From Phaeosaccion multiseriatum (lineage: Eukaryota; Protista; Ochrophyta, other classes), in the NCBI GenBank assembly GCA_965112735.1, contig OZ218956.1, positions 992,001-1,056,000 of the forward strand: a stretch of 64,000 nucleotides of DNA, written 5' to 3'. Position 1 is the first letter of the stretch, and each line of letters starts with the position of its first letter. A model generated the notes under the pieces. That model made no database searches. It was given only the letters and a program-made list of their open reading frames with translations, and was not told where the DNA came from. The position numbers and the translations under genes are program-made. Positions 1-64,000 of this stretch are shown here, one piece after another.

Positions 1-3000
1 TGCAGGTACGCCATGGAGTGGCTCAGGCGAAGACCTGGCTGGATCTACGCGCCCTGATTCTTTAACACGCCTCGTCCAACGAACGTGTGTCTGAGAATAT
101 TCGAGTGTTGGGTGTGGCTTTGTCTTGTTTCAAAGGCTCTCTGCGCTGCGATACCTTCTCAACGACCTTGTCACACCCCGTGGTGTCTTTCTGTTCCCTC
201 TCACCGTTCACGCCACAGGCTCACGCACTTGTGGCACGCCGAGCGTTGGGAGAGAGCACTCCTCAGCGCGGAAGGGAGGGAGCAGAGCTGTCGACCGAGG
301 TGGATCTAGGTGCCTATCTTGCTGCGCAGGCGTGGTGGCTCCACTTGGCGGGAGTCGAGAGGTGAACTGCCTGAGAGATTGGAGGAAATTGCTTTTTGCG
401 TGGTGTGTGATGGTCCCCACGAAGCGCTATTGGGCGTATTGTGGTTTAACACTGATTGAACCCTTTCTACGCCGTCGTCAAGCCCCCCCCCCGCCTCCCC
501 CCTTGTCTTGTCTTCCTGTCCTCATTTCTCGCACGTATCCTCCTCTGCTTCCCTGCCGTGCTGTGCTGTACTGGCGGTCCCTTCAAACAGAGACCGGGGG
601 CAGCATGAGAGTAGCGGCAGAGTGGGGCAAGGGGTAGAACAGCAGGAACAGCGCGAGGAGAGACTTCGGCAGAAGTACCGAGAGCAGAGCGTGGAGGTAG
701 CCAACCTCCGACAGGAGGTGCTGGCAAAGGATATTGAAGGGCGGAAGGACAGACAGGCGCTCACGCAGAGGCTCACAGCAGCCACCATGCGCATCGCTGC
801 TCTTGAGCAAGTAAGAGTCAGCAGCTTGGAGACTGCGGAGGGGGGGCGGGTGGGTGCGTGGGGCGGGAGTGTGTGGCCTGTCTGCTGCTGCTGCTCATAC
901 CTCCCTCTTGTCTGTCCGTCGCCCCTTTGATGTATCGCAGGCGCTATTCATGGCCAAGCAGAGCGGCAGCAGTCGGATCTCAGAGCTGGAGCGAACAGTT
1001 AAGTTCGACACCCATGAGTATCTGGGAGGTCCCCTTGCAGAGGAGGAAGGGTTTAACCTTTAGTCTCTCTCTGTTCGCAAGCACTGCTCGCCCTATGGGG
1101 GCACTTGTGTCTCTCGTCCTTGCGGCAGACCCACTCGGGAGTACTCGTTCCTGGAGCCTTCTCCCCTCCACCCAAGCCAGTCAAACCAGCGTGCGGTTAC
1201 TCCTCGCCATGCCGCCTGACGACTCTGCCCGTCCCTTCCGCCAGGTGAACACTCTGCGCGGTCGAGGGAATTTGGAGGATGCCTTGGCAGCAGCCAGGGA
1301 GGAGTTATCCAAGGAGAGGCTTTTGGTCATTAAGAGGGAGGGGGACATGAAAGTCGCACAGCAGCTGCTCCAGGAGGAGAAAATGCGATTCACAAAGGAG
1401 GTGAGTGAGGGTGCCTGCTGGTGTGGTTACAGCTCCCTCTCTCTCTTGCTCTGTTTGTCATCTCGAGTCGCTCGCCCCACCCCCCCCCTCCCTCGAAGGC
1501 ACCTGAGCCACTCCTTTCGCTTGGCCCTCCTCTCATCTCTTCTTCCACTGGCCCTCGCAGCTTCACCGAGCGGACCACTTGCAGGATATATTGGATCGAA
1601 GGACTGTGGCTTACTCTATCCGAATGGGACCCTCGGAGAGAGGAGGGCTGACGGCGGAGACGGAGGCCGGAGGGCAGGTGTCAGCGCTGCAGCTTATGGA
1701 GTCTTTCGCAGGCACTGCCCGAAGACAAGCGGAGCGGATCCGCCACTTGGAGCGCAGGTGAGCAGCTCTGCGAGCAGCTCTGTGGGGAGGCTCTTGGCTT
1801 GGGCTCAGTCCTCTGAGGCGTAGCTCCTCCTCGAGGCTAGCGTTTAATGCTTTCAACGCCTCACGTGTGATGCTGAATGCCTGGCCTTTTGCCAAGGACT
1901 GCTGCTCTGACAGTGCCGCACTCGTTATCCGCATATGCATACACATTACACAGCCTCCAGGGGGTGCAGCTTCACGCTCTGCTATCAGAGGGAGGCCTGG
2001 AAGGGGAAGGGGCCCAAGGGGCGCCTTTGTCCAACGACGGGGCGCTGAGCGCACCCCATGCCGTGCTGGATACGCTCATGCGTGGCGTAGCGGCGAGCAG
2101 CGGGGGAGGGGGAGACACGATAGCAGCAGGGTAAGACCTCAAATCCTTGTCAGGTCAGGTCACGCACGCTCACTCTCTCGTCTCTTCTACCCCTGATCCG
2201 CCTCACCCACGCGACAGTGCGATGCCACACGCTGCCCTGCTGGTGGCTGCAGAGGCCCAGAGATCGGCCTCTCAGCGCAAAGGCAAGGACCAGCTCGAGC
2301 TCGACAAGGCGAGGGAAGACTTGTGCGCCGCCAGGAGCGAGGCCGATGCGCTGCGACAAGAGAAGGTGCGTGAGTCTGCTGCCAAGCGACCTGGCCGTGT
2401 TGGTGCTGGTTATCGGGGGAGGGGGTGGGGCTGCAGAGGAGGAGAGGCTTGACCCCACACATGGGCTAATTTGACGCGACATTCCTGTGACCCCTCTACT
2501 CGCTTCTTCTTTGCGACCTTTTGTTGGCGGCCGAGCAGGACAAGATGGCAAAGGCGCTGCTCCCCAAGCCGGACGTAGCCCTCCTGGAGAAGCTGCACGC
2601 ACTCAGCAGAGAAGTCGAGGCCCTCAGGGGACACAACGACGAGCTCCGGGCGCAGATGCAGAGCCGTCGCTGGAGGAGAGGGGCCGTGGGGGCACCAGCT
2701 CCCTTTTCAGGCAGCCACCTCCCCCCCTCGGCATCAGCAGGTGGGATTTAGCGCAGCCGAACGGCAGGCAGTTTATCCCCTGTGCTCTTCTCCTCTCTGT
2801 CCTCGCCGCGGAATGGCCTCTGCTCTAACCGTCCCTGCTCTGTTGCCACTTCCCTTCGTGTTGGGGATGGACGTGATGTGATGTGATGCCTCTCATTCTT
2901 CCCCTGGGGCAGCAGCAGCCCGACCACGCAAGAGAGCCAAGGACTTTGGGGACGATGGCAGTAGAAGTTCGGGTAGGGATGCCGAGGAGGGACGGGCAGG

Positions 3001-6000
3001 GGCAAGGGTGTGTGTCAGTGCACACAGCGGCAAGGCCCATGAAGTCGTTCGCTTGCAAAGTCTCTTGAATGAGCGCAGCGCACAAGTCAAGGTACGATGA
3101 GACGAGTGTGCGTCTGTATTTGGGGAGCGGCTCGCCCCAGAACTCTCGAGGGAATTGGTTGCGAGGGAGAGGGGTGCGGGTAGATGAGAGATGCACCGCA
3201 TGGTACGTTCTTGTCAGTGACAGCTTCCTCACACACCTCCCTCCATGTGTCCATAGACTCTCGCGGCTGCGGTGGAGGCCCTGCAAACGGCCTCATCAGC
3301 AGACGCAAGCAGGCCGACGGGCGGGGGAGACGGGGAAGAACTCTTAGGCTTGAATCAAGTCGGGGTACACGGACTCGCCCAGCAGTGGTGAGTGCACTAA
3401 GGAGCAGAGAGAGGGTGGGGGGGAGAAAAGGGCGACTTTTGGGCACTCTGTAAGAAGGTTCTCGCTGTTCTCTTCTCTGTTTGTGCAGTGTCTCTTTGGC
3501 TGTAAAGCTGAGCAATGTGCAGGCGCAGTTTGGGATGGCAGAACGGAGGGCAGAGAGTCTCCGAGTGGAGAGGGAGACCTTCATGAGGGATAAGAGGGAA
3601 GCCGAGCGAGAGGCGGAGCACCTTAGCGCCAGACTGAAGCAGGTGGAAGCGGACCTGCAGCGCCTCCAGGCGGGTGCTGATGCCTTCCAACTAGAGGTAT
3701 GTTCCGTAGTGACGGTTTCCGGTCTCATGTCCTTGCCTATCCTTGCCTACCGACACTCTCGTGGTCGGCGCTTGACCTGAGTGCAACTCTGAACTGGCCA
3801 GAGGAGAGCATGCACGTCTTGCCTTCAAACGTCTTTATACCCGACTCTCGCTCCATTCCGATGCACTGGCGGCTCACCAGGCCCTGCAGCGGCTAGAGAG
3901 GGCTCAAGCAGAGTTCGGCGAAATGCAGAGGCATGTGCTCGATGCCGACGGCAGGGCACGGGCCGTGGAGGCGCAGGCGAAAAGGGCACAAGATAAGTGC
4001 GCCGCGTCAGAGAAGCAGGTTGAGGCAATGCAGCAAGAGCACATGCGCGATATGAAAAGGGTCGAAGAGGAGCATCTGCAACGGCTCAAGGAGGTCTCGG
4101 AGAAGCTGTATCGAACGTACGGAGGAGGAGGTGGGGAGATGGTAGGACGGGGAGGTCTGATCCTGGCGGGGACGGGGGCAGGGGAGACCACGATAGAGGA
4201 GCGCGTTGTGAAGCAACTCATTGGACAGTGGCGAGAGGCGCTGGCAGGGGGCAGTGCAAAGGGCAGCAATAGAGGGGGGGAGGAAGAGGAGGAGGAGAAG
4301 AACACAGGAGGAGGAGGAGGAGGAGGAGGACACGAAGGGCTCGGAGTAAAGGAGAGGAGAAACGGCGGAGGAAAAGTACAGAGCACATCAGATGCATGGC
4401 AGCGTCGGCTACTGGGCTACCTCCTCCGCACCCTGTCCAGCATCGATGCGGAGGGCTCGAGCGCCTCGCGTCATGCGTGTGCGCTGGAGAGTGAGCTCAA
4501 GCTTGTTTCGCTGAAGCGCCACGATGCTGTGCTCGAGTGTCAGCAGCTCCGAAGCGATCTCTCGAGGATGCAAAGTCGCTTGCTCCAGACCGAGGAACAA
4601 GTCGAGAAGCAGCAGCCGCAGGAACATGACAAAGCTTCAGCAGAAGCAATCATTGCCTCTCTACAGCAGCGCATGGGCTCACTCACGGAGGATCTGTTGA
4701 GCCAATGCGCAGCTGCAGCGGAGAGTAGGGGGGAGGCTGAAGGGCTGAGGTTTCGCTTGGAGAAGACGGAACAAGTTCAGGCCGCGTGTGAGGCGGATCG
4801 GCGGGCGTTACGGGTGGAGCTGGTCAGGGCACGGGCCAAGCTGTCAGCCCTTCCGGCTGACAAGGGGCTGGGGGAGGGAGGAGAAATGGAAAGGCTGTCA
4901 GACTCAGCACGAGAGCTGCGAAGGAAGATGAAGATGGAGTTACGGCAGTGGTGGGACAGTGAAATGATGCCTCTTTGTGAGGGGTTTACCTTCCAGTGGG
5001 GTGAGAAGGACGAAGACAATGGTGACGGAGAGGGTAGAGGAACGGAGGAAAGCCTGGAGACGATCACACATGTCACTGAGATGAGCGGTGCGGAAGCACT
5101 AGCGCAGGCCTTGATCGTCTGTCGCGTGGACTTGGCCTGCGGCCTGTCTCGGGAGTCACAGCAGCTGGCCAGCCTCGATGCCGCTCACAAGGAGATTGCG
5201 AGCTTGGAGTACGCCCTCAAGGACGTCCGTCGAACGTGGGCATGGCTGTCCGGTGAAGTAGGTGAAGGAGAGGCTGGAGGAGAAGAAGGGCCGCAAGGTG
5301 GCGAAAGATACGAGGGGATGCTCACGGCGGCGGCAGCGGCCGCGACGACGGCAGTCACGGCGGCAATCCTCTCCGGTGAGGCATCAATACGGGCTGCGCA
5401 GCAAGAGGTTGGGGAGGCGGAAGTCGAGGCCGAGAGGCTCAACCGCCAATTGGCTGTGGCGCAGATGAAGCTCGGGGAGGTGTCGCATCTCAAGGAGAGC
5501 AGCGATGCGGTCATTGCGGGGTTGCAACGACTTCATGCGCGCCTCAGGGGCGACGAGGAGAGGGCGAGAGAGAGCCTAGGGGAGAGGTTGGACTCGGTTC
5601 GCACAGAGCTGAGCACCAGGGCTGAGGCAGAAGTGCGAGAAGTGAAGGAGGTTCTCTCTAAGGAGAGAGGGAGGTTCACCAGCGAGCTTGCTGCTGTGCG
5701 AGGCGAGCTCATCCGAAGGGAGGCGGAAATCGCAGACCTGGCTCAAAGGAACCAGGAGCTCGAGCTCGTGACAGTACTCCCACCAGAGGGCGTGTCTCAA
5801 GGGGCTACTGTTACTCCTGCGCCGGCTGGTGGTGGTGGTAGCGATGGTGCTTCGTTTGGGAGTCATAGCGTAAGTGGTGCCCCTGGCCATAGCGGGAATG
5901 GGGTAGGGGTACGTAAGGATGGTAGCAAAGGCGACGAAGTGCGACAGCTCAAGAAGAAGTGCCACGCTCTCTTCGCCGAGCTGACGGGTGTGAGGCGAGA

Positions 6001-6967
6001 CAGAGACGAGGCGGAGAAGGAGTGGGAGCGGCTCGTGGCGGACAGCGGGAGCGCCAGAGCGAATGTGTCGAGACTGGAGGAGATGGTGGACGTGTTGAAG
6101 GAGACCGTCGTGGGCCTCAAGGGGGAGCTTGTAGCGCTCGAGGCGGAAGCAGGGGATGATGGACCCGCCTCAGAGAAGATGTCCACTCGGTTACTCGCGG
6201 CAAAGGTAACAGAAGCGCAGCTGCACACAAGATTGAAGGGGGTTCTGAAGCATCAAATGGAGCTGCGGAGAATGATGGAGAAGCGAGATCGTCGCATCGA
6301 GGAGCTGAAGAGAGACCTGAGTGCCCAAAGGCGCCTCTTGAAGGGCAAGCGACGGGGGGCGGGGGAGGGAGAGTCGGGCGGTGGAGAAGAGGGGGGGAAA
6401 TCCCCGGCCCACCACCAGCCGGAGCAGCCGAGGCAGAAAACCTCCCAGCGGAACGGCGGAGGTCCTGCTGCCTCCGACGAGCACGTACAGGACCATGGAG
6501 GCCCTACGCGAGGCAACGCTGCTGACGGAGGTGGTGGGGGTGACCGGCAGGGCGCGGTGGGCGGCAGTGTACAGCTGATGCGGCGCTACGAAGAGCAGAG
6601 AGCTGCTCTGATGAGGGCGGAGCAACAATTGGCGGAACTGGGCACTGCCGGGTCGGAGGGAGATGCGGCGCACAGGGCGGGACTGGAGTGGGCAACGAGC
6701 ATCTCTCGTGCTGAATGCTCGAGGTGTGCGGAATTCAGGCAACAGAGAGACGAGGTGGGTGCAATAGGCTGTATTCCTAAGGCCGCTGAGGGACTGAACG
6801 CGTGCTGCATTGCTCACCATAACTTTTACCTCTCTGTGACTGACTCCCTGTCTCATGGTAAGGCGGAGATTCGCCGTCTTTCGGCCGAGAAGATGGTGGA
6901 GGAGCTTAGGGCCCGCCACATCAGGGGTAGGAATAAGGAGGCGTCATCATCGGAGGGATTAGACAAG

Positions 6968-7004
<37 letters not shown>

Positions 7005-10000
7005 CAGCATCAGCATCAGGCTGTCTCGGCGACCGCTGCAGCGAGCACCCTCAACATCTGGCCTCTGACTCCAGGTATCAAGCGTCCCCAGGCAACGCCT
7101 CCTCTGCGTTCGGGGCGGGAGGGCTGGGAGAGGTCGGCACCACGTCAGTGTCCTTCCTCCTCCCCTCCTCCGCCTCCTCGCCAGGGCAGGGGGGGGGCGT
7201 GGCTGGTGAAGGCGATACCTGGGCGTGGGGTCCAGGGGCGGCGGAGAAGACTTATAATGGCGGCAGCGTAATGAGCAGCAGCAAGGAAGGGAGGATAGGC
7301 CTGGCAGCAGGAGACGGGGGTGGGCCAAGCTCGTCGGGGACGTCACCGCGCAGAGACAAGCGGGGGTTTTCTCATAGAAGCCTCAGTCCTGTGCGGCAGA
7401 ACGCGGCCGTAGCTGCGGCCATTATGAAACTGTCTGCTGCGGACTTGGCGGCAAGAGCAGCAGCGACGGCAGCTGGAGAAGGAGAAGGAGGAGGAGAAAG
7501 AGAAGAGCATGGGGCCTCGCCCGTGCGGGGTGAGGGGGACGCCGGCGCCAGAGTGGCCCTTCCGCTCCTGCAAGAGGCTGAAGCGCTGGACATGAGTCTG
7601 GCCCGACTGGCGGCCATGGGGGACGCCATCGAGGCGCAGGGTATACAGGAGCTGAGACACGCCGTACGTAGCATAGCGGATATGGCGGCAGGGGTCGACG
7701 CCGAGGTGCGCAGGGTAGGCAAGCAGAGGAAGAGCGCGGAGGAGGAGGTGCGGCGTCTCAGGGATGCATTGCTGAGGCAGCAGCGGGCCGCGAAGGCGGG
7801 GCTGAGCAAGGTGAGTCATGCAGACAGGCAGGAACACACGCCATAGCTGATGCGCTTTGCGGTGTCTTATTTTTGGGGGAATGGTATGCTAAACTAAAGC
7901 ACGACAGACAGAAAGTGCTGATTTTTGCTTGTGCCGTGCTGTCTCTCCCAATCAGCTGAAGCGACGCTTCGAGCAGGAGGCGCTGGAGGTGGGAGTGGAT
8001 CTGCGGGGAGTGCTCACGGGAGAGCAGGAGAGGCTGCTGCTCGGCGGTCGAGAGGGGGAGGGAGGGGAGGGAGATACGGCGGACGGGAGGGAAGGAGAAG
8101 GTGAGATGGGTTGGTGTAAAAACGTGCTGGAGAAGAATCGTCGTGCCGTCATTGAGATGGTTCAGAACAAGAGACTGATAGATACGCGACTGACTCGCTA
8201 CTGCTCCCAATCGTCCGAAACCCTGTCTTGGCCTGGTGCCCTCCTTGCCCTCTCCTCTTGTCAAGGCTTGCGAGCAACGCGAGTGTTTAGCACGACAGAG
8301 GCCGCCGAGTTGGGCGATCGACTGCGCACGTGTGAAGCGGACAAGGTCGACCTCTCAAAACGCGTGCAGCGCCTGAGCAAGGAGCGGGTGGAGCTCGTCA
8401 AGAGGCAGGGGCTGGAGCTGCACCAGCTTAGACAACAGTTGCGCAAGTGCGACCAGGCCCAGGCCCAAGCCGTAAGCGCCCTCCGCGACCAGCTCAAGGG
8501 CACGAGGAAGACTATCAAGGTGAGTGGGTGGTGGGGCCCAGAGAGAAAGAAAGGAGTGCCTGCCTGGGTGCGTGCGTGCGCGCATGATATCCGAATGGTT
8601 TGGGGAGAGTAAGGCGGGGAATATCGCCCCACCGCTCCTGACCATATCGCGCCTCTGCGTGCGCCCCTCTGTCTCTCGCTTCAGGAACTGAACAAAGCAA
8701 AGGCCAACGCGGGGCTGACTGTGCCTCTGCGAGCGTCGATGTCGCGTGTGCCCGTCACGAATAGGGGCGGAGGAGGAGGAGCCAGTACGGCGGCCGAAAC
8801 AATTGGGTATGCGGTAAGTCCCTACCTGGAGGACAAAAGACAGAATGTTGAATGTTGGCTTTGCCGCACTTCCTAATTTATTTCTTACAACAACAAAAAG
8901 ACCAGAAGGCGGGTAAATCTCTCACCCCACACTCGTCCGAGACGGTCCGCTCTCCCCACAAGAGTGAACGAGTGTTTTCCTCACCCCGCCCCGCACCCTC
9001 CCCCCCTCACAGGAAATGCGCAACAGACTGGCGGCCAGCGACGACAAGGTGTTCACTCTAAAGGCCCAACTGCAGGAAGAAGAGAGAGCTTTGAGAACGT
9101 GCCAAGCAGAGCGGGATGCCCTGCGCTCTCGCCTGGAGGAGCAGCAAGGTGGGGCAGTCAACGGATCGGCAAAATGGGGCCTTTGCTTTGACTCACTATT
9201 GCTCGGCCTTGCTTTGTTTGTTGCCTATGCACGTGCACATGCACAGGCCTCGTCCAGGGCGCTGACCCGAGTGGGCACGGAGACGAGAAAGCAGCTGCGA
9301 GTGCCACCGCTGTTGTTCCATATAGCAGCGACGAGGTTGAGAAGTTGCTGCTGCAGGCGAGATTGGCTACAGCCGAGGCACAGGTCTTGGAGCTTCAGAC
9401 CGCAGCCTACGAGTCCGACAAGGAGCAGCTTGAGCTTATGAGAGAGGCGTCTGCGCTGCGCATTCAGAGCATGGGCCGGGCTGCCTCGGGACCTGTAGAA
9501 TTGCCTGCTCGAGAGGGACATGGCGGAGAAGGAGGAGGCCAGTGGGGGGGGGCACACACACAGCGAGGTCATGAGAAGGGCAACTTTGGTAGCGGAGAGG
9601 GCGACCCCGTGCAGATCAAGAAACAAGCAGCCAAGGTCGCCAGGGCGGAGGTCTCGCGGCTGAAAGCGCATGTGGAGTACCTGGAGAAGAGCAGGGCGAG
9701 CAAGGACGAGATGGAGTCGCTGAGCAGCGAGGTGAGGAGGGTGAGGGCCAGCCTCGTAGCGGCCAAGGAGGACGGAGCGCGCAAGGCGAAGGTCATTGCC
9801 TCCATGCGCGCCCAACGCGTGGCAGAGGAGGCTCAGGCCCGCGCGTGGGAGAGGGAGGCTGCGGAGGCGCTGGAGAAGCTGGACAGGGTACAGCGAGACG
9901 CGGCCAACAAGGCGCTACTGCTGAAGGACCTCAAGGAGAAGCGGGCGGAGCTGGCAGAGCAGCTGAGGAAGGCAAGGGAGGAGAGTGCCGACGCTGCGGC

Positions 10001-11216
10001 GCGGCTGCGGCAGGTGGGCGAGGCGACTGGGACCGTAGAAAAGGAGGGAGCCAAGCAACTAGCCGAGCAGGGAGGGCTTGGGAGGAAAAGCCAAGCTTCC
10101 GCCGCTATGCCGAACATGTCCTCTGCTGGACATGTGGCCGACAAGCTCAAGGAGGCGTTGGGTGATCGCAATCGCCTGAGGCAGCACCTCGCGACTCAAA
10201 GGGGGAGGATGGCCAAGATGGAACAGGAGGAGGAGCGCCTCAGAGAGCAGCTGAGCAGGGCCGCAGATACGGAGGCCGCTCTCTCGGTGCTGAAGCGAGC
10301 AGTGGCAAGGAAGCACGCGGCCTACAGGTCTGCCAAGCAGGAGACGATGCAGCTCAAGCAGGACTTTGAGTCTTACCGTCAAGCAAGCGAGAGCTGGCAG
10401 ATACAGGCGGAGATGAAGGTGCGGCAGCAGTTGCGCAAGGAGACCGAAGGGGGAAAGGAGGACACGAAGGGCAAGAGTAGTGATAGTTTGCGCCTGTTGA
10501 GAGAGGCCGTGTCTACCGCCGTGCTACGCCTGTACGACATTGTAGAGGAGCAGGAGACAGGCGGGGCGCTCTCCCGTGCCGCTGCGGGGAGGAGCATCTC
10601 TCAGGTGGTGGACTTGACGGAGGCCGAGGTAGTGGACATCATGGGCGCTGTGAATCAAATGAGCCGAGGCGGAGATCGAGCGAGGCACGACTTCTCACTA
10701 CAGCTCCGGGACGCTTTGGTGCGGAACGATACCACGGCTTTGGTGAGCCTGCTGCAAATGGTCTCGAAGAGGGCGGCGGCGGTGGCGCTGGCACTCGAGA
10801 AGGAATTGGGGGAGGGAAAAGCGCTTCCGAGCGGTAGAGAGAAAGATGAAGACGTGGGGAAGGAGGAGGAGCAGCAGAACCAGCAGCAGCATTGGCGGGG
10901 ACAGGAGGGCGGCTCTCTGGGAGATGGTGAGGAACAGCCACACAGCACCGAGGGGCCGGATCTGCAGTTCCTCTGGAAGGCAGTAGCAGCAGCGGCAGGC
11001 ACGGAGGCTGAAGTGCCCCCTCCTCCTTTCCAAAGTCGTGGAGCATATTCCTCCACCCCCGCTGCTCAACCTGTCTCTATGTCCCTTGATGTTGGTACTG
11101 CTTCTGCGGCTGCTGCGCGACCGGCCCCACCGCAAGGACCACACGAGCGCTACCAAGACCAGCAAGCCGAGCTAGAGAGGCTCTTTAACTTGCCACCGGC
11201 ACCACAAGCGTCCTAA
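1..11216 (+). CDS. Giant multi-exon coiled-coil protein, probably centrosome/basal-body associated (CEP290/centlein-like); 5' end lies outside the window
   Basis: Chain of E/Q/R/L-rich heptad exons with GT..AG boundaries (e.g. ~219-361, ~589-810, ~1244-1400, ~3490-3696), large exons in ORFs 3923..7846 and 9345..11216, stop TAA at 11214-11216. No enzymatic motifs. The family resemblance is weak and this could be two genes. Confidence 0.6.
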
Positions 11217-11370
11217 AGGAAAATGGGCATGTGCATCTCACAGACAAAATTATAATATTATGGCCCCTCTCAAAGGGACTGAACTTCCACACATAATTCG
11301 CCTTGACTTATACACAGGCTACATACAGGGGGGGGGGGTAAGCAAGAAGACTCTGACACTGCTACAGCGC

Positions 11371-12723
11371 TCAAGGCCGGAGTGGCAGCCAGCGAAGGGG
11401 CGCCAGCGGAATAGTGGGCATCCGCACCATCGCCAGTGCCCCCTCGGGGGCGGCCGGCGCTGTGATGGGCCCCAACGGCGCCGCAAGTCCGAAGCTGGGC
11501 ACCTCGGGCATGGTGTGGCAGGGCTTGACTCTCCGTGACGAGGCTGACGCCGAGGCTGTGGCGGGGCACTCCTTGAAGCAGGGGTCCTGCAGCAGCGGGT
11601 CCTGGTCCACAGCAGGAGCGACTTGGCCGAAACGAAACTCGCAGCTGAGGTCGTCGAAATCAGGCACCATCTCAAGGGGCATTCCCAGGACGTTTTGGAA
11701 GAAGGTCTGCGTGGGGACTTTGCAGAGATTCATGCACGCGCCCTTGCACCGTGAGGCCTCGAGATAGCGGCAGCGCTCCACTTTGACAGTGGACCTCCAC
11801 AGCTCAGGCGGCCGATCTGGCTCGTGAGGGAAGGTGATCTCCTTTTGAATGAGCTGGGAAGGTCCCACCAGCCAAGCGAAGAGCGGGGGGCACATAAAGG
11901 CATTGATCTCCGCCGAGAGCTTGGTGGGAGGGAAGAGCACACGGTACAGGGTGGGGAAGAAGGATGGAAAGATGCTCCCCAGCACCGCCATTACCACTTG
12001 TCGCTGCTCCTCCGGGGGACCCTCCTGCAGCTTCCACGCCAGCTTGACGTAGCTCTCGTACGTGATGGGCTCAGGCAAATCTGCTTCAGTCCCGCCCACC
12101 GCTGCGTTGATGCGCTTTGCAAACAGTTGGATCCATAACTTGTCCGTGAAGCTATCGTTATACACATTGTCCTGATCCGGGGAGGCAAAAGGGTAGGTGG
12201 CCAGCGCTACTGCTGGTGGGTCTTCTATCCTCAGCCGTTTCACCCCCTTCTGGAAATCAGGCGTTGCCTCATCGCTCGAAGCACTTTCTTTCTGCCCGCT
12301 CGTCTGCTCATCGCAGGAGGAATAGTACTGCTGCTGCTGCTCTTCGTAGACAGGAAAGTCCAGACCGAAGCTACTGCTGCAGTCGGTTTCCATCGTCATT
12401 GAACATGACCGTTTCCCTTGGACAGAGCAAACTCTCCCGTCTGACACACCCTTTCGAGAAAAGCTCCCGCTGCTGCTACTGCTGCTGCTGCTGCTACTCC
12501 TGCAGCCAACTGCATTCGTTCTACGACTAGTCATATGTCCACTGCCACCGCCCAGCCCTCCTCTTCCGCGCGGTTGCTGCTGGTGCTGCTGCAGATGCCT
12601 TTGGTGCTGCCCCGACCGCGAAAAGCGGGTCGACAAGGCAGGGACAAAGCTCGCCACCCCACGCAGGCCAAGCCCGGCGCAGCACCAAGCGGCCACCACG
12701 CTGTTCACACGCCCGCGCTTCAT
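11371..12723 (-). CDS. D27: Beta-carotene isomerase D27 family protein (DUF4033), plastid-targeted, intronless
   Basis: FAWLVGP ... VKVERCRYLEASRCKGACMNLCKVPTQTFF..LGMPLEMVPDFDDLSCEFRFGQVAP..DP....PC is the D27 Cys-rich signature. N-terminus is a hydrophobic signal followed by VAS-FVP (ASAFAP-like) and a Ser/Arg-rich transit peptide. First ATG at 12723. Confidence 0.9.
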   Translation of the reverse strand: MKRGRVNSVVAAWCCAGLGLRGVASFVPALSTRFSRSGQHQRHLQQHQQQPRGRGGLGGGSGHMTSRRTNAVGCRSSSSSSSSSSGSFSRKGVSDGRVCSVQGKRSCSMTMETDCSSSFGLDFPVYEEQQQQYYSSCDEQTSGQKESASSDEATPDFQKGVKRLRIEDPPAVALATYPFASPDQDNVYNDSFTDKLWIQLFAKRINAAVGGTEADLPEPITYESYVKLAWKLQEGPPEEQRQVVMAVLGSIFPSFFPTLYRVLFPPTKLSAEINAFMCPPLFAWLVGPSQLIQKEITFPHEPDRPPELWRSTVKVERCRYLEASRCKGACMNLCKVPTQTFFQNVLGMPLEMVPDFDDLSCEFRFGQVAPAVDQDPLLQDPCFKECPATASASASSRRVKPCHTMPEVPSFGLAAPLGPITAPAAPEGALAMVRMPTIPLAPLRWLPLRP

Positions 12724-12912
12724 TCCCACACGCGACGCTGTACCCCTGGCCTTATGATGGTGATTGTGACACAGCCCTGGTCAGAGGTTTCACATTTGCC
12801 CGCCAGCTGTGATTCTTGATGACCAACTTCCCCCGGCTCTTTTTTTTTTTGGTGCTTTCTGGCTTTTTGGTCTCAAAGTGAGTGGAGAACCACACCTAAC
12901 CAGCGGGAAAGG
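12724..12912. promoter_or_regulatory. Probable bidirectional promoter between D27 and the proteasome alpha gene
   Basis: 189-bp gap between divergent ATGs, containing a T-rich tract. Inferred from layout only. Confidence 0.45.
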
Positions 12913-14288
12913 ATGTACTTGCCCTCCATAAGTCGGAAAAGACGGAGAAGGACAGCAGGGGCAGGTGTGGGGTTGCTGCTTCTGGTAGGATGCGCCGCGG
13001 CCAGCATGTACGACAAGGCCATCACAGTATTCTCTCCTCAAGGAGAACTGCTGCAAGTGGCGTATGCCGAGCAGGCCGTGCAGCGAGGGAGTCTCGCGTG
13101 TGCTGTGAGCAACGGGGTGGACTGCGTGGCTCTCTGTATGGAACGGTCGGTCAACGAAGTCGTCCCCGCTGCTGAGGCGGAAGAGGAGAAGGGCGTCGAG
13201 GAGGGAGAGGGTGCAAGGAGCAGCAGCAAGAGCGACGTGGATAAAGACCGGAAGCTCCTGCGCCTGCGAAATTGGGATCACGAGAGCGACGGCAAGCTGT
13301 GGAAGGTACGATACTGGTGCTGCTGCTGCTGCTACTGCTGCTGCTGCTGCTGCTGCTGCTGAAAGGGCTGAGTGGAGTTGTAGACGGGTGGTTGGGGTAG
13401 GCGTGAATGCATTGTGGGGATTTTGCACTAACTCCCTGGTGCTTGCTTGCCATTCTGCTTTCAGATCGACGAAGGCACCTACCTGGCTATTGCAGGGCTG
13501 TCTGCAGACGGCCGAATCCTGGCCGGGAAGCTCCGCGTCCAGGCCCAGAACCACCGCCTGACATACGGAGAAGCTCCCACGCTCGAGTATCTGGCCAAAG
13601 TGGTTGGAAATCTCCAGCACAGGTAGGGCCATTGCAGCTTGCACACAATAGAGACGGACTGCTTGCACACGCCACACGTCGACATGAATGCGCACCGCTG
13701 CTGCCCCCAATCTGCTACCATGCATACCACAGAGCCACGCTGCAAGGAGGAACGAGACCCTTTGGCGTGAGCTGTGTGCTCTTTGGCATGGAGGCGAGCA
13801 TCGAGAAGGCTGCGGTCTTGACACCGAGAATCTTCCGCACAGAGCCATCCGGGCTCGCCACAGAGTGGGCGGCTGTGGCGGTAGGGAAGGGGAGTGATAA
13901 AGCCTTGAAGGCACTGGAGGCTGCGCTTGGCGGAGAGGAAGGGGACGGCAGGCAGTCGACAGCGGGAGAAGGGCATACCAAAGGTGGAGCAACAGCAGCA
14001 GAAGAAGTAGCAGCAACAGCAGCAGCAGCAGCAGCAGCAGGGGGAGAGGCACAGGCAGAAGGCAAGGCTCTGTCGGCAGACGAAGTTGGCTTCATCGCTG
14101 CCGATGCCGTGTTGGAACAAGGTTCCTCGGAAGCGGAGTTGATCATCATGCAGCGGGTGAATCCAACAGCAGGCGCCCCAAAGCAGCCCGCACTTGTAGA
14201 GGTGACGAGATGGGTGGCGAAAAGGCCCACAGGAGCTACAACGGAAGGAGCGGGAAGGAAACGAGTCGAGTTGACTCAGTTAAAATAA
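12913..14288 (+). CDS. 20S proteasome alpha subunit (alpha4/PSMA7-like), divergent, with N-terminal signal-peptide-like extension
   Basis: Exons 12913-13305, 13465-13622 and 13733-14288 splice in frame to give YDKAITVFSPQGELLQVAYAEQAV, IAGLSADGRILAGKLRVQAQNHRLTYGE, RPFGVS, IFRTEPSG..TEWAAVAVGKGS. The leader RKRRRRTAGAGVGLLLLVGCAAA precedes the conserved Met at 13006. Confidence 0.9.
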
Positions 14289-14305
14289 AGCTACAATATC
14301 TATTT

Positions 14306-15236
14306 TTATATGACGAGGAAGCCCAGAGCCGCCCCTCCAAGAGCTGCGAGAGTGGGAGGCGTGGAGTCGCCGAGGTACGTCATTACTCTGCGCCGCGAGA
14401 ACCCGTATCTTGCGCAGAGCTGCTCCACCCGGGGCTTGGAGACGCGTGGGAAAGAAGGGGGAGGAAACGTGGAAACGTACAGGGTTAAGCATCAGACAGT
14501 TGGTGCGCAGAGAGAGAGACCCAAGCTAAAACATTTTTCCCTCACCATATTGAAAGCGGCGATGTGCGTTTGCCTCAACACGTAGATGGTGACGGAGGTG
14601 AGCAGCACCAGCTTCAGGCTCGATGCGAGCAGTTTCTTCGCCACGCAGCCTGTGTCAAGTGAGGTGTCATGACGAAACGCTTGTCAGGAGTCGCAGAAGG
14701 ACGCAATGGCCCGCTAAACCCAACCTTTCGCATCACCTGCTCCGAGACCAAGGACGAATCCCGCCCCGTTGTCTCCGAGAAGGTCTTGAAGAGGTTGCAA
14801 CAAGTCTTTTTCAACAAAGGCTGGCTCATTCCTCCCCGCGTACCTCTTTGCACTTCCCATAAATTTCTCCAGTATTTCATCAAACTCTGCGCAAGGTGGG
14901 ACAACGGAACAGGTGGTGGGTTAAATGTTTTTCGATCAAGCTTCCTTATCGGACCTTTGTACCTGAGTCGCCGGAAGATATGGTTATCACGGCAGCAAGA
15001 ACGCCCCCAAGTCCTTCCTTTTGGTCGCCAAGGTCAACATCACAGCCCCACCCTGCGCCCCGCCCCCCCCCTCCTCCTCCCCCCAATCCTCCTCCTCCTG
15101 ATCCGCCTCCTCCTCCTAATCTTCGCATCCTTCTAATTCCCCCCATTCTCGGCGCGCTGAAGGAAAAAGTGTGAAAGCTCTCTGCAACCACAAAGGTTGC
15201 TGCAAGCCCCACTAACAACAAACATCTTCCTCTCAT
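14306..15236 (-). CDS. FUN14-family small membrane protein with bipartite plastid-type leader
   Basis: Exons 15236-14963, 14886-14737, 14649-14546 and 14434-14306 splice in frame: MRGRCLLLVGLAATFVVAES-FHTF..., GAGFVLGLGAGCVAKKLLASSLKLVLLTSVTIYVLRQTHIAAFNM, ...LAALGGAALGFLVI*. This matches the FUN14 three-helix pattern. Confidence 0.7.
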
Positions 15237-15317
15237 TTCCCCCCTTAATGACAGCCCCGTGCCGAGTTCTGTGCTAAGCTGAGATAGTAAAGATGTTAGG
15301 GGGTTTGGACCAAGTAT

Positions 15318-16863
15318 ATGCTGCGTCTATGGAGGGGCGTCAGTGTCCGTATTGATAAAGGAGGAAGGGGATTGAAGAGGAACTGGATGAGGGGAAACGC
15401 CGCGGGGAAACGCAGCCACATCACGTGTTGCACGTCCAGAAATCACAGATGTTTGGTACCGACTGCTCCATCGGCCGTTGGCTCTCCCCTCCCGCTGATG
15501 CTTGTTGTGCTGCCTGGGGAGATTGGAAAGACGAGGCCAGGCGACGATGAGTCGGATGGGCCCCTCTCCAGGAGCTCCTCGTCTCAATCAGAGTCCTCGT
15601 CCAGCCAGGACTCCCTGGGTTTGGGAGACGGGGTGAGTTGCGAGAAGGATGGGGTTGCGAGGTTCCTCGTACAAGTCCGGCTGGGTCTGATGACACCGTG
15701 CTTCGCCCGCTTTCTCTTTTTCAGGACCCAGACTCGCCGAATGACGAGGATTTCTCCTTGCTAAAAGCATGCTCGGACCAGGCAGAGGCAGCAACGGAGG
15801 AGGGCGAGGTAGCTCAGGCCTCCAAAGCCGGGAGGAAGGAGGAGAGGGGTGAGTACTTTGGTACTACTCATGAAACCAAGCATACTCCCCACCCTACGCA
15901 TGGCAGGCGGCACTCGAAGCTTGAAAAGATCAGACTGAGCATCAGAGAGAGAGCAAAGCTTGACGCCGATGCAAGGAGGGCCTCGTACCCAACAGTGTCC
16001 TCGGAAGAGGCAACCGAAGCCTCTGCAGCTGACGAGAGTAGGAAAATCACGAGTCTGCAGAGGGAGAACGAGAGGCTGTCGGATGGGCTCGGGAGGGCGA
16101 GCGCAGAGGCCCAGCGCCTTCGAAGGGAGAGCGCTGTGGGCCGATGCACGAGGAGGATTGTGCGCAACCAGCGGGTGGGGCTTAGACGGGCGTTCGGCGT
16201 GTGGAAGGGTGAAGTGCCACGCTCTCGACTGAGTCATTGTCTGCTGCTCCAAAGCGAAAAGGTTGCTCGGGCAGTGTGTAGATACAGAATGCGCTGGCGG
16301 ACGCGTGCCATACTCTATGCGTGGAGAGTAGAAGCGATCAAGGGCAGAGCAACTGGCAGCAAAGGTGAGGTGGTGGCTGTGGAGGCCGCAAAGGATGTCG
16401 AGTTGGTGCATGGGGTGCCATCCGAGGAGGCGGACTCCGCAGTTTTGCCATTGGAGACCGAGGAAGAGCAAGCTCCCCTCGAAAAGGTGCGTGGAAGTGG
16501 AGTACCTGCGGAGAAAGAGTGATGACGACACAAACCTACTGCCCCTCATCGCGCTCCACAATCCTGGTATCGGAGGCGAGCTTCCTCCCAGACTGACAAC
16601 ATGCTCGCCCCTTTGGCTTCGGGCCGTGTTGTCACGTCATAACCCCCGATGTTCTTCTCCCCCTTAAGGCCAGCGGTGCCCAAGAGAGGGACGCGGAGGA
16701 GGAGCACTGGGTGGTGGAGCTAGTCACCAAGCGTCTGCTCAGGGCAGAGCGCAGGAACGAAGAGCTAGAGCGAGCGCTGGATGAGGCGAAGCGGATGGCG
16801 CTGCAGGTGGGGGGCAGGAACAAGGGCCCACGTGAATGAGTAGGCAGGTGCCTCACCCAAAGG

Positions 16864-16895
<32 letters not shown>

Positions 16896-19800
16896 ACACT
16901 GGCTTGCTCTTCCCTTCTATTTCTCCGTCGGCGCGTCTCACCGCAAAATGTTCCACTCCCCGCTCGAACGTTTGACTGTTTCCTGTGCTGCGGTCTTCGC
17001 TCCCTTCCGAGCAGCACACCAAGGTCGAGGAGCAGCTGCGTGCGGATGCGCTTCGTCTCAAGAGCATGGTCATCGACAGCGTAGAGACGGCCATCCAGAA
17101 GGCGGCGGACACTGTTCTTGCCCGACCTGGCCATCGGGACCTTCCTGCGTCCGCACAGAAAAGGTCAGTTCAGTACCCTTTTCCTGTCTTTGCGTGGTTG
17201 CTTGTGTTCCTTCCTAACATGCCAGATTGGGTTGGTCACCTTTCTCCCCGATGCTCTGTACACACGGCAGCGGCGTGTCGAATGTCGCTCCCTTCGCCTC
17301 TCCAGGGGTCATCTACCCGCCGTGCCCGCCGCCGGCGACAGCGCACCCCGCCATCGCCCCTTCTCCTCCCCTCCGTCCCGAGAGATCCAGCATCGCGGCC
17401 CAGATGCTCAGTCAGAGCTTGAAAAAGGTACGATGTGCAGCTGCCGGCACGTGAGGGATTGTGGCCGGCTCTGCACACACATGGAGCGGCCTGCCACCCT
17501 GCCCTGCCTGCATGCCAACCTCCCACCCCCCACACCACCCTCGCAGGTGTTTGTGAGATACAGCACGCCTGCCGACTCGGAGTCCCGTAGACGTGTCTCC
17601 TCTGCGCCGCTTCTGTCCGAGGACGAGGACGCCTCCTCCTTTGAGTACCGCTTCATGAAGAGCAGGCACTGGGAGGCCTTCGCCTTCGACGCCGGCTTGC
17701 TGCACTCAGGGCACTTCGGTCTGGCTGACGTACACCTGGCCGTCGCAGCCGTCGTGGGGGAAGGGCCGCACAGCACGGCGGTCACCTTGAGGTAAGGTGT
17801 CATGTCGAGAGAGGCAAGACAGACAAGAGAAGAGAGGGGAAGGTTGTTAGCTTACGGTGTCCTGCCCCGCCCACTTCTGGTTGTTGTTTCCCCTGCTCAG
17901 CTTTGCCTCATTATGCTTTCTTTGCATGCGCCCCATACTCCGTGTCCTGCGCTCCTTGCCCCTCGCCTGGCAAGTGACTTCCGAGCGATTTTGGCCCAAA
18001 TTGCCGAAGCCAAGTTCTCTTGCGCGGATAGGCAACACGGAGGAGAAGGGGGGGGCTCTCCTTCCCAGCGCACGCCCCTACACATGCTGCTGCTGGAACA
18101 CGTGCTGCCGCTCAGCCACGACGCGAGCAGCAGAATGATGGCGGAGCACGAAGGAGAGGGCAGCAGTGTTGGGGGGGGCGCGCAGGGTGCGTATTATAGA
18201 CGGGCTCGAGAAGGCCGGAGAGACGGGGGGGCATTGCACTCGTAGAAAGGGCAAGTGTAATCTGTCGCCCCTTGACCTGTCTTGTTGACGCCCTCTCTCT
18301 TCCACCCCCTCTCTCGTCTTTTCCCCAGTGCCACCAGCAGCACCAGTATCCGTAGCAGTAGCAGCAGCAGGAGGAGGGGAGAGAGGTCGTCCAGAAATGC
18401 TGCTGACCCGCCCTACGGCCAAGCTCCCCAAGCCCAAGCAAGGGGCGAGCACGGGCACAGGTACTGTACTCCTTTGTGGGCTAACGTGCTTCGACTGGGC
18501 GGCGCTCCTTTGCCGACTGCTCACTTTGCGCCGTGGCCTTGCCTGCTGGTGTCTGGCTCTTTGCGCTCCCACAGGCAGCGAGCGAGAGGCGAAGCTTTTG
18601 CGGCACCCTCGTCGCCTCTCGCAGGAGCTCTCAGTCCATCCGCAGCAGCAGCAGCGGCGGCAGGAGCAGCAGAGGCCTGATGAGGGGACGAGGAAGCGGC
18701 AGCGGCCTCAACGGGAGGAGCGCCTCTTGACTCGCCCGCCGCAGCAGGGGCAGCAGGGGCGGGAGATGGTGCAGTCGTTGCTCATGCGGCAAGTACGTAC
18801 TACTGTGACTTGTGACTTAATTCCAAGATGCGAACGGCACCAGCTTTTGCCATACTCGACCTGCTTTACAGCGTCTGTCCTTGTTGCGTCGTCTGCCTTT
18901 CACACCAACGCCCCTCGTCTCCTCGTCTCCTTTCCTGACCGGGGCCATCTTCGTCACCACCCCCCCCCCTCCCGAGCAGGACAGTAGCATGGCAGCGGGG
19001 GAAGAGGAGCTACTCGCCCTGATCGGAGAGCCTAGGGTGCAGTGCCTCTTCTCCGTTTACAGGAAAGGACTGTTGGTCTGCTACTCAAAATTTGCTGTGC
19101 GCCGTTCAAAGCTCAACTCGACCACTGGAGCCGCAACAAGCCGCCTCTTTCTCTCCCTCTCTTTGGAAGCGTTCCTAAGGCTAGCCAAGGAGGTGGGTAC
19201 TCGGAAGAGCTTGCCGGGGGGGGGGGCTCGGCGGAGCCTCGACCGAAACTGTATGTGGGTTGGTAGGTGCGCTGTTCGCTTCGCTTCGTTAAACTGACTC
19301 GTTCCCGCTTCGTGCTTGCAGGTGAGGCTCGTGCCCACTTTGGTGAGTGTCGCCGCAGCCACTGGAAGGTATAAGGCCGCGTCTCGCTTTGGACACGCAG
19401 TCAGCTCAGGGGCGGCGGCCGAGGAGGACGAGGAGCAACGGCAACAGGGACAGGTCAGTCAGTCAGTCAGTCAGTCAGTCAGCCCCCCCCCCCAGTGGTG
19501 TGTGAACGGAACACGTCAATACCCTGCCCCGCCGTCCCCGTCATCCCCTCCCTACCTTAGACGCCCTTGTCGTTCCACGCCTTTACGAGCTGCCTGGGCC
19601 TGTGCGCGCTGGACGTGTTTGGAGATGACAAGTACAGGTACGTAAGGATTGGAGAAGGGACTGTCAGCAATCTCATGATGCTCCTTCCTCCTATGCGTTT
19701 ACTCATGCTTTCCGTCTCTCTCTATCTTTCTCTCTCTTCTTTTGCAGTGGGTGGACTGTTCGAGAAAAGGTGTTAACGCTGCTGTCTCGCCTCCATACAT

Positions 19801-21012
19801 GCCACCTGTTCCCGAGAGGGGTGCTGCCTCCCATCATGTATCTGGGGGAGGACAAGGAGGAGATGCTTTGGGGAATCTTCGAGACGTACGCCAGCACCCC
19901 CAGCAGCGAGACGGGGGCATACTACCCTCTTCAGCAGGTGCGTTCTTCTCTTGTGCACTTCGCTTGCTCCGCTTCACGCCCACTCTGTCCTCTCCTTTCT
20001 CTCTCCGAACGGTGGTCTCTCCAGCGCGTCTCTTGTACCTTCGTTGGTTGACGAATTGCGTCCCATTCCTGACCCGCCCCCTCCTCCTGCTCCGCAGCTG
20101 GCCCTGAGTAGCGTGGCGTTCAACAGGTTCTGTAGAGAGTTTGAGGTGCTGCAAGGAGGTATCCAGCCCGCGCAGATCGACATCACTTTCAAGAACGTCC
20201 TGCAGGCGCGCCAAGAGGTAAGGAGGGCCTTCCTCTCCCAATGGGGCTTGCACGAAGAGGATGTCGAAAGAAGGGGTCGAGGAGGAGGAGGAGGAGGAGG
20301 AGGAGGAGGGGGGGAGGGGGGGGGAGAGGAGGGGCGAACTTTCAAAGATTGGTCGTGGGAGGGTCTTTGCTGGCCGCCGGTGCGGTGCTTTTATACGCTT
20401 TGGCGTGGCCCCTCCGTGGCTGCAGCCCTCCAATCGTGTGTTTGGAGCTTTGCCTGTACGTACAATTCTAACTTGCTCGACCAAAGCCCTCCCGTCTTGG
20501 CCTTGAACCCCTCTCCCCCTTCTCTATAGAGGGCCCGCCCCGCTGCTAATGTGCTACGTCTCTTGGCGCTGCTTGATTCCCCTCTCCTCAAGGCCGGCCA
20601 TCAAATGAAGCAGAGCGGCGGCAGCAGCAGGGGGGGCAGGCCGAAGATGTGGTTCGAGGAGTTCTGCAGCGCCTTAGCAGAGCTTGCCAGGCTCAGGTGA
20701 GTGGGTGTGCGATGCGGCTCTGTTCCTGTGTGATGTCAGCGGCTCGGGAAAAGTTGTCTCACGGGCCAGCACCGTGTCACACAGCAATCGGGGGGGGGGG
20801 GGGGCGTCACATGTATTGGCGCTTGGCCTATCTATTGCGATACGCAGAGCTGCCTGAAAGAAAGACACGCACCTGCATCTGCTTGTGCTGCTTGTGCACC
20901 CCCCCCCAACCCCTTCCCCTCTTGGCTGACTCGCGTGTGCAGGCACCCCGAGGTGGCCGACGCGGACCAACGCTTCGACAAGTTCTTTGCCGCGCTCGTG
21001 TCCACCTCATGA
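15318..21012 (+). CDS. Large multi-exon protein with N-terminal coiled coil and repeated p25alpha/TPPP-like (EF-hand-like) helical domains; possibly flagellar
   Basis: Exons include 15318-15631, 15725-~16487 and 17547-~17791 (VFVRYS..MKSRHWEAFAFDAGLL..LADVHL), then LSLEAFLRLAKE, SFHAFTSCLGLCALDVF, LSSVAFNRFCREFEVL..IQPAQIDITFKNV, MWFEEFCSALAELARLR. Last exon HPEVADADQRFDKFFAALVSTS* ends at TGA 21010-21012. Start codon uncertain. Confidence 0.6.
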
Positions 21013-21597
21013 ATGGACTGGGCCACTGCTTGTGTCGCCACCGGAGCGGAGCAGAGAATGCTTGCGCCCTGCTATACCTCTTGCCGCCGGATTGTGACGT
21101 TGCGGGGCTTAGAGCCGACGCAGCCTTCCTCGTAGAGCGCAAGAGCACTTGGACGTGTGATGCTTCGCCTGCCTCCGCCGCCCCCTGCAGGCAGGGAGGG
21201 CATTGCGAGGGGCGTGTGAGAATGCGGCGAGTTGCACGCCGGGACCCCCTCGGGACGCACTCGAGTTGAGGTGTAGAGGGTCTCAGGGGAAGGATTGTCC
21301 CTCTCCCGCTCTACATCGCATCCTTGGAAGGAAGAAGCAAAGCCGATAAGAGTAGCGCCTTCATTTTGTGGAGGCTGCTCACTTGAGGAGTGAGGATGCC
21401 TCCACTTAAAAACTTACAAAAATGAAAGACGCTTCTGGGGCTGTTCCCGCAGGAAGGAAGGGCCTTTGACTGTGCCATGTATACACAGCCGTGGGGCCCT
21501 TCCTCCCACAGGAACAGTAGACCCTCTAGGCGGGCTTGTACAAAATCCAAAACAAAGCAAAAAAGGGTCATCGCGTCCCTCTAATAACAACTAAACA

Positions 21598-24050
21598 TCA
21601 AATTTCCTGATGCTGCAGAGAGGATGCGGGCGGCAGGCCCCACAGCGCTCGCATGAAGGGCGGCACCTCGTGCGTGGGCCAGCTGTAGCTCGTGAACTGC
21701 GGCATCCTACGCTTGAGAATGTCATAGTGCACAGAACTGCCCGCCGGCCCTTGGTACAGCACCACCGTCTTGGTCCTCTGTGCGCGCCACTCGCCCATGA
21801 CCTGAAAGTGCCCCACCGTTTCGTCCACCCGCCGCCCGTTCGTGTCGGTCTGTTGCTGCCGCACCACCAAAATGTTGACATCGCACTCTTCTGCCACGGC
21901 CAGCGCGCAACTCTCGTCAAAGCTGAGTGCAGCTACTGCTGGTGTAAAGATGGGTGGCGGGGGTAGTACCGGTCGCGTCCCTGCCGCTGCCGCTGCCGCC
22001 GCCGCCGCCACGTCCTCTACCGACGATGACATGACTTGAGCGGCCACGGGCTCTTGCTGGAAGAAGGTGGACACTGCTAGAGCCAGGTTGGGCACGGCGC
22101 CACTCTTGTCTATCTTTCTGATGCGCCCCGTCTGCTCGTCCCTATCCACCACAATCCCACACACCGTAGCCAGGGTCTCGATGGCGCTCTCGTAGGGCGA
22201 CACGACCGAGCAGCCCCCATGTAACGGCAGCACCGTGAGGTACATATTGAGCAGGTCCGAGGAGAGAAGCGTGTTCGGGTCCTTGGCCGCGGCCAGGCTG
22301 ACTCCTCCCCGGGCCGCGGCCTAGAGAGCGAGGACGAGGAGGGAAAAGAAAGAAGAGAGCGTTTACGATGAGGTGAGGGAGACTCTTGTTTGCTGCCCTT
22401 TGTTTCCTGGGACACACGCCCCTCTGTCTACTACACAGCCAACCCACAACCCACGAAGGAAGTGCGGGCCGAATTGTTCCTTGCTCCTTCTCACCTTGGC
22501 CAGGAGGTGGCTGGCGACAATGCGCCTGAGGTCTGCGGGGCTCTGCGCCAGCGCCTTGCCGATGGCCACAAAGCCGCTGTTCATGTCTGCCCGGATCGCC
22601 TCCACCTCCGCCAGGCCCGCGCAGCCCCGCTGGTGCATCTTGAACACGTTGAGGGGGTTGGTCTCTTCCCACTCCACGTTTCTGCGGCAGCGGTCGCATT
22701 GAAAGGCGTAGGGGAATATGACCAGGGGAGGCAAGCCGCCCAGACGGCCCCACACGCTCACCAAGCCGTGTTTGGAGATGAGGGACACTTGTTCGTTTGC
22801 CACCCTGACTTTACTTTGCACGTCTTGCAGCTTGGCGCGGCCTTGGGCGAGCTCTCCTGCTGCTGCCGTTACTGGTGTGATGGGAGGAGTAGGGCTCATC
22901 CCCGCTGCTCCCGGCAGGAGCAAGCTCGTGCCAGCTCCTGCTGTGCCCCCTCCCAGCCCGACTGTGCCGGGAGCGCGCACCTTCTGCTTCTTCTTCTCCC
23001 TATTGCTCACGTCAATCTCCGCCGCCGTGGAGCTAAAGCCCGCGCTGGAGATTCTAGGGCGGGAGTGCCCCTCCATTTTGGGCGCTGCCGTTTGCATGGC
23101 CTTCCGCCGCTCGTCCAGGGGCCGGATCTGCACACACATCTTTCTCACCCCCACCAGGTTTAGCTGCACCTTCTCCAACTTGAACTTGGTCTTCAGCTCG
23201 TCGCTCACTCTGCCGTTTGCTAGGCCTGTGAGCAGGGCGTTTCTGTCGTCCGCGTTGCCCCTCTGCTTGACCAGCACCTCGTAGAGGGCCCTCGAGTCTC
23301 GCAACGCCTGACTCCACTTGGATTGGGAGCCCCCGCTCGCTGACTTGCGGAAGTACGACTGCGCCAGCATTGCCCTTGTCGGCCTTACCAGGTGCCTCCA
23401 ATACTCCACACTCTTGAGCATGACCTTTTCGTCCACGGTGAGAGCGAGGTTTGGCAGCGATTCCACAAACGCATCAAGTTGCGCTGGACTGATCGTCTCC
23501 CAGGTGCGCAGCTCCAGGAACAAGCCCTCGAAGTGGACGCGCATCAGCCAGGTCGCCACTTTAAGGAAGGGAGGACAGAGATAGAGGAGGGGGTGGGCTT
23601 GGTGTTAGTGGCAGGTTGGGGGGGATAAAACTAGCGCGAGGCGAGGACGACGAAGAAGAGCCTCCCTCGCCCGTGGGCGAAAATGTTCCTCTCTTTCCAG
23701 TTTCTCTCACCCTTCATGGAAAGGGACAGGGCGTCCCCCACTCCAAGCTGCGAAATCCCGCTGACCCCCGACGGGTACGTCTCGATGCCTGCAAACACTT
23801 TGGGCAGCTTCACCCGCGACATGGCCTGGTTCGCTGTTCCCGTCCCCTCCGCCTTTCGATGCAGTATTCCCTCCACACTCTCCACCTTGCCGTACTCGTA
23901 CAGCCCATTCCCCAGCTGCGTGATGTAGTTCTCGCCCTGGGTGAGGTTGTCAAAGCAGGGGTGGCATTCCATAGACATGCGGAGGTTGGCCTGATTCCGC
24001 CTCCGCTGCCGCTGCCTCTCCGTGGACTCGCCCTCCGCGGTGTCCGCCAT
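21598..24050 (-). CDS. OTU-like (ovarian tumour deubiquitinase fold) protein with catalytic Cys replaced by Ser, preceded by a C2HC zinc-finger-like motif
   Basis: Exons 24050-23711, 23558-22495 and 22320-21598. Contains CDRC-x17-HQRGC, then IRADMNSGFVAIGKAL..ADLRRIVASHL (Cys loop, cf. DGNCLFRAL..LR), ALAVAEECDVNILVV, and VVLYQG..SVHYDIL (His loop, cf. HYDSL). Confidence 0.65.
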
Positions 24051-24255
24051 CCGTTCCGCTGCCACAACGGCGCTGGAGATGTGTGCTCAGTCGGGGGGAA
24101 CGAAGAAAAATCGGGCGTCCTTTTGTGGGCAGAGTTGGGCCAGAGTGGGCAAGAGTGGGCAATCATCCCAGGCCCAAACAATGATCATATGTCAACAAAA
24201 TTCATGCACCCTTGGGGCCTGAGCTGATCAACCACCTCATCCAATTTTCCTTTTC

Positions 24256-26177
24256 ATGAGTTGGGGGAATATAATGAGGAGAGAGAAGGGGCAGGCGGGT
24301 AGGATGAGGAAGATGTGTGCATGTATGAGCGGGTTGGCAGCGACGTCTCTCTTTGGAGGGGAGAGCGTCAGTGCCTTCGCGTTCAGTAGCAGCAGCAGTA
24401 TGTCAGGGAGTAGTTTAGGTAGTTGTCTAGGTAGTAGTAGCAGCAGCCAGCGAGGCTGGAGCGGCCATGCGAGGGGGGGTAGCAGCCTGCGGCTGTCGCC
24501 CACAGGAGCGGCCTTTCCGGCAGCTTTTTCGTCCGTGCAGTGTGGCAGGAGCAGCGGCAGTGGTGGGAACAGAAGCCTGCGAAGACGACAGAGGGTAGCA
24601 CCGTTAGCAGCGAGTCTGTGGCCATGGGAGACGGCAGCCGTGGATCAGCAGCCGCCCGCCAACAGCGATGTTGGCGTAGACTCGATAATTGCGGTGAAAG
24701 GGAAGGGGCAAGAGCGAGGAGTGGGAGAGGAGCGTGGTGAGGGGGAGGGTGTGACGTTTCCGCTGAAGAATGGGATAGGCGTGGCTGGTATCGCCGTGTC
24801 TCTGGCCTGTGGAGCTGCTGTGGTGGCATTTGGCATAAGGCATGACTGGGACTTTGCGACCTTTGGGGACCGGCTACTGGCTTTGCGGCAGCTCGATGCA
24901 GGGCTCTTCTTCCAGGTGCGTCGTCGCCTCGCGCTACAGCTCTCTTGCATTGCTTGGTTTCGGAAAATGGAGGCGACCGCGCCGTAGAAAACGGCGCACG
25001 CACACACGCACACACACACACACGGAGCACACACACACGCACACACGCACACAACTTTTGTGTTCGAGGGGGGTCAAGCCCTCTCTCTCTCTCTCTACCC
25101 CCCCTGTCGTTATTTTAAGGTGCTTGCATTGTCTGCTTTCTGACCGTAGTGCCTCCCCTCTCTTTCTGTGTTGTACTGCTCAGGAGAGTGTGGGCAAGAT
25201 TCAAAACATGGGGCCCAGGGGCTACTTGTACTTCTCGGCGCTGTACGTGTTTGCAGAGATCCTGGCCATTCCCGCCATTCCGCTCACTGCCAGCGCGGGA
25301 TATCTCTTTGGCATCGGCGGAGGTAAGTCGGATGAGCAGCTTGAGCAGCACCATAGAGCTGTGCCTGTGGACTGAGTCTGGCCTGTGTTCCTGTCCTCTC
25401 CTCTCTATTGTGCTGTCCTTTTCTGCATCCGAGCATGGGTGCTCTCTTCTCTGGATTGAGGACCTTACACAGCGCGTTGACTATTCGACCTGTGTGGTGA
25501 TGTAACTTCTGTACAGGGACTGCTGTGGTGCTCCTCTCGGCAGCCGTGGCGGCAAGTATATCATTCCTGCTGGGCAGGACTTTCTTGCGCTCGTGGGTGG
25601 AGGGCTTGCTGGCGGAGAACGAGAAGTTTCAGGCCATTGACAAGTGAGTGCGGGAGAGAGTCATCTCAGAGAGCAAGAGTAAAGGATGGGCCCTCTCTGT
25701 CAGCGAATACTTCATGATCCTTCGCTGCCCTTTTCGCTTACCCTGGGCTGGTCATTCGGTCATTTGTCTTTCTTTATGTTGACTACTCTCTGAACCGACT
25801 GCCCTCTTTGCACCACCGGCCGCTTACTCTTGCTCCTTATCCTCAGAGTGATTGGGAGGGAGGGCTTCAAGATTATCCTTCTGTTGCGTCTGTCGCCCGT
25901 CTTCCCCTTTGCGCTGTCCAACTACCTCTATGGGCTAACTGCCGTCAAGTTTTGGCCTTATTTCTGGGGCACGCTCCTGGGTTTCGCACCAGGCTCGCTC
26001 GCCTACGTGTATTCCGGCACAGTGGGGAAGGCTATCATTTCCGGCTCGTCGAGCCAGCTGCCTTGGTACGCGTACGCGGCTGGTGCGGCGGTATTGGCCT
26101 TCTTCCTCAAGACCATAGCGGATGTGGCGACGGCGGCGGTGGAGGAGATTGACCCCAGCCTGGGCAAGGAGGACTAG
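24256..26177 (+). CDS. VTT/SNARE-associated (TVP38/TMEM64/DedA) family membrane protein, plastid-targeted
   Basis: Exons 24256-24915, 25184-25322, 25517-25643 and 25847-26177 give LAIPAIPLTASAGYLFG, AAVAASISFLLGRTFLR, LLRLSPVFPFALSNYLYGLT..FWPYFWGTLLGFAPG. Leader has VSA-FAF plus a Ser-rich transit peptide. Confidence 0.9.
24995..25052. repeat. Imperfect (CA)n microsatellite in intron
   Basis: gcacgcacacacgcacacacacacac... read directly. Confidence 0.85.
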
Positions 26178-26718
26178 ATAGACGAGGAGCAGTGAGGGCA
26201 TGAATGAAGGCCTGGGCTCATGGACTCCCGGGGAGGAGCCAAATGGGATGGAAACGCGTTGGCCCCGGGGGACGTGGGAGGGCAGAGGGAGGGACGCGTG
26301 TCTCGGCCGGGCCCCGATGGGGCGGGCGGGACCAGGAAGGCATGGCACCGGTACAGGACATACACACTTCTCCTTCGTGGCAAGGAAATCAAGCCGAACG
26401 GAGGGACGGCTGCTGCATGGAGGCAGTATATTTGATTTGGAGTGCCGAGAGCGAGGCGGGGTGCCCCTCTCTCTAACCCTCACTTGGGGTTTACCACATT
26501 TGACGTTTTGGCCAACGGCGCGGGGTGCAACACCACTGAAGGAAGAAGGATTTGTATTGCATACTCTTGCGAGAATGGACGGAGGAGGACACCGAGGAGG
26601 AGAGGAGGAACACAAAAAATGTAAATAGCTCAGATTATTGACGTGTTGTCGCTCTCTATTCTCTCTTATCGTGCGGGGCTTCCATCCATCCGTCCGTCCT
26701 CGTCCCGCCCCGCCCGAC

Positions 26719-29700
26719 TCAGCTCCCGAGCACGACGCCGCTCAGCTCGATGGGCGGGTCGAAGCGCAGGACCTGGCACGCGTCTGTGCCAATCTTGGTG
26801 AGCATTTCGTTGCTGTAGGCCGGCACCACGCCCTCTGCCAGCGCCAGTGTGACGTGCGCCTGCTTATTGCTCGACTTGAGCCCCCCGCTCATGTGACTCA
26901 CCACAAGCGCAGCTGCCTTGCCGTCGCTGGCAATGGCAGAGACGCTTGCCACGGAGGTGGAGCCGATTGAGTCGTGCAGAGCCCTCAGTTCCGACTCAGA
27001 CAGCTCGCACACCGACCCCGCGCCCACCCACGCGAGAGTCACGTGACGAGGTTTCTTGGGGACAAACACGAGCTTCTCCCCCAGCTGCGTCGAGAGGTAC
27101 TCTGGGAGGACGGACGGGCCTGCCGCTGCTGTCTCTGCCGCTGCCTCTGCTGTCTCTGCTGCTGTCTCTACTGTGGATGCTGCTGCTCCCTCTGCTCCAA
27201 GCAAGGGCCTAAGCCGTTCCTCCAGCCTTGCGCACACCTGCACCTCATCCAGCTTGAGCTGATAGAAGGCGTGGAACTTTGTCACCACGGAGGGGCCGGC
27301 GTCGCACAGGCACTGCACGTTCTCCACAATCTCTTGTTCGATGATCTCCGAGCTGCTCAGAGGATACACCACGGAGCTCACGTCGAGCTTCTCAAGCTCA
27401 GCGCGCACCTGTCTCGCGTCAGGTCAGACAAAGGCAGAGAAAGAGAAATCAGGTTAGAAACACAGCAGCAAGTAGGACTGAGAGGGAGGGTAGAGCCCTT
27501 CCTCTCGATTAGGGGCGGAGAGAGAGAGAAGGCAATGGGGCTCCTCTTCTGTGTTCGTTCTAACCTGCTCCTCCCAAAGGTCCTCCAGCTTCAGTGCCTC
27601 GCTGCTCATCCCCTTCTCCAGCAACTGCTGCAGATTGTCCGGCAAGGGCACGTCAAACTGGTCCTCGGTGCAAATGGGGTAAAACAGGACCCTCTGCTGT
27701 CCACAGATAACCTTGAGATTGGCAAGGTACTGCGCCCTGTTGCGGAAGCGGCCCTTGAGGAGGATAGCGAAGTTCATCACCACCCTCAAGGCAATATTCA
27801 GAGTCGCGTCCACACCGCCTGAGCGACGAGGGGGAGGGGGGGGGGTGAGCCAAGCAAACACATCACAGCGTCAGGGGCAGGTTCCGGACCACCCATCCCT
27901 TTGTCAACTCTTCGAAATACACAAAGGAAGGTGGCCAGGGGCAGGGTCATCCGCGAGGGGAAGAGAGCTCGATTTTGTATGTACCCATGTACCTACCGGG
28001 GTGTGCTTTTCGCCCCAGGACCCGCTTCATGCACACGGCCACTTCCCAGAGCGTAAGTGGGGGGATGTCCTCAAGCCTGCTGCTCGCCGGCGTCGTACCT
28101 GTGATGATGGCGATGACGCGGCCGGGGTGGCCGGCACCAACCACCTTTGGGCGTGTGAAAGAAGGATGGCAGGAGAGGGAGGGAGGGGACGAAGAGTAAG
28201 GGGGGAGGCTGTTGCACTGGGCTCAGATACAGTCAGCTCACGAGGAAGCTCCGCCCCTCTGCCCCTCCCGACATTCTCCTAACGCTATGAGCACTCCAAT
28301 CCGTGCACGCACGCACCTGCGGGTACTGCGAACACGCCATGTTCTTGTCCCTCACGACGGCGAACTTGGCGTGCCCTTGTGCGGCGTCTGCGCTAGTGGT
28401 GGGGGTGAGGGCCTTGGCAAGGGCGGCGTCGAACTTGGATTTGGCGCTCTTGTCGCGCCCGTAATCGTCGGACGCCACCACCTGCATACCGCACGAGCTG
28501 GCCAGGACTGACGAGAGGCGGCTCTTACCTGAAGGACACAGCACAGCACAGGCCACGCGTCGAATCGTAAGACAATCTGCTGAGCGATTGCAGCGATAGG
28601 GTGCGGAGGAGAGACTTGTCGACCATTCGCAAGGGGCACCACAGAGGGCCCGCCTGTAGCCACCTCGACCCCCCGCTAGTCCGAGCCCTTAGAAGCTAGA
28701 TAGACATCTCATCTTATCTACTCTATTGGCAGTTCTATGCTCATGCTCACATACACGCAGACAAACGCGCACGCACACACGCGCACCTGAGCCGGGTATG
28801 CCGATGGGTATGATGAGCTCCGGCCGCACCATGTGCTCCTCCTCCCTCTTGAGCTCTTCGCTCAGCGCCTCTGGAGTGGTGACATTGGGGTTGACCACCT
28901 TGCAGTTGGAGCGAGCGGCCTCCTTGAGCCACTTCCTCAGACTACCTTTTCCCATGCTGAATAGGTCGGGTGCCCCCAAGACAAATGGCACACACAGACC
29001 AACGCCAGGCGAGGGACAGAAACACATCAGAAAGCGAGCGAGCACCGACTTGCCCGCCGTGGCTTAAAGGGGGAGGAGGGGTCGGGCTGTCATTCAAGAC
29101 ACGGGGGAGGGGTGGGGTGGCTTGCATGTCGCGATAGACAGAGTATCCCTTCCCTCGATAGACAGAGTATCCCTTGCCTCCTCCCCTCCCCCGCTCCTCT
29201 CCCCCTCCTCTGCCCTCCGCCCCTCACCTCTCTGGCTGAAGGGCGAGCACCGCTGCCTCGTCCACCACCACCACACACGTGTCCGTGAGCGCACCCGCCC
29301 CGGGCACCTGGAGGAGCTTGACGGCTTTGGTCAGCGCCTCCTGATTCGCGCCTGCTCCGTTCACCAGCACGGCCTTACCCTCGAAGATCTTTTGGAAATT
29401 GCCGGCAGATGCTTGCATCTTCTTCCTCTTCCTCTTGCTCCCCCCTGCCGCGTCTGCGTCCTCTCCTTCTGCTGCACCCAACTTGGACGCGTGTTCGCGA
29501 GTGAGCTCCACGCCCAAGCAGGAGGCAAACTTGGTGGCCCAGGCAGTGTCCTCGCTCAGATCGATGATAAACACGCAGCGACTAAGGTTTGAGAGAGAAA
29601 ACCCACTCCACATTGCCTGACCGTGCCGTGAATTGAAGAAGGACAGAGAGAGAGGGCGAGAGAGAGGTAGTCGAGGGGTTAGGCTACTCTCAGTGATGAC

Positions 29701-32210
29701 GCGCCTGATAGGGGGGGGGGGGGGACTGGGAAGGTCGATAGCGCACACTGGCTCGGCGACAACGACAACACCAACAGAGGGAGGCAACAGCGACAACCGC
29801 CGCCTCAAAGCGCGTTGGAGCTGGCTAACATGGACGTCGAAAGAAAGAGGCAGGCAGGGAGGCAGCTGGGCACGCAGGCACGGCATACACGCAGGCAGGT
29901 AAGGAGGCGTGCAGAAAGGTGAGTCTCTCCTCTGTCCATCCTCTGTCCCTCGGTCTCACCTCGTTGGCCATGAAGTCCATCCACAAGTCAAGGAAAGTCT
30001 CGCTCGGGCCGATGCGCTTGCCCTTCTCGGAGCGGTCTTGCAAGTAGCCCCACCACCCCTTGAGCCGATCGACATAAGGCATTCGCTGCATGGCTCCCAT
30101 CTTCCAGTCTGTAAAGCGAGCCACGGCGGACTGGAGAAACGGCACGTACCCTGCCTCACCCGCGTCCATGCCCGTGCCCCCCCCCGTCTTGGGCCAGCGG
30201 TCCACTAGCCTCCGAGCGCACATAGTAAGGTACATGTAGTAGCTGAGTTTGAATTTACGGATGCCCCCAGCCTTGTGGGCTGTCCAAAGATCTTTGATGA
30301 TGCTCTCGGCCGCGTCTTGTTTGGCGTTGTCGAACTTGGGGTAAAAGTTCAGAAACGTTTCCGCCTTCATCCCTGCATGGAGAAGGAATCACGATTCATA
30401 CATCCTCTTAACACACCTGCAGCAGCATGTCCCCCAAGCCCTGACTGAGCACCTGGAGCAGAAGAGAAGCACCAACACACTCACGAGGGCACAGACTCGG
30501 TCCCCTGCCTTGCCTCGTTCTCTGCCGAGAGACAGGCCCGGCGCCGCCGCCCAGACGACTCACCTTCCTGCCCAGCGTCCCACAGCCGAATGACAAAACC
30601 TCGGTACAGCACCCCGCACTCGGGATGCTTCTTGGCGTGTTCGTGGAAGCGGTACTGGTGCGCGTCGAAGAGGAGATGCACCCAAAGCAGCGACAAAGGA
30701 CTGCCTCCTCCTCCTGCTCCTCCCTCCTCGTCACCCCTGCCCCCTCCCGTGTACAGCACGTAGCTTCCCGATACTTTGAGCTGCTGCATAGTCTGCATGG
30801 TTCGAAGCACGAGCTGCGTCTGTGCGTCTTGACTGGGACGGGCAAAGAGTTCCCCGACAAGCTCGGAAACCCTGTTGCCCCCAGTGGTCTCGTCGTCCCT
30901 GCTTGTCTTCGAAAGCAGCACTGAACACTTCCCCTCTCTGGTCAGTTTGTGCGTAGGAAATCGGATAACTCCCGGCATCTTCGCAATAGCCGCGGTTGCA
31001 TCGGGTGTGGAAGCTGTCAGCATGCCCGTCTTGCTGTGGGCGGCGATGAGTCCGCGGAGGCCCTGCCCTCGCTGCTTCTCCGCCTCGTCCTCGAGCAAAA
31101 GGGGTAGAGGGGCGCAGCAGGCGAGCTCAAGCAGCTTGCGCACCTCCTCCGTAGACAGAATGACGCTGCGGATCACAAAGCCCTCCACCACATTGGACAC
31201 GAGGCTGTGAGGAAGCGAGTCCAAGCCACACGCTCTGAGATTGATTGTGACAGAAGGACGCAATTGGGCGAGAAAGGGGCAGACACCGAGAAGGGGAAGG
31301 GGGGGTGAGTGAGCAGAGGGACGCCCTCTCTCCATTCCAGCCTCCTCCCTCACCTTGAGGTCTGGGTAGCCTGCAGAAAGAAAGACTCTATTTGTTCTGC
31401 GTGCGGGCCAAAGTGGTGCCTCATGCCCTCGTACGTGTCAAACACGGCTTGCGCGGCCTCTTGGTCGAGCGCCAGCAGCGTCTGCGTGCAGGGCAGGCCG
31501 TGCCCTCTGCAAAACTCGTACACGGCAATCAAGTTCCACGGCTGACGAGGATTTACGCCAAGTGGGGCGAAAGGGAGGATCACAACAACAACAGGAGAGG
31601 GAGGAAATGAAAAAAGAACAAAAAGAAAATTGTTTGGTGCCTGGTGCATGAGGGTCAAAATTCAGCAGCGTCTTCCTGCGCAGCACAAGGAGGACATGAG
31701 CACGCATGAAGATAGCCGCCTACGGACCTGAGAGGGCTCTTGCTCACGCAGGGAGTGTATGGCTGTGCAGAGCAAGACGTCGATGCCCGTCCGCTCCGGG
31801 TACCCGTGGTCACCGTTCACCGCTGTGATACACTCAAAGCTCACGCAGATCTTCTGGTCCTGCATATCCGTAATGAGTCTCGTCATCCTCTCCCCAGTGC
31901 CCAGGTGCTGCTGCAGCAGGAGCTGCGCCGTAAGAGTGTACCCGTTGTCGGTCGAGTTCTTGGCCGCAAATACCAGCTTGCCCTCAAATGCGCGGAGCGT
32001 GATCAAGTGTCCAGACATTTTGAGCGTTGCTTGCACTGCAGGGATGCCCACCCCTCGCATAGGCCCGCCATTTGCCGTGGTCTCCTCTTCTCCTCCCTTA
32101 GTCTCGCTCGCTCCAGTCTCGGCCGTCGCCTCTACCTCTGCGGCATCGGCCTTAACTATGGCCTTCTCCAGAAACGACTTGGTGTCGTCGCTCAAGATGA
32201 CCTTGAACAT
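26719..32210 (-). CDS. TRL1: Trifunctional tRNA ligase (plant RNL/fungal Trl1 type): adenylyltransferase ligase + BRCT-like insert + polynucleotide kinase + 2H cyclic phosphodiesterase
   Basis: About 11 exons. Ligase motifs: TLKMSGHL (motif I Lys at ~32020), FAAKNS, SFECITAVNGDHG, EFCRGHGLP, VEGFVIR, KFKLSYY. Kinase: IPIGIPGSGKS P-loop, ASDD, RDKN, KRVLGRKAHPG. CPDase: two HVT motifs (KPRHVTLAW, QAHVTLAL..GVVPAYSNEML). Confidence 0.88.
29132..29179. repeat. 24-bp tandem duplication in a tRNA-ligase intron
   Basis: cgatagacagagtatcccttccct / cgatagacagagtatcccttgcct. Confidence 0.85.
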
Positions 32211-32487
32211 GGCTGTAGAGACTACAGCGCCTCTCCTAAGAGAGAGAGAGAGTTGAAATTAAAGAGAGAGCGGCGCAAGGTCCATTTGTCCGACGGCGGA
32301 GACCTCCAACAACCCAAGCGCATCCAGATGAAACTGCAAATTTTTTCCCTCCCTTCTCCCCTTAGTCCTCCCTTCTCCCGCCCCCTACTCAAAGGAGGAT
32401 GGGTTTTCTTTCCGAAGAGGCCCTGAAGGTGGAAAGAAAGGGCCCTTGTAGCGCATAAGCCTTGCGCCTCTCGTAAGTTGTAGAAGG

Positions 32488-35400
32488 ATGGCTTTGTCGC
32501 TTCCCGTTCGTCCTCGAGAGATGGGCAGTGAGCGACAGATCAACGGAGATCAGGCCAAAGAGGGTGCACTGGGTGGGATATCGGATGATGACGCTACTGC
32601 TGTGCGTCAGGTGGAAACTTCCCCGGGAATTGTGCTGGAGCAGGGGAGCGGTCCACACGCAACCTTGGGGAAAGCGAGGGCGAGAGGCGCTCACCCAGAG
32701 CGTTCCACCCGATATATGCTCATGTATTACCTTGCCTTTGATGAGTTTTCGGAGCGGGAGGGTGAAGCGGTGCTCTCCAAGGTAAGCTGTGACAGGGAGT
32801 CGCCTGTTTCTTGAAGCGGCCTCGTGCTCTACTGCTGCATCGACAGTTCTTAGTCCCAGCCATGAGCCTCTTTTCAATGTCGCCGCTACTAAGCTTTTCG
32901 CACGTGAATGTGCGATGGAACCAGGTGCTGGAAGGGCTGGTGGATCAAGTACGGGAGAATGACCCTCCTGGACAAGCCATCTGGAAGGCGCTGCAGCGCT
33001 ACTGCGAAGGTCGCTACCTTGTGCCGAGGTGGACGCACAGAAGCAGCGAGGCGGAGTTTCCCAACAGGTGACGTCTTGAAAGTGTGTACTGTGTAGTCTA
33101 CTGAAGTACAGCTGAGGCGAGAAAAGGCCGCTATGTGATAGTGATCAACAGCAGTCGTTGTCATCCCTGTCACGTAAGGTTGCTCTATGCAACAGTCCGC
33201 CACCACTCCCTCGTCACACCCACTTGCGCCCCCTCCTCTGTCTCTCTCTCTCTCCGTGCCTCTCTCCCCGTTTCTCTCTTTATCTCACTCGCCGCTCCCT
33301 TCTTCCCTCTGTGGCTGTGAGTACAGACTGGTCTGCGCCGTGTGTTGTGAGGTGCTTGACAAGCTCTTGTCCTTGCACTCCGAGGCCCTCGGCGTCTCTA
33401 AGGTGTTCCAAGTGCTGCGGCAGGGTCTGCTGCCGTGCGTATACAAAAACTACTCGCCAGGGGCGTGGTACTTAGACATGACCCCGCACTTTGAGCTGAG
33501 CGAGGGCGTGCACCTGTCCAGGGCACAAGGGAGCAACATGGAGCAGTGCACCAAGCACCTCTTCGCCAGCTTCATGACGGGTAGGCGCTACTCTTTATGC
33601 TGCTGCTTCCCTTGGGCCAGTTTACCTCATCTTTGCATACATCCATCCCCTCCTCCTCCTCCTCCTCCTCCTCCTCCTCCTCCTCCTCCTCCTCCTCCTC
33701 CTCCTCCTCCTCGTCTTGTGTCACCCATACACTGTACATGGACCAGAGCTCGACGGGGAGACGCTGCTCTCCACCCCAGAGGAGGTGGAGGAGCTGTGGA
33801 AAGCGCAGAGCAGCGCCATGGTGACCGGCGTGGCCCGAGACGTGTACCTGGAGTGCCTTCCCAAGGCCCTCCACCGCCTGCACGCCAAGGAGAGGTGGAC
33901 GCTGCTGGGCAACGCGGTGACCAGCGGCGACATCCCCGCCATCGGAGTGAGGGACGTGCTCACTTGTTTATGTGAAAAGGTGCAGGGCCCCACCAAGAAG
34001 TTTGTGCTCATTCAACTGGCGCGATCGCTGGACGCCGACGAGATGGTGCAGCTGGCCTCCATCCTCATCCACTACAGTGCGGCCAAGGGGAAGGGGGTCC
34101 TGGACGTAGTCTTGCATGCTGTGCGAGAAGCCTCCGAGAAGAGCGGCGTTTCTGGAGCAGATCCGGCTGCCGGTGGGGGGGAGGAGGAAGGCCAGGGCGT
34201 GGAGAGCAGAGGGTCTGAAGAGGTCGGAGGGGCCAAGGTACCACCGCAAAGCAGCGAAAGGACTAGCTCCTCGGCAGAGCGAATAGAGCCCGAGTCGGAG
34301 GAGACATGTCCCCCTGTCGGGCGCGTGGTCGCGACCTCGGCGACCGCGGCGGCCATACCGCCACCGGAAGCTACTGAAGCAGCTGTGGGTGTGTGTGTGT
34401 CTGAAACAGCAGCCGGCGTGCCGCACAAGGAAGCACCTTCCGCGCCAGTCGGGTCTCCGTCTCCCCTCACAAGCAGCGGCGGCAGTGGTGATGAGGTTGC
34501 CACTCCTGCGGGCAGCATCGCTCCTTTGGCTGTGCCGTCGCGGAGCCCGTCCGTGGCAGCTCTGGGCACCGAGCACCACAGCGATCTCGACCTCGTGGGC
34601 TTCTTGCTTGCCGACACTCCAAAGCTGCTGCCCGTGCTACTCGAGCAGAACGTCATGTATCTGCACGCGTGCCTTGAGGCGTGTGTGCCCGTGCTGTCGA
34701 GGGTCTTCGCGAGGCGTCCTGACTTGCTGGTGAAGCTGCAGCCGACCGCGATGCCCTCCTCCTCTCCTTCTTCTCCGTCTTCTGCCTCTCGGGGCGGCAC
34801 AAAAGATGGCGGCCTGAAGGAGGACGGGCTCCTTGTACGGGTGTCGGACATCACGAGCCTGCACCACCGCCGCTTCACAGTCAACGTGCACTCCACCATA
34901 CACCACGAGCACGGCGCAGAGGGCGGCCAGCCTCACCCGCCCACCCTGGGCAATCTGGAGAGAGCGGTCCAGGAGAAGATGGAGGAAGCTTGTGAGGACA
35001 CTGTGCACAAGGCGAGTCGAGTATGGAGAGGGCCAAAGAGCACTTGCACTTGCATGCCGTGACTCAAGCCTTGATTGGAGGCCTTTGTGAGCTTGGATGG
35101 ACAAGACACAAGCTCTCCCTGCGTGCGAGCTTCGACGTCCTTCAGATCGATTGCTTCTTACGGACTCCCGATGACCTCTTCCTCTTTTCCCCTTCGCCTG
35201 CGTGTGCTCCATGTCTTGTGTGCGCGTAGGTGTGGCTCTTCTTCTCCTTAAAGAGCCCCAACGGGCGCAGAGAGTGGGTCCTCAGCACAGACCCACTCAT
35301 CCGACTGGACAGCTTCCCGGAGGATGAGAGGCACTTTCATTGCCTCGTGGACTACACACACAAGGCGAGTCATGCGTGTGGCCCAAGCGCCGCATCCCTT

Positions 35401-38400
35401 CCACACTGTCACATGAAGGCCGATGTCTCCTTTCCCGGCCCCACCTCTACCGACCCGGCGCCCGTCCTTGTGTGTGTTCTCACCAAGAGAGTCTAACCCA
35501 CCTCTCCGCCTCTCCCCTCCCCCCCTCAGATCCAGCCGCAGTACACAGAGATCGGCAGTCTGGACTGGGTGCAGGAGGTGGATGACGAGTGGCGCGTCAG
35601 CCTGGCCCGTGAGCTTGTGCCCGACTCTATTCTGCAAGTCCTTCCGAGGAACATGTTCAGTCGGGCGGTGTTCCGTGAGCTCGAGAGGACGGAGATTCGG
35701 CAGATGCTCTGCAGCGCAATGCGCGTCACAGCCGCCCTTCCGAAGGTGAGGGGTCTCCCAGTGGACTTTGATGACTGCTCTCTCTGCTGCGGCGCCTTTT
35801 GGTTCAAACCCCTCACCCTCTGACTCTCGTGTGTGGGGCAATACCATGGATGGTATCTGCCTGCGCGCGGCACCAAGAGGCCGCGAGAGAGAGGCAATCC
35901 ACCCCTCACCCTCCTCCCCCCCCCGCGTACCCAGGAGCGTGCGGACATGAGCGCTGCGGCGCTGACCTCTGCTATGACAAGCTTGCCAGCCAAGGGCAGT
36001 GAGCAGAAGAGAGACCGCCAACAACACCGTGCCCGATCTTCTTCCCGCAGCGTGGCAGGCAGTAGCGGCAGTAGTCAACGGCACACCCATTTGGCGGGAG
36101 ACTTGGCCAAGCAGGCGGGCTGCGAGGTGTTTGCGCGTCTATATAGCCAGCTTGACGTTCTAGAAGGCCGCGCAGCCGCCCGGGGTGCAACCGAAGACTA
36201 CGCCTCCGGGGAGGAGGAGCTTGACCTTCTGCGCCAAGAGTTTGCAAGGAGGTACCCGGGGTCGAGCCACCTGTTTCTGCCCTCGGAGGGCTTGGTGGCG
36301 GACAAGGCTCATGCCCCCTCTGCTGTGTCTGTTGTGACCCCAGTAGCGGGGCCCAATGCTGCGCCGTCCGTGACTACGGCAGCGCGCTTTGCGTCGGCCA
36401 TCAAAGAGACTGTGGTGATGAACGCAGCAGCGGCCAAGGCGGTTCAGATTGCCAAACTCCCGCCTGGCCTAGGAGCCGTATGGTCCACTCTGCCCCTCCC
36501 ACAGCTGCATACAGATACAATCAACCAGCGTGGACGCGGCGCCGACTCAGGCTTCAACTTGGCCGCTAGCACGGCCCTCGAGAGGCTCAGAGAAGGAAAA
36601 GGCGAGGCGAGCCAAGAACGCGTGGGCCGTGGCCGTGGCCTTGGCCTTCGCGTTGGCTTTGGATGCGCTTTCTCAGAGGCAGAGGCCCACCGTCTGTGCG
36701 AGTGGATCATTCTCGAGCGCATCGCCCTGGAGGTGACGGCACAGGACGAGAGTCACTTGGGAGGGAGACGACAGGGGCTGGAGCCTGCGTGGGCCTCGGA
36801 AGAGCCCTTTTGCGTGTTTGCCCACGACCTTGTGACCTCACGCTTGGGCAGCCGTGAGCTGGGTGAACGCGTGCTGTTGCAGCTGTACAGCTCGCTGGCG
36901 GAGTATCGGCTCAAGACCCTCGCGGGCGTCTTCGGCTTGGTGTGGAGGAAGAGGCAGAAGACCCGGGAGGGCGGCAGCAAGGAGGATGCAGGAGGAGACG
37001 CCGTGAAGGGCGGCAGAGGAGACGAACGCACCTCGGCATCGGCTCCTCAGACGGAGTACTTCCAGAGGCTGCAGTTTCGCCTTGTGCTACACGTCATTCA
37101 CCAGACGCTGTGTAGCGAGGTGGGCACCTTTGAGTCCGCCGTAGACACCTCGGCGACCGCAGAGGCGTCGGCCTCCACTCGTGCAGCAGCAGCGGTCAGG
37201 GCAGCGGAGGCAGCGGCGTCGAAGGGGGGAGCAAAGGGAGGACGAGGGGGAGGGGGAGGGGGAGAAGGGGCGGACGACAAGGGTCGGCGGAGGGAAGCGA
37301 AGCGACGGGCGGGGATGGACGGAGCGGGAGACGCGTTGTTGACGCGACTCGTGAGCCTGGACCGCGCTCGGCACGTGATGGTTAAGGTGTTTGGCATCAA
37401 GTGCCTTCCCCCGAGGTCAGCGGCGTTTCGAAGGGTTTTTATCCACTTGGAGCAGCAGGCAAGGACGCACAGGATGTCGGAGCGACATCACCACCACCAC
37501 CACCACCACCACCGCCACCACCACCACCACCACCACCACCATCACCATCACCACCACCACCACGACAGCAGCGCCGCCTATGGACGGGGCCTGGGAAGGA
37601 GCTCGGCTGGGCTGGGGAGCCGCGAGCTGGTGGGGCGGCTCCCTCTGGATGCCCTCCTCGCCACGTGTGGCGAGGTACTCGAAGGGCTCTTTCGAAAGGC
37701 GCAGCACAGACTGGAGCAAGTCTACGATGCGGCCAAGAGGGAGATTCACAGCAATGTGTGGATACTCGACGAGTTCTGGGCGGTCCTTCAAGCAGGTAAG
37801 AAAGAGCGAAGGGCGATGTCCTCACGTCCTGCATGCTCCTCCTTGCTCTCTCTCGTTGCCTGGGAAGTGATCGGGAAGTGGCTGTATTGATGCACTCGGG
37901 GGGGGCTTAGCGACGCAAATTCGAGTAGGGCTGTATCCCTCTAGGTTAGGCGGTTTGAGGAGCCTCTGGCCTGAATCACTCAGCCTGCTTGGTGGCAGCA
38001 CAGAGTTGTCTGACCTCTACTCTTCTTGTCCCGTCCTCGTTCCTGCCGCCCATACTCGTTACAAAGTGGAGCCTGGCGTGAGCCTGGTAGAGGCCACGCA
38101 GCTGCTGAGGAAGATGAGAAAATACGACAGTTCTTACATCGTGCTGCGAACAGCCGACGATCCCCACCACCACCACCACCACCATGGCCATGCCCATGAG
38201 GAGCGGGAGGGGGGCCCAGGCCCAAGCGCGGACGAACAAGTGGGCGAACGGGCCGAGGGAGCGGGGAGCGGAGGCGAGAGTTCGGGGGTCGGCGTGAGTG
38301 TGTCCAAGAGGGCGTTCGTCGACGTGCTGCTGGAGACCGGCATGCTGCTCCCTGCCCTGATAGAGAGAAGGCTACAGCCTCTCGGAGGGGTGGTGGCCAC

Positions 38401-39938
38401 CGACAAGACCCTTTCCCAGGTAGCAAAGGGGGTGGACCAAATGACCCCCTGGGCCCGCGCTCCCCTCCTTGTGTCATCTTTGCACACCACCGTGATGCCA
38501 TTACTGCAGCTCTCCCCGAGGCCTGGGCTTCTAGACGAATGATTCACCTCCTGTTTCCCCCCCCTGGCACGTGCTCATCTTTTCCTTTCTTCCTCTCTTG
38601 GCTCACTGGATCCATATGCCCTCCCTCCATCCCACTACTCACGCCCCCCAATCACCCTCAGGAGCTGGGCAGGTCGTGCGGCATGTACTCGTCCAGTGCG
38701 GTGCTGCTGCAGAACCTTGGCCAGCATCGAGCGCTCGAGGCCTGCCAGCTAATGTCGGACATGCGTGTATCCTCCTCTACGCTCGACTACGCCCTGGAGA
38801 TGGTGTCTTCCCTCAATGGTGACGCCCTCACTGCCCTGCGCAAGGCTCAGGGGGGCGGGGCGGCTCCAGAGACGTGCGCCGCGGTGGACGACGATCAAGG
38901 GGCTCGAAGCTCGGGCTCCATATCGGGCAGGCTCTCTTCTGACCTACTGCGCGGGTTCAGCGGCGATGTTGATGGCGACAGTGGCGGCGAGGACGGTGGC
39001 AGTGGTGTCGGTGTCGCGGACGGGGGTGGGCGAGGAAACACCGAGGCTGGACGCGGAGAGGAGCCACGGAGTGAGGACGAGTATGACGAGATGGAAGACG
39101 TCCCTGCGAGGGGAGATGGCTTGCTGCTGCTGGAGCTGCGCAAGGCGGCCTTCCGAAGCATCAGCATTACATGGGTGCGTGTGCTGCCCCTCGTCAAGAG
39201 CGCGCTCGCCGACACCTTGGCCGCACACTCGCTTCGAAAAGGCGCCGGAAGGTACGTTCAGCCGCACTACTTGACGTGTGTGCGTGTGTTGAGTATGCGG
39301 GGAGCGAGAGGGAGGGGGCATTCAGTGGTCTGGTGGCCCGCGCCGCTGCATCCCGTCTTGGCCTTTGAGCTACTCTATGTGTTTTCTCACGTTTCTGCTC
39401 CTCTTGCAATGCTCTCTGGTTTCTCGCACTCACGCTTGTGGCGCACACTCTGCTTCCTCGGGCGATGGACTACCGTGACTGGCTGGGACACTGTAGTAGC
39501 AGTAGCAGTAGCAGCCCGACGGCCTATGTTCTCCTCAACGCAATAGCAAAACTCATGCAGGGATACCTCAACGAGTCTGCACGCTACCTCAAAGAGACGT
39601 GGATGCTGTTGCGGTTGGTGCTGGTCTTGTGCACAGAGAGCGCAGCGGCCACAGCGGCGGCTCCCGAAGCAGGGGCTGAAGGACGAGGAGTGGATTTCGC
39701 AGCGAGGGGTGGAGTGCTCAACAGCCTCCGCCTCAAGATCAACAAGGCTGCCAAGGAGGGGCCGATGGCCAAGCAGGTCTGTCGCGATGCCTGCTTGACC
39801 CGAGTCAGGGAGGGGGTCAGCAGCGCAATGAACCCTGCCAGGCGGCGGTCCAACCGAGCGTGTCAAGCAGGGGAGCTGGAGGGAGAGTACGAGCAAGAGG
39901 AGGAGCAAGCGGAAGAGGAGGACTTTTTTCCTTTCTAG
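32488..39938 (+). CDS. Large multi-exon protein with TSNAXIP1-like (translin-associated factor X-interacting) segments, poly-His runs and degenerate EF-hand-like helices
   Basis: Spliced exons give LVCAVCCEVLDKLL..VFQVLRQGLLPCVYKNY, PFCVFAHDLVTSRLGSRELGERVLLQLYSSLAEYR, ILDEFWAVLQ, VSKRAFVDVLLE. Ends EEEDFFPF* at 39938. The family call is from weak resemblance. Confidence 0.55.
33649..33711. repeat. (CCT)21 microsatellite, intronic
   Basis: Perfect CCT run between the donor near 33581 and the acceptor near 33746. Confidence 0.9.
37486..37563 (+). repeat. (CAC)n coding repeat: 26-codon poly-histidine tract (one Arg)
   Basis: In frame within ORF 35833..37890. Confidence 0.85.
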
Positions 39939-40068
39939 CTGTCTAATTAAGTATGGTAATGGTATGAAGGGCACCAGTACCTACTTCTTCGATAGTGAGT
40001 CCCTCTCATCAGTCTACCAGGAGGGACAAGTAATATGAGCGTTGCCAAGCATGGCTGATCGAAAATCC

Positions 40069-40385
40069 TGAGTGAGTGAGTGAGTGAGTGAGTGAGTGAG
40101 TGAGTGAGTGAGTGAGTGAGTGAGTGAGTGAGTGAGCGAGTGAGTGAGCGAGTACGTGAGTGAGTAAGTGAGTGAGTGAGTGAGTGAGTGAGTGAGTGAG
40201 TGCGCGAGTGAGTGAGTGAGTGAGTGAGTGAGTGAGTGAGTGAGTGAGTGAATGAGTGAGTGAGTGAGTAAGTGAGTAAGTGAGTGAATGAGTGAGTGAG
40301 TGAGTGAGTGAGTGAGTGAGTAAGTGAATGAGTGAGTGAGTGAGTGAGTGAGTGAGTAAGTGAGTAAGTGAGTGAATGAGTGAGT
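40069..40385. repeat. ~317-bp (TGAG)n tetranucleotide satellite with TAAG/TGAA variants, intergenic
   Basis: About 79 units read directly. Confidence 0.95.
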
Positions 40386-40634
40386 AGCACCTTGTAAACT
40401 GAAACTGAAAGTGTGTATGTGTGTGGGCGTGAGACGAGTGGGTCACGGAGTGTGAATCGCCGTCGGATCGACGGATCGAGCGTTACAGAAATTTCCCCAT
40501 GGATACTAAAATGGGGAGCAACACGATTGGTGTTGCCACCGGGTGCCACAGACTTTAGAAGGAGGACGGGAACAAGTTTTTTTTTACTTAGAATTCATGT
40601 CATCCACAGACGTTAGAAGGAGGAAGAGAAGAGC

Positions 40635-43184
40635 ATGGGGAGGAAGAGCACATGTCACCCGCAGGCTTTAGAGGGAGGAGAGAATAGAAGGACGATGGAC
40701 GAACGAAAGCTGCAACATACGAAAGGAAAGCTCTGGAGCAACCTTGGTGTAGCCGTTGGAAGCGGGGGTGTCGCTGCAACTGCTGCTGTCGCTGCTCGCG
40801 CCGGGCCCGCTGCTCCTTCGTCGTTGCCAAAGGCCAAGGCCAAGGCGGGAACCTTCGCATGTGTTGCCAATCTCGCAGGTCGGGGCTTACGGTCGAGAGC
40901 GCGACACCAGAGCCACCGAGATGGAGGGGAGTCTCTACGAGCAGGGGCGGGTGGAGGGGGCAGCAAGACCGACGCAGAGCTGGGCCTAAGACCCGCTAGT
41001 AAGATCAGGGTACTGCCCTCCCTTGAGATCAAGCTGGACGAGCTGCGGAGAGATGCCAAGAAACGATCGCAGTTCTTCGGTCACGCAGAGCGACTGAAGG
41101 ACCACAAGCTAGCCTGTACACGCAGCACAGGCGTTCGGCGACCTGCTACTGCGATAACTGGAGGCAGAGGAATGGAGGGGGCGGAGCAGGGGCGGCACTT
41201 GACCACAAAACAGCAGGTGCGGCGGCGACAGCACCAGCTCTACCTTCAGCAGCAGGAGATTCTTCGGCACAGACGCATGATGAATGACGTGCGGCCCAAG
41301 ACTGCGGCTGCGGGGGACGGATTCTCTGGCCCTGCACCTGCCGCGAGGAGTCCTCGTCTCCACGACTTGGCCTCCGCCGGAATGGGTGATTGTGACGATT
41401 TGTGTCACGAGTCGTCTTTTGCTGGAGCTGTCGCCTCCACTCAGCCGCAAACTGCCCATGAGGAATTGCTCATGTCCCAGAGCCTCCAGACGCTGCCAGA
41501 CCAGCGCAGGAGTGGCGCACGAGCTCGGCTGCCGGGCTCGCCAAACGGCGGTTGTCTGCTGCAGAACAGTGCATTTGTCACTGAACCAGGTGCGCGGTGG
41601 CGTATGCAGTCCCCAACAACCTCCTCTCTGGCTGTACAGTGATGGTGGTGTGGTTTGTTATCAGTGCTTTTGTACTTGGCCCTTACGTCTGCTTTGCTGA
41701 CTCCATCCCCCCGCAGGCCCACGCCCACACACGGCCGTCCCCTGCTTCTCGCTGGCCTTTTTCCCGCTCTCCAAGGAGGAGAGTCTCCTTCTGATGGAGG
41801 AAAGGGCTGCGTGGAACAGGGAGCGAAGGATAGTAGTGGAGGAGCGGAGGCGACTGAAGCAGGAGGAATGGGGGCAGCAGCTGCAGGTCAGTGCCATGCT
41901 TCAGTTTACGATCGTCGTTTCCCTCGCGCTCGGCAAGTCAAGTGACAGACAGACATGTAATTGGTGTCTGTGTGTATTACCCATCCCCATCCATGAGCAC
42001 AGATCAAACTATTTTCACACGAGACGCGCATCCGGGAGAAGAAGGTGGCACGGGAGCGCAGGAACAAGGAGCGGGCATGGCTACTGCTCATCGCGATGCT
42101 CCGCAGTGCAGTCAACCTGCACTCACTCAAGGTGAGGCGGCTTCGCTAGTACGTTGCTCGCTACTAATGCACCCTCGTCTAACGTGATGCGTTGTGGTCC
42201 TGGTCACTGATCGAGCAGGAGACTACCACCGAGGCACGGAGACGCGACACTGCCAGCCGTCTCATCACGAGGCGCTTCAAGATTTACTACCGCAATGTAA
42301 GGGAGAGACAGAGAGGGAGAGCCCTCACAGCCAGCGGCTGGAAGACATAGCAGGGGCATGAAGGGCACCGCCCCCTCGTCGAGGGGGGGGCCTATTTTCC
42401 TCGTATACACACCTTTTTGATGGGCCCCTTGTACCATGGAAGGCGGTGTGCACCTATGATCTGTAGCCTGTGCCCACTCCCCTCTCCCCCCCTTACACCC
42501 CCCTCCTCATGACCAGCTCAAAGACCGCAAGGTGAAAGAGGCGTTTGGCACCTTGGCCAAGGTCTTGGGCGTAAAGCGGCGGATGTGGGCCTTGCGGAGA
42601 AGGCAGGCGGCCGTCAAGGTCCTGCGCGCGGTCTTTCAGGCCATCTTACGGGAGGAGAAGCGGACAGGGGGGACTATCCGCCTCGTGAGGTGGGTGGTGG
42701 TGAGGCCTGCGGGGGGGCGCTCTTTTGCTTTTGGGGTACACGTGTAGACACACACGCACGCTGCTGGGGAGGTGATTCAAATGATGTGCCTACTCCTCTC
42801 TCTCTGTCTCTCATGTGTCGAGCAGGGCCAGCACGAAGGTGATGAAGCTGCGGCGCTACTGCGTCACTCTGCAGCGCTGGTGGAGGAGGAACATGCTGTG
42901 CCTCAGGAGCGAGGAGCAGGTCGTGCTGAAGCAGTGGGCGAAGACCATGGAGGTGAATAGTACAGAAAATACACACTTGGCTCGCGAGTGAGGCTCGCTC
43001 AGCCTGCTTTGTTGTACCACAGTATTCGACCGCACGCGTTTGCACCCGTGTGTTTGTATGAGTGGTGGCGTATCGGCCCCTTCCCTTGATCCAAGCAAGC
43101 TAAAGCTTCCTTACACTCCCTCCCTCGCGCGTGGGGCCCTTTGCTCCCTCCCCAGAACCAAAGGCGGCTCAAGGAGGCGTCTTC

Positions 43185-43230
<46 letters not shown>

Positions 43231-45422
43231 CAAACACAAGGAACCAAGATCCACGCCAAGGTGGGTGACAGAAAGGGTTCCTCCAGGGGCGAAGGAGCAA
43301 GTCTCTACCAGGCGAAAGCACCTCAATGGGACACACGTGTGGGAGAGCAGCGAGGAACGCCGCGGAGCACACCTTCCTGAGATCCACTTGACAAGAGGCC
43401 TTGTCGACCATCGCTAGGCATGACAACCCTCTCTGCGCCCCTCCCGCCCCTTCTTCCCCACAGGTGGGCACACATGTGCTGCCCATCCCGGGCCAGTCGC
43501 CGCATGTCCCGCACTACTTGCTGAGCACCGAGGCAGGGGCAGCGGGCACGGCGCTAGAGACCACCACCAACACACATCACAACGACAGCACCACCGAGGG
43601 GGGGCTTGGTGGTGCATACGGCGCGGTTACGGGGGGGGGAGGCACAGCAGCAGGCGCTGGGGGAGGACGAGACGACACCGCCGCATTCAAAGGCGATTGG
43701 AGCTTGGCCGATGGAGAGAACGGCAGCGGCAGCGGCAGCGGCAGTGGCCTTTCTGGTGTGCCTTCCTCGGCCAATCTGACGGTGTTGCGCTGCCTTCATG
43801 TCATGAGAAACGGCGGGTGGGTCACGACTGCGCCCGTCCCCGCCCTCGACCCAAGCAACAGCAGCAGAAAGGACTCCTCCCCCACCTCCGCCGTCTGCTC
43901 CATGTCCACGAAGGCGCTGGCGGCGGCGGGCATGGAGGCAGCTCGGACGCTTTCCGCGAGTGACCTCATTCTGAGTATCGCTGCTGCAAGTGGTTCCGCG
44001 GGTGGGATGGGGAGAGTAGCAGGAGCAGCTGGAGGAAAGCATGCTAGAGTTGTGTCTCGCATGAGAGTCACAGCAGCTGCAGCCGTAATGGTCTCCAAGG
44101 CCGCATCGTCCAACCACCCAACGACGGAGCAGGAGCCGAAGCAGGGGCAGGAACAGGGGCAGGAACAGGGGCAGGAACAGGGGCAGAGGACGCGAAGTGT
44201 GTCCAGTCCTCAACAGCAGCGACGACAGAAGGAGGCATTCATTCAAAAGCTGTTCGAGCGCGAGCTGGCCGAGCAGCAGAAGACACGTGCCAAGCTCGGA
44301 CTAAAGAAGACATTATGGGCCGAGGGCGAGGCGGTGCCCCTGGACATTCAGGAGAAAGTGATTGTGGGGTGGCTCCGCGCCGCTCGGGTTCAGTTCCTCC
44401 TCGAGCTGAAAGCGTACTTCTCGCAGGTGAGCAGAAGCAAGCAAAGCGGTGGGGGGGGGGGGGCGAAGGATCCGGGGAGGGTGTAGCAGCTCTTCCTGTG
44501 AGCCCTTTCTCCGGTCCCCCACATCCGCCCAGCAGCACCAGTTCACAGTCCCACTTTGCACGCGCACACACAGCGTGCCCTTCACCGACCAAGCATCTTC
44601 CTCGGCCCAAGCGCGCCTCTCACTCATCGCCGCTCCCTTGTCGCCCCCAAACCCTCGTCCTTTCCACCCCCCCCGCCGCGATCCTTGCTTGGTCGCTGCT
44701 CCAGCTGTGGAAAGGCATAAAAAACGATCAGAAGAAGGACCTCAACGTCATCCTCGGTGTGGTTGGAAAGGCGACCATGGTCCCCGGAGCGATGGACACA
44801 CAGGGCGATAGCGGAGGAACAAGGCCAAGAGAGCAGGAGGACGCTGCTCGCTCGCGAACTTCTCGGAGTGGGGAGTGCGGGCCACCGAAGGATGGAGCAT
44901 CCGCGGGCCTCCAGCATCCGATTTGGCGCGCTCTGATGCCGCCAGAAGAGGTAGCGAGGGTCATTGAGACGGTGAGTGGTGTGCTGTCACGCTGCCATGC
45001 ATTCGATTCGTCCCTCTCATTGCGTGTGCCCGCTACCGAGCAATGAGAGCGTGACCAGCCATGCGTCTCTGGACTGCGCGGTTCTCACACTTGACGAGCT
45101 TTGCGTACTTTGCCTTCTTGTTTGGACGTTTCCCCCCCCGCTCATTCCAGGGCCGAAACTACATGCGCTTCTTGAACCGCCTTTGGGATCCAGGCCAGCT
45201 GCTGAGAGACGCGCAAGGTGCGCACTCACGTTTGTTGTGCTCTGCTTGTACTGTGGTTGTGCTGTATTTGTGCTGCGATTGTGCTGACTCTGATTGTAAT
45301 GTGCTGTGCTCGTACTGACAGGCCTTCGGACGGTGTCCCCTGAGGACTTTGCCGTATTCGCCTCCGGCGAGTTCAAGTGGACGCGCGCCCACCCCCTTTC
45401 GCCGGCCAGCCTTGCTCCCTAG
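40635..45422 (+). CDS. Multi-exon basic coiled-coil protein with IQ-like motifs and poly-Q; possibly flagellar
   Basis: Exons carry AASRLITRRFKIYY, RQAAVKVLRAVFQ, RYCVTLQRWWRR, a poly-Q near 43186 and QGQE repeats. Terminal exons GRNYMRFLNRLWDPG and GLRTVSPEDF..SLAP* end at TAG 45420-45422. Confidence 0.55.
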
Positions 45423-46294
45423 CTGCAGCACTGGCCGCCGACGGAATCGTTTTTGAACAATCCACATTTTAATAGTGAACGAATTAAACAGCAGTAGTTC
45501 CAACCGGAATCGAGCATGGAACATGCGTGAGGGAGAGCCACTTTCTCGTAGCCTCCGCTGAGCCAGCCCTAGTCTCCTTGCCTAGGCCCCGCCCGCCCTC
45601 CTCTTGTCTCCTGCCATCGTCTGTAGGCGCTGCTCTATGGCCGTGGGAGGGAGGGGAGGGAGAGCCCATCCCAACAGCTGTTCAACGTATCTACATCTCT
45701 TCCCCCCCTACATGAAGTTGCTGCTGCTGTGTCCCTCTCCCTCGTCCTCGCCTTGCTGCTGACGCCCCGCTCTCTGCCGCCGTGCGCGTCGCCTCTCAAG
45801 GTCCACGCGTGCCTCGTTCTGCCCCCCCCTCCGCTGCTGCACTCGCATGGCGCGACAAGACAGGGGCCGGTTCGTGTCTCAGCCAGGCGACCAGCGATGT
45901 GAAGGTGTGCAGCACCGTCACAAGTGGGCTGAGCTCAATGGTCATTCCGCCCCCCAAGCTTACGTTACGTGGTTGCTTGTCCCAGGTGCCGCCCCATTTG
46001 GGAATGGTGCGTTGAGCTGTCCCACACTCGTGGGGAAAGAGGGGCGTGTGTTCACCGCCAAAGGAGGGGGGAAGGACATCACCACGCCGAGGAGGCGGAG
46101 AGGCGAAGGGGGCTACTTACAACACTGCTTGCTGTATACAGTCCAGCCTGCCATTGGCTTTGCCGTGTCTCTTCCTTTCGTGGCTGTTCTTCACTTCGCC
46201 GTTTCCCTCCAGCTGCTGCTCGAGGTCCTCCGGCTGCTCGTGCTGCTCTGTTTTGCTCTGAGCCAATAAATTGCGACACCACCGCGACCTCCTC

Positions 46295-47763
46295 TCATGC
46301 GAGCCTCAGCTGGGCGGGGCTGTTGGTGTTGCTGCTGCGCTGAACCGCCATGCCCACGTCATGGCCTGGAGCCGTCGCAACGAACGGATTCGACTGTTGT
46401 AGCGCAGGGAGCAGAGGCAGCAGTGGGGTGTGTAGGATGATGATGGAGGGTGAGATATAGAAGAGTCCCACTCCCGTGGGGCAATAGACGACACACAGAG
46501 AGAGAGAGTACTGGCACACGCAAGCAAGCTCCCTCAGACCACCACATCCACACCACGCCTGCACACGACACATGGGGTTCACGCGCCAGCCGCTCCAACG
46601 GCGCAGCCTGAAGAACCGCAGTCAAGCACTCAGTAACCTCAATCAATTCCCGGACTCACACCCGCCCCAGCCGCCTCTCACCCGAAGGTACTCGCGCACG
46701 TCCTCGCCGCACTCGAGCAGCAGCCGCCGCATATAGCTCAGCAGGCCTCCGAGCGCCCTGTCCCCGCGGCCCCCGTCCCTCCGCACTTGCGGCTCGCCGA
46801 ACTCCGGCACCACGACCACGTTGTGGGGCATGTGCCGCATCTTGCGTGGTGTGTCATCGACCATGAGTGTGTTGGCGGCGCCGAAGCCGAAGCCTACAGT
46901 ACCTCGGGCTTTCCAGATGCGGTCAATGTCGCGCATGGTGTCCCAGTGGTTCGTTCCCGACGGGTCTGGGCGGTTGTACTCTCGATCGTACACCTCCACA
47001 GCAGCGATTTCCGCCGACTCGATATGCCCTCCTCCACCCTTACCGCCTTTCTTCCTGCCACTGCTCTCCCCAGGTGCCTTTCTGCGCTGGATCTGCTCCA
47101 CCATGTAGCTGACTGCGGGCTGCGCGTTGGATCCCCGCATGCTCGTATACATGGCCACCTCCACTCGGGGGTGCGCAGTCAGCAGCTCCAGCAGCTCCAC
47201 AGCGTGCGGCCGGAAGTGGTAGTGAAAGGTGGCGTGCTCAAAGGCGGCGGGGCAATTGGGTAAGCCTTTCTTATCTCGATAGAGCAAAGTGCCATTCATG
47301 TCAACCAGCACGAGCAGCGGCGACGGGGCAGGCGGTGTAGGCGGGGTTGGGGAGAGGCCTCGGAATTGCCCCAAGTTTGCCAGAGCCTCAGTAGGCTGCA
47401 CGACCGTGGACATACCCTCGCTGACCAAAGAGGCCCAACAATTGGACGAGAAGAGAAAGGAGAGAGGTAGCACAACGGATGGAGTGAGCCAAGAAGAAAA
47501 AACAAGTGGAGACAAGATGCTCAGCCCCTCCCTGAGCTATTCTCTCCAGACCCATTTGAGGGGGGGAAACCTTCCCTCCTCCCGTACCTGCTAATCGTCA
47601 CCTCATGAGGCATGACGCCCTCCGCTGCGGCGAACCTCAGCAGGCAGGTTGCGAGCTCCCACTCGGCGTCCTCCTCCTCCTCCGCTTGCAGCCCCCTTTC
47701 CCCTTCCTCTCTGAGACCAGCCGCAGTACCATGCCTGCTCGCTTCGTGCGGCAGCGGCGACAT
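46295..47763 (-). CDS. FCP1/NIF-type HAD-superfamily phosphatase (DxNGT variant)
   Basis: LVLVDMNGTLLYR, FRPHAVELL, VAMYTSM, RDIDRIW, NTLMVDDTPRK..PHNVVVVPEF, DRALGGLLSYM..DVREYLR. The 3' exon is uncertain (SNPF..* at 46295; further coding-like blocks reach ~45708). The start is also uncertain. Confidence 0.8.
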
Positions 47764-47923
47764 GCTTGTTACTACTCTACCAACCTTTCCATAAACTCTG
47801 GTGCCATCTGCAGATGATGGATGATGAACAGATGAAGGGGATGATACCAGAGGGAACAAAAAACAACTCCCCCTCCCAGCTGGCGATGGCTACAGGGGAG
47901 GGAGGCTCGGCCGACAGCCCGCT

Positions 47924-49897
47924 ATGAGAGGAAATCAGCCCCCAACGGCGTGGCTACTACTTTTGCTGCTGTTCTCTATATCGAGGAGCTGCCTCAGTGA
48001 GAGAGAGTGCAATTTCATTCAATCTAGAATCACCGTCGTTTATGGTAAGTTGGGTGGCTCGGGACGAAGAAAAGGGGGAAAGGCGTCGGGAGGAGGAGGA
48101 GAGGGAAGGACTGGTTGCGCAAAGATGATGGCTTTGTCTTGTTTAGGGACCGTCCTCACGGAAACTGAGGGAGGCGTTGGTGGGGAGAAAAGGGAGGGTG
48201 GGAAGGAGGGAGGCAAAGGGAGAGAGAAGGGATTGAGAGGTGAGTATCCCTCATTTTTCTCCTCGGCTGGGCACACTTGTGGTGCTGACACCCTTCTATA
48301 CGCTATGGCTCTGACCCACTCCTAGGTGCGCTAGTATGGCCGGACCATGACTGGGCTGCATTAATTGCTGGTCAACTGGGAGACCTGAATGCATCTGGTC
48401 TCGTGGGAGACCCGCGGCTATCTTCCCTCAATGTCGTACTCTCCATCCCTGAATCCCACGGGGACATGACGGAGGCCGATCTCGAGGAGCTGCTCGCCAG
48501 CGCCATATCTTTGGTGGAGCGTGAGTTGCCTTCAGCGTCTATCTTCGCGTTCGGGCATAATGCATTCGAGTTCCCGGCTCTACATTTGTTGTGGTCTATA
48601 GCTCACAGTCTGACTGAAGAAGAAGCGCAGCAAAACTCCATGTTGTACTTCCACTCCAAGGGAATGGTTCACCATCGACATGACCAGGCGGCGCGACTGG
48701 ACATTGAGAAGCAGCTGTCCTCCTTGACAATCAACGCATGGCAGCAAGTGGTGAATTTGATGGAAGAACGCCCGGCCTTGACGAGGGTTGGCCTGTACCC
48801 AACTCAACACGGGTCCATGTGGTTTAATTTCTTCTGGGCCAGAGCTTCCTACATTCAACATCTTCAGGAGCCGCTAAAAACCACTTACCGTTACTATTTT
48901 GAGCACTGGCTAGGGCTCACCGTGGAGTTAGACCCCCCCCTCACCCAAACGGATATTTACGGGGGGTCTTGTGATACATGCCTTGGTCTCATCTGCAGCA
49001 AGAACCATTCGGTACTGGGTCAACTGTCATGGAGGTACGTGCGGAGGTTCGATATGGACCATCCTCGAATCATGCACTAGCTCTAACCTTGTACGGCGAT
49101 CAAGACGGAAATGAAGTGCTTTTATCGTAGGAACGATTATCTGTGAACTTAGTGTACAATAGCCGTGGCTTTGTCTGTCATTGATGCCTCTGCTGTAAGA
49201 GACAACGCGGATACAGTAAAACAGCCTGATGAGTTGTGTGTGTGGTGGTGTGCCTTTTATCTGTGTGTAAGACATGTGTCTCACACTAACTTCCCAAATT
49301 GTCTCAAACTAACTTCCAAAGTTATGTCCCCTTTTTTCCAGACCTATGGATATCCCTGAGCCTGCTCTATGGGGGTCTATGATGGCGGCTGACTGCAGCC
49401 CTATTGATGAATTCCCAAAGCTGTACCAAATGGAAACGACTGTCGAGGCACTGCTCGACTTCGGATTAGGTAAGTGGTGGTACAAGAGTTATTTTCCTCC
49501 ATGGGAATGAAGTTGGTCTGGAGACATCACTGGCCTTGTGGTAGTGGTCCTCTGTGTGTGTGTGGGGGGGGGGGGGGTGGTTTGCGTGTATGTTTCTTAT
49601 TTTGCCTCCTTGCCCTTATGAAGCGTCACTCGGAATGGCCTAACTCCCGTCCGTATTGTATCTCCTCGCCTTCTGACTTGCGCCTCTTCAGACGATGACA
49701 ACGTTTGGCGCATCAACGTGAAGCGACAAGAACGTGACGGAGGCATCGCTATATACCGCGAGACTGCCAACAGTATCTATTATCTTTTTCCTGAGCTGGT
49801 GGAGAGGATGTTGGGCAATGCTGAAAACGCACTGGCGGCAGAGGCTTTGATGAGCTTTCTCACAAGCACACCGCCAAGGGATAATAGTAGCAGTTAG
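47924..49897 (+). CDS. Secreted/luminal glycosyltransferase-like protein of the uncharacterised YFHSKG..NFFWAR..RY..E.WLG family
   Basis: Signal peptide MRGNQPPTAWLLLLLLFSISRSCLS. Exons 47924-48044, 48326-49034, 49342-49469 and 49692-49897 splice in frame. Motifs: NAFEFPALHLLW, MLYFHSKG, WFNFFWARASYIQHLQEP, RYYFEHWLG. Confidence 0.7.
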
Positions 49898-50078
49898 CAC
49901 GTTCTTTCCTGTTCTCAATCCTCCTTCCGCCGGCAGGCTGTTCTCCCTCCGCCGCAGTTCCTTGTACCTCTGGTACGGCGAGTTGACTAGGCTGCACCCA
50001 GAACAGCTCCATACGCAGGACATATCGTAGTGTCTTTACATTTTTCATTATTCTTCTTACTACAACTTCGTATAATAT

Positions 50079-50124
50079 GTATAAACAACTCACTGTAGTT
50101 GTATAAACCACTCACTGTAGTTGT
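50079..50124. repeat. 22-bp tandem duplication at the 3' end of the kinase-methyltransferase gene
   Basis: gtataaacaactcactgtagtt / gtataaaccactcactgtagtt. Confidence 0.9.
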
Positions 50125-52134
50125 TCTGGTCGATGGTTTCGGCGCCGTCGTTGAGAAAGTACCGTCCGCCGTGGACGGCGAGCAACACCCGGCGGGTCGG
50201 GGTGACGGCACCCAGGTCGATTACGGAGGGGAAGATGGACTGTAACACCTGCAAGAGGACAGAGTAGTATGATGAGCGGACATTGTTCGAAAGCGATTGT
50301 ACGACCTAACTCGCTTCCCCAGAAATCAACCTCCCTCCCAATAGTATGATTGAGCTGATGCATGGTGACGCACTCACCCGAACGAACTCGGCGTAGGTGT
50401 AAGGGCTGTCGCCGCGCTCCCAACCCTCCGTGTGTGCGAAGGTCTGAATGGCTGAGTCTGTCGGGTCGATCCACTCGATGAAGAGCGCCTTTCGCGCTTT
50501 TGCTGCTAGCTTCCCGATGGCCTGCGCCAGACTGCCCGAGCCCTCGGAGCAGTTAAAGATCCAGTGCACTAAGGCCAGCGCGACAACCACGTCCGCGCCG
50601 TGCTCCAGCTCCTCCAGCTTGCGGTTATCGACGTGCAGCCTGCCTGTCAGGGGCTCGCCCAAGTGGGAAATGGCGGCTTCGACATTCCTGTGGGCGGACA
50701 AACAGGTGGACGAAACAGAGCAACCGTCGCGTGAGCTGATGGACCTGAAGAGGGGGGATCAGCCGTCCGATAAAGCATGACATTTCTCTCATCCAACCAA
50801 GCCCCCTTCGCGGGTCAGTGTACTTCCGCCCCGCCCCGCCCATTTTCTGTTGCTCACGTACGTGGTATAGGTAGGGTCCATGTCCAACAGTGTGGCCTCG
50901 CGGGCGCCATACCGCAGCGCGCTGAAGCAAAAGTAGCCGTGATTGCCCCCGATGTCCAGCAGCGACAAGCCCCGTACGTGCTTCTTGAGAATGGGATCGA
51001 TGAGAGCGCTTTTGGTCTGGATGCCCTCAGACATGGCCTTTAGTCCAAATTCGAACGCATGTCCCTCGGTGACATCTTCCCCTGCTCCTGCACTGCCCGC
51101 AGTCTCCTCGTTTAAAACAAGCCGTCTTTGTGCCACCTGGAAGGCCTGGTAGCCGTGAAACTCGACGAAAGGCAGCCCGTCGGGTGTTTCAAAGCGTTCA
51201 AACTGCGCCCCCGGTGCATACATGTTGGGTTGTCGGCAGAGTGCACTTCTCACCTCGTTCCCCACCCCCCTGCCCGCTATTGCTCCGCCTGCTCCTGCGC
51301 CTGTCGGCGGTTGCAAAGACTCCAACTGCTCAAGGAGAGCGTCAAGCTCGTCAGTAGACCACTGCCTCGGTATCCACCGGTCGTCTTCCTCCACCATTCT
51401 CTCGTCCACCATTGCGGAGACCACGGGCGCCAGCCACCTCGTGTCCAGCCTCGCAAACACCGTCAACATCGTCTGCAGCACCAAACCGGCGCTGTACACA
51501 TCACTGGGGCCGTGAGGGTGGGCATAGCCGCCGTTCAACACTCTCGGTGGGGGGAACATGGGCGCGACTAAGGGAGACATTGCCCACGTGAAATCCACCA
51601 GGATGAGTCTATGATGCCGCTCCTCCACATTCCCCACCGCTGCTTCTCCCAGTTCCGTTGGGGTGGTCACGATAAAGTTGGCTGCACGAACGTCTCTGTG
51701 AATGATGGACGAGCTCCGAAGCGCTCTGAGTATGCCTAGCATGTCCCTGACGATCCGTCGGTACTCCTCTTGCTCGCGAATGGTACTCACATGCACGACC
51801 AAGTCCACCCCTTCCACGTACTCTGTCAGACACACGGACGCCTTGGACAAGGCGTGGGCGGGGAGCAAGTAGTAGGCTCGCGGGAAGAAGGGAGGGATAC
51901 CACTGCTGCTGCTGCTGCTGCTGCTGCTATCGATCGAGGCACTGTCACTTTCCAGCATGAATAAGTGCACACACTCCACAACGGCAGCGTCGTACCCCTT
52001 CTCGGGCCAGTCAATCCTGCTGGTGCGCGCCTGAAAGGGTATAGACAGAGAGGCGGTACTCGCCATATTAGGAAGGAAATTAGGTGGGGGGGGGAAGAGA
52101 GGGAAGGGACCATACCAAGGCCACTGTCGCCCCC

Positions 52135-52178
<44 letters not shown>

Positions 52179-52518
52179 CGGCACCCACCTTGAAAGACTT
52201 GAACTTGTCGGTGCACGGGGCCTCGCTGTCTTGTAGCTCGACCTGGAAGGTCCGCGACGTACCCCCCACCACTTCTGTCCAATCTGTGTCCTCCAGTGCT
52301 ATTCCACAGCTGGCAAGCTCCGTGGTCAAGGGATTGGTCGTTGGGAGGTAGCTGAGCGCCCTGATGCTGGCCATGTGCGCCCAGGGAAGCACAGCAGCTC
52401 CATCCGCGTCCCCATGCTGATCATCTCCATCTGCCGCTACTGCTGCCGCTACTGCGGCCGCTGCCGGCCCCCGAGAGACGACGCCTCCAAGCAGAAGCAG
52501 GAGAGTCAACAAGAACAT
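50090..52518 (-). CDS. Signal peptide + protein-kinase-like domain + class I SAM-dependent methyltransferase fusion
   Basis: Exons 52518-52189, 52030-50862, 50687-50378 and 50248-~50090. Signal MFLLTLLLLLGGVVSRG. Kinase: GGTSRTF, TEYVEG, IIHRDVRAANF, LVDFTWA, SDVYSAG. MTase: LLDIGGNHGYF, LLDMD, ADVVVALALVHWIF, LFIEWIDPTD. The 3' end is uncertain. Confidence 0.85.
52139..52178. repeat. (GA)n microsatellite, intronic
   Basis: gagagaga... run. Confidence 0.9.
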
Positions 52519-52743
52519 GCCCTGCCACTCTGTGGTGAGCGTTATGAAAGAGAATGGAATGAGCCGGTGAGTAGATCTTATTGACTTAATAGGAATCACC
52601 GGTGAGATTGAATACGCACATTGGTGATACAAGTTTACTCACAACTTATTTTATATCATTATTTACCTCACCCCCTCTATCCCCTCGTCCCCTCATAATG
52701 TCCCCCTCTCCGTACCGTCTAATAGTCCTTTAAAAGTGTGCTG
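52519..52743. promoter_or_regulatory. Probable bidirectional promoter shared by the kinase-methyltransferase and GT-B genes
   Basis: 225-bp AT-richer gap between divergent ATGs. Confidence 0.45.
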
Positions 52744-54051
52744 ATGCGTGCGATTAGCCCCGTCGTGATGCTAATCATAACCTTTCCTTTTTCTGAAGTG
52801 GTATCTGCCTTGTCGACGCCTTCGACAACAGAGATGGAGGAGGAGCAGCCGAGTCCTAAGCAGCTTCTCGAAGAGTGGTATGGGGAGGAGGGGGAGAATA
52901 AGGAGCGGCGGGACTTGGAATGCGGGCAGAGTGGGAAAGAGGAGCAGCAGCTGCCGGGAGGCTTGGGCGCGAACCTGCCAGGAGGCTTCGAGAGTGTTTA
53001 CATCCTCTTTAAAGGCAGCCTCTTTGAGGAAACTTCCTACGGGATCCAAGAGCTGCTTGCCACAGAAGGTGTCGTGGCGTACGTTTCCAGCATGACCGAA
53101 GACTACGTATGGGAAGCGGGCATGCTAGACCCGTCCGCACTCTTTATACTCCTGGGTTGGATTCATGACTTTCCAGTAAAGCCGCTACGTTTCAAGTATG
53201 TCCTGATTCAGATGGAGCAAACGCAGAGCAATTGGTTCATTCAAGCGCCCTACCAAAAGGCAATGAGAGACGCGCTTGCCATTTGGGACTACAGCCCCGT
53301 GGCAGTCCAGCTGGAGCGGGAAGCGGGCCTCTATGCGTTCGAGATTGGAATGCCCATAGACTCAGCGTACCTCAGTGTTCCATACGCGTTCACTGATGTG
53401 TCCAAACCAGTGCCTGATGAGCTTCGGGTGATCGATGTGCTGTGGTATGGAGTAAATACCGAGCGACGGGAGGAGTTCTTCCAGCTCATGCAGGCGACTT
53501 GCAAAGAGCACGGGTATGGTACAGTGTATAGGCACGTCAACCTTTATGGCTCAGGGAGGGACGAAGTTGTTACTTTGAGCAAGGTCGTGCTGAACATTCA
53601 CGCTTTCTGTGACTACTTGCAACTCGAGGTCCACCGGCTTCACTACCTCCTCTCGATGGGCAAGGTAGTGGTCAGCGAGAGAGGGGATGACCCCGAGCTA
53701 GAGAAGCTGTACGAGGGAGCCGTCGTCTTTTCTGATCTGGAGGACATGCCCCGAATCGCTGGGGACCTCATTCAAAACTCAACATGGCGATGGGAGATTG
53801 AAGGAAAGGCGAGGGCCTTGGCGGAGAAGCTTCAAGGCGAGGGCAGTACCCTGGTGCAGGCGTGGAGGAGCACGATGGAGCTGGCGGGATACGTAGATGA
53901 GCACGGAGTCTTTCCCAACGGCCGAGCCGCTCAGGGGCAGCAAGAGAGTGAGGAAGATTCAAGAATAGTCGTTCTACCGTCGCTGGAGCTCAAGAGGGAA
54001 GACTTTACGCATCTGTCGCAGCTGAAACAGAGACTGACAAGTGGACACTGA
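52744..54051 (+). CDS. Intronless GT-B (family 1/Glyco_trans_1_2-like) glycosyltransferase with signal peptide
   Basis: YVLIQMEQ, AIWDYSP, IDVLWYGVNTERR, LYGSGRDEVVTLSKVVLNIH, LEVHRLHYLLSMGKVVVSERGDD, YEGAVVF. Hydrophobic N-terminus MRAISPVVMLIITFPFSEVVSA. Confidence 0.8.
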   Translation: MRAISPVVMLIITFPFSEVVSALSTPSTTEMEEEQPSPKQLLEEWYGEEGENKERRDLECGQSGKEEQQLPGGLGANLPGGFESVYILFKGSLFEETSYGIQELLATEGVVAYVSSMTEDYVWEAGMLDPSALFILLGWIHDFPVKPLRFKYVLIQMEQTQSNWFIQAPYQKAMRDALAIWDYSPVAVQLEREAGLYAFEIGMPIDSAYLSVPYAFTDVSKPVPDELRVIDVLWYGVNTERREEFFQLMQATCKEHGYGTVYRHVNLYGSGRDEVVTLSKVVLNIHAFCDYLQLEVHRLHYLLSMGKVVVSERGDDPELEKLYEGAVVFSDLEDMPRIAGDLIQNSTWRWEIEGKARALAEKLQGEGSTLVQAWRSTMELAGYVDEHGVFPNGRAAQGQQESEEDSRIVVLPSLELKREDFTHLSQLKQRLTSGH

Positions 54052-54918
54052 CAAGGCGGCAGGGAGGAAAGCAACACTGACAACGACAGCAGCGCGCGGA
54101 AGAGCCAAGCAGAGAGGGGATGCGGGAGAAGGAGCCTCTCTCTTGGCGAGCTGAATGAGCAAGGTTCCGTGGAAGGCCTTGAAGAGATTGAGACTGTGTC
54201 GAAGGGGAGAAGATGCTGAACCCCAGCGAAACGCTGGAACTTGGAAAGGTCCGGCTGAGGAAGCAGAGTTTCAGCCCGTCACAGGTTTCTGCTCACCACC
54301 ATCTGAAGAGGCATGGGCTACTTGACGCACCGCGGCCGGGGGGCGGGGGGCGGCAAAGGGTGGCTGGTGAGAACAGTAGCGAAGGGCCACAGCCATGCCG
54401 CAGCGTCCACTCAACCTCTGAGCGTGGGTACCTTGGTGCGAGGGTATGAGTGAAAGATGGCAGTGGCGGGATGGCCCCTGCCACTTGCGCAGCAACGCTC
54501 GCACGCGCGGGCATCAACGTGGAGTCAGATAGCTCTGCGCAGCGCAGGTCCTGGGGCCTGGTTCAGGGCTCGACCCAAAGCATCATCAACTGGCAGTCTG
54601 CCCCTGCCCCCTGCCGATCCGCAGGCGGCTATGCCACTACGGCAGCTATAGGGTTGGTGCGTCGTTCAGTGAGCCATAGCACACGCACCCGTCCATCCTC
54701 TTGCCCCCCCCCTCCCTCACTCACTCACTCACTCACTCCACTCTCACTGAACCACTCACTCAATGGCCCGCTCGGTATCTCCTGCCTCCCCCCCCCAGGT
54801 GTTCGCCGGGTACCTCTCCGTGGACAAAGTGAGTAGACTTCACGTCCGGAGAGAGGCCCAGGCAGAGCAAAGGCGCAGGCTTGCTCCTGCTGCTGCAGCG
54901 TCCCTGTCAGGCTCGTAA
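54052..54918 (+). pseudogene. Coding-like but interrupted region downstream of the GT-B stop, ending in a spliced transmembrane-like segment
   Basis: ORFs 54213..54449 and 54450.. share a frame and are split by one TGA. An apparent intron (~54657-54798) joins GGYATTAAIGL to VFAGYLSVDK..* (TAA 54916-54918). Confidence 0.25.
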
Positions 54919-55305
54919 CGGGCGGCCTGCGAGACTCTCGAAAAGCACTGACTGAGTCGGAGGAAGAGAACCTGCTCTCACATCTAGGTGCTGCTGATTG
55001 CGAGGCGTAGTTGCACGATGCTAGCAGCATGGGCTACGCTGGTGGCCCGCTTGAAAAAGGAGCGCGCGCGGTACAGGAGAACTATACGATAGCCGGCCAA
55101 GCATGAGCGAGCTCTCTTTACGGCCGGCAGCAGGGCCTCACGATGCAAGGAACTGGAATTTCTTTCACCGTACTCTGCGCGTTTTAGTAAGCAATCACCC
55201 CTCCCTGAAGGTGAACCATGCCCCTGTGATTAAGTCCAAGACGAGTGTGTGAGTCAGGTGGCGCTTGCGATCTTGTGGGAATTCACCCCTTCTATTTATC
55301 AGAGC

Positions 55306-56945
55306 CTAGGTCTTGGCATCGCTCTTCGCCACGGCGTGGTTTGCCTCGTACTGCTGCTCTGTGCGCATAGCGATACATGAACTTTGTAGGTCCGCGTCCA
55401 CTACTACTGCTGCTGCTGCTGGTGCTGGTGCTGCTGTTGCTGCTGCCTCGTCATCCCGCCGCCGCTGGTCCATCTTCTCTCGTCCACCAGCGCTCTGTTG
55501 CCGTGAACGCTTTCTCTCTTTCCGCAGCTCTCGAACTCTGGTCGCATTCGTCGCCAAGGCCATGAGCAGCAGCAGTAGCAGGCGCGGGGTACAGGAAGGA
55601 TTAGTCTTTGTAGTCTGCTTCGATGTTGTAGCCCTACGACATTGTTCCCTTCCACCTACCTGTCCATGTCTGTGCCGGCCTTGCCCAGCGCATCCCGTCG
55701 CTCCTTCCTCCGCTCAGTGTCAGGCACCATCACCAGCTCCATGTTGTTCTAAAGCAAGAGTGGGGATGCCAACGGAGAGGTGGAGAGGGGAAAGCAACGC
55801 AGAGGAAGCAGCAAAGCAAGGGTAAGCACAAGCGCAGAGACGTTGAGTGGCGAACTCGACGGGAACTGGCCGCTGGCGCCGGCATTGGAACACCGCAGTG
55901 CTTACCCTCTTCGCGTTCAGCAGGATGCGCTGTGCCGTTGTCTGCTCAACCCCCGCGGGGAGGGGATAGGACATGACAGAGCAGTAGGATGAGCTTACGT
56001 CAGAAGTGGGGAAGGACCAGTCTTGATGAGTAAAAAGGAGGGATATTGGGAATACTCTGAGAGCATATAAAAGAAAAATTGACGCAAGCCTCCATCCAAA
56101 AGCCCCATGAGCGTGTGCGCACCGCATGGTATGATACGCAGCGCCGAACCCCCGCACACACGAGCAGCTTGTAGCAGGTCAAGCACGGAGGCCGCGTGAT
56201 GTAAAAAGTCGAGCCTTCGAGTTTGATCCCTGTGTATTCGATAAACGGCCGCAGAGCGTGGAAAGAATGAGACCACGACCTCTCACCCTCAACACAACGG
56301 GGAGCTGGGACAAGGCCTACGTATCGATTCATCGAGCTGGGGTGATTGCTCTCATCCACTAACCGTGTCGAGCGCAGTAGCTGACGGCATTGGCCTCGGC
56401 GTGGCAATCCGAGGTGCGGCCGCCGAAGATGGGCGAGTTGATGGCGTTGAGTATGATGCGCGCACCTGAGCCTGCTTCGTCCTGGGGCACGGCGCTTCCT
56501 CCCCCTATATCTGTACCCTGAGTCACGACACAGCCCATGCTTCCCTCCTTGCTGCGGCGTGCACCAAGCAAAGTAGAAAGCAGAGCACATCGCGACATAT
56601 AGAGGGGATAGAGAGGACTTCATCAGGCAAAGGGACAAAGAGGGGGGAGGAGGGCGCCACGCAAGCCTTACCACACGCTGTTCCGAGCCATAAGATAGGC
56701 GAGGTCTAGGTAGTTCTCGTCCACACTGTTGCGAGAAGGCACAAGATGCAAGGCAAAGAAAGGAGGAATGTGAGGACAAAGGGAGGGAGGGCAGGACGAC
56801 CCCCCCCTTTTCTTTTTTTTTACCTTTCGCCTGGTGTCCACTTCCAGTCGAACGTGGAGAGGGACCGTACATCCAGAGGTTTGAAAGACCCCGCAAAGGG
56901 GCCATTGTTCTTGTGCTCTTCTCGCGGTGACTCCGAGTCCTCCAT
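55306..56945 (-). CDS. Cytidine/deoxycytidylate deaminase family protein (dCMP deaminase-like)
   Basis: Spliced: DENYLDLAYLMARNSVCKEGSMGCVV, DCHAEANAVSYCARHGIKLEGSTFYITRPPCLTCYKLLVCAGVRRCV (HAE + PCxxC zinc motif), then NNMELVMVPDTERR..RVRELRKERK. The middle exons are uncertain. Confidence 0.85.
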
Positions 56946-57095
56946 CCTGTTAGATGATTGAAGTAATTAAGCCATTTGTGAATGCCTGCAGGATGTTGAA
57001 CTGGCCAACCAATCAACTGCCACCTTCACACTAAGTCAATAAAGTCCTTCACACTATCAGCCTCCGGTGCTCCGGGATCGGGATAGACTCCGGGA

Positions 57096-57313
57096 ATGGA
57101 TGGGCGGAGGACGACGACGACGAGGAGGAGGAGAAGGGCACCATCAGTCGTTCCGTTTTTGCCTGCCTCTTGCCTGTTGTGGCTCCTCGGCGGAGGGGGG
57201 AAGCTGTTGCCAGCTCGAGATCACAACCCAGAAGGACCGATACTATGGGGGGGGGGCTCGTTGCGTGTGGCCGAAGGCGCCCAGATAGGAGGAGATCAAT
57301 TCCAGACCTACTC

Positions 57314-57356
<43 letters not shown>

Positions 57357-60300
57357 CAGGACCAGCAGCGGGAGAAATTTGAGAGAGTCTTCATTCTGTA
57401 CAAGGAGGTGTCACCGTTTGCCAATAATATCCGTGACACTGCTAACGGGTTGGGAGAGGGACTAAAGAGGATCATATCCCAGCAGAAAGAAGAACAGCAG
57501 CAGGGAGGGCCCGCCTTAACAGTGCTAGTTTCTGAAGTTTCAGAGGGGGAAGCTTTCCTCTGGGAGGGATGCATGAGGGACCCAAAGGTGAGCAACCTTG
57601 TGTGAGCGCGGGTTGGAAAGAAAGGGGCCGTCCCATCCTTGGAGCCTTTGATATCATATCTCCCTCCCTGTCCCAGCAGATCTTGTTCATTGTTTTGGGA
57701 GCGGCTGGTGAGTGGTTAGCCTTTCCCCAGGCCCGTCGCTACATACTTGTCCAAACCGAGCCTTTGGATGGGTTTGGACTCCTTCTTGATGCGTACCAAC
57801 AGAAGCTTCGAAATGCTTTGGCTATTTGGGACTTCGGACCCGACTCTGCTCAGGTATCAGTTGCCTTGATCTCTAAAAACGCAGAGCAGGTTTGCACGGT
57901 CGAGCCTGAGTGTCTGATTGAGTGTGGTGCGTTTGTCAACGTGTTGTGGTTGTATGCTTACAACACAAGAACCAATTCTTCCACCAAACCTGCTCCCTTG
58001 GGTCTCAGGTTTTGCGGGCCGCAGGATTGCATGTCTGGCATGTCGATCCCCCTGTCTCCGGCCACGCGGTGCGCAACTCACAAATCTTTGGCTTTGTGGA
58101 CGAGGAGCCAATTGGGCCTGAGCGGCGGCCCATAGGTAGGGATTAAGGGAAGGGCTTGGTGTGTCTCTTGTGCGTCTATCTATATGACTCTCCCTCTTTC
58201 TCTCTCCATTCGCCATGTGAAAGATGTGGTAGTCGATGGGTGGACGGGAACGAGCCGCGAGCACGCTTTTCTGCGCGCTGGCTTGGTGCCCCGGGCAGAG
58301 GCGTATGACCTAGAGCTGGACCGCATTTACATCAATTCTTTCATGCGAGGAGCACGCCGAGATGAGGCCCTTTTCTTGGCAAAGGTGGGTAGGTAGATGC
58401 AAAAAGGCGGAGGTCTGCAATTGACCTGGGGGCGAGTCAGGCAGCCTGGCCTTCTCCCACGTACCCCCGCCCCTACCCCCCCCTTCTCTTTGCAGGTGGT
58501 TGTGTGTTTACATGCGCACGGTCCCGCCAAGCACTTGCACAAGCAGCGCTTGTTCCACCTCCTGGCTATGGGTAAGTCAGCGTTCTTCCAGCGTTTGGTT
58601 GTTTTTAACTGAGAGGTGGACCCTCCCGAAAAGTCGGGGTTTCCTCTGCGTTTGGGGCGTATCTTTATGCGCCTCCTTCCCTCGGCGTTTGGACCTTGCT
58701 ACAGGCAAGGCTGTGGTGTGCGAACAGGGAGATGGGACCGAGCTCAGCGCTTGGTATGCCGACGCGGTTGTGTTTGTGCAGTCCCCAACTGAAGTCCTTC
58801 CTGCAGTGGCCACTTTGCTGAAGCACCCGGCTAAGCTCCGGCAGCTGGAACGGAGAGCATTGGCTCTTTGGCAGACTCACACGGCAAATACCTGGAACCA
58901 GACAGGGGGGGGGGGAGAAGGCATGGGAGGCGTGGGAGGTGCCGATTATCCCTCGCCATCGCCGCTGGAGGTGGCCTGGCGGGAGAGCCTGGCCCTAACT
59001 GCTCATCTGGAGAGGCAACCTGCCCTCCCCGACAGTGGAGAAAGGAGAGGTTCGCGAAGGGTTGACGAAGGGGGGATGGAAGAGCTATTATACTGCTCTG
59101 GTCAGGGCCCTGACGACAAGATGTTGGGGCCGAACAATAGCTCAGATGAGCTGTGGGCCGCTCGTGGAGCCCAACTCTCCAGTGCGTGGCAGGTGAGCCC
59201 AAATGACAAACTCCACACAGAGAGGGCACGGAGAAGCGGACTGCCCGTAATCAGTTTATGACAAGCCCACACGCGCGATTGGTCATGTACCCCTCCCTTC
59301 TTCAGGATCGTCTGTTGACCCCAACCCTCTTCAGCTGCTTCTCGATGGAACGCTCTGCTTCAAGCTATCAGTGCTTTGTCGTGGACTGCTGGCACCACCG
59401 TGTCCTCCTCGTCAACCCACCAGACCCGAGCAACCAGTCTTCGAAGCTAGAGAACGGCACTGGTGAGAACCAAATCGCTCTCCTTCCACCTTCTGCAAGA
59501 GGGCCGAAGCCAGGAAGGCCCGTCAGGTGAATCCATTAGCAAATTGTCTGCATTTGTTAGTGCATGCGTGCAAGCGCTGGCAGACTTTGGTGAGCACACG
59601 ACTGTCTCTGAAGTTATGACCCGCACCTTCTAACGACTGCAGGGAATGGGCGACAACTCTGGATCAAGACCCCATTGCTGCACCACATAGCCTCGCTCCG
59701 GATGAAGCTGGTACTCGCGTGCTTGTGGACTGTTCGGAGGAGAGGAGTGTCCGCGTATACGCCAAGACACATGCCGACTTGGGAGAGGAGGAAAGGGCGG
59801 GCAGAGGAGGTGCTCAGCAGGCTTATATCTTGGCTCAGATAATAGTATCACCCCGAGGGGGGGCACCTCACCGCATACGGTTCTCCAGGTGGGTTGGGAT
59901 AGTAGCGTAATGACTTTTCTGGAGCGATGGCTGTTCTCACGTGCGTAGCCCCCTCCCCCCTCCTTGCCTGTGCCGTCTCTTAGGGGGGCTTGGTATGTGC
60001 TCTTCAACTTACCGCTACACGTTGTGCGGCTGGTGGAAGACGACGCCAGAGGATGGCCATATGTCAAAGTGGATGCAAGCCCTCTCCTCCCGGAGCAGTT
60101 CCAGTGCTACTCTCGGTCCTTCTTCCTTGATTGGGATGACGGCGGTGACGAGAAGGAAGGTCCTGTGCCTCCGTGGAAAGGTCCTGTTCTCTACGTGATA
60201 TCCACGTGTGAGGCGGTCGCTCACGTTCAATGGTGGGGCCGGGGTGAGGAGACAGAGCTGGAGCTCGTTGCTGATTACAAGGTGCCTGAACATTGGAAAG

Positions 60301-60926
60301 AAGTGAATGACATACATCTGCTGGCAAAGTCGGGAGTAAGCGAGGCTGAAAGTCTTCCATGCCGAGGAGGAACAGCACCAGGAGCGTGTTCCAGAGATGA
60401 AAAGGCACCCGGCGGCATCCAAGATTCAGCTGCTGGCGAGTACCCGAGGTCGTCGGCTCCTCCTGCTCACCCTCCGTCGAGCTCGTCGTGGTGGCTTCTG
60501 ACGTCGTTTGCGCCCCTTCCCAGTCTGCAGTTGTGTAGCAACATTGCCTCTCTGTCCACCTCCTGCGTCGATATTCAGGAGCGCTGCGGACTTGGCCCTG
60601 ATGCTCTCCCGTATTTCTTCGGGAAAGCGCCTCCTCCTCCCTACGCTCGAGCCCTGTTTCACCGCAACGAAAGTCATGATGTGGTGTACCTCACTCTGAC
60701 CACTGTTGACTTCGAGCAGTCTGCGGATGACCCTGGCTCCGGCTCGGGACTGTATTACCTTCGCCTCACGAGACAGGAAGCAGAAGGAGATGAGGAGGAT
60801 CGGTCGGGAGTGTGGCAATGTGAGTCCGCGCTGGCGGCTCGCTTCGGATTCGGCTCTCGAGAGAGTTACGCACGCTTTCTTTCCGTGGTTGACTACAAAG
60901 GGTGGTCGATAAATCGCCCGGCGTAA
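57096..60926 (+). CDS. Second GT-B glycosyltransferase paralog (about 8 introns) fused to a C-terminal NHL-like beta-propeller
   Basis: RYILVQTEP, LRNALAIWDFGP, RPIDVVVDG, GARRDEALFLAKVVVCLHAH, RLFHLLAMGKAVVCEQGD, YADAVVF are collinear with gene 52744. Then FVVDCWHHRVLL, APHSLAPDEAGTRVLVD, GAPHRIRF, EVNDIHL. N-terminal basic + hydrophobic anchor and poly-Q. Confidence 0.7.
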
Positions 60927-60939
60927 TGAAGAGAGGACT

Positions 60940-61145
60940 CGTTTTCAACCCCTGATACACTATCGCCCAAGCGCTATCGGCCGCCGGCCAAATGATCGGC
61001 CCCATGCACGCCTAGCGGTTTTGCTCTAGGCCGCTAGGCCGCTCGGCCTTCAGCCGATCTAGGCCTAGGCCGGCGGCCTCCGCCCGCTCTAGCCCGCTCA
61101 CTTTTCAGTCCTAGGCGGCCTACATAGCCCGCCTCTAGGCAGCCT
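60940..61145. repeat. Intergenic patch dense in CTAGG/GGCC palindromic motifs; possible DNA-transposon subterminal remnant
   Basis: Repeated ctaggccg, cctaggc, ctagcccgc and atcggcc in both orientations. No TIR pair or TSD identified. Confidence 0.4.
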
Positions 61146-61575
61146 CCCAGTGACCGTGGGCGCGTGCGTGGTGCCGCCCAGCCAGTGGGTAGCAGCAACA
61201 CCTGTAGGTCTGCACTCCTCGTAGGGCCAGCGAGGCGGAAGAGACAACACGAACGAAGTCTACTCCTCACCTCCAATCCCATGCAATGAAACTGACTACT
61301 CTTTGCACTCTGGGCACTCCCACCGTCCGCCTAGTTGGCTGGCGTCTGCCCGCCGCCTATAGCAGCATTGTTGAAAATGATCACTTTCAGTTTGTTTGAA
61401 AGCTTGAACTGAAACTGGATCTTTGGGCAATGACTCCCAGGCGATGATTTTTCCATCCCTGTAGGTAGGGCATGCCCTTTTCTCCATTAGCGGGATGGAC
61501 CCGATCGAGTCCACTGCACTTGAAGTGGTTCCATAGAGAACCTTAGGGAACAGGAAGGAAGGAGTTTGCTTTGGA

Positions 61576-64000
61576 ATGAATTTATCTTACCGTCTTTGGT
61601 ACCTCGGCTTGTGTTGGGCCACCTGCTGTCTGCGCTTCGCCGCCCCAATACCGCTCTGTGAGGAGGTGTCCTCCAAGGCTGGTGCGCTGCTGCATTCCTT
61701 GGAGGAGGATATCTCAACGAAGGAGGCTTGGGCATATGACGGCAGCATTCTCGACCACGCAGCGGGAGAGGCATGTTTGCAGGCCTTCCAGTGGGATTGC
61801 GCGCTCGTGGTTTTCGGCATGGAGCTCGAAAAATTGCTTGGCGAGTATGGGCTTTACCCTCCTGTCAACGGGGTGGGCGGGCAGAGAAAGACGCAAAAGG
61901 AGATCCTGGCATATTTTGCGGTACCAGCAGGAGGAGGGGGAGACGGGGACGGAAACTCCTCCTCCTCCTCAAATCTTTTCATAGAGGCTGCTGAACGCTT
62001 CTATAACTACGGCTTAGTTAGTCATCACGCGTTCGCAGGAATCGTGACGCTCGACCGTAGGCGGCTGCTCGAGCTATCTCGGAGATCCCTCAGCGTATGT
62101 CTGGATATCTTGGACCACATCGTGCTCGCCCCTGCTGGCGTAGCAGCAGTAGGAGGAGGCAAGGGTCCTGACCGGCCCTTCAGGTCCTCTGCGCCGGAGT
62201 CTGCAGTCACTCTTTATGAGGATTGCCGGAGCACTTTGGCGGATACTTACCTCCTCCTACGGGGCATGCCGTACACACTCCTCGCCAAGGAAGACGAAGT
62301 ACTCGAGGAGTATTACTACCAGCAAGCTCCGATTCCATACGGAGATGAGGGTTCATTAGCCACAGAAAGCGAGAATGCCTGCTTGCTGGAACGGGCCCTC
62401 CTTCACGCTCGCTTTCGGCGGCACGACGTTGCCATCCAGATGCTACTCCCCCACTGCGACGCCAATCCAGGTGGCTATGCCCCCCGGGAGTGTAGAGGTA
62501 CGCATGTACGCAGCAAAGAGGGAGAGGAGGCTAATGTGGGTGGGGGATGCTGTGAGGAAGATCGGAGTAGCAGGGAAGGGGGGCTCGAGCACGATGGGGA
62601 CATTGATGTTCGTCACCAGCTCGACCCCTACTTCGCCACGCCGAGCAAGAGGCAGCCAAAGCGGCAAGAGACGAAAGGTAGCGTCGGAGAGTGCTTCTGC
62701 AGGGCTATCGAGGTCATCCAGAAGCATGCTTCAGTAAGTGTGAGCCTTTCACATGTACACCGGCTCTTGGATGCGGTCATGCCCCTAGGCCAGGCGGGCT
62801 ACCACTTTTCTCCCACCCCTGTCGCTGCTGTCCATGGCGAATCTCTTGCTCACCAAGAGGGTTCGGGGCCAACAGCGAGGCGGGAGGCCTTGAGGGAAGC
62901 AGCGGAGCAAGGCGATGATTCCGTGCCAGCAACGGTGGGGATCTTCCTCCTGCTGGGCCAGGAGAGGATGGAGCTGGCCGCCGCTCACCCGCTGCTTTGC
63001 CGTTCGCTGCTTCATCTCTGGCGCTCACCTGAGCATCGAGCTACTGTGGCGAGGTGCCGCCTGCACGTAATTGGCTCGATCAGGTCAGTGATGTCAATGG
63101 GAGACAAGGACAGGTAGACGCTTTCGTGACTTTCCTCTCACCATCTTTCTCTATGGTTCCCTCGGGCCTGGCCTCAGCCCCGCTTACCCGCAGCAGGAGG
63201 AGAGCTTCCGCCGGGCACTGGGGGAGGCCGCCGACCACCTGTGGGGCGGTTACCACCTCGTAAGAGGGGCGGACTTGCCCCAATACGCTTGGGACGGAAA
63301 CTATCTGCGGTACGTGCGTGTGTTGGTTGGTCGTATCGTGCTTGCGGTGCCTGCAAAGTAAAGTGCTTGTGTCTCTTCCCATTCAGTGCGAGTCTGAGGT
63401 CCGCCCTTTCCCGTCAACTGAAGCCCTCTGATGTAGAATCATACGCTTTTTACTGACCACGTCGTCTTACCCGCTACACCTTCTCTTGTTCTCCTCACTC
63501 GTGCGCTGCAAGCCCTTCTTACCTCCCTCGTCCCTTCTCTCCTGGAACATCGTAGGAAAGTTTACTCCTTCTATTGGCTAAGCGCTTCTCTGGGGTACAC
63601 TCATGTCATGAGTGTCGACGACGACATAATCATCTCGCCGTACGCGCTCGCTTCCCTCGTGAGCAATGCGGACAAGCTAACTTACACCCCTCATCCCCCG
63701 GGCGGAGAGGAGTCGAAAGACAGGGCCCGCGAGGAGGAAGGACAGGCAGAGGCAGGAGAGATGATGGCGACGGCGGAAGCATCCAACTACCGCCACCGCT
63801 CGGCCAAGGGCACAGAAGGAGCAGAAGCGCGAGCATGTAGTATCCTCTCTCCCGCACTCTCTACGGGCATACCCTCCACGGAGATGTGGATCGACGCGCA
63901 CCTGCTGTCGGACAGTAGCGGGAGAGAGGATGCTGTCGATGCAGAGGCCATTCTGAAGTGTTTCGCGCAGTCGACGGTTCCCGAAGGAGACTTGCAGACA
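61576..64000 (+). CDS. Secreted/luminal protein with TPR-like helical N-terminus and a GT-A (DxD) glycosyltransferase-like domain; 3' end outside the window
   Basis: Signal MNLSYRLWYLGLCWATCCLRFAA. Exons 61576-63083 (or -63113), 63178-63309 and 63556->64000 splice to GNYLRKVYSFYW..GYTHVMSVDDDIIISPYALASLVSNADKL...CSILSPALSTGIPSTEMWID. The last exon is absent from the ORF track. Confidence 0.7.

What the first reader, a model, noticed from the sequence alone, without database searches (positions are those of the whole stretch)
47924..64000. Candidate secretory-pathway glycan synthesis and capping gene cluster built from prokaryote/virus-like enzyme families
Seen: five of six consecutive genes encode a signal peptide or anchor plus a carbohydrate-enzyme-like domain (YFHSKG-family protein, kinase-methyltransferase, two GT-B paralogs, DxD GT-A), and the cluster runs off the window. 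The left 48 kb has no such genes. Known: bacterial O-antigen loci co-encode GTs with a kinase/methyltransferase terminator, and giant viruses carry their own glycosylation islands. Inference: from motif recollection, these three GT-like families are typical of giant viruses, large phages and bacteria. This may therefore be a horizontally acquired glycosylation island, domesticated by adding signal peptides and introns, that makes a methyl/phospho-decorated wall, scale or mucilage glycan. Operon-like glycan clusters are rarely described in ochrophytes.
Basis: partly seen in the sequence, partly recalled or inferred. Interest (0 to 1): 0.85.

Follow-up and report, generated by a model that had tools for sequence, protein, structure and literature searches.

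The report
Algal secretory glycan-enzyme gene cluster
A 16-kb stretch of an alga-like nuclear genome holds neighbouring, intron-bearing genes for secreted sugar-adding and sugar-decorating enzymes; giant viruses carry the same domain set fused into single proteins, so the neighbourhood is probably functional, but it is not a fresh viral or bacterial insertion.

Summary
Partly confirmed.
- g1 (47924-49080, +) has a signal peptide and the YFHSKG domain, which is Pfam DUF8361.
- g2 (50090-52518, -) has a signal peptide, a protein-kinase-like domain and a class-I SAM methyltransferase motif.
- g3 (52744-54051, +) has a signal peptide and a compact GT-B glycosyltransferase fold.
- g4 (57096-59261, +) is a five-exon, divergent paralogue of g3.

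The "DxD GT-A" (g6, runs off the window) got no support from any library. The interval holds at least seven candidate genes, not six.

The neighbourhood looks non-random. In viral and metagenome contigs, DUF8361 is fused or adjacent to the same rare GT-B family at four loci. One 735-aa viral protein is methyltransferase + DUF8361 + that GT-B.

Recent horizontal transfer is not supported:
- GT-AG introns are present and GC3 is host-like.
- Identity to any relative is at most 37%.
- Named g3 relatives are ochrophyte proteins that sit dispersed in their genomes.
- A eukaryote-like contig carries a signal-peptide DUF8361 gene.

WbdD-like capping remains an analogy; no sequence link to WbdD was found.

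Best reading: a small cluster of ER/Golgi glycan-building and methylating enzymes, with possible phosphorylation, of old and unresolved (bacterial or viral) ancestry.

The parts
47924..49080 (+). g1: secreted DUF8361 (YFHSKG) protein, about 291 aa. Exon 1 47924-48044, intron 48045-48325, exon 2 48326-49080.
   Evidence: GT-AG intron read. The junction restores the first strand that homologues share. Family HMM E=5.6e-63. Relatives carry precomputed PF27674 DUF8361.
47924..48044 (+). g1 exon 1: signal peptide plus the start of the first beta strand.
   Evidence: Hydrophobic maximum 2.46. The same layout is seen in the eukaryote-like homologue L057.
50090..52518 (-). g2: signal peptide + protein-kinase-like domain + class-I SAM methyltransferase, about 655 aa. 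Exons 52518-52189, 52030-50862, 50687-50378, 50248-50090.
   Evidence: Frames and GT-AG borders read. The total coding length is a multiple of three.
51443..51835 (-). g2 kinase catalytic core (HRD loop, DF(T), subdomain IX).
   Evidence: Pfam Pkinase E=2.6e-8, 34 bits against a cut-off of 31.7. Best PDB sequence matches are ULK1, STK11 and GCN2.
50093..51004 (-). g2 methyltransferase region, split over exons 2-4.
   Evidence: The glycine-rich SAM motif matches TIGR04290 (E=2.5e-4) and CmoB models weakly. No Pfam or PDB hit exon by exon. The assignment is therefore tentative.
52744..54051 (+). g3: single-exon signal peptide + compact GT-B glycosyltransferase (core 52996-53868), 435 aa.
   Evidence: 1,627 relatives. 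33 of 61 family members hit PF13524. AF2 pLDDT 75. Fold matches are GT4-type GT-B enzymes.
57096..59261 (+). g4: divergent paralogue of g3 with an Arg-rich N-terminus and a moderately hydrophobic anchor-like stretch. Exons 57096-57587, 57680-57853 (or to 57889), 58148-58384, 58496-58571, 58705-59261.
   Evidence: HMM and tblastn hits. Last exon hits PF13524 at E=0.0011. Splice sites read. About six of the fifteen (near-)invariant family positions differ.
59964..60926 (+). g5: unassigned 320-codon ORF. Membership in the cluster is unknown.
   Evidence: No hit in Pfam, NCBIfam or PHROGs, or to any fetched locus. No hydrophobic N-terminus.
61576..64000 (+). g6: large gene that runs off the window. 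It has a 513-codon first ORF and then a frame with a DDD motif. The GT-A call is unverified.
   Evidence: no family or structure match.

Best explanation
g1, g2 and g3, probably with g4, form a small physical cluster of nuclear, intron-bearing genes. Their products enter the ER/Golgi and together build and decorate the outer part of a secreted or wall glycan.

- g3 is a compact GT-B sugar transferase.
- g1 (DUF8361) is most likely a second, metal-independent transferase.
- The methyltransferase half of g2 O-methylates the product.
- The kinase half of g2 may phosphorylate the glycan or its carrier protein.
- g4 is a diverged copy of g3 with altered or lost activity.

Shown: the domains, the GT-B fold, the introns, the hydrophobic N-termini, and the recurrent fusion or adjacency of the same families elsewhere.

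Inferred: the compartment, the substrates, the order of steps, and the transferase activity of DUF8361.

The families are old shared property of bacteria, giant viruses and algae. The cluster is not a recent insertion.
For: - Domains and fold.
- Signal-peptide-like N-termini on g1, g2 and g3.
- Rosetta-stone linkage: a 735-aa protein on an IMG/VR contig is Methyltransf_23 + DUF8361 + the g3 GT-B family (HMM 5e-63).
- DUF8361 and the g3 family are also fused or adjacent in L030, L062 and L082.
- About half of the 19 DUF8361 proteins returned carry methyltransferase, GT2 or GT17 domains.
- Viral DUF8361 genes lie among GT2, GT17, GT1, WbsX, pyruvyl-transferase and NTP-transferase genes.
- DUF8361 has no DxD among its invariant residues. 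Its weak PDB fold matches are GT-A and sugar-nucleotidyl-transferase folds.
- Precedent: PBCV-1 A064R joins two sugar transferases and a methyltransferase to finish and methylate a glycan (PMC9614988).
Against: - No expression data.
- DUF8361 has no characterised member that I could link by a tool. Its PDB fold matches are not significant (best E=0.05).
- The g2 kinase looks most like ordinary protein kinases. Its methyltransferase part is weakly supported.
- No relative of g2 was found near any DUF8361 or GT-B locus.
- No synteny in Chrysoparadoxa or Chrysophaeum.
- A deaminase-like gene and an unassigned ORF interrupt the set.
- g6 is unassigned.
Confidence: 0.55

Rival explanations
1. The neighbours are functionally unrelated. 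g2 would be a lumenal protein kinase / protein methyltransferase acting on secreted proteins (as lumenal kinases of diatoms and animals do). The transferase genes would merely lie nearby.
For: The best sequence matches of the kinase are protein kinases, with an HRD..N loop of the tyrosine-kinase-like type. No g2 relative is linked to glycan genes in any fetched locus. The genes lie on both strands and are interrupted by a deaminase-like gene.
Against: A methyltransferase, DUF8361 and the same rare GT-B family recur as one polypeptide or as neighbours in unrelated genomes. The window places all three within 6 kb.
Confidence: 0.22
2. The region is a recently inserted fragment of a giant virus (an endogenous viral element) or of bacterial DNA.
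For: GC is somewhat lower in 48-64 kb than on the left (0.52-0.59 against about 0.60). DUF8361 and the g3 family occur in bona fide giant-virus contigs.
Against: There are spliceosomal GT-AG introns in g1, g2 and g4. GC3 is like that of the neighbouring genes, while the viral relatives are mostly AT-rich (GC 0.17-0.37, a few near 0.50). Identity is at most 37%. No viral hallmark was seen among the ORFs scanned. Ochrophyte homologues of g3 exist. A eukaryote-like contig carries a signal-peptide DUF8361 gene.
Confidence: 0.06
3. It is a WbdD-type chain terminator system: g2 adds a methyl-phosphate cap that fixes the length of a polymer made by g3 and g4.
For: Kinase and methyltransferase lie in one protein next to GT-B transferases. 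WbdD of E. coli O9a has that domain content (own knowledge).
Against: The domain order is reversed. No WbdD chain appeared among the PDB sequence matches shown for any g2 exon. No coiled-coil ruler was seen. There is no ABC-transporter partner in the window.
Confidence: 0.12

Closest known systems
Chlorovirus PBCV-1 A064R (GT-A rhamnosyltransferase + domain 2 rhamnosyltransferase of no known family + methyltransferase), per PMC9614988
   Same: It combines two sugar transferases with a SAM methyltransferase that finishes and methylates a glycan terminus. One transferase is metal-independent and escaped all family searches, as DUF8361 does. Viral DUF8361+methyltransferase proteins of 435-445 aa, and an unnamed 638-aa BFVD match, have fitting sizes.
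   Different: A064R is a cytoplasmic viral protein without a signal peptide; here there are separate, secreted, intron-bearing genes. I could not fetch A064R, so homology of DUF8361 with its domain 2 is untested. The protein I had in mind is named here, with no letters written.
Giant-virus glycosylation gene clusters (Megavirinae, chloroviruses; PMC10117803, PMC9614988)
   Same: The same families (DUF8361, the g3-type GT-B, methyltransferases) are clustered with other glycan genes.
   Different: The window genes have introns, signal peptides and host-like composition. No nucleotide-sugar synthesis genes were seen.
GT4-type GT-B glycosyltransferases (MshA, BshA, PimA, GlgM, TarM)
   Same: Two Rossmann-like halves. 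These are the top fold matches, at probability 1.00.
   Different: The core is only about 290 residues, TM-scores are 0.3-0.57, and identity is 9-14%. g3 itself does not reach any Pfam GT model. No profile match to PDB sequences.
E. coli O9a WbdD kinase-methyltransferase chain terminator (own knowledge)
   Same: A kinase-like and a SAM methyltransferase domain in one protein beside glycosyltransferases.
   Different: The domain order is opposite, no sequence match was found, and the setting is the eukaryotic secretory pathway.
Lumenal secretory-pathway kinases (diatom tpSTK1, FAM20C, POMK; own knowledge)
   Same: A signal peptide followed by a kinase domain with no internal membrane span.
   Different: None is fused to a methyltransferase. 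None appeared among the 60 PDB sequence matches shown.

Membership tests
Pfam PF27674 DUF8361 (g1) | Significant match to the family model | tested here: inconclusive
   The local Pfam copy lacks PF27674. Indirect support: g1 matches a profile of proteins that carry precomputed PF27674 at E=5.6e-63.
Pfam PF27674 DUF8361 (g1) | Family-invariant residues (E of the FEYP motif, Y-x-H-x-K-G, N-F, W) | tested here: met
   All are present in g1 exon 2.
GT-B glycosyltransferase, Glyco_trans_1_2-like (g3) | Two-Rossmann GT-B fold | tested here: met
   AF2 model pLDDT 75. All top PDB matches are GT-B enzymes.
GT-B glycosyltransferase, Glyco_trans_1_2-like (g3) | Match to PF13524 above the cut-off | tested here: not met
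   g3 itself has no Pfam hit at E<=0.1. 33 of 61 relatives hit PF13524, best E=6e-10.
g3 family (g4 as paralogue) | Family HMM match, and retention of near-invariant residues | tested here: inconclusive
   HMM hits on two exons. About six of fifteen conserved positions are changed.
WbdD-type kinase-methyltransferase terminator (g2) | Kinase and SAM methyltransferase in one polypeptide | tested here: met
   Pkinase at 2.6e-8. The SAM motif is supported only weakly.
WbdD-type kinase-methyltransferase terminator (g2) | Sequence relationship to solved WbdD structures, and N-terminal methyltransferase before the kinase | tested here: not met
   No WbdD chain in the PDB matches shown. The order here is kinase, then methyltransferase.
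WbdD-type kinase-methyltransferase terminator (g2) | Methyl-phosphate capping of a glycan terminus | not testable with these tools
   Needs glycan chemistry.
GT-A DxD glycosyltransferase (g6) | Match to any GT-A family model or structure | tested here: not met
   No hit in Pfam, NCBIfam, PHROGs or PDB. The domain is cut by the window end.
GT-A DxD glycosyltransferase (g6) | Acidic DxD after a hydrophobic strand | tested here: inconclusive
   A DDD is present, but the motif is not specific.
Endogenous giant-virus element / recent HGT island | Foreign composition, viral hallmark genes, no introns | tested here: not met
   GC3 is host-like. Introns are present. No hallmark among the scanned ORFs. 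Not every ORF was scanned.
Bacterial-type glycan operon | Co-directional, tightly packed genes | tested here: not met
   Strands alternate (+, -, +, -, +) with gaps of 0.2-1 kb or more.
PBCV-1 A064R domain 2 family | Sequence or fold homology with A064R residues 213-438 | not testable with these tools
The only lead is an unnamed 638-aa BFVD match, together with PMC9614988.

The most novel reading that the evidence does not exclude
Methyltransferase + DUF8361 + compact GT-B would be an ancient, portable 'terminal sugar and O-methyl cap' cassette shared by bacteria, giant viruses and algae. DUF8361 would be the same new transferase family as PBCV-1 A064R domain 2. This alga would have moved the cassette into the secretory pathway and joined the methyltransferase to a lumenal kinase. 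That would give a eukaryotic counterpart of methyl-phosphate glycan capping.
Probability: 0.15. Interest if true: 0.8.

Novelty: new variant of a known kind. Interest (0 to 1): 0.5.

Why it matters
Physical clusters of glycan genes are unusual in algae, and the enzymes that make methylated wall, scale or mucilage sugars in ochrophytes are largely unknown. This locus offers three things:
- It gives a concrete candidate set.
- It ties an uncharacterised domain (DUF8361) to glycan work through recurrent fusions.
- It shows that gene families prominent in giant-virus glycosylation islands also exist as ordinary, intron-bearing secretory genes in algae. That bears on who gave what to whom between viruses and their hosts.

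Tried and rejected
**Searches that led nowhere**
- Pfam, NCBIfam and PHROGs on every exon or ORF of g1 and g3-g6 gave nothing useful, except Pkinase for g2 and weak PF13524 for the last exon of g4.
- PDB sequence searches with profiles of both families found nothing.
- Searches for relatives of g2 in viral and metagenome contigs found nothing. The same was true for g6 in viral contigs.
- The exact-product look-up of g3 found no record. The source genome seems absent from the protein collections, since the best relative is 37% identical.
- phmmer and blastp of g2, g5 and g6 against all fetched loci and proteins found nothing.
- hhalign of the two families against each other showed them unrelated, as expected.
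A 10-sequence alignment found one giant-virus MAG.

**Ideas that did not hold or could not be tested**
- Bacterial contexts of DUF8361 are not polysaccharide loci, so they say nothing about function.
- Neighbour-joining trees were too weak to assign a donor. g3 joins Chrysoparadoxa in 34% of resamplings. The sister of g1 is bacterial-only in 38%, mixed in 54% and viral-only in 9%.
- I tried to reach PBCV-1 A064R for a direct comparison. The primary paper is not held, no genome accession was shown, and cluster names gave no taxon.

The g1 model lacks exon 1, and the g2 methyltransferase was searched in pieces, which may explain its weak matches.
- Some early queries were raw ORFs that read a few codons into introns. 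This is harmless but imprecise.


Full report
**Setting.** The window is GC-rich (about 0.60) with a modest dip to 0.52-0.59 from 48 kb onward. It behaves like eukaryotic nuclear DNA: reading frames are broken by GT-AG introns and there are (CT)n tracts. A D27-like beta-carotene isomerase on the left points to a plastid-bearing host. The source genome does not seem to be in the protein collections. An exhaustive search with g3 found nothing above 37% identity, and the exact look-up failed.

**Gene models.** I searched every model exon by exon, by reference.

- **g1.** It runs from an ATG at 47924 to a GTAAGT donor after 48044, resumes after an AG at 48326, and ends at 49080. The junction places the hydrophobic signal sequence directly before a short strand that bacterial, viral and eukaryote-like homologues all have just before the conserved Trp.
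- **g2 (minus strand).** It has four exons: 52518-52189, 52030-50862, 50687-50378 and 50248-50090. All have GT-AG borders, and the total is a multiple of three.
- **g3.** A single exon, 52744-54051.
- **g4.** Five exons between 57096 and 59261. The frames connect only through GT-AG sites, and the product follows g3 along its whole length.
- **Other genes in the interval.** Between g3 and g4, on the minus strand, lies a cytidine/dCMP-deaminase-like exon. Downstream come an unassigned ORF (g5) and a large gene (g6) that leaves the window. The interval therefore holds at least seven candidate genes, not six.

**What the proteins are: g1.**
- The YFHSKG domain had no match in the local Pfam, NCBIfam, PHROGs or PDB sequence libraries.
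- Its relatives carry the precomputed family PF27674, named DUF8361.
- I found the domain in 21 IMG/VR loci, including named giant-virus MAGs. One contig carries an NCLDV capsid and Rpb1.
- It also occurs in 21 bacterial genomes, among them Mucilaginibacter, Pedobacter, Acinetobacter, Azorhizobium and Xanthobacter, weakly in a 735-kb phage, and in 26 metagenome loci.
- An AF2 model of exon 2 (pLDDT 73) matches predicted structures from Klosneuvirus, Harvfovirus, cedratvirus and several phages (E down to 1e-10).
- It matches nothing in the PDB significantly. The weak leaders there are GT-A and sugar-nucleotidyl-transferase folds (best E=0.05).
- The invariant residues include no DxD.

**What the proteins are: g3 and g4.**
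- g3 belongs to a family of about 285-residue proteins (1,627 hits at E<=0.001).
- g3 itself misses every Pfam model, but 33 of 61 relatives hit PF13524 Glyco_trans_1_2.
- Its AF2 model (pLDDT 75) matches only GT-B glycosyltransferases such as GlgM, MshA, BshA and PimA.
- g4 is a clear paralogue, but it has lost about six of the fifteen near-invariant positions. It may have a changed specificity or none.

**What the proteins are: g2 and g6.**
- g2 carries a protein-kinase domain (Pfam 2.6e-8) with intact HRD and DF(T) loops. Its best PDB relatives are ordinary protein kinases.
- After a linker comes a glycine-rich SAM-binding motif with weak matches to TIGR04290 and CmoB. The rest of that domain is split over three exons and matched nothing when searched piecewise.
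- The 'GT-A' of g6 rests only on a DDD after a hydrophobic stretch. No library supports it.

**Signal peptides.** g1, g2 and g3 have N-terminal hydrophobic maxima of 2.4-2.8. Only 6% of the window's ATG ORFs reach that value. g4 has an Arg-rich N-terminus followed by a moderately hydrophobic stretch, which is anchor-like. g6 is weaker, and g5 has none.

**Is the neighbourhood more than chance?** I could not census the genome, but independent genomes give a Rosetta-stone answer.
- On an IMG/VR contig, a 735-aa protein is Methyltransf_23 + DUF8361 + the g3 family (family HMM 5e-63). It is flanked by two more DUF8361 genes, a GT2, a GT17/methyltransferase/GT1 giant protein and an NTP-transferase.
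- DUF8361 and the g3 family are also fused or adjacent in L030, L062 and L082. That is 4 of 72 (partly redundant) DUF8361 loci, for a family that makes up about one in a million proteins.
- About half of the 19 DUF8361 proteins returned by the profile search carry methyltransferase, GT2 or GT17 domains.
- In the window, g1, g2 (which carries the methyltransferase) and g3 lie within 6 kb. I therefore take the g1-g2-g3 core as a real functional neighbourhood.
- The bacterial contexts of DUF8361 are uninformative.

**How it most likely works.** The products enter the ER through their N-terminal signals (inferred). g3 transfers a sugar from a nucleotide donor (fold-based inference). g1 adds a further residue without a metal (inferred from the fusions and the missing DxD). 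The methyltransferase of g2 methylates the product (inferred from the recurrent methyltransferase partnership). The kinase of g2 phosphorylates either the glycan or its carrier protein (open).

The closest worked example is chlorovirus PBCV-1 A064R. There two transferase domains and a methyltransferase build and methylate the end of the capsid glycan, and the middle domain is a metal-independent transferase that escaped all family searches (PMC9614988). Viral DUF8361+methyltransferase proteins of 435-445 aa, and an unnamed 638-aa BFVD match (638 aa is the length of A064R), make me suspect that DUF8361 is that domain's family. I could not obtain the comparator, so this stays a lead.

**Origin.**
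- GC3 of the cluster genes (0.58-0.76) overlaps that of the left-hand genes (0.60-0.73). Introns are present, and most viral relatives are AT-rich.
- Named relatives of g3 are ochrophytes: Phaeothamnion, Chrysophaeum, Aureoumbra, Chrysoparadoxa (with introns) and Heterococcus (fused to a GT10 domain).
- In Chrysoparadoxa and Chrysophaeum the homologue sits among ordinary genes. Other relatives lie on picoeukaryote-like and giant-virus-like contigs.
- The closest relative of g1 in the metagenome scan lies on a eukaryote-like contig and has the same signal-peptide-then-domain layout.
- Distance trees do not resolve a donor.

**Comparison with WbdD.** Only the domain content is shared. The order is reversed, and no WbdD chain came back among the PDB sequence matches shown for any g2 exon.

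**Verdict.** The cluster is probably functional. The 'horizontally acquired island' and 'capping' readings are not established. It is a new variant of a known kind, of moderate interest.

Noticed in passing
window about 56126-56257, minus strand: A cytidine/dCMP-deaminase-like exon with a PCxxC zinc motif lies between g3 and g4 (Pfam E=1.5e-4, below the cut-off). A dCMP deaminase gene also lies 6 kb from a g3 homologue on picoeukaryote-like contig L053. This is probably coincidence.
   Followed up: partly
window 11374-12729, minus strand: A D27-like beta-carotene isomerase domain (E=3.9e-31) indicates a plastid-bearing host.
   Followed up: no
window 3923-7846, plus strand: A 1307-codon Ala/Gly/Glu/Arg-rich ORF lies on a strongly purine-skewed stretch (GC skew up to 0.28). 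It has no family match.
   Followed up: no
L057 (JAABUP010000583.1), match 5001-5768: A eukaryote-like contig (GC 0.48, few long ORFs) carries the closest DUF8361 relative of g1. That gene also starts with a signal peptide and is interrupted by an insertion that looks like an intron.
   Followed up: partly
L029/L054 10001-12208; L082 6274-8025: Single polypeptides combine a methyltransferase, DUF8361 and the g3-type GT-B. They are preceded by tandem DUF8361 paralogues.
   Followed up: yes
L054 21463-22208: A RuBisCO large-subunit-like gene and a 4380-aa protein lie on the same IMG/VR contig as the fusion protein. The nature of that contig (huge phage, giant virus or cell) is unclear.
   Followed up: no
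window 52135-52178 (g2 intron 1): A long (CT)n tract inside the intron gives spurious Ser-Leu repeats in raw ORF translations.
   Followed up: yes
P0028 (Heterococcus) and P0021: The g3-type domain is fused to a GT10 fucosyltransferase domain in a xanthophyte protein. In a 1706-aa metagenome protein it is fused to GlcNAc-transferase, GT2 and peroxiredoxin domains.
   Followed up: partly

Follow-up and report, generated by a model that had tools for sequence, protein, structure and literature searches.

The window analysed here is a 64-kb stretch of DNA with about 59% GC and short introns. It also encodes a D27-like plastid-type protein (11371-12729, minus strand), in which a signal-like segment is followed by AS|FVP. 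The gene under study lies on the minus strand and is predicted to encode a kinase joined to a methyltransferase, with a second open reading frame diverging from its 5' end. The original prediction placed one gene at 50090-52518, and the start and stop codons fit these coordinates exactly. From the sequence and the exon translations, the features of the locus are as follows.

52518 to 50090, minus strand: kinase-methyltransferase gene, 4 exons and 3 GT-AG introns; ATG at 52518-52516, TGA at 50092-50090
52189 to 52518, minus strand: exon 1, 110 codons, containing the start ATG, a signal-like hydrophobic segment (about 52468-52518), an acidic Ala/Val-rich spacer, a conserved LPW..A..YLPTTNP..C block and a degenerate Gly loop, VGGTSRTF; matched by hhalign to the N-terminal region of the family (probability 90.5, E 1.4e-6)
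52191 to 52189, minus strand: beta3-type Lys, the last codon of exon 1
52031 to 52188, minus strand: intron 1, 158 nt, GTGGGT..TTTCAG, where the frame changes between the listed open reading frames
52138 to 52178: (AG)n/(CT)n microsatellite within intron 1
50862 to 52030, minus strand: exon 2, with the remaining kinase (alphaC Glu in VVEC, hinge LTEYVEG, DVYSAG), the linker and the start of the methyltransferase
51700 to 51677, minus strand: HRDVRAAN, exon 2
51595 to 51584, minus strand: DFTW within LVDFTW, exon 2, the D at 51595-51593
51229 to 51215, minus strand: linker motif C..PNMYA, exon 2
51154 to 51140, minus strand: linker motif GYQAF, exon 2
50956 to 50930, minus strand: methyltransferase motif I, DIGGNHGYF within LLDIGGNHGYF, exon 2, the D at 50956-50954
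50884 to 50876, minus strand: acidic LLDMD, exon 2
50688 to 50861, minus strand: intron 2, 174 nt, GTACGT..CCACAG, phase 2, dividing the methyltransferase between motif II and the next helix
50378 to 50687, minus strand: exon 3, methyltransferase core with LGEP, motif IV, NCSEGSGSLA, FIEWIDPTDSAI and SPYTYAEF
50593 to 50561, minus strand: motif IV, DVVVALALVHW, exon 3, its His aligning with H132 of E. coli WbdD
50249 to 50377, minus strand: intron 3, 129 nt, GTGAGT..TTGCAG
50090 to 50248, minus strand: exon 4, 52 codons and TGA, methyltransferase C-terminus; hhalign probability 91.7
50203 to 50189, minus strand: VTPTRR, exon 4, its Arg aligning with WbdD R203 via the bacterial family
50078 to 50124: 22-nt tandem duplication, the stop codon of the gene falling in the second copy
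52744 to 54051, plus strand: divergent neighbouring open reading frame, 435 amino acids from the first ATG, with a hydrophobic N-terminus

All four exons align in order with relatives that are encoded by single open reading frames. Exon 2 matches the relative P0001 with an E value of 2e-30, and a tblastn search of the window with P0003 gave 7e-62 and 8e-24. Across the phase-2 splice of intron 2, DMDxxYT and LGxP come to lie exactly as far apart as in the rest of the family, in which P0001, P0003 and others run through this point uninterrupted at identical spacing. Read-through of intron 2 in the window gene was rejected on account of a stop at 50789. In the tree, exon 3 falls nearest to the rows of P0001, P0002 and P0005, and the relative at L001 also has an intron near the site of intron 3. 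P0003 (L002:168-2087) and P0155 (L003:8001-9995) are uninterrupted open reading frames on eukaryote-like contigs that contain both domains in the same layout, and the fusion is therefore real. By these alignments, the kinase and methyltransferase halves are one fused gene. No paralogue was found in the 64-kb window.

That the locus is instead an artefact, made up of two adjoining genes, a pseudogene or bacterial contamination, is scarcely credible. Although the methyltransferase is interrupted twice and its stop codon is set by a tandem duplication, the introns are canonical, restore the family spacing and leave all of the catalytic motifs intact. Two separate genes were rejected given the single-frame relatives that carry both domains. 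Contamination was rejected on the GT-AG introns and on the flanks, which hold the divergent open reading frame and unrelated genes and are eukaryotic and of the same composition. In addition, no bacterial member of the family has the kinase in front of the methyltransferase, and none of those checked has a signal segment.

The predicted gene product is a signal segment followed by an ePK-like kinase and a class I SAM methyltransferase. The kinase exceeds the Pfam Pkinase cut-off (PF00069, 34.0 bits against 31.7). It has the Lys, the Glu, HRDVRAAN and DFT, and retains a subdomain IX-like DxYSxG motif; no APE motif is present between DFT and DVYSAG. The HRDxxxxN, the DFTW and the lack of APE that had been described were all found, within exon 2. 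PDB profile matches of the family kinase are ePKs, the best being ULK1, RAF, PknB and StkP, and protein kinases dominated the PDB profile search made with the whole family. The methyltransferase half matches Pfam methyltransferase families below their cut-offs only, and its NCBIfam matches (TIGR04290, CmoB, MAD6) are far sub-threshold. Its motifs are those of the class I SAM methyltransferases, namely motif I, an acidic residue at the end of beta2 and motif IV, and the claim of a full methyltransferase is borne out by the presence of LLDIGGNHGYF, LLDMD and VVVALALVHW. A confident two-domain model of P0003 (pLDDT 82, pTM 0.85) matches many class I methyltransferases in Foldseek. The single long helix of this model (302-323) lies in the interdomain linker.

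The relatives, a small family known only from eukaryote-like contigs, share this layout of signal, ePK-like kinase, linker with CxxPNx[FY]A and GYQxF, and class I SAM methyltransferase. In a census of domain order from a full HMMER scan, about 16 proteins have the kinase first, against 80 bacterial proteins with the methyltransferase first; the 16 are all eukaryote-type and comprise every eukaryote-type member. The 17 eukaryote-type rows of the tree form one clade (SH-aLRT 96) placed among the bacterial rows; the tree was built by a fast method, its branches are long and its root is uncertain. Nine proteins came up in a word search made with the family alignment. Their sources are JGI, ENA and Logan, and not one is named more precisely than 'hypothetical protein'; a cluster look-up gave no name either. 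With exon 2 as the query, the same kind of search yielded a single relative, low-complexity words having crowded the candidate list. The metagenome profile scan returned distant bacterial-type matches only and no new eukaryotic locus, and the viral profile scan one weak match. No source that was found names the family, which would be a variant of the known WbdD-type enzymes.

The methyltransferase is the best-conserved module of the family. In the branches of P0001 and of P0005/P0153, the HRD and/or the DFG Asp has been lost while every methyltransferase motif has been kept, so kinase catalysis is not universal in the family. This pattern would suit a glycan O-methyltransferase in which the kinase half serves mainly for binding or as a scaffold, and which methylates a sugar hydroxyl directly or a phosphate supplied by another enzyme. 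There is a precedent in the WbdD of E. coli O8, which adds a methyl group without phosphorylation (PMC3482155). Such an enzyme is nonetheless unlikely here. The Lys, the Glu, HRDxxxxN and DFT are intact in most family members, the window protein among them, which argues for a kinase in working order in the window protein, and the His and Arg are kept at the positions of WbdD H132 and R203.

The signal-like N-terminus that had been predicted is present. It reads MFLLTLLLLLGGVV, with a Kyte-Doolittle 10-residue maximum of 3.06. By the same hydrophobicity criterion, hydrophobic N-termini were also identified in P0004, P0155, P0008, P0016, P0002, P0003 and P0115, and in 0 of the 8 bacterial members checked. 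From this we infer that the window protein enters the secretory pathway and the ER/Golgi lumen. The organism seems to have a secondary plastid, and the signal-like segment and AS|FVP of the D27-like protein would be in keeping with a different role for the hydrophobic N-terminus, as the first half of a bipartite plastid signal that delivers the enzyme to the plastid or periplastid space. The predicted cleavage region, however, has no Phe or other aromatic residue, and the 30 residues downstream of the signal are acidic (DGDDQHGDAD). By general targeting rules, such a stretch would be a poor fit to a plastid transit peptide, and a plastid location is very improbable.

The methyltransferase-first relatives, for example P0021 and P0025, are found in the Chloroflexota, Planctomycetota, Verrucomicrobiota, Acidobacteriota, Ignavibacteriota and Cyanobacteria. 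Aligned with this bacterial family by hhalign, the eukaryotic methyltransferase has a probability of 100 (E 6.5e-62, 231 columns, 33% identity) and the eukaryotic kinase a probability of 99.7 (E 1.8e-26). The methyltransferases have in common the PNxxA and GYQxF extension, LDxGxNxGFF, ADVVxALALIHW, LIxEWIxPxDxAI, PYxxxxF and SPTRxLY. The kinases have in common HRDIxxxN, LIDF[GT]WA and DxYSxG. Judged from the sequence, both modules of the window protein are homologous to, and probably descended from, this bacterial family. The two groups differ in that the bacterial proteins start with the methyltransferase, have no signal segment in the eight members checked and have DFG, whereas the family of the window protein starts with a signal-like N-terminus and the kinase and has DFT. 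The bacterial members also often carry a C-terminal coiled coil, TPR repeats or very long extensions.

Some of the bacterial genes are in polysaccharide export loci. P0021 is surrounded by wzm, wzt with a Wzt_C domain and glycosyltransferases, and P0026 is adjoined by an ABC2 permease. Wzm and Wzt together are no more than 8 kb away in 6 of the 29 GTDB loci of the bacterial family, against 0 of 24 kinase-only control loci. Only one bacterial locus in about five has wzm/wzt nearby; others have GT2, MptE-like or methyltransferase neighbours.

At the locus in the window, the divergent neighbour is a putative GT-B-like glycosyltransferase of the GT4/Glyco_trans_1_2 type. Its weak homologues carry Pfam Glyco_trans_1_2, and the structures that match its model, one of low confidence (pLDDT 53), are all GT-B glycosyltransferases. 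Its tie to the kinase-methyltransferase gene is positional only. PDB sequence searches gave no match for the open reading frame at 52738-54051 and four chance-level matches (E 0.12-4) for that at 48403-49080. In L001-L003 and L007, no homologue of the GT-B-like gene, of the open reading frame at 48403-49080 or of the NIF phosphatase was found next to the family gene. As two of the compared genes are at contig ends, this is a weak test of conserved pairing. Of the head-to-head GT-B gene that had been proposed, the GT-B likeness of the divergent frame was therefore upheld in part, while the pairing was not seen in three related loci.

WbdD stops the elongation of a polysaccharide by phosphorylating its non-reducing terminal sugar and then adding a methyl group, and is the textbook case of polysaccharide length control by a chemical cap. 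The reading preferred here, with a probability of about one half, is that the window gene encodes a bifunctional WbdD-type enzyme of the secretory pathway. The alga would have acquired a bacterial WbdD-like gene once. The domain order would then have been permuted, most simply if the gene was duplicated in tandem and both ends were then lost, and the product redirected into the ER/Golgi. There the kinase would use luminal ATP to phosphorylate a terminal-sugar hydroxyl on a glycan or wall polysaccharide. The methyltransferase beside it would then methylate that phosphate with SAM, by means of the His of IHW, the Arg of SPTRR and the Tyr or Phe of PNxYA. The resulting methyl-phosphate cap would block further extension or trimming.

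It is also conceivable that the substrate is not a glycan. The protein could be a secreted or luminal protein kinase, comparable to Fam20C and VLK, that acts on Ser, Thr or Tyr of secretory or cell-surface proteins and is fused to a methyltransferase for proteins or small molecules, unrelated to phosphate. The ePK-like character of the kinase, its best PDB matches and the retained DxYSxG are compatible with this, as is a weak match of the methyltransferase profile to PRMT1 (E 1.7e-4). Against Hanks-type protein kinases the kinase module of the bacterial family scores at least as well as against WbdD (70 bits to StkP, 58 to WbdD), so a protein substrate is possible. Yet the kinase and methyltransferase modules occur together in approximately 100 proteins, in either order; both domains of the bacterial family align with WbdD, and the family is found in polysaccharide export clusters. 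The activation segment is short and lacks APE, like that of WbdD, and the residues aligning with H132 and R203 are conserved. A protein kinase of this kind is, on balance, improbable.

If the WbdD-type reading is correct, this would be the first eukaryotic kinase/methyltransferase to form a glycan methyl-phosphate, and a new family of secretory-pathway kinases, one more beside POMK and Fam20B among the luminal glycan kinases. WbdD-type length control would be extended to the ER/Golgi or the wall of algae. It may be, although this is a more tentative suggestion, that algae run bacterial-style capping in their secretory pathway, with a permuted, horizontally acquired relative of WbdD that phosphorylates and then methylates a wall polysaccharide or protein glycan at its terminal sugar, and so controls chain length or shields the chains from glycosidases. 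The proposal predicts methyl-phosphate, at +94 Da, in algal glycomes; no report of methyl-phosphate on algal glycans was found in the literature that could be searched. The family would also provide a clean example of permuted domain order following transfer from a bacterium to a eukaryote. Beyond the algae, it draws attention to a large uncharacterised family of bacterial methyltransferase-kinases, spread over many phyla and partly within ABC-transporter polysaccharide loci.

Other known systems resemble the window protein in part. POMK (SGK196) and Fam20B have a kinase fold, are in the ER/Golgi lumen and act on growing glycans, of which they phosphorylate a sugar (PMC5142810, PMC5865150). 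The likeness is one of place and substrate class only, and is an analogy. Neither is among the PDB matches listed and no specific sequence kinship was seen; both are of a different evolutionary origin and have no fused methyltransferase. MePCE/Bin3 is a class I methyltransferase that acts on a phosphate, the gamma-phosphate of 7SK snRNA. It gives a weak profile match (E 0.12) and a Foldseek match (6dcc, target-normalised TM-score 0.59), a similarity no better than that of many class I methyltransferases. Its substrate is RNA, it is nuclear and it has no kinase partner. The parallel originally drawn with the methyl-phosphomannose of Dictyostelium is weak, the phosphate there being described as added via the GlcNAc-1-phosphate transferase gpt1 and not by a kinase (PMC11795075).

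The closest comparison is with WbdD itself, for which E. coli O9a/O9 (PDB 4AZS, 4AZW, 4UW0) and the gene at L006:17970-20093 (minus strand) were the references. To our knowledge, WbdD is known from bacteria only. Both WbdD and the window protein unite an ePK-like kinase that has a short activation segment with a class I SAM methyltransferase in one polypeptide. In WbdD the methyltransferase comes first and in the window protein the kinase does. WbdD is cytoplasmic and held at the membrane, whereas the window protein has an N-terminal signal segment. The C-terminal coiled-coil extension of WbdD, at once a ruler and a membrane/WbdA tether, has no counterpart in the window protein, which ends approximately 50 residues past the last methyltransferase strand. 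The gene of WbdD is accompanied by those of the Wzm/Wzt ABC exporter and of polymerising glycosyltransferases; the window gene is eukaryotic, contains introns and has no ABC exporter nearby. WbdD has H133, HDD and DFG where the window protein has Trp, HRD and DFT.

Four WbdD residues, Y16, H132, H133 and R203, are required to methylate the phosphate (PMC3482155). The invariant His of IHW aligns with H132 and the Trp with H133, and the Arg of SPTRR aligns with R203 across two hhalign alignments. The match of Y16 to PNx[Y/F]A is tentative, being seen in one MAFFT alignment only. In the kinase, HRDVRAAN of the window protein aligns with HDDVRPWN of WbdD via the bacterial family.

Taken directly, the similarity to E. 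coli WbdD is marginal, and WbdD would be only a distant relative of the window protein. The eukaryotic methyltransferase profile gives E 4.9e-5 and a probability of 68, with IHW over H132-H133, and the eukaryotic kinase profile a probability of 48. WbdD was not among the PDB matches of the methyltransferase profile at E<=1, was not reached in a PDB search with P0021 alone, and was absent from the best 50 Foldseek matches of the P0003 model, which are generic class I methyltransferases and kinases, so that the fold comparison speaks neither for nor against a specific match to WbdD. The bacterial profile, in contrast, aligns with the WbdD of E. coli HS over 306 colinear columns covering both domains (hhalign probability 99, E 8.2e-18), with SPxxRxxY over R203. 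The transitive link, from the eukaryotic family to the bacterial family and from there to WbdD, is strong. The idea of a 'reversed, luminal WbdD-like' enzyme, for which the E. coli protein itself is distant, is therefore supported as one of kinship and of architecture, with the domain order swapped.

One gene of four exons is read from the minus strand of the window between 52800 and 49900 and its ORF list. Its ATG and TGA coincide exactly with the ends at 50090 and 52518 in the original prediction. The parts of the gene and the four repeats placed in it or beside it by Tandem Repeats Finder are as follows.

Gene model and repeats
52518-52189, minus strand, exon 1 (110 codons; ATG at 52518)
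52188-52031, minus strand, intron 1 (GT..AG)
52030-50862, minus strand, exon 2
50861-50688, minus strand, intron 2 (phase 2)
50687-50378, minus strand, exon 3
50377-50249, minus strand, intron 3
50248-50090, minus strand, exon 4 (TGA at 50092-50090)
Inside intron 1, (AG)n repeat
Under a poly-Ser stretch, (CTG)n repeat
Under the Ala/Val spacer, 12-nt repeat
50078-50124, 22-nt duplication at the stop codon (2.1 copies, 96% identical)

Each exon was compared singly with relatives. The exon 2 search matched protein P0001 (E 2e-30, 97% coverage), whose coding sequence runs uninterrupted across the position of intron 2. With exon 2 and P0001 as the query, a HMMER scan found the full-length relatives P0002, P0003 and P0004, and a cluster of its matches added P0155, all of 638-664 residues. 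In both P0003 and P0155 a single unbroken ORF codes for the protein; their contigs, 17 and 28 kb long, also have genes of eukaryotic type, SNF2 and ELO for example. The full-length relatives, these two included, can be aligned with the four window exons in their order, and splicing of the codon split by intron 2 gives the exact family spacing. Two separate genes, or a pseudogene, are therefore set aside, and the predicted kinase-methyltransferase fusion is real: P0003 and P0155 hold both domains in one ORF. The TGA lies in the second copy of the 22-nt duplication, where translation runs in a shifted frame, so that the window protein is a few residues shorter than P0003 and P0010 and is without their terminal Cys-containing tail.

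In translation, a hydrophobic N-terminus is followed by an Ala/Val-rich acidic spacer and a degenerate Gly loop; exon 1 then ends with a Lys codon. Next in the kinase come VVEC, LTEYVEG, HRDVRAAN, LVDFTW and DVYSAG, with no APE motif between the last two. A linker with C..PNMYA and GYQAF leads to the methyltransferase motifs LLDIGGNHGYF, LLDMD, DVVVALALVHW, NCSE, FIEWIDPTDSAI, SPYTYAEF and VTPTRR. All the elements first described, a signal-like N-terminus, an HRDxxxxN kinase with DFTW and without APE, and SAM-methyltransferase motifs, are present in the exon translations. Pfam Pkinase is above threshold (34.0 against 31.7 bits) and the PDB sequence matches are protein kinases; Pfam and NCBIfam methyltransferase families match below threshold only.

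The window has a GC content of about 59% and short introns, and is eukaryotic. The following features surround the gene.

Other features of the window
39947-40549, long minus-strand ORFs of repeated THSL/THSLTHSL units; tandem repeat tract with no evident gene
11371-12729, minus strand, D27-like beta-carotene isomerase (Pfam D27-like_C, E 3.9e-31)
46643-47515, minus strand, NLI-interacting-factor-like (CTD-type) phosphatase domain (Pfam NIF, E 1.5e-9)
48403-49080, plus strand, ORF of 225 aa convergent with the kinase-methyltransferase gene; motifs YFHSKG and WFNFFWARASY; no Pfam, NCBIfam or PDB sequence match
52744-54051, divergent neighbour of the kinase-methyltransferase gene

At the N-terminus of the D27-like protein, AS|FVP comes after what looks like a signal peptide; this suggests an alga whose plastid is secondary and of red type. 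The product of the divergent neighbour likewise has a hydrophobic segment at its start. Its weak homologues carry Glyco_trans_1_2, and its model, although poor (pLDDT 53), matches GT-B glycosyltransferases only (PimA, BshA, MshA, WaaG and EXTL3). The head-to-head GT-B gene of the original prediction is to this extent borne out. In three other eukaryotic loci the family gene has no homologue of it alongside, so the pairing is suggestive and not evidence of a link.

Below about 16 kinase-first proteins, the HMMER list is filled by proteins of 450-700 residues with the methyltransferase match N-terminal and a second match further on. Pfam reads these as a methyltransferase then Pkinase; a coiled coil or TPR repeats often come after the kinase. 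Domain order was counted with four local HMMs run on the matches.

Domain-order census
Methyltransferase then kinase, 80
Kinase then methyltransferase, 16
Methyltransferase only, 54
Kinase only, 5

The swapped, kinase-first order is found in every eukaryote-type member. The consensus of 30 bacterial members has the entire methyltransferase module of the eukaryotic family, together with its N-terminal extension (PNxxA, GYQxF), which is absent from ordinary methyltransferases. HRDIxxxN, LIDF[G/T]WA and DxYSxG are shared in the kinase. In some bacteria, Kapaibacteriales and Hyphomicrobiales MAGs, the methyltransferase-kinase module forms the N-terminus of giant ORFs of 2300-2700 residues (L029 7938-14822, L030 7941-16013 and L056 7959-15956); P0032 and P0080 are among the corresponding matches. 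In a viral contig from IMG/VR (L090 4371-6283), a 413-aa ORF joins a weak APH-like N-terminal stretch to a methyltransferase related to the family (27% identity), with a GT8 glycosyltransferase gene directly after it.

The N-terminus of the full-length eukaryotic members is a hydrophobic segment (10-residue Kyte-Doolittle maxima of 1.5-3.2); none of the 8 bacterial members checked has one near the N-terminus, and these start directly at PNxxA. In a quick IQ-TREE analysis of the methyltransferase modules, one clade (SH-aLRT 96) unites all 17 eukaryote-type rows, among them exon 3 of the window and four divergent rows, P0112, P0115, P0009 and P0016. With WbdD, the E. coli O9a chain terminator, as root, this clade is placed among the bacterial rows; the root and the long branches of the tree are caveats. 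Most simply, the gene would have been transferred once from a bacterium, its domains then permuted and a signal peptide gained. The HRD Arg and Asp retained in the window protein are lost in two branches of the family, P0001 (L001 8001-9737) and P0005/P0153, which have HGS or HGN, and the latter pair has also lost the DFG Asp that the window protein keeps (GFTWA for DFTWA). With intact methyltransferases, these may be pseudokinase paralogues. Just downstream of the P0001 gene, an ORF (L001 10973-11632, plus strand) has HYHKSGH and VRDPYDMVVS, which by eye look like sulfotransferase motifs.

Some of the bacterial relatives have a glycan context. One, P0021, shares its gene cluster with six glycosyltransferase genes, sugar-nucleotide enzymes, an ABC-2 permease and an ABC ATPase whose carbohydrate-binding domain is Wzt_C; another, P0026, adjoins an ABC-2 permease. 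Sampling one genome per species, homologues of both Wzm and Wzt, the ABC polysaccharide exporter, are within 8 kb in 6 of 29 loci with full-length matches, mostly directly upstream, and in 0 of 24 control loci that match by kinase only. GT2, MptE-like and further methyltransferase genes are other neighbours. For part of the bacterial family, a glycan-terminator role is well supported by this gene context; a literature search found no study of any family member.

In the alga, the hydrophobic N-terminus would take the enzyme into the secretory pathway, a targeting that is probable from the sequence. The kinase, using luminal ATP, would phosphorylate a terminal sugar and the fused methyltransferase would methylate that phosphate, giving a cap with a capping or length-control role. 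We give this full mechanism a probability of about one half. Plants have methyltransferases that use SAM in the lumen, and their Golgi imports SAM. ATP-using glycan kinases of the lumen exist in POMK and Fam20B (PMC5142810, PMC5865150). The methyl-phosphomannose of Dictyostelium, first offered as a parallel, is not a close one, because the methyl-phosphate there is attributed to a GlcNAc-1-phosphate transferase (PMC11795075).

Kinship with WbdD was measured against the E. coli strain HS gene, which lies between wzt and wbdA.

Profile comparisons by hhalign (probability; E-value; extent)
Eukaryotic methyltransferase and bacterial family: 100; 6.5e-62; 231 columns, 33% identity
Eukaryotic kinase and bacterial family: 99.7; 1.8e-26
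Bacterial family and WbdD: 99; 8.2e-18; 306 colinear columns, both domains
Eukaryotic methyltransferase and WbdD: 68; 4.9e-5; IHW over H132-H133
Eukaryotic kinase and WbdD: 48; 1.8e-4; 36 columns around the catalytic loop

Phosphate methylation by WbdD requires H132, H133, R203 and Y16 (PMC3482155). In the hhalign alignments, the invariant His-Trp of the eukaryotic IHW falls on H132-H133 and the bacterial SPxxRxxY on R203. Tentatively, Y16 corresponds in a MAFFT alignment to the aromatic residue of PNx[Y/F]A, a Tyr in the window protein. The AF2 model of P0003 is confident (pLDDT 82.3, pTM 0.85), and its best 50 Foldseek matches are all generic class I methyltransferases (ChlM, CmoB, ToxA/XrdM and MePCE) or kinases (PknG); the absence of WbdD from these 50 is uninformative, since the query holds two domains in permuted order.

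Of the proposed reversed WbdD-like enzyme, the kinship stands by way of the bacterial family, as does the reversed order (16 proteins against 80). Strict membership does not: the window gene shares neither the domain order, nor the coiled coil, nor the genomic context of WbdD, and the protein therefore falls outside the WbdD family proper. Its sequence marks it as a eukaryotic offshoot, with permuted domains, of the WbdD-like methyltransferase-kinase superfamily, and this part, homology and architecture, is held with high confidence.
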